Source: Kudoa neothunni (Eukaryota; Animalia; Cnidaria). Taken from it: 57,467 bases of DNA. The stretch lies in contig OZ199838.1 of the NCBI GenBank assembly GCA_964304625.1, positions 15,964,064-16,021,530 on the forward strand, written 5' to 3'. Position numbers and translations under genes: made by a program. The stretch's first letter is position 1. Each line of letters begins with the position of its first letter. The notes under the pieces were generated by a model. It saw only the letters and a list, made by a program, of their open reading frames with translations, searched no databases and was not told where the DNA came from. Below are positions 1 to 57,467 of the stretch, piece after piece.

Positions 1-960
1 AACAGCCGAATAAACCCAAAGCTTTTCCATCTTCTACGACTATGATGTCTAATAGAGCGTCGACAACATTCTCTTTGCTATAATCGAAGTATCGGACCAC
101 AACTTCTAAGACTTGTGTGACTGAAATATCAGTACTCTCGTCAATGATTGGAGAAAACTTTTGAGATCTACATATTTTTGATATGTAGGTATTTTCCTCA
201 AAAGCTAAACCGTCTTATACAATATAGAACAATTTGGTTCTTTTTAATGATAAATTTTCAGCAATTTTAATCATAAGGAGGAAATGATCAACACAACTAA
301 AAGGGATATTTTGTTTTAGCAACTTCATTTTCTATCATTGATAGTTTGCTAGATTTTAAAAAGAGTTATGTCAACATTAGATTTAGAAGTTTCAACGTTT
401 TTGACATGTTTAGTGGTGTTTTTATGCTTGAAAAGCATTTATTTATTTGCATTATTAAGTACAGATTTACAGCATTTACAATAAGTAGAGTTATGATCTT
501 TAATATCTTGAGAAAAGCAGTATTTTAATCTTCCTCTTTTAGCCAATTTTTATTAAAATACATAGCATATCATGTTCTTTTTTTGGTTTTGGCGCGAAGA
601 ATCACTCATAATTTATGTCTAGTATAGATCGATTAACTCACAATTATATACTTCACAGTTCAAGATATTTTTCGAAATGACGTTTAAATTTTCTAATAAT
701 GTGCGACGGTGTACTGAGGAATTATGTAATCTTGCCACGTTAAACAATCTAATGTGTGTAGTTCAATATATTCAATATTTAAACCCAGCATGATATAATC
801 TGAATAGGATACGTTATTAAAAATATAAATATTACTGTCCCATGTTTAAATTTTGGTGTTATTATTCAATGTTTTCAAGTTTTGAATAAAAACTCCATGA
901 ACTCAAGGTGATCATAAAAAACCCAAGATCTTGGGGAAACCCCAAGCGTTGGCAGCCCTG
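1..960 (-). mobile_element. Decayed hAT DNA transposon (one end plus transposase fragment)
   Basis: TIR CAGGGCTGCCAAC at 960; minus-strand FSPIIDESTDISVTQVLEVVVRYFD at ~80-170 matches the hAT first catalytic-Asp motif. Confidence 0.8.
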
Positions 961-1132
961 GCAACCCCGACTCGAGGGCACCTCGAACCAATTTCTCATT
1001 TTAGTGCCCACGACCCCTCACCTACTGTGTATACAACGGATAAATGAAATTTAATATAGAGATGCATTCATTTAGGATAACAAACATTTTAATTATTTAT
1101 TATTACCTATCAAAAAAGTATAAGTTAATTAC

Positions 1133-1414
1133 CTTCTATTGTCAACTTCTTCACGCCATTTAGTTGTAAAGATTCAAATGCAAATTGATGACTTTTCGAT
1201 TGGTCCCGGATGTTCGTCGTTTTTAATTGGCACAATTTTTCCACGCACGTTAAATATTCAAATTGATCATTCAAACTTTTCATCGGTTTTCCATCAGCGT
1301 CATATAGGGACCACTTCAACGAAATTTCAGCAAAATCTTGAACTAGTATAAATTTAATATTTATAACATCATCATCGTCGCCGTATGTATATTCGATTTG
1401 GAATGTGCTTCGGG
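1133..1414 (-). CDS. Array exon R8 (282 nt, phase 1-1)
   Basis: ttttag|CC CGA AGC ACA TTC ... ATA GAA G|gtaatt; RSTFQIEYTYGDDDDVINIKF...KWSLYD...C...C...KLTIEG; open. Confidence 0.85.
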
Positions 1415-4400
1415 CTAAAACATTTATTAAACTGTTAATACAAGTAGAATAATGTTTGATAGATAAATTAAAAAATATTTAAAAGGAAGAATAGTTTTAA
1501 ATTTAAGATTTTAAAAATCATCGAATTATTTATTATATTAATGTGAAATAAATTAGAGGGATAATAAAAACCTTAGTTAGAGTGTGTTTTAAATTTAATC
1601 TTTAAAGTTCGAAATACGTTAACTTATGGGTCGTACGTAATGAATTTTCTTCATTTGAAACAGAGATTATGGCTTGTGCACAAGCAGGTAAAAAAATATT
1701 GGACTCTCTCCAAAAAGTTGAAATAATAGAATATTATCAAAAAGTAGCCAGTAAATCAACCACTAAATTTGAAAAAATGATCATTGATGTAAAAGCAAGA
1801 TCTGTCTTAAATACTATTATAAACATACAGATTGGTTATTTTAACATTATAACGATTGTTCTGTTCCAAATTAATAGAAAATCTCGGAGGGAAAAATGTG
1901 AATATTGATCTACACGTGAAAAAGGTGGACTGAATTGATGAGGGCAAAAGATTGAGGATGACTAATAAGCTTTTATCGTTAAAGTTGTTGAATTCCTTAT
2001 GATTCCTCGCAGTCCATATTTGTATCTACTAATTGGTTTACGGCTTTATAAAAAGATTTAACTTTTCGCATAATACACTTCTTCACATATCTTCAAATTA
2101 CAAATCATTTACCTTAAAAAATATCGCAAATATTCAACTAAATAATATGCTAATTGATCAAAATATGGTCTAAATTTGCAAGTTTTGTTTAATTTCGCAT
2201 GTGTCAAGTTATGTGTCGTGTGTAGGGTTTCAAAAAATCGAGGGTATAGGGATTATCCTCTGGTTCGAACAGATTAATTCAATGTATTCTCAAGATTGTG
2301 TGATTCGTTCACAGTGGATGTTTGTAATCAATGTTAGGAGAAATTTTCTTATCAAAATTCAGCAGTACATTTTTTTGAATAAAATTTTTTATTCCTTTTA
2401 AAGTATCGGCTAAACTAAAGTACTACAATATCTGTGGATAACTTCGGGCGATGTCGCATACAAAATCGGAAATAAATTCTTTTCCTACAATTCGTCCTGT
2501 ATATTCAGTTCTTTTATTTTAGTTCTTATCACAATAATTATATTATGTAGTTAAATTAAAGTTAAAATGAATAAATCTATAAACTGGAAATAAATCTTAA
2601 GTTGAGCACATTCGAATTCACGTGGAATCTCTATATTGTTGATGAATACATCCAAAAATTATTATTTCTACATAATTATAAAAAATCCGAAATCGTTAAT
2701 TTTGTACAGTATTTTATTCATTTGTATATAAAAAAATAAGTTTGTGGATGTTCAGTCTTGACTTTGTATTTTAAAAACTGAACTTTCTGATTTATTCTAT
2801 GAAAAATTAGAACGAAGATGTTTCAACTTAATGATAGCATTTTTATTGTGGTTTTTAGTTTATAAATTTTTTCTGGTAGTTTATTCATAATCAAAAAAAT
2901 TTTACAACAATATTTGTTTCAAAATTCCATCATGACAATTTTAAATTTATATTATTAAGTTTTCCTTTTATTTTCATCTATAAGGCAACTAATAAAATAC
3001 TAAATAATTACTTTTTAATTAAATTTAACTTTAAAGTGGAGTAATAGTCACGAATGCAAATATACGATTTTTAAGCATTTCAAATGAAATCAACTATGAA
3101 TGTGCATTAATCCAAAGCATTTTTTATTAGTTATCTCAACAATATAAGAATGGTGTTAAACCTAAAATTAAACATTTATTACCTAGTTTTTGAATATAAA
3201 GTGAAATATTAGGTCATATTTTATAATCTACCTTAATAATTTTGTGTGGTTGAACGTTTCAAGCGTTTTAAACTAATATAATTAATTTACAGAGTTGTAT
3301 TATCTATTAAAATATATGTAAAAATTAGTAACAACCACAAAACGTTGGAATCAAGAAATCCCTATCCGAATACTTAATAATCATCATTTCAACACATAAT
3401 CACCCTCGTTTTTTAAAAAACTCTCTTCGACCCTCAAAATACACCCTCAGTTTTTTAAAGGCCTAGTCGTATATAATGATTCTAATTTCCCTTTTGATTA
3501 TGTACGACCCATAATTTACTGTATATACATCAAAAGCCGTATATAACTATCAGTTTCTGAATTTCCAAATTTTTGATTCAACAATAAATGAAATTAAATA
3601 TAGGTGGTGTATTTATTGGAGATAAAAAAAAATTATGCTTATTTTTTATTTATTTGTACAAAATATGTATGATAATTACCTTCTATTTTTAACTCCTTCT
3701 TTCCAATGAGAAGTAAAGATTCAAATTTAAATTGATAACTTTTGGACTGATCCTGAATTTGTTTTGTTTTCAATTGACATATTTTGCTTTCGCATGATAA
3801 GTTTACAAGTTTTTCATCTGAACTTTGCACAATCTTATCCTGAAAATCACGTAAATACCATTTCAAAAAAATTTCATTAAAATTTTCTGCTAATATGAAA
3901 TTTATATTTATAATATCTTTGTCGTCATATGTATAGTTGATTTTGAATGTGCTTCGGCCTAAAACATTTTTATACCTTTTAAATAAATGGAATAATATGT
4001 TAAATAGATAAATTAAATTAAAAAACAGTAAAAAAATTAATTTAAATTTTATAGTTGTAAAATTCATATAAATAAAAATTGTTATGAAGAGGAAATTGTT
4101 AGGATAATACAGATCCTAGATGAAGTAAGTAATACATTTCACTCATCAATGATAGCAAAATAAATTTAAACCAAAAACTATAATTTAAAATCAATTTTTA
4201 ACGTTGCCAATTCTTTATTTAACAATAAATGAAATAATATTTAGATGATGCATTCATTAATGATAAATATTTTCTATAATTATTTTTCTATAAAATTGGT
4301 ATAAGAAAATTACCTTCTATCTTCAACTCTTTTACGCCATTTAGTTGTAGAGACTCAAACTTAAATTGATAACTTTTGGACTGGTCGTTGATTTTTGGCG

Positions 4401-7400
4401 TTTTTACATTGCAAAATTTATCCACGCATGGTAAATATACAAATTGGTCATTCAAACTTGTCGCCAGTATTTCTCCAGCGTCATTTAGAGACCATTTCAA
4501 CATAATTCCAGTAAAATGTTGATTTAATTTAAACTTAATATTTATGACATCATTATCACCGTATGTATACTCCATTTCGAATGTGCTTCGTCCTAAAATA
4601 TTTATTATAACATCAATAAAAGGAAGAAAATAAGTTAGAAAGGTAAATAAAATTAGAAAAAGAATATTTTAAATTTTACTGTCAATTAATTTTAATATTT
4701 CTACCGGAATCATTAATGATGAAAACAAATAAAATCCAATATATTACGTAATAATGAACTAGCAACGAAGAAAAAATCAATATCTTTATGTATGATACTT
4801 AAAAGTTTTAATTATCTCTTAAGGGGGATAAAAATTAAAAATGGATAAATTTATAGAACAAACCATTTTTTCGAGAGTTAAAATCACATCACGTGATTTC
4901 GCTGCTCATTAAACCTCCCAGGACGGATGTAAATCCTCGCAGACCTTAATACACACTTTTTTTCGTTTTTCTATACTCAAGATTTATGTAATTAGTTTAG
5001 GTTCTTTGTAATCCTATAGAAAAAACTAGTTTTCAATTTTATTTTTAATATACTTAAAAAATAATAAAACTTGTTTTATATGAAAAACTTTCGGAATTCA
5101 TTTCAACTGTATATTTGTATATATCAGTACAATTAACCCTCTTACCCACGTTGATGGGTCAAAATGACCCAGCCGGACTTAGATTTAATCAGTGTTTACT
5201 TGTTTACACACACAAGGGAACAAATATTTTATCTCTAATTTATTTTTGAAACTTAAATATTATATTATATCATTAAAATGTGTTATTATTAAAGATATTT
5301 TAAGACTCTATACATACACAAAAAATCTCGTTCCTCACTAGTTTTTAATAACTCTGAATAATATTCAAGCAATTGACAGTGTATTTTGAAAAAGGAGCGT
5401 TCGTTTACTAGAAAAACTAGTAATATTAAAATATACTAAAAAATATTAAAGAAAAAACTCTCTTATTCAAACAATTGACCTAGATTGTAACTCAGCGAAA
5501 ATTTACTTGTTTAGAAATAGAAAAATCTCCAAACAACTGTTTTGATTAATACATAATTTATATGTGAGAGGGGATATTTTAAATTCCATATTATAACCAG
5601 AGTATTAAGACTTCCATGATGAGATTGATTTTAGCAATAAGGCCATTTACACGGTTGTAGCGTAAGATCTATCAACATTTAACTCGCATTCGAAGACTAA
5701 CTTATTTAGTGGCCGTTTTTAAAAATTAAACACGTACCTATACATTCGCTCAACTTGAAGTTGCACACATCCGTATTTTCCCTTTCATTAATCTTCTAAA
5801 CCATCAACAATCAATATACTTAATAGAGTCATTTTTTGTAATTGAAACTCATTCTTTATGTATTTAATAATATATTCAACAATAAAATCTAATATTTCAT
5901 TTCCCAGTAAATTTAATAACGAAAAAAGTGGAGTTTCGCATTTTTTAATGCAATATTTTGAAGGGGTTTTTATGTTTGAAAATGTTCCTTGCATCAATTG
6001 TCTTCGAATAAGTGTTGGCTGTTCAGAACATTTTTTCCATCCTCAAATGACATCGAGTAAATTTATTCATTGAAAACATCAATTTCATTATCGGGATAAT
6101 AGTAATCCCACCATTTGAGGCTCTTAATTATACAGTTACGAAATTTGGAATTAATTTATTCAAAAGGGGGATCGTATTCAGTGAATAAAGAATTCATTTT
6201 GTCACATGTACGACTATTATCAGCAATATCCAAATTTTTTATGCAATGATAAAAAATTTGATGAGTTTTCTATAACAATTAATGAGACTATCTTATATCA
6301 AAAAACCATTTATAAAAAATAAATGCTTTCTCGCAAAATTTGGAAAAATAAGAATTTTCTCAAAAACGTTGAGGTTCATTTTGATCTCATCGTGAGGAAC
6401 CTGATTATTTTAGCCTGTTAAAGAGAGTTAATCATATTAAAAGTATAAAAATAAATTAACTACTCTAGATGTAATAAATAATGTAAACTCTCGATTTCGT
6501 ATCTTTTTAGACCAAGGAAAAGTTTCGCAATAACAAGAAATTACGCAACATCGAGACACGCACATGTGTAACTAATACAAATAATAATTTTTTAAATATT
6601 TATTTGGTTTCCCAGTTTTGTTGGTTTTTCGGTGTAAGGAGTGGTTATAAGAATTGTAACCAAAGTTGACATATAGGCTATCATTAGTAGAATGATATTA
6701 CAACACCGCCTTTATTAGCCTTTAAGCTCAGGTTCGAACCCTATACACGAATATTCACTACATAGTACTGTTTTTTTAGATTAAATATGTATATAATATT
6801 CCTCTGATTACGTATTATTTTCGATTTTGATTTTAAAAGGATTACACTCAACAATTTAAGCTAAACAATAGCATGAACATCAATTTTTCCTCCTTCTCAC
6901 AGTTTTTACACCTTATACAAAATTTAACCTTTGAAATTGGGGTTCTAAGTTCATATATTATTAACCTTTTCATATCAAGACAAAATTATCCAAAAATATG
7001 CTAAAATATATCGAGTTACTCAGAGTCGAGAATTTACTGTAAAGATAAAATGGGAAACATTCCGTGATTGCAGCAATTCTATCGATCATGGATGTGCATA
7101 CTTTTATATTCGGATTGCACGGAGATAATATGTTAAGATAGCGGACTGCACCATTCAAAAATAACTTTTTATATTAACATTCGAATACAAATAGAACAAT
7201 GATTTTTTAAGGTTAATTAATTTATTTCAAATCGAATAGGTGAAATCACTTGAGAAATTATTTTTTATGCAATGAAAATCATATACATAATGAATGTTTC
7301 CTAAGATAAAATTTTGCCGAGATTCGTAATAAAGATCTCGTGGGCCACACTGGAACCTCTCGCGGCCCGTAGGTTGCCCATCCCTGCTTTCAACGTTCGC

Positions 7401-10400
7401 CGATCTTTTCATGTTCTATCTTTTGCTTTGAATATAGACCGGACATTTAAAAAATATTTAAATATTAAAAATCTATTCGTTGTAATTTATTAGGGAAAAA
7501 TTATTATCATACATAATGGCGGGAACGACTTACTGTATATTCAGTGTCACCAACCGTGTCCGATTTCGGAAAAAATGGCCAAAATTGTCCGAATTTTTTC
7601 CATGCGTCCTATTTTTACTCTTGTTCTTCGAAAGACTGAATAATCTCAAAACAAATTTTCGATGATACGGAGTTTTTTAAAATTCACAAAAAATGGAATT
7701 TAATCGTTGCTGATTTCATTACAAGAAATCTTCGAGTAGATAATTTTATACTTGGAACAATGCTTTATTTCAAATTAAAATAACTGTAATATAAGTTCAT
7801 TAAACATAAGATACAATTAGGAATTTTAATAATTATTAAATCCCACGTAATACAAAAATTTATCAATATAAACACGTTTTTAAATTTTATACTTCTGTTA
7901 AGACCAACATTTTGGATTTTTTATCATTATATGCGACAAGGAACAGTTTTATCGTGACCATGAACCATTTTGGAATTATTACGAAGAGATATTTATGTTT
8001 GAATTAAAAAAAAGACTCTGATGTTGGTGATATCCATTGCTAAGTAGTTATCATTATAAGTGTTTGTTATCAATTGTCAAAAAATCCTAATTTCAGGTAT
8101 TATCTAAAAAAATTAAAATTTAACTAAATATTATCTACTTGACTAATTTCTCTTAATTTTAATGAATGAATGGTCGCATATAAAAATAAAACCTCATCTA
8201 GGTATAGTATAGTTGTTGCGTGAAATTCAAAAGTCGAACGATAGACTGTAATAGAATTGTTTAAAATTAACGGAATTGAATAGGCATAAACAAAGTTTGT
8301 TGACTAAATTATTAACAACCACCTTTTAGGTCATTGTTGCACGACAAATAAATTTTAATTCTATCGGAAAATACCACACATCTTTATTTTTATTAACTCT
8401 GATTAACGCTTTTTCGGAAAGAGCATTTTCCCTTCTGAAATTATCGAAAAAATCAGAATAAATAGAATGTTGTGCCTTACATTAGATGATCTTGTTCTAA
8501 TGAGGAATTTTTTCAACATATTGACAAAATGATGTCATAAATTTGAAGTTTCTTAATTAATTAAAAATTAACGTAATTTTTATACGTATAATTAAATATT
8601 AATTCCGTTTCTACAAAAAATTATGATTTTTCCCATTTTATGCGGCCAAAATTTTGCCAGATGTCGGATTTGGGTTGGCAGCGCTGCGTGTAAATCTTCT
8701 AATTCTAACGGCCGTCGGAAATAATTATCACTCGTTCAACATCGTAAACATAAATATCGATTTTTCTCAATATTTAATGACAGTAACGTTTTGAGATTAC
8801 AATACTTTATTTTTTATAATTATACAAATGTTTTTAAAAAATAAAAACGTGGCGTTTTTCTGGGCCCTAAACTGCATGAGGTAAGTATTTGATATAAAAT
8901 CCTAAAAAACAAAAAATTAATAATTTAAAAATGAATTATGAATATATAGCAACTTTTAGAAGAATAAATGTTGGTTTTTACCGATTTAACGTCTTCAATG
9001 TACGGTGAATTGAGAATTGAGATGAAATCCGGCCCGTGGTGCATTTGGAACCCAAAAATACTTGGAGGGTTCATTAATTAATTTATTAATTAATTAAATA
9101 TGCATGTATATACATTGTATATTTAATAACGTAAAAATATTTATAAATTATAAGCATCTTGAAGTAATACAAATAATAAATATATTAATGAGGAAGAAAT
9201 GGGCAGCATAATGCAAATCCTAGTTGGAGAAAATTTTACATTTTGCCCATCAGAGTTAGCAGTATAAATTTATAACAACAATCATAGTGAAGAATCAATA
9301 TTTAAATACTCCAATGCTTGATTTAATGATAAATAAAATTAAATATAGATGATGTATTCATTTATGATAATATAGTTATTTTCATAATCAATAACAATAG
9401 CACTAGTAAATTACCTTCTATAGTCAATTCTCTCACACCCTTTAATCGAGATGATTCGAATGTAAATTTGTAACTTTTGGATTCGTCCTGCTTTCGCAGC
9501 GTTCTTAATTTGCATACTTTCATAGTACACGGCACCTCTTCGAATTTTTCATCTGAACTTTTCACGTTGGTTTCTTGAGTGTTATATAAAGACCATTTCA
9601 ACGTAATTTTATTAAAATCTTTATTTAATGTAAAAGTAATAATTATAACCTCATCATTATCGTATGCATATTCGATTTCGAATGTGCTTCGTCCTAAAAT
9701 ATTTATTATACCATCAATAAAAGAAAGATAATACGTTAGATAGAAAAATAAATTTAAAAAATATTTAAACAAAAATAATTATAATTTGATTATTTGAAGA
9801 GATATAAATAAAAATTATGTTAATAAGGAAGAAATCGGTAGGATAATACAAATCCTAGCTGGAGTAAATTGTACATTTCGTTCATCAATGTAAGCAATAT
9901 TAATTTATAACAAAAAATATAAATAAGAAATAATATTGAATTATGAAAAATCTTGATTTAACAATAAATGAATTAAATATAGATGATCCATTCATTTATG
10001 ATAGAAATTTATCCAAGTTATTTTTTCTATCAAATTAGTATAAAATATGTACCTTCTATTATCAACTCTTTTACGCCATTTAGTTGTAATGATTCAAATG
10101 TAAATCGAAATCCGCTGGATTGTTCCTCGATTTTAGACATTTTTAATTGACATAAATTATTATTGCACGGTAATTTTATGAATTTTTCGTCGGAACTTGT
10201 TACCGGTTTCCTTTCAGTATCATATAAGGACCATTTTAGCGAAATTTCAGCAAACTCTTGAACTAATGTAAATATAATATTTATAACATCATCGTCGTCG
10301 TATGCATATTTGATTTCGAATGCACTTCGTCCTAAAATATTTATTATACCGTTAATACATGTAGAATAAAATAATTTATAGAAATATTTAATTAAAAATT

Positions 10401-13400
10401 ATTTAAAAGAAGAAAAAGTTTACGTTTAGGATTTATAAACTCATAAAAATATAAAATATACTCATGTGGAAGTAATTAGTGGGATAACACAAATTTTAAA
10501 CGAAGTAATTTAAATTTCTCTTATCAAAGTTAGCAGTATGAATTTATAACAGCAACCATATTTAAGAATCTGTTTTTAATTATGCAAATTCATGATTTAA
10601 TAACAAATAAAATTAAATATAAATAATACATTCGTTGACGGTAAGAAATGATTATAATTATTTTTACATATTTATAAAAATAATTACCTTCTATCTTCAA
10701 CTCTTTTACACCATTTAGTTGTAGAGATTCAAGTATAAATCGAAATCCTCTAGATTGTTCCTGGATTTTCGACATTTTTAATTGGCATACATAATTTCTA
10801 CACGATAACTGTTCAAAATTGCCTTTCGAACTTGTCACCAGTTCTCCTCCAGCTTCATTTAGAGACCATTTCAACGAAATTGCAGTAAAACCTTGATCTA
10901 ATGTAAAAATAATATTTATGACATTATCAGCGTCGTATGTATATTCGATTTTGAATGTGCTTCGGGCTAAAACGTTTATTATACTATCGATACAATCAGA
11001 TAATAAGTTGGATAGATAAATAAAAATACAACATTTTTAAACATAAGTAATTATAATTTGATCATTTGAAGTCATAAAAGTAAATATTGTGTTAATGAGG
11101 AATAAATTGGTAGAATAATACAAATCCCAACTATTGTATGATTTAGATTTATCTCATCTTTGGCAATAACATGAATAATCAGTGTCAGAACAAATTATTA
11201 ATTATATAATATAGAGTTTTACGAGCTTTAACAACATTGCGTCTAAATTTGGATTGTTAATAAGTATATAAGTCATATTCATACCATGGAAAATATTAAG
11301 TGAATAGAAAAAAACATAAAACAGTTTATTTATATAAAAGTTACAAAATAAAAAATATATTAGTCGACGATTCTTACATAAAAGTCAAAAAAACGAGGCA
11401 ACACTCTCCAACGAAAAAATTCCATGGAATATTTTTTAGATAAATGGAGGAGCAAAATGATACAAGGACAAGCAAGAGTTGAGCATGATCTTTAAATTTA
11501 ATTGATGATTGATACAAAGTGAGTACTCCAGATAATTGTCCTGTATACAATCGGAAGAAGTTTCAATGTGTTTCCAGATGCCTCAACAGGAGAATTAATA
11601 TGGAGTAAATATAAGTTTATGTCATCATCTTCCACTATTATTTTATACGTGAATCAAAAAAATTGAGTTTTTAATTAACCTTGAGTTACATCTGGTGCTG
11701 TGTTAAAGTAGGATTGTTTCTGTTAGGCAGAATCATGTTTATCGCCAGATGTATAAAAATTTAATGTTTAAACTCTACTTATTTTGAAAGATTTTATTAT
11801 TTGTTTATCAGTTAATGTAGCAAGTCCTCAAACCGCGTTGTTAATTGTTAAAGCTCGCAAAACTCTACATTCAAATACTTCATTTAACAATAAATGAAAT
11901 CTAATATAGATGGAGAATTCATATACGATAATAAATGATTGTAGATATGTATAGTATCTATCAGCATAATGTAAGATAATTACCTTGTATCTTCAACTTC
12001 TTATCGCCCTTTAGTTGTAATGATTCAAATGTAAATATATAGTCTTTGGGTTGGTCAAGCTTTCCCAAAGTTGTCATTTGGCATAATTTATCTATGCAGG
12101 TCAATTTTTCGAGTTGGTCAACTAAACTTTCCACCGGATTTTCTTCAGAATCATGTAGAGACCATTTTAATGAAATTTTATCAATCTGTTGGTCTAATCT
12201 GAATTTGATAATTACGTCATTATTGTTATCGTATGTATATTCGATTGCGAATGTGCTTCGGGCTAAAACATTTATTATACAATCGATACAAATAGACTAA
12301 TATGATTGATAGATAAATAAAATAATATTTTTAAAAAATTATAATTTTAGTTTTGTTGTCAATATATTTTAATACTCCGTTAGGAGTCACTAATGAGGAA
12401 ACAGATAAAATCTATTATATTAAATAAAAATCTACTTGTAATGTTGAAATTTCAATATCTTTATTAACTTTACTTAAAAGTATTAATAGACATACAGGGA
12501 ATTAAAACTAATGATGGATAAATTTTACATAATGAATCAGTTTTTTAAGAATTAAAATCGTGACACGTGATTTTTCGCTCATTAATAATTTTTTGATAAA
12601 ATTTAAAATTAATAATTTCACTTTAATTAAAAAATATAAAAAATAATCACACATAAAACAGATATAAAAATAATGAAATCGCTATATAGAAATTTTTTAA
12701 AGCTCTGTAGACTCTCCATTTTTTTATGACGTTAAATGATAAAAATATATAATATTATATATAAAATATGTACGTACATTATATATTCAAATGGGTTATT
12801 GTTTATAAATATATTAAAGTATAAATATTTATATATTTTAATCTCTTTGAAAAGTCACAGATATTCAAAAAATATTAATGAGGAGTAATTTGGCTGAACC
12901 AAAAATTCTAATTTGAATGTGTTTTACACTTAACACATCAAAGATAGAACTGTATATTTAACATTAAATATCAATTATGCAATATTAAAATTCTAAATAA
13001 AATATAGATATTGTATTTATAGATGATAATAAATTATTAACTAATCTATGAAAATATTATAATTTAATTACCTTCTATCGTCAACTCCTTTACGCCAGTT
13101 AATTGAGAAGATTCGAATAGAAATTGATAACTTTTCGAATGATCCAGCGTTCCCAATGTCCTCATTTCGCATACTTTATTTTTACATGATACTTTTTCGA
13201 ACTCCATATTTGAATTTTTCACCATATTTTGATGAGTATCACGTAAATACCATTTCAATAAAATTTCATCGTAATTTTGTTCTAATGTGAAATGAATAAT
13301 TACAACATTATTATCGTCGTATGTATATTTAATTTGGAATGTGCTCGGATCTAAAACTCTTATTATACTCTTAATACAAGTAGAAAAATACCTTTGGCAA

Positions 13401-16400
13401 CGAATACTGGTTTCATATCATGGAATATATATATATTGGACCTTATTTTAAATCTTTGATCAACATATCTGTCTATTCCATTAAACATGGTTTTGCAAAC
13501 ATTACCATCACAATTAAGATCAACATAAAAAGTATTCTTTTTTTTTTCTATAAATTGGTCTGATTTTTTTTCTAACGACGTGAGATCAATTTTCGCTCTA
13601 AAACTTTCAATAGATTGCACAACGTTCAAAGTAATCGAAATTTTAGTATCAACCCGTTCCGCGGAAAATTCGTAATTTCTTATTACTATAAATATGTCAA
13701 GAAGTAAGTAATACTATTAACATTAAGTTCAACTAATCTTACATTTTGTTATGATAATTTTGTTAGTTTTCATTACAAGATCTCCTGATATAATATCGAT
13801 ATCGTAACGACTACCACGTTTAACCCCATGTATTTCAAACGTAAACAAATCATTTTTCTTTGATATTCGTAGAGTTTCTGCTGAATTATTCAATATTTGT
13901 GGTTCTTCACTTATCTTAAGACTCCAATCAATCGCAATAATTTCATATGTCAGAATTAGCCGCAACACAACAATAATTTTAAACTTTTGATTCAGCTTCA
14001 TCAATTAAAGTGTGATCGAGAGCATAATCACTTTTAACTAATAATAGATTAGATTATTTTTGGCGAAAGCATTCTATAATACCTTTTTGAATGACTACAG
14101 TAAAATCATCATCGCATGGCGGTATTTTTATAACGATATTATGGTTTTTGGTGGGAGATATAGTGTGAGGTTTGAAATTGCATACATATTGTGTGCAGGT
14201 TACCTGCTCATGGTTTACGTTAAAAACTTCCTTATTATCAAAATCGGATTCAACGACTCTATAACTAATTCCTAATGTTTCAACAATTGACTTTTGAATA
14301 ATTTCTACTAAAATTTCGTTATTTAATTCACGTCGCTTTGTAACTTCAAAGTCACACGCCTCTAAAATATATATTAATTAGATTAAAGATTCATACATTG
14401 TTGTTTATATTAACAAATAGTTAATTGAACCTTTCATTATATTATATGGATCATAATCTTCGAGCAGATGAGAGGACAACTCTATCGAAAGATTGACATC
14501 AGTATTCAGATCTTCAATCTCGAAGGTGCATTCATTGTTTTTACACACAGCACCTATTTCTTTGCAATGTGACTCATGTATAATTTCTTTAGTAACAAAA
14601 ATTGTGTATTTAATATTCAGAGTAGAAATTTCGATTTGGGAAGATATTTTCAGCTGAATATTTAGCTTTTTGTTGATCCAACTATATTTGAACTCGTAAC
14701 TATACCTTCCTATAAATAAAAAATATATTTATTAAATTATTTAAATTTTTTTATAATATTCTAAATGATATAAAAATACCTTCACTTGTTTTTAGAATCA
14801 TGGTTTCTTCAGATCCTGGGAATGTGAATTTTTTTTCGCTTCCAATTGCACTCTCTTGAAGTGTACAGTAAAACTTTTGACCTGTAAATTCGATTGGAAT
14901 CGTGGAAGCAGAAATATCCGATGCCCCATTGTTTAAGGTTATATGAGAACCGGGTAGAACCGTGTAGCCATCCAAGTATAGTTTTATATTATCGCCAAAA
15001 AATTTAGAATATTGATAATAAAAAATTTTATTAAAATCTAAAGAAAAATTAAAACTGTAATCTATATAACTCGTTCACTCGTTCGGTAATATATTTCCAA
15101 TTTGTTTAGTTCTTGTGAAGATATTCTTATTAAGGCTGTATCCAATGATTTTTGCATGTTGGTTATTTCATAATCAAATGAACACATATAATTATGACAT
15201 TCAATAACCTCGTCGACATTATTTTCGAATATCATTTCATCATTTAAAAAATTATACGCTTCAATTTTTGTTAAATGGATAGTTTCAAGTGAGTGGGAGA
15301 GTATGATGTAAAATTTGATATTCCTGCCAGTAACCTTTACCCTTCCGTAAGCGTTATAGAATCCTATATAGAATTTAATTAATAGTTACAAATACAAATA
15401 AAATATAAGGAAAATATACGTGTAATTTTTATGTTAGAAGATATTTCATTTCCGATAGAATATTTTTTTATTGAGGTTTCTTGAACTAAACAACTTTTAG
15501 TTAAAATTACGCTTAAAAGGTTTTTATCTATAGAATTCTCTATAATATAACATTCTTTATCAATAATATTTCCGTTAAGTAGCATATTTGATTTGAGAAA
15601 TTCCTTATTTTTTTCAGTGGCAGATAATTTTAACACAGCTCTGTATTGATCATTTGAGTCTCTTTCTTCAAACAGGATCATTTGATTCTCATTAACTAAA
15701 GAGAATCAATAATGATTTCAATATTCAGATTCACAAAAATTTCTTAAAAGATATATATATTTTATAACGAATTATTGTTAATTGAAGTAAAGCACATATG
15801 CATGATAAGTACGCACTTTAACCCCGGGTGCAGTATGCGAATTTCTGCCTTATCCGAAATTATATTTACATATGGTTCGTCCCTTTATTAACATTGCCTA
15901 TATTCGAATAATTCGAATATACGGTGAAACATCGGAACTCGCACAAATCGGAGTTCGGCCAAAGAATTTGAGCCATTAACAAATCTGAGGTCGAACTCAT
16001 AGAGCAGTATTTCCCTACAAATTTTACGCCCATATCCCATCGTAATTTCCTCGTTCACTTCGCACCCCCTCCTCCATGTGAATGCCAAGACTCGTTTATA
16101 CTTTTTATTTAAATGTAAAAATTAAAATCTCTTAAAATTATAATCTATATTATTTTAGTTTATATTTCAACTTAAACATTTTCTCAGTTACATCTATAAT
16201 AAATTAATACCAAAATGTTTTGGTTAACTTAATTTGCTATGTTTAATTGAAAAATGATGAACACTATCTTTTCACTCCTCAAAGTCTAACATTTAATGAA
16301 TGGAGCTATTGTTCATTCCTGCTTATATATATCCTTTTTATGTAAAGTAAAAAAATTCTATTAAATCACGTTATTATAATTATTCCAAAATATTAGACTT

Positions 16401-19400
16401 AAAAAATGTATATAAACGAAATTCTAAATTATAAAAAGTATGGTCGCTTAAATAAGTTCTATACTCAAAGGTGAAAATTAAATGAGCCAAATAAAAATCG
16501 TCAATTCGTATATTTCACAAGAAACATTCTTTCAAAATCAATTTTAATTTAGTATTTATTTGATCAGACAATTCTCTTGCTCTCCTTGAGTTTTCATAAG
16601 TAATTCAAAGCTGGACATTTTGTTCGATTATGGAACATGAAAATCATTTTTGGGGTTTAATGAATTCTGATATTTATTATTTGTATAAAATGAAGTTGAT
16701 AAGCTTGTATCATATACTATCCTGTGCTGAATAAATCTAGCGACCTCATTATTCTATATTGAGTCATATGTTAACTTAAATTCCATAGATTCAAAAAATA
16801 TGTTTTCTGAATATACTTTAAAAAATCTAATATATATTGTTAAAATTGGCATTTATTTACATGTATAAATGAAGGCACTGATCCTTGTTATACCAATACG
16901 TTAAAGAACAATTTAACTTATATTAATATAAGAGGAAAAATAAAAATTTGAAAGCAAAACTTAAAATGTAACATTATAAAGCATGTACAATTAAATGATG
17001 GATCTCAAATTTTGACAAAATTTAAACCACATCGTGGTTTTATTTTCATGGACAGAGAATATTTATAAGCAGATAAAAATGCTGAGAACTTAATTACAAC
17101 TAAAGCATATATATATGTTATTTTGAAAGATAACGAATCTATAATTTTACATAAAAATAGCGATAGTTAGATTTTGTAGGTTAAACAGGCTTAGTATAAA
17201 CTACAACCATACTGCGCTATTTCGTAGAAGGAATTAAAATAAATTATCATATCCCAATTTTGAATCAAAACAACCAGAGTTATTGTATACATTACGTTCT
17301 TACATGATTTAAACGGGGACTAATGAAAATTACGCTTTGAAAAATTAAGATTTTTGATTTTTGAGTCAACGATAGTTGTTATAATAAACATTAAGAACTA
17401 ATTTTTTTCGTAAAATCAATGACCAACTATTTTAAACGAAAACGTAAAATTCAAATGAAAAAAATATATTTTCATTAAAGAAAATTAGAGGTGTGAGCCT
17501 TTTCAGAATTTTGAGGAATTCGATTTCTTGCCAATAGACAGTCCTACATTGTTTGATATGCTAGCATGATAATACCGACTACATAAATTATTTTTGGATA
17601 GTCCAAAGCGGAGAATGAGTTATTCATAGGAATATGCATTTTTAAGGTAAACAATATTTGTTCAATTTAATAATTAATATCATAAAATAGTATAATCAAT
17701 TTTGATTATCATGAAAAAAAATTCTTACTTGTGAATTTCTTTCTTAATGGGGTCATTTCGTTCGAGTGTATTAGTAATGTGGCTGGATATTCACAAACAT
17801 CGTCGAGTATTATCGTATCAACACATTTTCTGTTTTTACACAAAATGTGTTTATTTTGGCTTTTGTAACACTGGTTTTGAAACTTGTCATATAATGATTC
17901 GTTTAAATTTATATGTTGAAGTGGTTGGCTGATACTATACACAATTCGGTGGTGGTTAATTTTTTTCGTTTTAAAGAAATCAACATCAATTATCATTGGA
18001 ACTATAATTGGAAATACGTAAGAAAATTACACTATAATTGTATTAGTTACCTTTATTGATTTTTATACGGCGATTAAGAAAAACGAACGAAAATTGATAT
18101 CCGGTTGTATTGACTTCGGTAATTTTTTTGGGAGTTGCATTACAAGAATTATTCTCACAAGTTATTTCAAGGTCAAACACAGCATTATTAATTTTACGGA
18201 CGTCATTCTCATAATAAATGGCATCCACGGGACAACTAATCCTGTGTTTACTAGTTAAGAACATACTTATAGTTCCATGAAAATAAATTGTGTCGTTTAT
18301 TATGATTGCGTTGAATAATTTTGGAACAATATTTCCGAGAACTAAAAAAATATCAGAAATTAATAAACATTGAAATCTATCGTACGTTTCATTTCAATCT
18401 GATAATGCCTGGTTGGAATCATCAAAAGAATCGTATTATTTGAATCGATTGAATAAATGACTGTTATTGAAGGGCAATTTTGTTCTTTTATATCACCATA
18501 TAATATAAAAGGAGTATTTTTTCTCTTGATGTTTTTTGCCTTTGGTGAGGTCTCAGACGATTGAATCTTAGAATTGACCAATGTGTATGTACACTGACCA
18601 GATGCACTCAGACTGATGCTTTTCTGTTGATAGAAATATGCCAATTCATAATCTTTATTGTTCGAAAATATACCTAAAAATAGAATTAATTACTTTCAAA
18701 CCTAGTTAAGGGGGGATATGCATCTCCTATTTTTCACCCTTTACACATGTTCGACAATCCCGATTTTATTAAATCAATTATTCACCACTTAAACTTTTGG
18801 TCGAATAACAATTAGCCCCATAATTCACTTAAAAATTTTTGCTAAAATTCATGTTCGACTACAAACGGTGAATGTGCATGTTAATATTCATGGTAGTTTT
18901 GTTCTATTTTCCACATGAATTTAACATATTAGCCATGATTAAGCATGGTTTTGCGTTGTTCTAAATTTCTAATATGTTTTTACCACCATTATTTAAATAA
19001 AATGTTATTCTTTCTGTCGACTTTAATAGAAAATATTTTCGTGTTAACTGCGTCACGTTGATTCTGCCTATTTCATAGAAACGCACTAAGAAGAAACTTT
19101 GAATTGATATCTTTTTAATTTTGGATTTTACCAAAAATTAATTAATTAATTAATGTATATGTATAATTTATTTTATGAACTCCGAATAATTAATGTATTC
19201 ATTATTTGTATCAAAACATAAATAACACATTTTTATATTTTCAGGGTAGTTTTCATTTTAGTTAATACAACATTTAACGAAACCTCATTATGGTGTTTAT
19301 CTGTGGCCAGCACCAATTTTACAGCATTTTACGTTGCAACGAGAAACTAATAAATTTGTTAATTGTCAAAAAACTTATCCGAATTCCAACAAGATGCAGA

Positions 19401-21935
19401 AATTACGGAAGACAACATTTTTTTAAAGTGAAAGTTATTAAAAGAAAAGTAAGTAAAACAGTCTGCGACAATTAAATTGCAGAAGCTTTTGTGAATTAGG
19501 CGTGGTAAAAATAAAATAAAAACTGACTTTTATTGATTCATCGATTTAGAATATTCATAATTTTGATTGAAACTAAAAAATAATAAAGCACTCTATTGAC
19601 GCGTAAAAATTAATTGTATAATGGTAAAGTATGTGACTCCAAAAAACACCATCTAAAGTCAATTTTTTTTTTAATTTTTTCTTTTAAGATTATCAATAAT
19701 AAATCAAAAGAATATTGAGCTCAAATAAATTACTTCTAAATTTTCTCCTAATTCAGATTCGAATACAGTTGGATACACTAGTAATCCATATCGTTTTGCA
19801 ATAAACACAAAAAGGTAGATGATTATTTGCTTATTGTATCCTAATTAGTATACTACATCCATTATTTAAATTTTCTTAATATTTACGTATCAAATTTAGC
19901 TTAGTAAACCTTCTTAATAATCTTGTCTAATATTAAGGAGTAATGTGTCATCTATCTTTATTATTAAATGTCAAATTAACTTTTAAACTATTTGAAAACT
20001 TCATTAAATACTTATTTTAGTTTACAAATTTTTAATAGTACATTATTATTAATGAAGTAATCTCTATACATCGATTATAGTAATCGTACATTGATATTTT
20101 TGGTTATAAAATTGAAGAAAGTCATATATTAATAATATTTCAATACATATTTTATTTATCTGAAGATATTAAATAAAGAATTATTATAATAATAATAATA
20201 ATCTAAAATATTGTCTACATTTTTTAAATACGACATAAAATATGAAATTTATATACATTTCAAATTTTATTTATTAGGACAAAAATATTTGTTTTAATTA
20301 AATAGTTCATTATTTTTATAATATATAATTAAGCTTTGAAATGAAATAATTATAATTTTAATATAGAATCTTCTAAACGAATATATATTTTATCTTTGTT
20401 TTCTTGTTGTTTGAACTAACGGAAGCCATATTAGCGAAAAAAGTACGGTTTCAAGGGGAAACACTAGTTTTACATCTTAACTACCTCAAGTTGTTGTTCC
20501 GCAGATGATAAGAAATTTTTATAGCTGTAGGTGAAGGCATAATCAATGTGATTTCTCTCAAGGCATGAAGTTTCTGTCATTGGTCTCCTTACATTTAATT
20601 TTTTCTTTTTTAAAGTAAAGATTTCGAAATTCCAACAATTAAAATTCCACCTTTTTGCAGCAGCATTAAGATAACCCTTTGTTATCAATATGTAAAATAA
20701 CCGATCATGATCATAAATTAAATAGAAAAAGTCATCGTTCCCTCTAAACTTAAAAACTATATTATCGCGATTTTCACGTGGTAAATAAACAAAAAAATTT
20801 AATATAGCTTTTATTAAAAATAATATAAAATAACAATTTTCGATAATTTCCAAAATAAATAAATAATCAGCTGTTTTTCAGTGTTTATTGCAAACTATGT
20901 GGGTTACAGTTGTACCTGGTAGTAGTTGAATAGGAATTAGGAAAAAATTAGAAAAAACTGACCTTAGATGGTGTTTTTGGAACCACATATTTAACCATTA
21001 CCATTTTTCGTATATTTATTGCTTCAGTGTAATTATTTCATCTGTTTCTTACCATATTATAGATTGCAACATTTTTTTATTGGAAATTATAGATACTAAT
21101 ATCTATATTAATTTATTATTGCGGTCAAATTTACGTTACGGCTGTACACTTGAAGAAAACCTGATTTTCTTAAAGTTATCTTGTAGGTGTAAAAATTTTA
21201 CTTCACGTTTTCTCCATCAGAGCTGATTCCTGTATTAATGTGAGTCTGATAGGTGACTCACAAAGTTATAGACTCTCTTACACCCTTTTATCTATTTCGA
21301 TAATGGTCGCCAAAATAACAAATATAACAAATGAACTAAATATAACAGTATCTCAACTTCTCACTAAACATTTGGAAGAGAACTCGTCTGACATAAATAA
21401 TTAATTTAATCTATTTCTGTATAGTTACTTAATGAGTTTTTTTCGTACGACTTTAAGGACTCTTCTAATTGATTAAACGAGTTAAATATTCCCTCGACTT
21501 AAAAGATATTATTCTCAGCACTGCCTTCTATTATTTTTTATTCGCGCATATTATAATTTCATGAAAAAATTCACATAAATGCGTCGAAATAATTAATCAT
21601 CTATAATCATTAATATTAATTATAAATATAATTCATATTTATAAGTATAACAAGTTTTGTAAATTTATTTTCATAACACTATTACATCCTTTTCAGAGTT
21701 ATCCGTTTTAAAGTACCATAAAAAGTCAGTTAAATATCATTAAACCAAAGTCTTATATACTAAATTTCTTTTTAACGAACAAGCAAATGTATTTGTGTAT
21801 ATATCCATAATGTGTACTTATAATAGATTTGATTTATTTGGGTCGATTTGAGGATGAATCAACGAATTAGAAATCTAACCAGTTGGGAAATAGTCACTAG
21901 TTTCAGTATAACATCAAAAATTATTTTAATGATCG

Positions 21936-21972
<37 letters not shown>

Positions 21973-24900
21973 TATTTTATATTTTTAAATCACTAACTTT
22001 TGTTAAACCCAGCCTAAAGACTGATCTTTATCGTAAAATTAATATATTAAATTTTACATGAAAATATAATATTTAATAGACAAAAATATGTTTAAGTGTT
22101 AACGGAAATTATAGGTCAACGCATACTGAGAATCAGGAGAAATTCGTTTTCGTGGCAATAGATAGCCTCGACATGAGATTATACGTTGGCATGGTAATAG
22201 CCAATGCCTTAAGACCAAAGTACAGTCACATTAAACCGATCGAAATCTCAACACTACATCAAGTGTAATCTTACCGCATATCAACCACATTACAAAGTCA
22301 TATGAAAAACATGCAGGACTGGAAGTCGCATTGATGATGAGAAATAATTTTCATTGATTTACAATAGTGTAACAATGCTATTAAAAAGAATTTAATGATT
22401 TTTTTATTTTAAAGTGTTGGAATTATATAAAACGCGCACAAGTAATTCTATATTTAGTTTTAAAACATGTTGTATGGATCTCATGGAATTATTTTCTGAA
22501 TAATACGTGACCTTTGTGGCATTCTCAACAAAAAAGTTCCCGACCCTGGACTATACCCTTTGTATTAACCCTCACACTTACTTACGCGTGGTGATTTTAG
22601 CCTCGTATGGTCCGACATTGCAAATAACAAATGTAATGGAATTTACTCAGATAATTTGAAGGCATGGTCTGTTGGAATTTTCCATTAAACTCAGCCTTGT
22701 TATCTATGGTGACAGTCATCTCTCCGTCTATTATTTCGGTTTGTATTTTTATGTCGCCACAGTCTAAATCGAATTCATTTTGCAACGGTTCGCATCTAAA
22801 AGGATCCCATAATTCGGTTTTTTCACGGCCATTAATAGCAGTGCAGACGCAAGTGATTTCATGATCGAAATTTGATGTGATTTCAAATTCACGTTTATTT
22901 TTTTCAAAATAAATCGATCGGAATAGTTTTAATTGATGTTCTAAAAATCGATTATTAATATCAACAATAAATCAAACCGTAGAATATAACAAATACTAGA
23001 TTGGTATATTTTGCATGAAAATTTTGTTCCATTCTCTACCATGCAAAGTCGTATTATCTCATTTGGATGGACAATGTAAGTGGCAGTGCAGACTTTTGTT
23101 GTTATGGTAGGATCATCGCCATTATTGCAATCTAGTTTTTGGTTCAGCTCAACTTTTTCTCGAAAGCTTCCATTATTAAACTTTAAATATTTAATATATT
23201 TGGATTGGCATTGATTTGAGATTTCGCAGGTGATTTTTATTTCAGTTTTGAACTTGTCGGTTTCTGCTGTTGTGACCGTTATACCATCCTAATTAATGTG
23301 ATTGTTTATGATTTGGTGTGAGCGTCGAAAATAATTTAATCATCTTTTTTAATCAATAATAAAAATAATATATATTCACGTACAATTGACTTTACATAGA
23401 GTGAAATTTAATAACTACATACGTAGCAATATTTTTGGTCAGAATTTAGTTTAATATTTAATGTTACAAAATTAGTATTTATTAAATAGAGTTATTAAAA
23501 ACTTACAAACTCTTTTTCGGGGTAATAATGAATTATAAACTGAGCCTTTCCTTCCTGTGATATGACCAATTGATATTCGGCACTCAACTCAGGTTTAAGG
23601 GCAATATATTGGACATTATCCACAGTGATTTCTTTTAGATTCGATGAATTCACTTCTGTAATCATGCCATCTTCCTGTTTTAAGTACCATTTATAGTTTG
23701 TAGTGTTTTTATTCCGTTTCTTATATATGTTTGAAAAATAAACATAATCACCCGAAGATTTAAGTAAAAAATCTTTTTCAGTTGAGTCTAACAATAACTG
23801 CATTACTAAAACATATTCCAACGTAAATACCTAAAGTAATCATTCTGTTTTGGTTCTCATTTTCTAGTCTCAAAAGAATATAGTTTAATTTATTTTCCGT
23901 TATATCATCATGGTTAGATTCAGCAATAATTTCGTCACAATTTTTTTTCTCTCCACTTGGATTTTTATTTTCAGCAATGAGTTTGTCAATTTTATCTTGA
24001 GAATCATATCCGAGTTGATAATAACATTTAAATCCAAATATGGGGGAATTTCGAAGATAAAATTTTATTTTTTCATTTTCCCATTCATAATCATAATTGA
24101 AGGAAAATGGAACTATAAAAAGTATAAACTTATCGACTACAAAACTGCGTAACTACCTGACTTCACACGGTATGATTCTTCATTTTGATCAATTGATATA
24201 GTGAAGTCGTATTCCGTGGAAACATCATTGGGAATATTTATATCATTACAAAACATGACATCCCTACAAAAATAAATCTCAGTCATAAATATGTATTTAC
24301 TATTATTTACTCAGTTGATGGTGTAGTATTAACACGAATATCGCACATAACATCATATGTATCTTGATATTTGTTTTGAATAAAGATCTTTTTGTTTTGA
24401 TAACGAATCCCAGTAACAACATCACGATTCACTATAATAATTATTAACTTAGTTATGAATTTATATCAATATAGCATAAATTGGTCTATTAAAATACATA
24501 AATATTTTATAATTCAACGTTGTTGAGGTATATTTTACATACATATATTGCAATGCGTAAAAATATTTTATTTTTGTTAGTGTTTTACAAATTAAAATTA
24601 TTTCATAATTAAATTGAACGATTTAAAAGCCATTGAGGATTCACGGGCCTGTAATAATTGCAAAGGACTTCACAAATTTTTGGAGATACAATCCTATAGC
24701 ATTAATACGTTCAACTTATCAGTAAATATTTTAATTGATACTCTTACTCCTTGGTCTGAAAAAATAAATTAATAGAAACAAACGAAAATTGTACATAAAG
24801 GATTATTGATTCGATAAAAAATGAGTTTATATTTAAGGGCGATAATTTTATCAAAGACCATAAATTCATCATTGGCTTTGTTCCATTTGAATCTTGAAAC

Positions 24901-27900
24901 AATTTGATATTTAAATGTGAAAATTTGTGTGATACCATAAATGAAGAAATTAATAGGGCAATACTCAAAAATTTTAAGGAAATTTTTCAAACGATGAAAT
25001 ATTTTGATCCATACACTCCAATTACTATTGCTAATTTAATTATTGATTACTTCTATTACTTTTCAGAAGGACAAGAGAAGATTGAGGCTAACAACGAGTA
25101 CTACACTTACGTAAAATGATAAAAAATTCAACCTGACGCTCGAATATTGATTCCTAAAATAATGTGTGGAATGCTTATCCTACTCATTATTGACTGACGA
25201 GGTATATTGATACTACCATTTATCTCCAGTAGCGCTGAAGGGTATTTCTCAAGATTGCAAATATATTTGGAAAAGAAAGGATCAATCTTTGTTATGGGCC
25301 CCTAACAATGCTCTAAATACTCGATTTTAATGGTCGATTATAAATATAATTAAAATTCTACAATCTATTTGTTGTAAATTATAATTTTTTTTCTAAAATA
25401 AATGTAGATAAAAATTTAATTTGAATCTTTTATCTATGTAAAAGTCGATTTAAATTTTTTTTATTCATTTCAGTGGATAAAGACCCTCGATTTGGGAATA
25501 AATGGACGTCAAAAATTGCATGCCTTCGTTAATATTTTTCTTTGGTGATTTCTTGCACCTTAAAATTGTGATAAAAATTGGCATTAATATTATATCGAAA
25601 ATTATCCTGTATGTGGTCGTTGACACGAAATATCTTTTAATGAGAATTAAATAGCAGTTTCACATAATTGACAATTATACTAAAACAATAAATGGCGATC
25701 CTTATCATTAAAATCCATTATAAAAATTGAACCACCAAATAAATGTAAAATTAATCATTTAAATAAAAATTACATCTTAAACTAATTTATTTACAATCAT
25801 TGTCGCTAACGAACCACATTAACACAAACAGATGCATGTGTTCTTAATTAACGTATTGTATTTATCTATAATTTTTTTTATATATAAATCAACCCAACAA
25901 GATTCGAAAAACACTTATATATTAGCATAAATATTAATTTATTGAAGAAAAATATTAACCAATGTGTGTATTTTTGTTCAAATTATAGGTAAAAAATCGT
26001 TTGATTTATTTTCTTTTGATACTTTATTTATAAATAGTTATTTTATTAATATATGTATTTATAAGATTAAAATTTTAAAAAGGGCGTTATTTTAGTAGTC
26101 ATTCCCAACCGTTGCAATAGCTACTGTCAGTTATTATCAGCCACACTCAAGAATTAATTGTAAAATATTGTACTATTAAATAATTCATTACTCTATTGCA
26201 TAAAATTAAAAAATTATTTAAAATAAATTTTTATGTAGTTGAAAATATAGTCGCACATGAAAGTAATTGAATTTTCACTCTCATTTGCCGTAACATAAAA
26301 ATTGATAAATAATAATTCAAGTGAAAATATATTGAGTGAAATATTGCTTCTAGCCTGACGACATTACGATGTGTTTTAAGCGTCCCCGAAACACAATTTA
26401 ATTTTCAATAAAAGCATCAATAACAGACAAACCCCTCCGGTAATGAGTTGGATCATTTGAGACTACAATAAATTTATTTTTCGTCTAATTCTTCACATAT
26501 AGTAAGCTATTTCTAGCTATTCACTTATATCTTTTATAATGCTTGAATAATATTTTTGGCACAATTTAACTTTATGTGAATAAAATCGAATAGAATTATA
26601 TGTATTTTACAATAGGATGTGAGTAATGTTTAACATCGTTATGCAACTTTGGTATAACTTTCATTTATTTTTAGTTACATAGATTTTTGTTTCTTTAAAA
26701 AAGTGATGTGTTTTTATTTAAGCCCGAAATAAAAATGAGGTGAATCATTAAAGCATTAGTTCACAATATTCATTTAAAAAATAAATGAACAGGAGAAATA
26801 ATCGCGTCTCAACGACCTTCTATTTCGTTTATTCTTTCAAAAATAATATTAAAATGTTAGAACAGTTTTTATATATTTAAAAACAAATTAATACTAATTT
26901 TAATGAATTTTTAACAAGAGTACTTATTCAAAACGTTGAATAAACGTCATTTTAACCCTCGAAGGACCGTGCTAAAATACTTATGTATGTTCTCATGGAG
27001 GTTGCTCAGCGACAAAAGAATTTGTTAAAAATATCGTAACCATGTCGAGATACATTACCAATTAATTGTATCCAAACAAAACTTCAAATGATGGATGTAA
27101 TAAATATAACTATTTCGGTTTTGTTTCTAACTGAACATGACATAATAGAAATTTATACGGCACTTTTGATATCAATATTAGGCTGTTAGGCCATGTCACT
27201 ATCAAGAGAGAACCCCGGTGAAGTTTTGAAATGCAACGTTGAATTACATTAAGATATGTTTACAACAAATCTTGAAAAATAAAGAATAATGTTGAGTCTA
27301 AATAAGTGACGGTGGATTTAATTGAATGATGAGCGAAGATATTTTTTATCAGAATATAAATATGATTCCAAGCTTATTTCTTTCAACCTGGGTTTAAAAG
27401 TTTCAATAGTTATAAGGAAATGACCAGCTTGATTTCACTATAAATTAAAAAAATTAAAATATTAACATATATGTTTACTTATTCGTTTTATGGAATAGAG
27501 AATTGTTGAAATTTGACGATATCATGGCACAGAAATAATGTGACTAATTTTAATCTATTTAATTACTAGCGCAAACCCCGGCGTAGGCGAAGGTCTATAT
27601 TTAACAAATAACTAAGTGTGTACAGAAAGCGCAAGATCAGGTTTACGCGGGGTCCTTTCCCGGATTGGTTTAATATAAGAAGATAATTTTATATTTAATA
27701 AGTTAAAAGTGGCTAAAATACAGGATATATAATTTTTTATTTATCTTGTTTTAAAGGAAGCTTATTTTATTTTACAAAAGGAAAAATTTAACTTTGTCAT
27801 GTGATTCAGCATTTCGGTGTCGTTGCCCTTGAATAATTTATATATTTAGATTTTCTATTTAATTTGTTCATTTTTAGACCAACTCTCGAAGAAAACTCAT

Positions 27901-30900
27901 GGGACTGTTCGAGACCGACAGTTGTAGGAATTTTGTCTCTCGCTTCGTCCTTTATGCTATGAGCTAATTTATTTTCTTATTATTTTGTACTCTCTAAACA
28001 GCTTTATATTTCTCGTTCTAGAAAGTTCGATCCATTCATTCTTACATCGAGCAGTTTCAATTTTTTTATAAGTTTGTTGCGATAAAATCTTATATCACTT
28101 GAATTAAAGTCAGAAAATATTTTGGATTTTTTTGATTCAATTGTATTTAACGTGGTGATTGATTTTCGGCCGTAGCGCATCACGATGTTCGCTTTAGTAA
28201 CACTCTTAATTCCTAATTTTTCAAATTATTTAATAATAAACACATTTTCTTAATGTAAGCGATAATTTTTCCTATTTCGCTACTGCGTATTAACCATGCC
28301 AATTAAATGAAACAACCGATTTCAGGTGCGAAATAAGCATGCACTCCTAGTTTTCCCAACAAAATAACTATTTATTAATTCAATAATTATATTTTTTGAT
28401 ATATTTTACTCGTATATCACGATTTGTATCTATTGTTAATTCGTATATTTTGGAATTTCGACATTATTTCTAAAAGTGCGCAATAACCAAGCTACGTAAT
28501 AACCCTGCACTACTGAATATATTTATTTACGATTATTTCTAATTTGAAATTTAAACAATAAAAATTTTACCGGATTTTATATTTAGCAATAAAATATATA
28601 TTATATCACGTAACTATTTTATATTTATTATTTATTTAGATAATTAGTCAATTATAAGTAAAAAAAATTATTTTTTAATTTTTTAGCTAAATTACAGTTC
28701 AGATGTTATCTTCGGGCGTTATTTTTGCGCATTGGGAAAAAATCGGATGTATATTTAATTTGTAAATATAATCTTTGTATTTTTAGAGAGGGTACTCAAT
28801 TTCTTTTCTTACCATTTTATTTTAAACTATATAATGTGATATATAGTCACCTAGGTTCTAGAAGTTCTCATAAATGGCATTCCGGTAATTTCGTTTGAAT
28901 GTTCCTTAAGTATATTCTATACGAATTATATAACTTATTCCGCGAGGAAATAACTATCTATAATGGATGTCACATGGAAAAATCCCAAAAATTCTAAATT
29001 GATGTCGCCAAACCAATTGTCTGTCTGTAAAGTCGAGCCGACTCAACTTTATCTGAAATAATATTTTCGAGAACTTATTTGTTTCTATCTTTTTAATTTT
29101 TAAGAATAGCCGATTCTACTGATCACCTAATATTGCTTACTCTTTAAAAACTTTCCTCCAACGTACTTTCTCTTTGAAAAAGGGGTTTCATCAATTCGGA
29201 CGATTATTCCCTCTTCTTCATTTCACTGGTTATTTCATCTAATTTTAAAGTTATTAAGTCCCTGAAAATAGACTATTATTCCAATATTGTTGAAATTGTT
29301 AAAATATATTCAAATGCCGATGCAATGTTCGATAAGACATATTTGAATAATGACATCCATCAAAATAAAAAATATCTATAAAAAAAGTCTTGATGATTCA
29401 AATATTGTTCCTTTTGGAGTGAAAACGCTGCAATAGAATTGACGCCCATCATTTACATCCTTAATAACCCTCATGTAATTATTCTCACCGCATACACAGT
29501 ATAAAAACAATGCAAAAATACTTCTTTTTGCAAAATTTAGATCATATATTCATGGTCAAATCGATGATACTCACAATAAAGCATTGGAATGGTTCCAGCA
29601 CCTTCGCGTGCTAATATTTTTGCATAAGCACACATATTATACGAACTTGTTCAAATGAAAATGCTCATGATAATCAAAGAAGATTACACGTATACAGTAA
29701 TTTAGCCAACGTGTATTGTGTATACTTACAAATATTTTCTTTTTATTTGAAATCACGGATCAGAGTAGGTATTGTTAATCAATTATTTTATAAATTTTTA
29801 ATAATTGTACAGTGGTAAACATATATTGCCAAACCATCATAGATTTAATCTATATTCAACGAGTTAATTCATTTGTCATGCTGGTATATAGAATTAGAAT
29901 TATTAGGAGCATAACAAGCCTTAATAGTTAAGTTTTACTTTAAATCCGAGAAAATAATCATTTCATACTTATATTGAAGGATGTTTTGAACAACAGTATC
30001 ATTCCATTATACACTGAGACATGATTTTTCTCATACAATCTTCGACGTGTTGTGATTTTATTGTGGCATTTATCAACGTATAATAGTCTAGTTTTTCTGT
30101 CTTCATTGGACTTATCGTTGGATGTAATAATGAAATCGCAGTATTCACTTTGGCGAAAAGTATGTGTCGGAGATATTTCGATAAAATTAGCAGACCAGCT
30201 GAAATCGTAGGTAACACGAATATCAGCTAAATTATCAAACAATATTAATATAATCAACAATTATATCCTCATACATAAATGGAGAAGTTTATTCTTCGAA
30301 GTTTTATTTGTGAATAGTATCTCTAGATAAACAGTTCTTGCAAATATCAAACCTATATTTAGTTTGCTAATGCCTTCTTCTGTCGTTAATGCGTCCAAAC
30401 AATTATTTTCACATTTGTAGCATATATATGGTGATTTTTGTCGATCGCCGTCATTCTGATATAGTACGATGTGTTGTATGAGTGCTCTATCCAAAGGGGT
30501 TCGGATATTGAGAATGGATACGGGTGGTGTAGAATTATCAATACTGGCATCTAGTGTGTCATCATCTAATTTTATAATTAGTGATTAATTTAATATTAGG
30601 CCAAATCAAATACTGTAAAGTAAATCAACATAGAAAATATTGCCAGGTATCGCCAATTTCAGATATAACCCAGTAGGGGAAAGAGTAGTTGTAGGAAGTG
30701 GAATTATTGAGTCACATTTTGTTTTTTTATCAAAGTTTACTCTTTTATTCCGATTTAAATATTCCGCACGTAGGATTTCCTTATCACTGGCATATAAGTA
30801 AGACCAATATTCATCGTTGAAATTGGTGTTAATTTTTAGTCCCTCTTGATTTCTCACCACATTAAAATTTAATTTTTCGTAAAGATTGCCAATAGTGTGT

Positions 30901-32513
30901 AGATAATTCAACTGAGGGATATATATGTGTAGTGAATTAGGAATAATCAAGGAGAGATCAATTTTATAGTCGTTACACGATTTATAGCCATCATGCGATA
31001 ACGATCCATACGAGTCGTATGTTCCAGCGTTATTGTAACCATCCAACAACGTGTCAACCCTCACCAATGTGTACACACAACTGATTGGATAATCTTCAGG
31101 AATGTTAGACCAAATTCTCATTGTATTTTCTTCGATAACATAATGAACATCAAATAATGTTGAGTTCCATTCGGAAGTTATTTCCCAGTGTGAGTTTTCA
31201 TTTGACAAAAGCAGTTTATACGATTTAAGGAATCCTCTTTCGAAAATGATCATATTCTCGGTGAACAATCCAACACATCCACTTTTATTTTTTATTTTGC
31301 AAATGAATCTACGTATCAGTTTGTTGTCGGATAACTCATCCAACACATATTCTATTTGCTTCAAGGATGTGTCACTATTTAAAATAATTTTAAAACGATG
31401 GAATTCTTCCATCACTTCAAAAAACCTCTTTACATTTTCTATAAAATGAATTATTACATATAAAACACAAAATATTTTATACTAATTTTTGTATAACGCA
31501 ATATTTTAGTTTTGTAATGTTTGTTTTCCAATTTCAACTTAAGGAATTCTCCATGAGGCGCTCTACATGTAAATTTTATTCTTCCATCATTTAGTGATTC
31601 TTTAGGGCATAAAGTTTCTTCCGTAGTCATAAAATATTGTTTTGGATGAATGAAGTAATTCTCAACCATATATAGGTCATTTTGTTGAATATTTAGGTCA
31701 CTCAAAATTATATTAAATTGTTGTGTGGGTTTTACATTAAACACATAAGGGCTCCTCCTGAATTGATTGGCTAAAGAATGTTATTAATCATACAAGAAGA
31801 TTAAGTATCACTTTTTATAATTAAATCGATTGGATAAATCATATGCTTTATTTGGATGGCTAAATGGACTTCAACGGCATTTGTTGGAATTTCGTATGAT
31901 GGTTGGTCACAATAGTTATAAATTGATTCAGATTTAGTTTCAATGGTTGATTCATAAACAATTTTATTGATAGAAATGTGACAAATATATTTTTTATGGT
32001 GAAATATACCACTTTTGAAAACTATTTTCGAGTCTTCATTAATTATATAATCAATAGCATTATTTTCCGGCTCTAAGTTTTTATAATTTTCATTTCGACG
32101 TAATTTACGAAACTAAACTCACGTCGATATATTTTCAACGCTTCTTTTTGTTGACAAATCTCCGTATCGATAAACAAAAAATACGACGACAACCTATTCA
32201 CGCCATAAATCGACATGTTACATGTATTTTCACTGTCACATTTGATTAGACTTTTCCTAGATACACGAATGTTGGTTTCTTCTAATGAATCAACCAACTT
32301 CCAACCAGTCTCAATGTAAGTTGATGGATGTGTAAGCTCCAACCACACATCTAACACGTTTAAGCTAGGTCTATACGTATAATGAATATTGCAGTCTTCA
32401 GCATGTATATCTGCAGAAAAATTAGTAAATACTCAACAAATATTTTTAATTTGACTAGAAATGTTACCATTAAAAAAAAAATTTAAAATGGTTACTAGCC
32501 TTAACAATAACAT
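1133..32513 (-). CDS. Gene A: giant adhesion-GPCR paralog, ectodomain portion (about 31 exons in window); 3' end (presumed GAIN/7TM) lies left of the window; one exon has a frameshift
   Basis: ATG at 32513 gives MLLLRLVTILNFFFN, then a GT-AG intron (32411-32467), then DIHAEDC, which looks like a signal peptide. The downstream GT-AG exon chain is colinear and near-identical to gene B (e.g. ORFs 30606/56386, 23495/52031, 17709/47527, 13064/40036). Confidence 0.8.
1615..3523 (+). mobile_element. Decayed pogo/Tigger-like element
   Basis: Inverted repeat TTATGGGTCGTACGTAAT (1624) / ATTATGTACGACCCATAA..TACTGTA (3497-3523); HTH-like start KKILDSLQKVEIIEYY. Confidence 0.55.
3680..3958 (-). CDS. Array exon R7 (279 nt, phase 1-1)
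   Basis: RSTFKINYTYDDKD...KWYLRD...CESKIC...ELKIEG with AG/GT borders. Confidence 0.85.
4314..4592 (-). CDS. Array exon R6 (279 nt, phase 1-1)
   Basis: RSTFEMEYTYGDND...KWSLND...CVDKFC...ELKIEG. Confidence 0.85.
5133..6431. mobile_element. piggyBac-like non-autonomous element
   Basis: TTAA-CCCTCTT ... AAGAGAG-TTAA ends; subterminal GGGTCAAAATGACCC / GGTTCATTTTGATCTC. Confidence 0.6.
7336..7386 (-). mobile_element. hAT (Charlie-like) terminal fragment
   Basis: CAGGGATGGGCAACCTACGGGCCGCG resembles Charlie-type termini. Confidence 0.55.
7542..8686 (+). mobile_element. Internally deleted hAT element
   Basis: Imperfect TIRs CAGTGTCACCAACC / GGTTGGCAGCGCTG; NAFSERAFSLLK (hAT C-terminal dimerization motif) at ~8402-8445. 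Confidence 0.65.
9415..9693 (-). CDS. Array exon R5 (279 nt, phase 1-1)
   Basis: RSTFEIEYAYDNDE...KWSLYN...CTMKVC...ELTIEG. Confidence 0.85.
10053..10331 (-). CDS. Array exon R4 (279 nt, phase 1-1; not in the ORF track)
   Basis: RSAFEIKYAYDDDDVINIIFTLVQEFAEISLKWSLYDTERKPV...CNNNLCQLKMSK...ELIIEG, translated by hand, open. Confidence 0.85.
10688..10966 (-). CDS. Array exon R3 (279 nt, phase 1-1)
   Basis: RSTFKIEYTYDADN...KWSLNE...CRNYVC...ELKIEG. Confidence 0.85.
11984..12262 (-). CDS. Array exon R2 (279 nt, phase 1-1; not in the ORF track)
   Basis: RSTFAIEYTYDNNNDVIIKFRLDQQIDKISLKWSLHD...CIDKLC...KLKIQG, open. Confidence 0.85.
12900..15890. repeat. Paralog homology block 1 (matches ~39868-42868)
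   Basis: Near-identical sequence at offset ~26,972-26,976. Confidence 0.95.
13072..13350 (-). CDS. Array exon R1 (279 nt; counterpart of the single copy in gene B)
   Basis: PSTFQIKYTYDDNN...KWYLRD...CKNKVC...ELTIEG; preceded by a 41-nt intron. Confidence 0.85.
17340..18700. repeat. Paralog homology block 2 (matches ~47160-48518)
   Basis: Offset 29,818. Confidence 0.95.
19619..21000. mobile_element. Non-autonomous TIR element (about 50-bp inverted repeats)
   Basis: TAATGGTAAAGTATGTGACTCCAAAAAACACCATCTAAAGTCA is the near reverse complement of TGACCTTAGATGGTGTTTTTGGAACCACATATTTAACCATTA. Confidence 0.65.
21941..21966. repeat. (TA)n microsatellite
   Basis: Direct reading. Confidence 0.9.
22572..24530. 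repeat. Paralog homology block 3 (matches ~51108-53064)
   Basis: Offset 28,536. Confidence 0.95.
24600..25262 (+). mobile_element. hAT transposase C-terminal remnant
   Basis: LILPFISSSAEGYFSRLQ at ~25207-25260 resembles the hAT dimerization motif; broken ORF at 24904. Confidence 0.5.
26952..27012. mobile_element. piggyBac-like terminus of the same family as 33101-34302
   Basis: TTAACCCTCGAAGGACCGTGCTAAAATACTTATGTATGTTCTCATGG matches the reverse complement of 34255-34302. Confidence 0.6.
29776..31686. repeat. Paralog homology block 4 (matches 55556-57466)
   Basis: Offset 25,780; the 269-aa ORFs differ at 5 residues. Confidence 0.95.
32468..32513 (-). CDS. First coding mini-exon of gene A (signal peptide)
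   Basis: 46 nt, ATG...AAT G|gtaaca; joins in phase 1 to ctgcag|AT ATA CAT GCT at 32410. Confidence 0.7.
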
Positions 32514-33100
32514 TGTCTTATTGAGAATAATTATCAAATAAATCGGAGTTACTCACTGAATTGATTTACGCCGTAATTCAATTCGAAAGATAAAAAGGTA
32601 GATTTCAATGAGAATTACTAATACCTTATGATTATTTCTACTCGTACATACATCAAGATAACAGAAAAATTAAGCTAAATCTGCAGACAATGGCTAATGA
32701 CACATTATTTTATAATCTCTCGTCATGACATAGCCGAGGACACAAATAAATTTTTCTGAATAAAATCGAATATTCTATATTTGTTCAATCCTAACATTAA
32801 GGACAATTTTTCCTCCGTGTAATTATAATTTGACAGTTATAGTAAATAATTGTGTATAATATTGATTAACAGACGAGCGTAGATTTTTGTATTACCTACC
32901 CATACGATGACCCAATATGCTCTCAAAGCACGTTTACTCATTTAATTGTGATACTCTTAATTCCGTTAGAAATTATCATTGAATATAGAAGAAATGAATT
33001 AGTCGATAATACCATGTAATTTATTAGCGGTTATAGTGAGATTTGATATATATTAAAAAAACTCACAATTGAACAGATAATCAGGGATAGAGTATTTTCG

Positions 33101-34302
33101 TTAACCCTCTCGGGGCCATGCAGGGTCATTCGAGATCCCATTTTTGGTAAATTTTTTTTACCTTCTAAAACTTGTTATTTTAATTTTTGAGTTCATTTAA
33201 TCTTAGATTAACGTGTATTGTTAAGAAATAAAATATTTCTGGAAAATTATAGTATTCTAAGGTTCAAAAATTATGTTTAATATCACGTAGCACTGATATG
33301 TTATTTAAAATTATTTTATACGGTTGTATCAAGTGTATCTAATTAATATGATATGATAAATGATAAATAAATCTAATATATATTATCACGACCAAACTGA
33401 GGAATATTGTAATTTGTATCCTTTCTTGTTATCTGTTATAAGATTCCGAAGATGGAATAAAATTAAGAGATTAATCCCATTTTATTTATGTCCAGATTAT
33501 TGCGCATTGAAAACCTAACAGATTGCCTGATGTGCTTCAAAAATATGTTACAATATTTATTTTGTTGCACTAATTAAATTTAAATTGCAGCAACTTAAAA
33601 GTTGGTCACATTATTTCTGTGTCATGATATCGTCAAATTTCAACGATTCCCTATTCCATAAAACAAACAGCAAACATTTATTATATAGTTTTATTTTTTT
33701 AATTTTTAATGAAGTTAAGCTAGGTAATTTCCTTATAACTATTATAATATTAAACCGATGTTTAAAGAAATAAGCCTTGAATCATATTTATAATCTGGTT
33801 AAAAATATTGTTACTCATAATTCAAATAAATTTATCCTTATTTATGTAGACTCAACATTATTCTTTATTTCTCAAAATGTGTTGTAAACATATCTCAGTG
33901 TAAAAATCAATAATGGATTACCGAACTTAACCGGAGTTATTTCTTGATAATATTTGGCATAGCAGCCTAATATTGAAAATAAAAGTGGCATAGAAGTTTC
34001 TATCATGTCACACTCAATTAAAAATGAAACCGAAATAATTATATCTATTACATCCACCATTTGAAGTTTTATTTGTATAAGTTAAATTGGTAATGTTTCC
34101 CGACATTGGTAAAATATTTTCAACAAATTCTTCAGTTGTTTAGATATTTTAAACATATATTTTAATAACAAATAGATTAATTAATCTATATACAATAAGT
34201 TATAATCATACTCAATCATTATAGTAGAAAACGATTGGGGTTGATGATCGACCCCCATGGGAACACACATAAGTTTTTTGAGCAAGGCCCTTCGAGGGTT
34301 AA
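33101..34302. mobile_element. piggyBac-like non-autonomous element in the intergenic spacer
   Basis: TTAACCCTCTCGGGGCC ... GGCCCTTCGAGGGTTAA. Confidence 0.7.
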
Positions 34303-34919
34303 AGATTCAATAGGCTGCTAAATATTACAAAAATCATTCTCTACGGATATTTTTAATTTATTGATCACTGAAATTATAACATAAAATATCGTTTATCATT
34401 TTTGATAAATAAAACATAAAATAACATTATACGATAATTAAGACTTTATTCGATCAATTTATATTTGGAAAAAAGTGGCATAATGAGCCTTTGTTACTTC
34501 TTGAAAACCCATCTAAGTAACATATAGGAAAAATTTTTGTTTGTTTCTTATAAATATAGTTACCAAAATCTATGATATAATTTACATAATATTAATTTTG
34601 TTATATAGAATATTCCTATAACTTTACAAGCATAGAATTAAATTTTGGACAAAAAGAGGTCCACTGAGCTTTCTAGGGTTAATGGGATTATGTCAGTCTT
34701 GATGTAAATCTCAATTTTATGCGAGCTCGTGCGTATTAGGGTATCACTGTTCTAGATAACACACCTAGATTGGACTCCCAAAACACTCCCCATCCCCCCG
34801 TAAAGGTTAATCTATAATTATAATATTGTAATTTTATAATTAAGAAATTAAAACGCGTAAAAACAATGACTACAATAACAATAATAATAATAAATTATGT
34901 TACTTAAATAAATTATATA

Positions 34920-37900
34920 CTAACTTTGGGATTTTGCAACACTTTTGGTTGAAAATGTTGTCATTTTTTTGCTAGGTTTGCTTTTGATATTTAATATAGG
35001 ATACTTTTGAGAGACTGTTCGTAATTTGAAGATCGAGATAATACGCTTTCTTTTTTCATTGTTACCAATAACAAGAACAAAAAATGAGAAAATTCCAATT
35101 GAAGTATTTACAATATCGGAAACCAGTATAATAAACTCACTATAAAAAACCCAGGACAACATCTGAAGAAGCATTGGAAAGCCTAGCAAAATAAACAGGA
35201 AGAATAATTGTTTCGCACGCTGTATTATGGAGGCCTTCTTATTTTTGGCGCATTCAGATTTAAACGTCGTCTTCAAAACCATCACAAATACAATCAAATT
35301 GAAAAATAATATCGTTGCACCCGGAATAGTTATTGTTGCGAGTTTTAAATACCCATGTGGTATACAACTATGGTACAGTTCAGATATAAATTAGTTACTT
35401 AATAATCAGAAATAAACATATACTTTTTATCTTTAACGTAAAATTTTCGACAAAGTTTACAGCAGAATAGTACGGTAGCTACAGGAATCACTAAAACAAC
35501 ATTACAAATTTATATGCGTAGATTAATTTTTACCCATGATCGTAAAAGCAATCGCATTCACAATTTTGGAATTTATATTCTTCATTGTGAGGACCAGATT
35601 TTTAAACAAAAAGAGCGAGTGCAATAATAAAGCAAAGTATTGGCTCATAAGAGCATAATGTAGAAATACTGCAACATGAAAGCAAGAACTTTCAACCTTA
35701 TTGAATATATTCCCAAGGATAAATGAAACATGAAACATGAAAGTAGAGACGCACATCCACAATTGGGTCAAGGATTTTGTTTTAAGTAAATTTCTATCAA
35801 TAAATTATTTAAACCGGTTGGTATAAAAAATATTTAGCAAATTACCTTGATGTAGTAATACAAACCATTGTAATGACAAGAAAAAGTAAGGAAATCGTTG
35901 TTAATGTTAACGATACCTCGTGTTGGTAATATTTATTTGACGAAGAATACTGATCGAAAATGTCGAAAATAATTGCATAGCTTGTTGTGTGGTTGCAAGT
36001 ACATGTGTAATTAGTAAGTGAATTCGAAAGGGTAACCTCCCTCAATATGAAGCAATAACTTGTCTCCCATATCAGCTTTTTACCTACGAATATAAAATAT
36101 TTAATTATATAATTAAAATTTTTTGAATATACTGTGTAATGTGCAACATCTAAAATTTTTCTTTTTATCACCCACTTTAACAATTTGACTGTAAGTTATA
36201 TTCAACTTTTTAGTTAAGCTGTTTGATATTTTAACCACGATCACATCACCCGCAATAATATTGGAATTTTGAACTGTAATGTTAGTTTCTTTGTTTTTAG
36301 TCACAGCTAGTACAATTTTGTTTTTAGGTTCATCTCCCGCTGTCGAATCGGTGTCCGAAAAACCCAAGCTCAAGTAGGTGGATTGCAGAGTCTCATCGGA
36401 TTTATTTATTTCTTTCGAATTTTCAACAATATCCATTATTTCCGTGTTGTCTAAGGGCATTGAAAAATACAACGATTCCGAAGTTTTTATCGAAGTGAAT
36501 GATTTTATTTTTATATTATCTGATATCAATTCTTGATTATCCTCCAAATTCAAGATGCTTTTATCAAGAAGATTGATTTGTTTCAAAAACCTTCAGAATA
36601 ACATCAAAACGCAGAAACGAAAAGTTAATTACGTGTCATTTTCTTCTATGTTGGTTTGATTTTTAGGAATATCGTTCGATGCTATATATTTAGTTAGATA
36701 ATAATTTATTATATGGATTTATGAGGTAATTACTAGTTTCATTTTTCTGATATACAACCATATCCCAAGCTTTTATAAATAACCCTGTATTCTAAATCGA
36801 GCACATTATCATTGTCCTCAAATTTTCAACAATCATACCAAAGGTTCATCAGATTTTGATTCTAATTTCGCTTCCAACTCTTCTGTGTCTATTAAAATAG
36901 CTTCCCAGTTAACTAAAGGTTTCGTTATAATTTCATTTCAATGTATGAAAATCCATATTACACAAATTGGGTTAACGTTTTAAAGACACTAATACTTTTA
37001 TGAGCTAAAAAAATATTCTTTCCAAAAAGTACTAGATAACGATAAAATTTAGTTTAATTAGTTTTAAAACAAATAAATAATATCCCTAATAATCCATAAT
37101 CCTCAGAGTACATATACTGTTAACAATCGCGGTACTCTTTTCTTAGTTTTACGTATTATTTACTAAAGTTACAATTTTAAATTAACCCTCGAAAGATTTT
37201 CTTGGGCTACACAAGACTACAATTATATTTTTATGTTTAAAAAATTTGTTGTATTTTGTGAATATTTGCCAGAATTTCACCCCCCCCCCGTTTTAAATAA
37301 AGTATAATATATCGACTGAATTAATAAATTAATATAACTAGTTAATGTTTTGGCAAGACTAAATAAAATATATCAAGTTTTATCACAAAGTAATATAAAG
37401 ATGGACGCGTGATGCCTATGGTTGTTTCAAAAAAGGTTTTAACTTAAATAATCAACCGTTTATTCACAAATTAAAAATAAAAAGCGTGATCCTGTCACTC
37501 ATCTCGTTAATGATCGTTTAATAAAATTAAAATGAATATTTTTATCTAATTAATCAGATAAAACCGTTAATTAAGCATCCAAACCAGACAGAAAATAATG
37601 AAACAACTAAATAGTGTTTTTATTAAAGTCGAATCACTCTCCCTTCATTTTATATACGACATATACATGATAAAAATGTATAATAGTTATTAAAGAAATT
37701 ATGTGTAAACATTATATATGTAATTTACTTATATTTTAAGAATTTAAGTCGTTTTGAAAAGTCATTGAGATAATGGTATATTGTGTGACTCCAATATTTC
37801 ATCATGATGGGTCTTGTTTTTCGCTTTAATTTTTTCATGATTATTTTATACATGAAAAAATAATATGGAGCGATTAGAGATCAAATAAAAATAATTAGTT

Positions 37901-40900
37901 GAAAATTCCAATATTTTCCGTGCTATAATCTTTCTAATGTCAAATTAAGCTTGTTTACGTTTGGTCGAGAAATCAAGACGTCCTGTATAATTGGCTGAAG
38001 CCGTATAGGAGACCATTTTTAGTCCGAATCTAATATATCGAATTTTTCATGATTATAATATCTTCTAATAGAAATTTTAATGTGATAATAATAAGAGCGA
38101 TTTTTAAAACGAATATTAACGTTAAATATTATATTAAAGATTATAACAATAGTCTGTTTAAACCATTATAAAATTCTTAGAACGTTTTAGTTCCATGATT
38201 ATTTTTAACCTCTATAAATTTTTGTTTCGTGTATATATTGCTACCTATGTCCAAATGCAAGTTTATTTTGCGGTTTTACATTATTAACATGGTGTTTTTA
38301 TTTTCATATTGAATTAACGTTCTAAAAATTAAATGCACGATTAATTTAAACGATGTCAAACACACATTTTATATATTAAGAGAATTTATTACATCAAATT
38401 TTTTTAAACTCAAATAAAACATTATTTTTTATTTTGAGATTTAAATTTTTTATTTTTTTTAAATCCATTAATTTGTGAAAATAATTTCTTTATTCCTAAT
38501 AAAATCAAATTAAACTAACTGACATAAATCTAGAATTAATAAAATAATCATTATAATTTAATTTCAATAATATAAAATTAAGATAATTATTCCAATATTT
38601 AATAAATTTGAAAATATATTGCGTGTTGGTCAGTGTTTAAACCTTGAGGCGAAATCAGACAATGAATATGAAAACAAACTTATCTTACACGGTTAAATTG
38701 GCCTTGCAGAAAAACTGTATTTAATAAGTGGATAGATAGATAAATAAATGGTGTAATTTTTCCACAAATCTGCAGGATGATAGTCCATATTATTTTTTTA
38801 TTACACTATTCTTGACTTTATGCGCCGCATCAAACTTGGTTGAAGCATACATAATCGAAGCGAGTTGAAACTCATGCAATAATCAAAACTCAAGCGTTTG
38901 TGACTTATTAACAGTTAATTTTTTTAGAAAACAAAGAAGACTGGTAACTAATTTAGAATCTTACAAAAATGATCATCGTCCTTAATTGCTTGAGATGCCA
39001 ACATTTAGGGTTAATTATGTGTATCAAATACGTTATAATAATCAACATATATTTTTAGGTAGGTAGAATAAAATATTTTAGAACATTTTCAACATTAAAA
39101 TATGGAAAAACTGGCAATCGTCATTTCATAAACCAGCTTAATTAGACAATTAATTAGACACAAGGGAGTTTATAGCTCATAAAATATTGGAATTTTTAAC
39201 TAATTGTGTTGATTTGGGGTTTTATCGCTCCATATTATTTTTTTCACGTATAAAGTAACCATGAAAAAATTAAAGCAAGAAACTTTCTTGATCATGATGA
39301 ATTTTTAGAGTTATACAGCATACTATTACTGATAAAAATATGCATTAATCCTCTAAAGCAATGATTCTCAACCGGGAATAAATTAATTAACATCAAAATT
39401 AAATAAGACCAATTTTTCTATTATTAGTTTACGAAATATTTCAACATTTCTAACGAACTATATTGTTTGGGGCTATTAGATTCAATAAGAATTAGGCGCA
39501 AATATTAAAATGTTTTTAGGAAGGAGTATTTAACAGCTATCTATAAAAATATAAACAACCTCTTTCTTTTAGGCTCTTTTATTTTTTGGTGATGTAGCTT
39601 AATAATAATAATACTCAAAGTTGTAATCTGTGTGATAAATAATTTAATTTATAAAAATCTAAAATATTAAATCGGTAAACAGTTTGTGAATAAAAGTTTC
39701 TGAGTACAAAATTTTCATTACAAAGGCGATAATTCCCTCTTATTTAATTAAACAAGTATATAACCTTAAAACAGGTTTGAATTTGGCTTCAAAGTTAAGG
39801 GAGTTAATTGAAAAACCGGTTGAGAACCCCTGCGCTAGAAGGTTAGTGCGAAGGAAATTGGTAGGGTAAAAAATTCTAATATGAATGTGTTTTACACTTA
39901 ACACATCAAAGTTAGAACTGTATATTTAACAATAACCAAATATCAATTATGCAATATTAAAATTCTAAATAAAATATAGATATTGTATTTATAGATGATA
40001 ATAAATTATTAACTAATCTATGAAAATATTATAATTTAATTACCTTCTATCGTCAACTCCTTTACGCCAGTTAATTGAGAAGATTCGAATAGAAATTGAT
40101 AACTTTTCGAATGATCCAGCGTTCCCAATGTCCTCATTTTGCATACTTTATTTTTACATGATACTTTTTCGAACTCCATATTTGAATTTTTCACCATATT
40201 TTGATGAGTATCACGTAAATACCATTTCAATAAAATTTCATCGTAATTTTGTTCTAATGTGAAATGAATAATTACGACATTATTATCGTCGTATGTATAT
40301 TTAATTTGGAATGTGCTCGGATCTAAAACTCTTATTATACTCTTAATGCAAGTAGAAAAATACCTTTGGCAACGAATACTGTATCCATATCATGAAATAT
40401 ATATATATCAGACACCATTTTGATTCTTTGATCAACATATCTGTCTATTCCATTAAACATGGTTTTGCAAACATTACCATCACAATTAAGATCAACATAA
40501 AAAGTATTCTTTTTTTTTTCTATAAATTGGTCTGATTTTTTTTCTAACGACGTGAGATCAATTTTCGCTCTAAAACTTTCAATAGATTGCACAACGTTCA
40601 AAGTAATCGAAATTTTAGTATCAACCCGTTCCGCGGAAAATTCGTAATTTCTTATTACTATAAATATGTCAAGAAGAAAGTAATACTATTAACATTAAGT
40701 TCAACTAATCTTACATTTTGTTATGATAATTTTGTTAGTTTTCATTACAAGATCTCCTGATATAATATCGATATCGTAACGATCACCACGTTTAACCCCA
40801 TGTATTTCAAACGTAAACAAATCATTTTTCTTTGATATTCGTAGAATTTCTGCTGAATTATTCAATATTTGTGGTTCTCCACTTATCTTAAGACTCCAAT

Positions 40901-43900
40901 CAATCGCAATAATTTCATATGTTAGAATTAGCCGCAACACAACAATAATTTTAACTTTTGATTCAGCTTCATCAATTAAAGTGTGATCGAGAACATAATC
41001 ACTTTTAACTAATAATAGATTAGATTATTTTTGGCGAAAGCATTCTATAATACCTTTTTGAATGACTACAGTAAAATCATCATCGCATGGCGGTATTTTT
41101 ATAACGATATTATGGTTTTTGGTGGGAGATATAGTGTGAGGTTTGAAATTGCATACATATTGTGTGCAGGTTACCTGCTCATGGTTTACGTCAAAAACTT
41201 TCTTATTATCAAAATCGGATTCAACGACTCTATAACTAATTCCTAATGTTTCAACAATTGACTTTTGAGTAATTTCTACTAAAATTTCGTTATTTAATTC
41301 ACGTCGCTTTGTAACTTCAAAGTCACACGCCTCTAAAATATATATTAATTATATTAAAGATTCACATATTGTTGTTTAAATTAGCAAATAGTTGATTGTA
41401 CCTTTCTTGATATTATATGGACCATAATCTTCGAGCAGAAGAGAGGACAACTCTATCGAAAGATTGGCATCAGTGTTCAGATCTTCAATCTCGAAGGTGC
41501 ATTCGTTGTTATTACACACAGCATTGATTTCATTGCAATGTGGTTCATGTATAATTTCTTTAATAAAAAAAATTGTGTATTTAATAGTAAGAGTAGAAAT
41601 TTCGATTTGGGAAGATATTTTCAGCTGAATATTTAGCTTTTTGTTGATCCAACTATATTTGAACTCGTAACTATACTTTCCTATAAATAAAAAATATATT
41701 TATATTATTAAATTATTTAAATTTGTTTATAATATTCTAAATGATATAAAAATACCTTCACTTGTTTTTAGAGTCATGGTTTCATCAGATCCTGGGAATG
41801 TGAATTTTTTTTCGCTTCCAATTGCACTATCTTGAAGCATACAGTAAAACTTTTGACCTGTAAATTCGATTGGAATCGTGGAAGCAGAAATATCCGATGC
41901 CCCATTGTTTAAGGTTATATGAGAATCGGGTAGAACCGTGTAGCCATCCAAGTATAGTTTTATATTATCGCCAAAAAATTTAGAATGATGATAATAAAAA
42001 ATTTTATTAAAATCTAAAGAAAAATTAAAACTGTAATCTATATAACTCGTTCACTCGTTCGGTAATATATTTCCAATTTGTTTAGTTCTTGTGAAGATAT
42101 TCTTATTAAGGCTGTATCCAACGATTTTTGCATGTTGGTTATTTCATAATCAAATGAACACATATAATTATGACATTCAATAACCTCGTCGACATTATTT
42201 TCGAATATCATTTCATCATTTAAAAAATTATACGCTTCAATTTTTCTTAAATGGATAGTTTCAAGTGAGTGAGAGAGTATGATGTAAAATTTGATATTCC
42301 TGCCAGTAACCTTTACCCTTCCGTAAGCGTTATAGAATCCTATATAGAATTTAATTAATAGTTACAAATACAAATGAAATATAAAAAATATATACGTGTA
42401 ATTTTTATTTTTGGAGATATTTCATTTCCGATAGAATATTTTATTATTGAGGTTTCTTGAACTAAACAACTTTTAGTTAAACTTACGCTTAAAAGGTTTT
42501 TATCTGTAGAATTCTCTATAATATAACATTCTTTATCAATATTATTTCTGTTAAGTAGCATATTTGATTTGAGAAATTCTTTATTTTTTTCAGTGGCAGA
42601 TAATTTTAACACAGCTCTGTATTGATCATTTGAGTCTCTTTCTTCAAACAGGATCATTTGATTCTCATTAACTAAAGAGAATCAATAATGATTTCAATAT
42701 CCAGATTCACAAAAATTGCTTAAAAGATATAAATATTTTATAGCGAATTATTGTTAATTGAAGTAAAGCACATATGCATGATAAGTACGCACTTTAACCC
42801 CGGGTGCAGTATGCGAATTTCTGCCTTATCCGAAATTGTATTTACAAGTGATTTGTTCCTTTAATAACGATACCGGAGATCGAATATACTTATATTTTAA
42901 TTCCTTGAATATATTGTAAGGGAAGTACCATCATAGCGGTTTCGTCATTGAAAGTACATGTCTCCTCTCCTAAAACCTTATTTGCTGCAATCATATACAA
43001 TGGGGTACATAAAACAACCATAAGAATATTTTAAAAAAATATAATTTTTTAACTTATTTCTAATGATTTGCGTCATTACCAGTTGAAATATTCCATAATA
43101 ATCCAATAAAATTCAACTATTACTCAAAAATATCATTTGTAGGGATCTCCAAAAATGAGTCAATCACAATGAGTTGTTAAATTCAAGTGTGATGTATGGA
43201 AGGTCAATATTACAGTAATAATACACTTAAATTAAGTATTTAACAAGTTTATTGTGTCTTTTTTCATTAAAATTTAAAATTAATTTATTAACTATATACT
43301 TTATATAATTAAGTAACTGCCGTCAAAGGTTCATCCTGTAAATTAATTTTTAAAGTGATAATTATGTCAGATTTATCCGGTTTAAAATCAGGAAAACCTA
43401 AATTAAAAAATTGGGAGGAACGTTTCGATTTCATTTTTGGTAAATTTGAAAAATTTAATAATTATATCTTTGTTATATGAGTGAAACCATTATAACTATC
43501 ACTAAAAAAATAAGTAATTTTTTTTATGAGCGTGGTACAAAAAAATTCGGAAACTCTGTCAATCACCCCTTGAGAATATAAATAAACTTTTCTTTATGAG
43601 AAAAAGGATTCTCTTTGAAATGGGGTACTTTTTTATAGCCAAGCTAAATTCGACGACGTTTTTACTCAACATCGATAAAGATTCAAAAAGAGCCAGCAAT
43701 TTCCAATGACGAATGATCCGCCTATAATAGTATAGATAACCTTGACTATGATCATGTTATGTTCAACCACCCTAATGGTATATCCTGAATAATTCCCACA
43801 CAAATACTATAGAATGATGATGGGGATCTGAGAACCACATTTGTTCACATACAAAGAAGCATCATTCTCATACCTTGAAGAATATTTGAACGAAGACTAT

Positions 43901-46900
43901 TGCCGATTAATTATGAGAAAAAATTATATTATCCCAATAAAATTTCAAAAATAATAAATTTTTACGTTACCGTGTTGTACATCCAAATACGGACACTGTG
44001 ACCATCAAATGCGGACTTAACGTTTAAAAAATAGTACTTCGTAATGAGCATACAGACGAAATGAGAATAGCTGCTGTATGCATGTTAGTTTTTGAGGGTC
44101 ATTCTCAATCTGAAGGGTTAAGAAGTCTTGGAGTACATAAGAGTACTCTTTCTGATATAATAAAATATTATGACAAAGAGGTATCACGATAAGATCCAAA
44201 TGATGGAGCAAGACGTCAAAATTACTGCTGAAATAAAAAACAAAATTTTGAAATTAATAGAGAATGACTGCACGATTACTCTCCAATCAATTATTGACAT
44301 AATTGGAGTGCAGGTAAGTGTAACAACTGTATGGAGGTGGCTCAAAGCAATGAAAATTTCATTTTAAATGGTGAGAGGTACACCTAAGAGTAGAAACTCT
44401 CTTGAAGTCAAGAAAGAAAGGGAACTGTATACCGAACAGTGTTCAAGGCGCTCAATAGACAGGAGGTATACAAAAATGATATTTATATACGATAGCTCCT
44501 ATTCATTACATATATTATGCTCACATGGCCGCTTCTTTATAGGAACCACCCCCAAAAATGTAGTTGAGAATAGCAGAGGTAAAAATGCTTCAATGATACT
44601 CCTTGTTAGTGTCATCAGTTTAGTGCTTTTTGAAGCAGTATAAGGAAGTGTGAACAGTGATATATTTCCTGAGTTCCTTCAAAAAGTACAACAAGTACTG
44701 GGTGATGGAGGTTATATAATCGCAATGGATAACGTAAGATTTCATCATTGGAGAAGAGATTTCTATGATGAATATCCATATAAAATTCGTTATCTAGCTC
44801 GGTATTCATCTTTCCAGAATCCATGCGAAGAGGTATCTTCCAAAATCCAAAATAATGTTCAATAACACGGACCTATCAAAGGAGCAAACGATTTATTCAA
44901 CCGAATGAAAACTCTCACTAAAAACGTAACTGAAGTGGATCTCTAGGCTTTTTTCTAACATTCTGAATCCATTATAGGCGATGTCACACCTTAAGTAATA
45001 TTAAACGAAATTATATCATTGTCATCACCACAAATTTCATCGATTTTTTTGGCGTAATATTTTAACATTCTGGATAAAAATGCCTTTTCAAATCGGGGTT
45101 ATTAAATTTGCAATGCAATATAGTAGAATTACTAGGAAGAGTCTGGATTTAGATGTAAAACCCGTTAACTAGATTATTATAAACTAGCGCGAATTGCCTA
45201 GCGTTTCTTGGGAAATATTTCGCCTAGAGACGTTTTTAGTAACATTCAAAAAATATATTGAAGTGTCGAATTAACTTATTGAAACAAAATAACTAACAAT
45301 TTTTAAGAAACATGTTCTAACGATTTGGATTATAAAATTTAAATTATGATCATTTCATTAAAGGAGTGTGTAATGAATGGTCGCGGGTTCGAATCTCACC
45401 CGCAAGCTATTGCTTAAAAGGAAATGGTGAGGTACCACTCGGATACAGATCACCTATAGATAAGTTTTCACTGTATGATTTTATAACAAACCAACCATTA
45501 CAGAGAGAGAGAGAGTGTTCCAATACCGGCATTCATTTAAAAATTTCGTGGTTCGGCACTAACGCCAAATAATGTAAGGTCAGCGTCGTATTTTTTTCAT
45601 TCCCGAATTATTTAAATACCATTAAAGTGATATCCAAAACGTTATTTTTGGCCTAACTCGAGAACTGTATGTACCATTGTTTGCGGTAGACAAATAAATA
45701 GAAAAAGGTATTGAGATAGACGAAAATTATTTTTTATTGCTCAAATTAATATCCTTTGGCTCGATATAAATATTAATGAGGGTTTTCTCATAAACAGCCA
45801 CAAATCGCGTTAACTTCAAAATAAACAATTTAAATAACTGGGTGAGACAAAAGTACAACCATATGCATTGAATAGATTCACGCAAAGTTATACTTAGCGG
45901 GCGATTTCAATGAAATCCACGGACGCACTAATTCCACTATAATGCTTCAATCAACGTAATTTTAATGTTCTGCACCCATTTGTTATTTATTAAACATATA
46001 TAAATATTTTATCATATTTAAAACCATTAATAGAACTTTCAAAATGTGTTTATCAAGTCAAATACGTTAAAACTCCCGACATATAGAATGTATTTGCACG
46101 AGCACCTAAATTTACACATTAAATTTATATATAACGTCAGATGACCGCAGTTAATCTATATTTGATTAAACATATAAAGGGGAAAATTAACTTCAGCCGA
46201 CCATCAGCTGGTCATTGGTCATTAGTAGGTGTTAATTCTATTCTTGTAAGCGGGTAATACGTTTAATAAACTTTGAATCGATAAAATCACCTTTTTCTAA
46301 ACATTTTTGAGAACATTGTGATTCTTAATAAGTATCATAAATGTCTCTCTATAAGAAAAAACTTTAGACACAAGGACACTTCAGCTTTATATATATATAT
46401 ATAGTAGAGTAGATAGATTCTAGTTGATGAAATGAATTAATTTTTCTAAGCGCTTTAAAAATATCACTTTCTGCATTACCTTCTACAATTTTCCATTAAC
46501 ACATACATTTATCATAAAAATCTTCACATGAATGAGGAAAAGTATTCATTATTTATAATTAATGATATTAACCCTTAAAGGATAACCAAGGGTTTGACTC
46601 ACCCACCTTTATTTTATATTGTTTATAAGTTTTGTTTCTAAACATGTTATATTTTATGCATATTCTCTAGAATTTCATCGACATTTCTAAAACAGTATTA
46701 CCAATCGACTGCCATTATAGAATAAGTTAAAATTTTGGCGAAATTACACAAAATATACCAAAGTTTACAACAAAGTAATAGAAAAATGGACACGCAAATC
46801 CAATGGTGAGTCGTTAAGAGTTAAATAAATTTCAATCATAACTTTCATCATTATAAATTTTGTTCTTTATATTTCCATAACAATTTTACACCGGTTTCCA

Positions 46901-49900
46901 GCATTATCTCTTTTAAAATGCTCACATAAATCATGTTAAATATAATTAAACTAAAAGTTGATTTATTAAAAATCATTTAATAAACAAATAATTGTTTGTA
47001 GACGTATACAGCTTGTATTCTTATAATGTATATGATTTAGCTAAGTTGATTTGGTTTGATTTGTGAATGAATGAATGAATGAATCGTCGAATTAGGGTAT
47101 AAAACACATATTTATGATAACATAACTTCAATAATTAATGGAATGATCGATTTACACTCTGAAAAATTAAGATTTTTGAGTCAACGATAGTTGTTATAAT
47201 AAACATCAAGAACTAATTTTTTTCGTAAAATCAAAGACCAACTATTTAACACGAAAACGTAAAATTCAAATGAAAAAAATATATTTTCCTTAAAGAAAAT
47301 TAGAGGTATGAGCCTTTTCAGAATTTTGAGGAATTCGTTTTCATGTCAATAAACAGTCCCGACATTATTTTATATGCTAGCATGACATTAGCGACTACAA
47401 AAATTATTTTTGGATAGTGCAAGGCGGAAAATTAATTATTCATAGGAATATGCATTTTTTAAGGTTAACAATATTTTTTCAATTTTAATAATTAATATCA
47501 TAAAATAGTATAATCAATTTTGATTATCATGAAAAAAAATTCTTACTTGTGAATTTCTTTCTTAATGGGGTCATTTCGTTCGAGTGTATTAGTAATGTGG
47601 CTGGATATTCACAAACATCGTCGAGTATTATCGTATCAACACATTTTCTGTTTTTACACAAAATGTGTTTATTTTGGCTTTTGTAACACTGGTTTTGCAA
47701 CTTGTCATATAATGATTCGTTTAAATTTATATGTTGAAGTGGTTGGCTGATACTATACACAATTCGGTGGTGGTTAATTTTGTTCTTTTTAAAGAAATCA
47801 ACATCAATTATCATTGGAACTATAATTGGAAATACGTAAGAAAATTACACTATAATTGTATTAGTTACCTTTATTGATTTTTATACGGCGATTAAGAAAA
47901 ACGAACGAAAATTGATATCCGGTTGTATTGACTTCGGTAATTTTTTTGGGAGTTGCATTACAAGAATTATTCTCACATGTTATTTCAAGGTCAAACACAG
48001 CATTATTAATTTTACGGACGCCATTCTCATAATAAATGGCATCCACGGGACAACTAATCCTGTGTTTACTAGTTAAGAACATACTTATAGTTCCATGAAA
48101 ATAAATTGTGTCGTTTATTATGATTGCGTTGAATAATTTTGGAACAATATTTCCGAGAACTAAAAAAATATCAGAAATTAATAAACATTGAAATCTATCG
48201 TACGTTTCATTTCAATCCGATAATGTCTGGTTGGAATCGTCAAAAGAATCTTATTACCTGTAGGAGATAAATGAGCCATTGATATTGAAGGACAAGCGTC
48301 CCTGCTTAATTCATCTTTTAATGTATAAGGAGTTTTGGTGTTAAGGATGTTTTTTGCATCTGATGAGGTCACAGGCGACGGAGTAATAGATTTAGGCATT
48401 GTGTACGTACATTGATCTGACGCACTCAGTTTGATTTTTTGTTGTTGATTGAAATATGCCAATTCATAATCATTATTGTTCGAAAATATATCTATGAATA
48501 GAATTAATTACTTTCAATCTTACATAGATCGGCCACGTCTATGCGTAATTAGGCATGATAATTTCAAAATAATTTCCACTACCTCGAACTGCTCAGTTTC
48601 GTCTGGAAAATACTACGCATCGATAAAATACATTTATTTATCAAATTAATAAATAAAACTAAAATTTATTTGAAAAGAATATTTTAACAATTATAATTAG
48701 CAAAATTAAAATCATGCTCGTTTTTGGAAAGAAGTTTACAAATATCAGTTTTCAAATAACAGTTTTGTGGTCCACAATCAAAATTAAATAAATTGGTGTC
48801 AGTTTCATATTTATATTGCTTTCTCGAATTAGTTTAAATTCTTTAGATCTGTTATCTAAAATGTTATTTATTGGTTCGGTTAAACAAATTTGTGGACCAG
48901 TGTTCAATGGACACAAAAAGTAACCAAAGGTATAGGGATAGTTATGAACTTACGAAAATTTATATTTATTCCTTAGATTAATATTTACATACTCGCAATA
49001 AACTTGGGTGCATATCTCCCCACAACCACCTAAGCAATCCCTAAATTTCAACCTAAATAATTTAAATAATTAGATAAAGTAAAACCGTCCGCATTAAATT
49101 TAGCTAATGAAATATCAATTAAGCAGGTGGTTTGAATCAAATCTACGGATACAATTCTTCTACCAAAGTCAAGTTTTTTATTGAGCGGGTTTCAGGACTA
49201 GCAAACAACAACTCAAATAATCTATAAATAAATTCTTTTACACTTTTTAATATTAAATATGTTTCCACAATGATTACAAATAACAATAACGCAAGCTAGA
49301 GTTTTCTACAAAAATAATAACGTAGAAATATTTGAATTAAGCTATATCCAATCTCCACTGTATACTGACTGCTATGCTCTAGAAATATCTCATTTTGTTT
49401 AAAATTCTGGTTGTTAATGACTTTAAAAATCTAAATTCCTCTCATCATTAATATCCAAAAATACCACAACAATTATTCACTCAAACAGTATATATAATAT
49501 AAAAAAATATTAACTCTCTTTGAGTTATTTCAAGTGATTAACCTCTCCCCCTCGTATTTTGATTTTTTCATAAAATTCTTCATAATTATCCGAGATATAT
49601 ATCATTTAGTGCATTCTCCGAGTTTATTTTTATCAATCAATTAAAAATTATTCCCTCTGACGAGCTCGGAAATAAAAAGGATCACCAGACGTTGGTCATT
49701 AGTTGTATTTTTCAACATGTTAGACATCTCGTTGATCAATGTTTTCAGCATTTACAAGGAAATATTTTATTCTACGAATCTACTGAGGAGAGATTTTTTT
49801 TAAATGGCCGAAGAAATGATAAGCAAGAATTTTTAGTATGTGGAGTGGATAATGTTTCATAAATTCAAAGAACAGGTGCAATTAGGTAAAACAACCGAAA

Positions 49901-52900
49901 TAGTGGAAGGTGTCGAGTGTGCAGAAGAAACGACGACATTAAAACTGTGAATATATGTGACGTTTGTTCCGTGTTTTGCGGTAAAAAACATTTTTGGTGG
50001 AACAGTGTTGTGTAGTGTAGCGCAACAATTCCTTTCATGTATTTTTGTAATTTCTCAAGGAGACTAGAATTTTTATTAATATTAAACATAATAACTATGA
50101 AAATTAAATGTTCACGCAAATAATAAAATTTAAAGAACTCCTTATATTTAATTATATCAATACAGTAGCAATAAATATCCAGCTTTGCGCATCGATGTTT
50201 TGTGAATTATTAACACTCTTAAATGTTGATTATATTTGAAATAAACAAATCAAATATAGAATTCTCAGATCCAAATTAAAGATGTGTTTACAAAGGAAAA
50301 AATAATAATTACCTTTTTCTTCCCTAAAAAGGAGTATATTCTAATTAAATTGGTGTATATATAGAATATTATTAAAAGTTTCGGTTTTCCATAAAATAAT
50401 GTTTAATAATCCAACCTCGAATACAAAGGAGATATCATACAATGTTTGTTTTACAAAGTGTAGCAATTAGGATGGAGAAAATCAAATATAAATATAAAGG
50501 CCGCTTGGTTGCTTCAGCATCGGAAAATTTCAATCCTATTATGAATCATAAAAGTTAAAATTTATAAAGGAAACATTTCTCGTCTTTATTATTATTATTA
50601 TTTTAATAATAAAATAATGTAATCCTATAGGTCTTATTATAATAGATAAAAAAAAAGTTATTTTAAAAAATTTAACCAAACAAGGAATAGTTATTTAAGC
50701 ATATGTAATAGCGGATACACACTTAGAGGAAGGGATCATATAAATACCGAGGTGACCAGGTGTGCTGCAGTTCCAGTTCCCAAACACGAACCGCCACTGA
50801 TTATGCGGTAATTGATTGTTTTCTCAATATTCCATCCGTGGAATTTCCCCATATTATCCACATTAATTAATTTATAAGAATTTTCTTCAACCATATCACC
50901 AAATAGTTCTGTGCTCCTTTTTACCCCAAAGTTAATTGGGAGAGGTGATTGTTTTCTTTTGTTTTAGAGGTTTAATTCCAATTTTCCTATGATATGAAAT
51001 ATTTTAAAATTAAAACAGAAATATTTCTTAATTGGTATTTATAAATTGTGTGGTTTTCTTAGCAAAAATTGCTTAAAATTGGTCATCTACTGTATTAGCA
51101 TTAGCTTTCACACTTGCTTACGCGTGACGATTTTAGCCGCCTGTGGTCCGACATTGCAAATAACAAATGTAATGGAATTTACTCAGATAATTTGAAGGCA
51201 TGGTCTGTTGGAATTTTCCATTAAACTCAGCCTTGTTATCTATGGTGACAGTCATCTCTCCGTCTATTATTTCGGTTTGTATTTTTATGTCGCCACAGTC
51301 TAAATCGAATTCATTTTGCAACGGTTCGCATCTAAAAGGATCCCATAATTCGGTTTTTTCACGGCCATTAATAGCAGTGCAGACGCAAGTGGTTTCATGA
51401 TCAAAATTTGATGTGATTTCAAATTCACGTTTATTTTTTTCAAAATAAATCGATCGGAATAGTTTTAATTGATGTTCTAAAAATCGATTATTAATATCAA
51501 CAATAAATCAAACCGTAGAATATAACAAATACTAGATTGGTATATTTTGCATGAAAATTTTGTTCCATTCTCTACCATGCAAAGTCGTATTATCTCATTT
51601 GGATGGACAACGTAAGTGACAGTGCAGACTTTTGTTGTTATGGTAGGATCATCGCCATTATTGCAATCTAGTTTTTGGTTCAGCTCAACTTTTTCTCGAA
51701 AGCTTCCATTATTAAACTTTAAATATTTAATATATTTGGATTGGCATTGATTTGAGATTTCGCAGGTGATTTTTATTTCAGTTTTGAACTTGTCGGTTTC
51801 TGCTGTTGTGACCGTTATACCATCCTAATTAATGTGATTGTTTATGATTTGGTGTGAGCGTCGAAAATAATTTAATCATCTTTTTTAATCAATAATAAAA
51901 ATAATATATATTCACGTACAATTGACTTTACATAGAGTGAAATTTAATAACTACATACGTAGCAATATTTTTGGTCAGAATTTAGTTTAATATTTAATGT
52001 TACAAAATTAGTATTTATTAAATAGAGTTATTAAAAACTTACAAACTCTTTTTCGGGGTAATAATGAATTATAAACTGAGCCTTTCCTTCCTGTGATATG
52101 ACCAATTGATATTCGGCACTCAACTCAGGTTTAAGGGCAATATATTGGACATTATCCACAGTGATTTCTTTTAGATTCGATGAATTCACTCCTGTAATCA
52201 TGCCATCTTCCTGTTTTAAGTACCATTTATAGTTTGTAGTGTTTTTATTCCGTTTCTTATATATGTTTGAAAAATAAACATAATCACCCGAAGATTTAAG
52301 TAAAAAATCTTTTTCAGTTGAGTCTAACAATAACTGCATTACTAAAACATATTCCAACGTAAATACCTAAAGTAATCATTCTGTTTTGGTTCTCATTTTC
52401 TAGTCTCAAAAGAATATAGTTTAATTTATTTTCCGTTATATCATCATGGTTAGATTCAGCAATAATTTCGTCACAATTTTTTTTCTCTCCACTTGGATTT
52501 TTATTTTCAGCAATGAGTTTGTCAATTTTATCTTGAGAATCATATCCGAGTTGATAATAACAGTTAAATCCAAATATGGGGGAATTTCGAAGATAAAGTT
52601 TTATTTTTGCATTCTCCCATTCATAATCATAATTGAAGGAAAATGGAACTATAAAAAGTATAAACTTATCGACTACAAAACTGCGTAACTACCTGACTTC
52701 ACACGGTATGATTCTTCATTTTGATCAATTGATATAGTGAAGTCGTATTCCGTGGAAACATCATTACGAATAGTTATATCATTGCAATAAGTGCGAACCC
52801 TACAAAAATCAATATCAACCATAAAATATGTATTTATAATTATTTACTCAGTTGATGGTGTAGTATTAACACGAATATCGCACATAACATCATATGTATC

Positions 52901-55237
52901 TAGGTATTTGTTGTGTATAATGATCTTTTTGTCATGATAAAAAATCCCAGTAACAACATCACGATTCACTATAATAATTATTAACTTAGTTATGAATTTA
53001 TATCAATATAGCATAAATTGGTCTATTAAAATACATAAATGTTTTTAATTCAGTGTTGTTGAGGAAAATTTAAACCGCCAAATCGATACCCTCATTGGAA
53101 AAGCTTCAAAGCTATTTCAACAATAAAATCCAAATATTCTATTCAATATTAGAGTTCAAAAATATTAGAATTTAAATTTATTGTAAGTTAATAAAAATAA
53201 TGTAAGCCAGTGCATTAATTATTGCAATAAAATTGTATAAACGTTTTATTTTACACATGTTCAAAACCTGGATATTGCGTTCACTCTTTTTTATGTGCAT
53301 TCACTTGAACTTCCCAGGTTGGTGAGCAATATCCAGAGACAACTGTATATTCGAAAATATAGAAAATGAATTCCAGAAAGTTTTACAGGGATTATTCTTG
53401 CGTACAATCTATATCATTATTATTATCTTTATTTATAATTACATAATGTAACTACTCCAAGGAAAAAATTATAAACACTAAAACTTAATCAGTTGTACTT
53501 TGTTTTAAAAGCTGTATTTTTGAATATTTTGAGATACAGAATAGTTTTGAACATGAGGTGAGAAGATGACACCAAAATTAGAGCTCATACACAAAAAAAT
53601 TAATCATTGTAAGCATACTGATTATATTACTCCATTATTAACATAAAAGATATAAAATCAATTTTTAATGCATTTTACTCTTATTTGATAATGGCTAATA
53701 TAAAATTTTTAGAAAATTTTAATTTGTTTAATCTTTAATAATAAGAAATAATAATTTTCAAGAAGTACATTACTTTCAGACTTCAAAAAAATTAGGAATG
53801 TAATAATTAAATACGTTTTTATTATTTAAAAGTACAATAAATATTTAAACAATTTTTTGATGCTAAGTACTTATTCACTGTCTAGTAAAGTAATCATTTA
53901 TGTCATTAAAACCTATTCTCAATAATAGCAACCATCAGAAGGAAATTTGGTTTCGATAAAAATAAGATAATACATGACTACAGAATGTCCTTCTACCAGA
54001 TCATCTTTCAAATCTACAAATTGCTTCATACATAGAAATTATTTGAGCCATTACATTTCGATATTTTCTGGTCAACTATTTATCATCCATATCATTAATT
54101 TTTGCAAAGAACAATGAAAATGTTCGAAATTTTATATCTAACAAAATTTTGGAAATAATTTTTAATTGAAAATATAATATTCATCACGTATTTATCTTTT
54201 ATTAATGTTATTTATTGAAATAATTAGTCAATTATTAATAAATAATTTATTCTTTTTCTAATTTCTTAATACTTTTGCAATAATTTAAAAATTATAGTCA
54301 TATGGATTCTATTTGTTATACCTATTAACTATAAAGTATCTTGAATATATTAACAAATACAGTCGAACCCGTTTATCCGAAAATCGCGCTATTCGAACAA
54401 ATTTTTAAATTTTATTTGAAAATGATGTAGATTTTCAATATAAAAAAATTGGTTTAACAGAAACAACTTTTTTCTTGAGTGTTTGGACAAAAGTGCCTTG
54501 AAATCTTGACTACTTTGATTACTTTGATTACCTTGATTACCTTGATTATTTTGATTACCTTGATTACTTTGATTACTGCCTGGTTAAAATGACATCTTTA
54601 TTTATTTTTATGTTACATATGTTCGTTATTTATTCAATTCGAGTTTATGTTTGATTAATAGAAACTATGTAGCATAGATAATACAGTATTTTACGTTAAA
54701 AATGCAACCATGTTGATAATGAACAGATAAAAGTTGTGTAAATACAAATTCCTTCGTATCTTCTCATGAGAAATAAAATATAAAAATGAAATTTATTAGA
54801 TTGTTCAATCACAAACTAGCAGTGAATTCATAAAATAAGATGAATTCATCAATGTTCGCACATCGGTTTTCCCCACAACACCTCCACTTTTATGTCCTTT
54901 TAAGTCTTAACCATCATTAACCAACATTAAATTGTTGGATAAATGCGTATCTTAATTAAAGAAGAAATTCTAAATATGGTTATTGAGAATTCTGAGAAAA
55001 TATTCCTCATTGTTATTGTAATTATTCTTACCGATATTATTAGTACAACTCATAATATCAAAATCAAAATAGGGCGAAATTATAAAACAATTATTAATAA
55101 TGATAGTAGTTCATTTTTTAGGATTTAGAATGTATCTCTAGTAGGGTACGGTGGTGATAAAGTCGTACATATCTGCATCTGTAGCACGCATGCGCCAACA
55201 AATATTGAAATAGGAATAATATTTTACAATTGTAATT

Positions 55238-55289
<52 letters not shown>

Positions 55290-57467
55290 GGTCTTTAGAA
55301 TTATAAAGTAAACATTTATTAATGAAAATTAAAGTATATAAAACTATAATCTTTTTCTTCGCACATGCGCTGAATTTTGTTTAACTAAAATTTCAGTATC
55401 CAAAAGGTAACTGTCAGGTCCCAACTTTTTCGAATAAACGAGACTCGATTTATTAATTTTTTATTTTGACACCTGGTATAAAGTGGGTATTATTTCTTAT
55501 ATCTGCAAAAAAAAATTTAATTCCTTTCCAAATAACCAAAGTTAAATATATTTTTTAATCAATTATTTTATAAATTTTTAATAATTGTACAGTGGTAAAC
55601 ATATATTGCCAAACCATCATAGATTTAATCTATATTCAACGAGTTAATTCATTTGTCATGCTGGTATATAGAATTAGAATTATTAGGAGCATAACAAGCC
55701 TTAATAGTTAAGTTTTACTTTAAATCCGAGAAAATAATCATTTCATACTTATATTGAAGGATGTTTTGAACAACAGTATCATTCCATTATACACTGAGAC
55801 ATGATTTTTCTCATACAATCTTCGACGTGTTGTGATTTTATTGTGGCATTTATCAACGTATAATAGTCTAGTTTTTCTGTCTTCATTGGACTTATCGTTG
55901 GATGTAATAATGAAATCGCAGTATTCACTTTGGCGAAAAGTATGTGTCGGAGATATTTCGATAAAATTAGCAGACCAGCTGAAATCGTAGGTAACACGAA
56001 TATCAGCTAAATTATCAAACAATATTAATATAATCAACAATTATATCCTCATACATAAATGGAGAAGTTTATTCTTCGAAGTTTTATTTGTGAATAGTAT
56101 CTCTAGATAAACAGTTCTTGCAAATATCAAACCTATATTTAGTTTGCTAATGCCTTCTTCTGTCGTTAATGCGTCCAAACAATTATTTTCACATTTGTAG
56201 CATATATATGGTGATTTTTGTCGATCGCCGTCATTCTGATATAGTACGATGTGTTGTATGAGTGCTCTATCCAAAGGGGTTCGGATATTGAGAATGGATA
56301 CGGGTGGTGTAGAATTATCAATACTGGCATCTAGTGTGTCATCATCTAATTTTATAATTAGTGATTAATTTAATATTAGGTCAAATCAAATACTGTAAAG
56401 TAAATCAACATAGAAAATATTGCCAGGTATCGCCAATTTCAGATATAACCCAGTAGGGGAAGAAGTAGTTGTAGGAAGTGGAATTATTGAGTCACATTTG
56501 GTTGTTTTATAAAACTTTACTCTTTTATTCCGATTTAAATATTCCGCACGTAGGATTTCCTTATCACTGGCATATAAGTAAGACCAATATTCATCGTTGA
56601 AATTGGTGTTAATTTTTAGTCCCTCTTGATTTCTCACCACATTAAAATTTAATTTTTCGTAAAGATTGCCAATAGTGTGTAGATAATTCAACTGAGGGAT
56701 ATATATGTGTAGTGAATTAGGAATAATCAAGGAGAGATCAATTTTATAGTCGTTACACGATTTATAGCCATCATGCGATAACGATCCATACGAGTCGTAT
56801 GTTCCAGCGTTATTGTAACCATCCAACAACGTGTCAACCCTCACCAATGTGTACACACAACTGATTGGATAATCTTCAGGAATGTTAGACCAAATTCTCA
56901 TCGTATTTTCTTCGATAACATAATGAACATCAAATAATGAAGAGTTCCATTCGGAAGTTATTTCCCAGTGTGAGTTTTCATTTGACAAAAGCAGTTTATA
57001 CGATTTAAGGAATCCTCTTTCGAAAATGATCATATTCTCGGTGAACAATCCAACACATCCACTTTTATTTTTTATTTTGCAAATGAATCTACGTATCAGT
57101 TTGTTGTCGGATAACTCATCCAACACATATTCTATTTGCTTCAAGGATGTGTCACTATTTAAAATAATTTTAAAACGATGGAATTCTTCCATCACTTCAA
57201 AAAACCTCTTTACATTTTCTATAAAATGAATTATTACATATAAAACACAAAATATTTTATACTAATTTTTGTATAACGCAATATTTTAGTTTTGTAATGT
57301 TTGTTTTCCAATTTCAACTTAAGGAATTCTCCATGAGGCGCTCTACATGTAAATTTTATTCTTCCATCATTTAGTGATTCTTTAGGGCATAAAGTTTCTT
57401 CCGTAGTCATAAAATATTGTTTTGGATGAATGAAGTAATTCTCAACCATATATAGGTCATTTTGTTC
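34920..57467 (-). CDS. Gene B: adhesion G-protein-coupled receptor (GAIN/GPS + 7TM) with very large modular ectodomain; 5' end beyond the right edge
   Basis: Phase-consistent splicing of exon 40044-40322 to 36839-36912, 36734-36791, 36633-36681, 36133-36590, 35846-36083, 35534-35793, 35424-35490 and 34920-35367. GPS: W..SYC...YTCTCNHT/TSYAIIF. TM3: CFHVAVFLHYALMS. TM5: IPGATILFFNLIVF. TM6: LFILLGF. TM7: VNTSIGIFSFFVLVIGN. TAG at 34920. Confidence 0.9.
35846..36083 (-). CDS. GPS motif, tethered-agonist-like peptide and TM1 exon of gene B
   Basis: KKLIWETSYCFILREVTLSNSLTNYTCTCNHTTSYAIIFD...LTLTTISLLFLVITMVCI. Confidence 0.9.
39359..39832. mobile_element. hAT (Charlie-like) MITE
   Basis: CAATGATTCTCAACCGG ... 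CCGGTTGAGAACCCCTG; degenerate 8-bp flanks ctctaaag / cgctagaa. Confidence 0.65.
40044..40322 (-). CDS. Single copy of the array-type exon in gene B
   Basis: Nearly identical to 13072-13350; no further GAATGTGCTTCG-type copies seen between 36913 and 40043. Confidence 0.85.
43690..43910 (+). mobile_element. Merlin / IS1595(ISXO2)-family transposase remnant
   Basis: Fragments ISNDE*SAYNSIDNLDYDHVMFNH, HTNTIE**W and EEYLNEDYCR follow the SDxWxAY, VNH, HTNTIExxW and YLxEFxWR motifs. Confidence 0.6.
44170..44947 (+). pseudogene. IS630/Tc1/mariner-superfamily (DDE_3-like) transposase pseudogene
   Basis: HTH ITLQSIIDIIGVQVSVTTVWRWLK; IAMDNVRFHH; YLARYSSFQNPCEE; in-frame stops; first catalytic Asp motif mutated (IFIYDSS). 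Confidence 0.85.
46568..46824. mobile_element. Short piggyBac-like MITE
   Basis: TTAACCCTTAA...GACTCACC / GGTGAGTCGTTAAGAGTTAA. Confidence 0.55.
49676..50010 (+). mobile_element. piggyBac transposase C-terminal remnant
   Basis: KRITRRWSLVVFFNMLDISLINVFSIYK and Cys-rich RCRVCRRNDDIKTVNICDVCSVFCGKKH. Confidence 0.8.
54506..54577. repeat. 9-bp tandem repeat (TTGATTACY) about 8 copies
   Basis: Direct reading. Confidence 0.9.
55244..55288. repeat. (AAT)n microsatellite
   Basis: Direct reading. Confidence 0.95.

Follow-up and report, generated by a model that had tools for sequence, protein, structure and literature searches.

Introduction

Duplicated exon clusters are known from exons 4, 6 and 9 of arthropod Dscam1, and among adhesion GPCRs ADGRV1 carries many Calx-beta repeats. 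In the adhesion GPCR ADGRE5/CD97, 3-5 EGF repeats are chosen by splicing (PMC13197933). We analyzed a stretch of 57,467 nucleotides from Kudoa neothunni (assembly GCA_964304625.1, contig OZ199838.1, forward-strand positions 15,964,064 to 16,021,530), referred to here as the window. A first-pass annotation had proposed that it holds a Dscam-like variable-cassette system in an adhesion-GPCR ectodomain, and had stated that no such array was known in a receptor of this class. The latter statement was too strong, given the spliced repeats of ADGRE5/CD97 (PMC13197933) and the approximately 15 paralogues with module arrays that we found in the same genome.

Like exons 4, 6 and 9 of Dscam1, the repeated exons at this locus (R units) are tandem, homologous and of equal length, have conserved splice sites and are predicted to encode part or whole of an Ig-type domain. 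However, each R unit is an entire, self-contained module able to join a chain, the intron upstream of them measures 41 nt and no docking/selector pairing was found. The locus shares with ADGRV1 and ADGRE5/CD97 a long modular ectodomain with repeats N-terminal of GAIN, followed by GAIN/GPS and a putative secretin-like 7TM region, whereas its module is lineage-specific, its GPS reads H-T-T and not H-L-T, and two neighboring genes (A and B) differ tenfold in repeat number. With the FN3/Ig arrays of fibronectin, tenascin, titin and cytokine receptors it has in common a predicted beta-sandwich per symmetric phase-1 exon, probable growth by unequal crossing-over, presumably serial modules almost free of linkers and a tentative fold match (Z 7-8.1); the R modules differ from these in their conserved C-x4-C hairpin and in having no sequence relation to Pfam fn3 or to solved structures. 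As in other tandem arrays made by exon duplication, each symmetric exon encodes one module and the repeat includes intron sequence.

Results

Ten intact R exons in gene A

The first-pass annotation had described eight intact, open, homologous and frame-symmetric exons, and we recovered all eight at the same coordinates, on the minus strand. Because two more intact units sit to the left of the window, the gene A array comprises ten:

13072-13350, minus strand, unit R8, 279 nt, phase 1-1, first unit of the array, 99% identical to B1 of gene B
11984-12262, minus strand, unit R7, 279 nt
10688-10966, minus strand, unit R6, 279 nt
10053-10331, minus strand, unit R5, 279 nt
9415-9693, minus strand, unit R4, 279 nt
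4314-4592, minus strand, unit R3, 279 nt
3680-3958, minus strand, unit R2, 279 nt
1133-1414, minus strand, unit R1, 282 nt (one codon more)
L004:6011-6289, minus strand, unit R0, intact, left of the window
L004:5378-5656, minus strand, unit Rm1, intact, left of the window

The coding frames of R1-R8 contain no stops, compared to 7-12 stops in each other frame. Every unit is in intron phase 1-1, encodes exactly two cysteines and is bounded by strong, near-identical GT-AG splice sites (acceptor ttttag, donor AAG/gta), whose match to consensus is at least as good as that of the upstream exons' sites. The conserved core motif quoted earlier agrees with our alignment of the units, in which variation falls mostly outside the hydrophobic core. 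We measured a basic repeat period of 634-638 bp, against the approximately 635 bp first estimated, with basic introns of 354-359 nt. Wider gaps between units contain interspersed repeats, such as:

7606-8638, strand not given, interspersed repeat in the R4-to-R3 intron, at least 40 genomic copies at 76-85% identity

Positions 1-1100 of the window are likewise occupied by a repeat with more than 40 genomic copies, and nhmmer detected no decayed R copies. The window is free of assembly gaps, and contigs from a short-read DNA run span 9681-10962 and 10936-12995 unbroken, confirming the contiguity of R5-R8.

The array precedes the GAIN/GPS region of an adhesion GPCR

Beyond the last unit, leftward extension reached further exons of gene A:

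L004:4514-4587, minus strand, mini-exon, 74 nt, after the last unit
L004:3782-4267, minus strand, GAIN exon, after the mini-exon
L004:3520-3774, minus strand, GPS exon (Pfam GPS)
L004:3201-3479 and L004:2599-3066, minus strand, 7TM exons, after GPS

Profile and homology searches were run exon by exon. GPS (PF01825) scored 28.1 bits in gene A and 24.5 bits in gene B (cut-off 22.5), with a TM exon after it. For Pfam 7tm_2, one exon scored 17.2 bits over profile positions 30-117 and another 13.6 bits over 160-242; neither reached the 20.6 cut-off in this exon-by-exon search. These results support the view, put forward in the first-pass annotation, that the R array is part of an adhesion-GPCR ectodomain, directly before the GAIN/GPS region. 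The GPS of both genes reads C-T-C-N-H-T-T-S-Y-A-I-I-F (C-x-C-x-H-T-T); the canonical H-L-(T/S) autoproteolysis triad is missing in A and B, where Thr replaces Leu at position -1. Many adhesion GPCRs are uncleaved.

Upstream of the array, gene A continues with further module exons:

13392-15695, minus strand, seven one-module exons, phase 1, 258-296 nt, introns of approximately 41-70 nt, boundaries provisional
17712-32432, minus strand, 5' part of gene A with more module exons in blocks 32432-29961, 24310-22600 and 18689-17712

The unit HMM matched the seven exons in register, demonstrating that they are distant homologues of the R unit, and the first open segment of the gene (32432-32076) is also unit-like (E 9e-5). 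Bar a few ambiguous junctions, the modelled upstream ectodomain exons are single-module and phase-1. Frame symmetry therefore holds at nearly all modelled gene A junctions and says nothing specific about the array. The earlier claim that any exon or subset can splice in frame was right as to phase, 1-1 throughout, but this property is not special to the R units.

A neighboring gene with one R unit and a family of giant paralogues

Gene B lies in the same window:

40044-40322, minus strand, B1, sole R unit of gene B and eleventh copy, 99% identical to R8
36839-36912, minus strand, mini-exon, 74 nt, phase 1 to 0, helical, start of the GAIN region
34923-36592, minus strand, GAIN, GPS and 7TM exons, GPS C-x-C-x-H-T-T
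39869-57466, minus strand, gene B copy of a segmental duplication, matching 12901-31686 of gene A at 92-99% identity

A and B are tandem neighbors, approximately 97% identical in shared exons, with a tenfold difference in R number. Gene A and one contig of a related species (L009) both preserve the 74-nt mini-exon; in L009, the R unit beside it is preceded by a d-type module and not by another R. The single R of gene B and the lack of an R-R tandem in L009 indicate that the receptor works with one unit; a choice of one unit out of ten would give the same pattern. We rejected L009 as the orthologue of gene A since several paralogues have R units about equally close (45-48%) to its own; it shows only one family member ending in c, d, R and mini-exon in that species and is no evidence for the unit count of a gene A orthologue.

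Kudoa neothunni is a parasite of fish muscle, and myxozoans such as Kudoa are strongly reduced cnidarian parasites. We found approximately 15 giant adhesion GPCR paralogues in this genome, which carry module arrays of one module per exon, finish in the same mini-exon/GAIN/GPS/7TM series and include tandem gene copies; no description of these giant receptors was found in the literature. A reduced parasite genome, with a predicted gene number of approximately 5,300 (PMC12239612), still keeps and rapidly remodels this set of orphan-module receptors. Over profile positions 1-84, the R-unit HMM matched module types a, b, c and d of these paralogues (1e-5 to 2e-8), which extends homology to all modules. 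Before GAIN, the paralogues carry blocks of a, b, c, d and R repeated three times and two times in series, with a block period of 2.8-3.9 kb, while single-module amplification with a 635-bp period occurs only in gene A. Serial repetition of five-module blocks indicates that the usual habit of the family is a longer chain.

The R module has an FN3-like predicted fold and an orphan sequence

An AF2 model of the R unit (pLDDT 88.7) was all-beta, with an FN3-like beta-sandwich and a C-x4-C hairpin. FN3 domains, from cytokine receptors, tenascin, fibronectin and NCAM, made up most of its top structural matches (Z 7-8.1), with 83-87 of 92 residues aligned at rmsd 2.5-3.0, although Z scores of this size are common among beta-sandwiches, and Foldseek returned generic Ig-like matches only. 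A single-sequence model of an upstream module (pLDDT 55) was too weak to show anything beyond a similar strand order. No R unit matched a Pfam family above noise at E up to 10, fn3 included, and no solved PDB structure matched by sequence at E up to 1. The R profile, run against 1.84 billion representative proteins, found one real match, to a fragment of 82 aa, besides two spurious ones to bacterial repeat proteins, so there was no transcript-derived multi-unit protein to inspect. Judged by these searches, the R module appears to be an orphan sequence family.

R units are under purifying selection and share a repeat unit

Computing dN/dS among the copies, a check proposed at the outset, gave 0.40 (bootstrap range 0.27-0.49) at dS of approximately 0.75; the R units are under purifying selection. 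The introns between units are homologous (64-66%), and the alignment of the flanks established the origin of the repeat unit, in that the 41-nt intron of R8 is retained upstream of every unit. The 635-bp segment consists of an exon together with its original 41-nt upstream intron and a remnant, since decayed, of the exon before it, plus approximately 300 nt of the intron that follows. Repeated unequal crossing-over of this segment probably amplified the last module type, R, to ten in gene A. Divergence of the copies would have followed, under purifying selection that preserved the fold and with mosaic exchange between them, and transposons would have enlarged some introns. Exon and intron trees of the R units are discordant and therefore do not give the order of duplication.

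Splicing signals at the array

RNA reads mapped to 9350-15340 from three runs of the same species label numbered 0, 0 and 1 (partial) and provide no test of splicing; mapping of RNA reads was likewise sparse according to the genome paper (PMC12239612). Since all R donors end in G and all units are in phase 1-1, the units can be joined in frame in any subset, and the acceptor alone sets the residue at the junction. With the 790-nt last intron as the one candidate docking intron of this test, we paired its 30-nt windows with all inter-unit intron flanks in RNAduplex, and found no excess of docking/selector complementarity over shuffles: the best median dG values of -14.6 and -14.3 were reached by 13 and 12 of 19 shuffles. 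The 41-nt intron upstream of the array leaves no space for a docking site. Furthermore, the array introns contained no conserved island or element, positions 1-16000 held no Rfam RNA, and a search for inverted repeats flanking units turned up only two pairs, weak and AT-rich, within an intron laden with transposons. We found no device for mutual exclusion at the array (frame shift with NMD, steric hindrance or U2/U12 incompatibility). Exons of 279 or 282 nt are multiples of 3, introns measure at least 354 nt and all are GT-AG, so no known exclusion device applies. It had been argued that introns of 355 nt or more do not force mutual exclusion, and this holds with the shortest at 354 nt, which rules out steric hindrance.

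Discussion

The gene A array is probably a serially included expansion of the receptor stalk, made by unequal crossing-over. A constitutive long stalk had been correctly listed as an alternative in the first-pass annotation and is now the best reading. The gene A ectodomain would form a chain of approximately 30 small FN3-like C-x4-C modules, one per phase-1 exon, with the ten R exons spliced in series. The nine added modules, presumed rigid, would move the distal modules approximately 30-40 nm further from GAIN/GPS-7TM, and may provide an adhesion or mechanosensing receptor with a longer stalk or lever. As it stands, the locus is a clear case of domain-array growth by exon duplication, and the A/B pair is a natural experiment on the effect of stalk length in an adhesion GPCR.

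The variable cassette of the Dscam type is not supported in view of the nearly gene-wide frame symmetry, the serial blocks of the paralogues and the lack of a docking/selector signal in the last intron, of a conserved intronic island and of a known exclusion device; nothing that we tested supports Dscam-like splicing diversity, and alternative splicing is unsupported. Mutually exclusive choice of one R unit per mRNA, giving ten isoforms that differ beside GAIN, would suit tandem units that are equal in length, phase and splice sites and vary mainly outside the hydrophobic core, as well as the single R of gene B and the related-species contig without an R-R tandem. We regard it as very unlikely, because joint inclusion leaves the frame intact, steric hindrance is ruled out where introns measure 354 nt or more, all sites are GT-AG, the 41-nt upstream intron is too small for docking and the 790-nt last intron performs no better than shuffles. 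Such a choice also cannot explain the five-module block repeats of the paralogues, and R0 and Rm1 are closer to R8 than the inner units are, which points to chain ends rather than interchangeable parts. A different form of splicing would make the R units optional, like the FN3 repeats of tenascin-C, and yield receptors with differing R numbers and combinations. Any subset joins in frame, gene B is a viable one-unit receptor and ADGRE5 with its 3-5 EGF repeats offers a precedent (PMC13197933); in addition, the array introns (at least 354 nt) exceed the 49-nt median intron of this genome approximately sevenfold (PMC12239612), a length that leaves room for regulation. However, this too seems unlikely, as the R splice sites are at least as near consensus as those of upstream exons, a conserved intronic element is missing and the same symmetry extends across nearly all modelled gene A junctions. 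It is doubtful that R exons are used alternatively, singly or in varying subsets, to change the membrane-proximal module and create splicing-based surface variation in a myxozoan. If they were, the variation could be linked to recognition of host or tissue or to evasion of immunity, with gene B as a fixed one-unit version, and a parasite receptor would for the first time offer a Dscam- or tenascin-like diversity system.

Gene A could be a young pseudogene or unexpressed, its array an intact-looking relic: compared to the intact gene B, an extra T at 13981-13983 places a stop in a c-type exon (approximately 13743-14040), dN/dS between A and B is 0.63, which indicates only weak constraint, and the RNA runs yielded no usable reads. 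The T falls within a T run in a low-coverage assembly (PMC12239612) and is missing from the DNA-run contig that covers the site, so it may be an assembly error, and all other gene A exons compared with gene B are open. Moreover, ten of ten open frames at dS of approximately 0.75 with dN/dS 0.40 indicate that the units were functional for most of their history, and we consider a relic quite improbable. The chance that the array or the A/B duplication is a mis-assembled repeat, or two haplotypes joined in tandem, appears slight in the extreme, despite the haplotypic duplication and low coverage described in the genome paper (PMC12239612). The R units differ by 12-35% in nucleotides, far too much for collapse or mis-joining, and the independent short-read contigs are unbroken within a gap-free window. 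Depth of run X1 over the array is approximately half that over the part shared by A and B, but a twofold depth in the shared part is the expectation for a true two-copy duplication.

Ten intact exons in the array of gene A

All eight homologous open exons that the first-pass annotation had placed in an adhesion GPCR (gene A) were recovered at their positions, on the minus strand; its count of "at least 8" holds for the window, and the total is ten. A search of the window for the quoted motif found it on the minus strand only, eight times in the array and a ninth time at 40324, and all nine copies are open when read from the third base of the exon, with 92 or 93 codons each. A direct-repeat search recovered the identical eight copies (R8 to R1), which start 634, 638 and 635 bp apart wherever no insertion intervenes. 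Every unit carries a ttttag acceptor, an AAG/gta donor and exactly two cysteines; its coding frame is free of stops, whereas the other two frames hold 7-12 each. Extension into the left flank (L004), as the first-pass annotation had proposed, yielded two more intact units, R0 and Rm1, followed by the mini-exon and the GAIN, GPS and 7TM exons of gene A. The nucleotide profile of the exon matched exactly the ten array units and a copy at 40044-40322, and revealed no decayed copies. The array is thus real, well preserved and composed of ten exons.

Further units and repeats of the array
L004:6011-6289, intact unit, 3.7 kb left of the window
L004:5378-5656, intact unit, 4.3 kb left of the window
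Introns between units, gene A: 809, 1017, 356, 359, 4822, 355, 2265, 4843 and 354 nt
7606-8638, interspersed repeat in a large array intron, at least 40 genome copies
1-1100, interspersed repeat, more than 40 genome copies

A hAT-like open frame, a transposon remnant with its family named by eye from the translation, lies at the left edge of the window (2-214, minus strand). Contigs of a DNA run cover 9681-10962 and 10936-12995 unbroken. One contig of DNA run X1 joins 11328 to 12823 and omits 1494 nt including unit R7, with only 20 letters on the shorter side; instead of a nine-unit allele, this join may reflect an artefact of repeats.

A modular ectodomain in a parasite-specific receptor family

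The last unit is followed by a 790-nt intron, a 74-nt mini-exon (phase 1 to 0, helical) and the GAIN, GPS and 7TM exons. In exon-by-exon Pfam searches, GPS scored above the cut-off in both gene A and its tandem sister gene B, and 7tm_2 matched two exons, each under the cut-off taken singly.

The 74-nt mini-exon
36839-36912, gene B
L004:4514-4587, gene A
L009, about 1002-1075, contig of a related species

The mini-exon DNA is about 79% identical to that of L009, whereas the neighbouring module of L009 is only 46% identical in protein. The GPS reads H-T-T, not the canonical H-L-T, in both genes (35845-36195; L004:3520-3774), and judging from this motif the two receptors may not self-cleave.

Most introns modelled on the 5' side of R8 have phase 1 and span 41-70 nt; the exons there measure 258-296 nt, two of them exactly 279 nt. 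For four of the few ambiguous junctions the best-scoring model is phase 0 or 2, and exon boundaries throughout this 5' region are provisional. That any subset of array exons joins in frame, as had been claimed, is true, but it is not special to the array and applies to most of the gene. The unit profile matched upstream exons weakly and in register (32432-32076, 9e-5; 14377-14057, 2.5e-3; 13713-13366, 4e-3; a few hundred open frames), and with the equivalent module types in paralogues it gave matches of 1e-5 to 2e-8, spanning profile positions 1-84. All modules have a C-x4-C hairpin in common. The entire ectodomain thus consists of homologous modules in a chain, each encoded by its own symmetric exon.

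AlphaFold2, given eleven units as the alignment, returned an all-beta model (pLDDT 88.7). Foldseek matched this to generic Ig-like sandwiches only, and an exhaustive structural search returned mostly FN3 domains (gp130, LIF-R, tenascin, fibronectin, NCAM, CD45; Z 7-8.1, rmsd 2.5-3.0, 83-87 of 92 residues), a range that is suggestive, not proof, of an FN3-like module. The unit has no Pfam family and no solved structure related to it in sequence, and a profile search of 1.84 billion representative proteins gave one real match only, an 82-aa fragment from a short ENA contig. By these searches, the module is an orphan at the sequence level.

The genome holds about 15 paralogous 7TM exons, most with R-type units nearby. 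Ahead of GAIN, one paralogue (C2:11.68 Mb) has three consecutive copies of the five-module block a, b, c, d, R, and another (C2:3.23 Mb) has two; R, the last module type, is repeated alone, with a 635-bp period, in gene A only. Gene A belongs to a parasite-specific adhesion-GPCR family, and our literature search found no papers describing adhesion GPCRs in myxozoans. It has been reported that the Kudoa neothunni assembly comprises three chromosomes and a circular mitochondrial genome, with one telomeric end, (TAAACC)n (PMC12239612). We observed (TAAACC)n at exactly one contig end and nowhere else (C2:12039536-12040071), matching the published telomere motif.

Origin of the array

The upstream flank of every unit retains the 41-nt intron of R8 and a decayed remnant of the end of the preceding exon. 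The repeat unit was therefore a 635-bp genomic segment, and the array grew by unequal crossing-over of this segment. Units are 64-66% identical in intron flanks and 71% in exons, and their exon and intron trees are discordant, which points to exchange between units. R0 and Rm1 are nearest to R8; the inner units are further diverged. The dN/dS among copies, a calculation proposed in the first-pass annotation, is 0.40 (bootstrap range 0.27-0.49). The array belongs to a known kind of system, in which a modular surface receptor gains tandem modules through duplication of their exons.

Serial inclusion versus alternative splicing

The array had been put forward as a candidate Dscam-like variable-cassette system. 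The indirect tests, covering frame, intron length, complementarity, conservation and splice sites, all point away from such a device: exon lengths are divisible by three, no intron between units is shorter than 354 nt, every site is GT-AG, and the intron preceding the array is merely 41 nt. Furthermore, the last intron shows no complementarity common to the inter-unit introns above shuffled controls, intron conservation is even and without an island, no Rfam RNA was found in 1-16000, no inverted repeats flank the units, and unit splice sites are equal to or stronger than those of neighbouring exons. A choice of one unit in ten is rated very improbable, and the analogy with Dscam lacks support, although it is not refuted. 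Some alternative use is favoured by other features: a single unit is enough for gene B, the junction residue at a given acceptor is the same whichever donor joins it, and the array introns are seven times as long as the median intron of this genome, for which 49 bp has been reported, along with very few mapping RNA reads (PMC12239612). Known adhesion GPCRs also vary repeat number by splicing, as does ADGRE5 with its 3-5 EGF repeats (PMC13197933). Cassette-type variation of stalk length is rated unlikely, and the ten units are probably included serially.

That gene A is silent or a young pseudogene is less likely than cassette-type variation, though more likely than a choice of one unit in ten, and an artefactual array is scarcely credible. 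An extra T in gene A at 13981-13983 (TTT, against TT in gene B at about 40953) causes a frameshift and a stop in a c-type module exon that is intact in B. A DNA-run contig over this site lacks the extra T, and could stand for both copies or for B alone; the T reflects either an error in the assembly or inactivation that happened very recently. The other shared exons compared are open in both genes.

The sister gene and the A/B duplication

Genes A and B arose by tandem whole-gene duplication (12901-31686 in A against 39869-57466 in B, 92-99% identity), and X1 covers their shared part at about twice the depth of the array, which is what two copies should give. Where A has ten units, B has a single one (B1), which differs from R8 by one amino acid. 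On the 3' side of B1, 171 nt match the R8 flank; they are followed by a unique 2.7-kb stretch carrying an inverted-repeat element, and by the final 275 nt of the pre-mini-exon intron, which B shares with gene A. Across shared exons dS is 0.03, compared with about 0.75 among units, and dN/dS is 0.63; some exons differ at many amino acids, exon 14431-14709 at 12. Two histories are compatible with these data: deletion of nine units from B, or later homogenisation of the 5' parts of the two genes.

In the right flank (L007; about 57741-63907 in window numbering), upstream of gene B, the first exon blocks of the gene recur a third time, though incompletely, with counterparts of 32432-29961 and 24310-23498 among them. 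This partial copy represents either a truncated third gene or a 5' duplication internal to B. The gene B introns also contain the following.

Elements in gene B introns
44164-44872, plus strand, transposon remains with Tc1/mariner-like open frames, family named by eye from the translation
37771-37948 with 39150-39328, inverted ends (about 180 nt) of a transposon remnant between B1 and the mini-exon
54392-54583 and 55121-55308, 5' introns, low-complexity Q/N-rich open frame and long trinucleotide run (poly-Leu / poly-Ile when translated)
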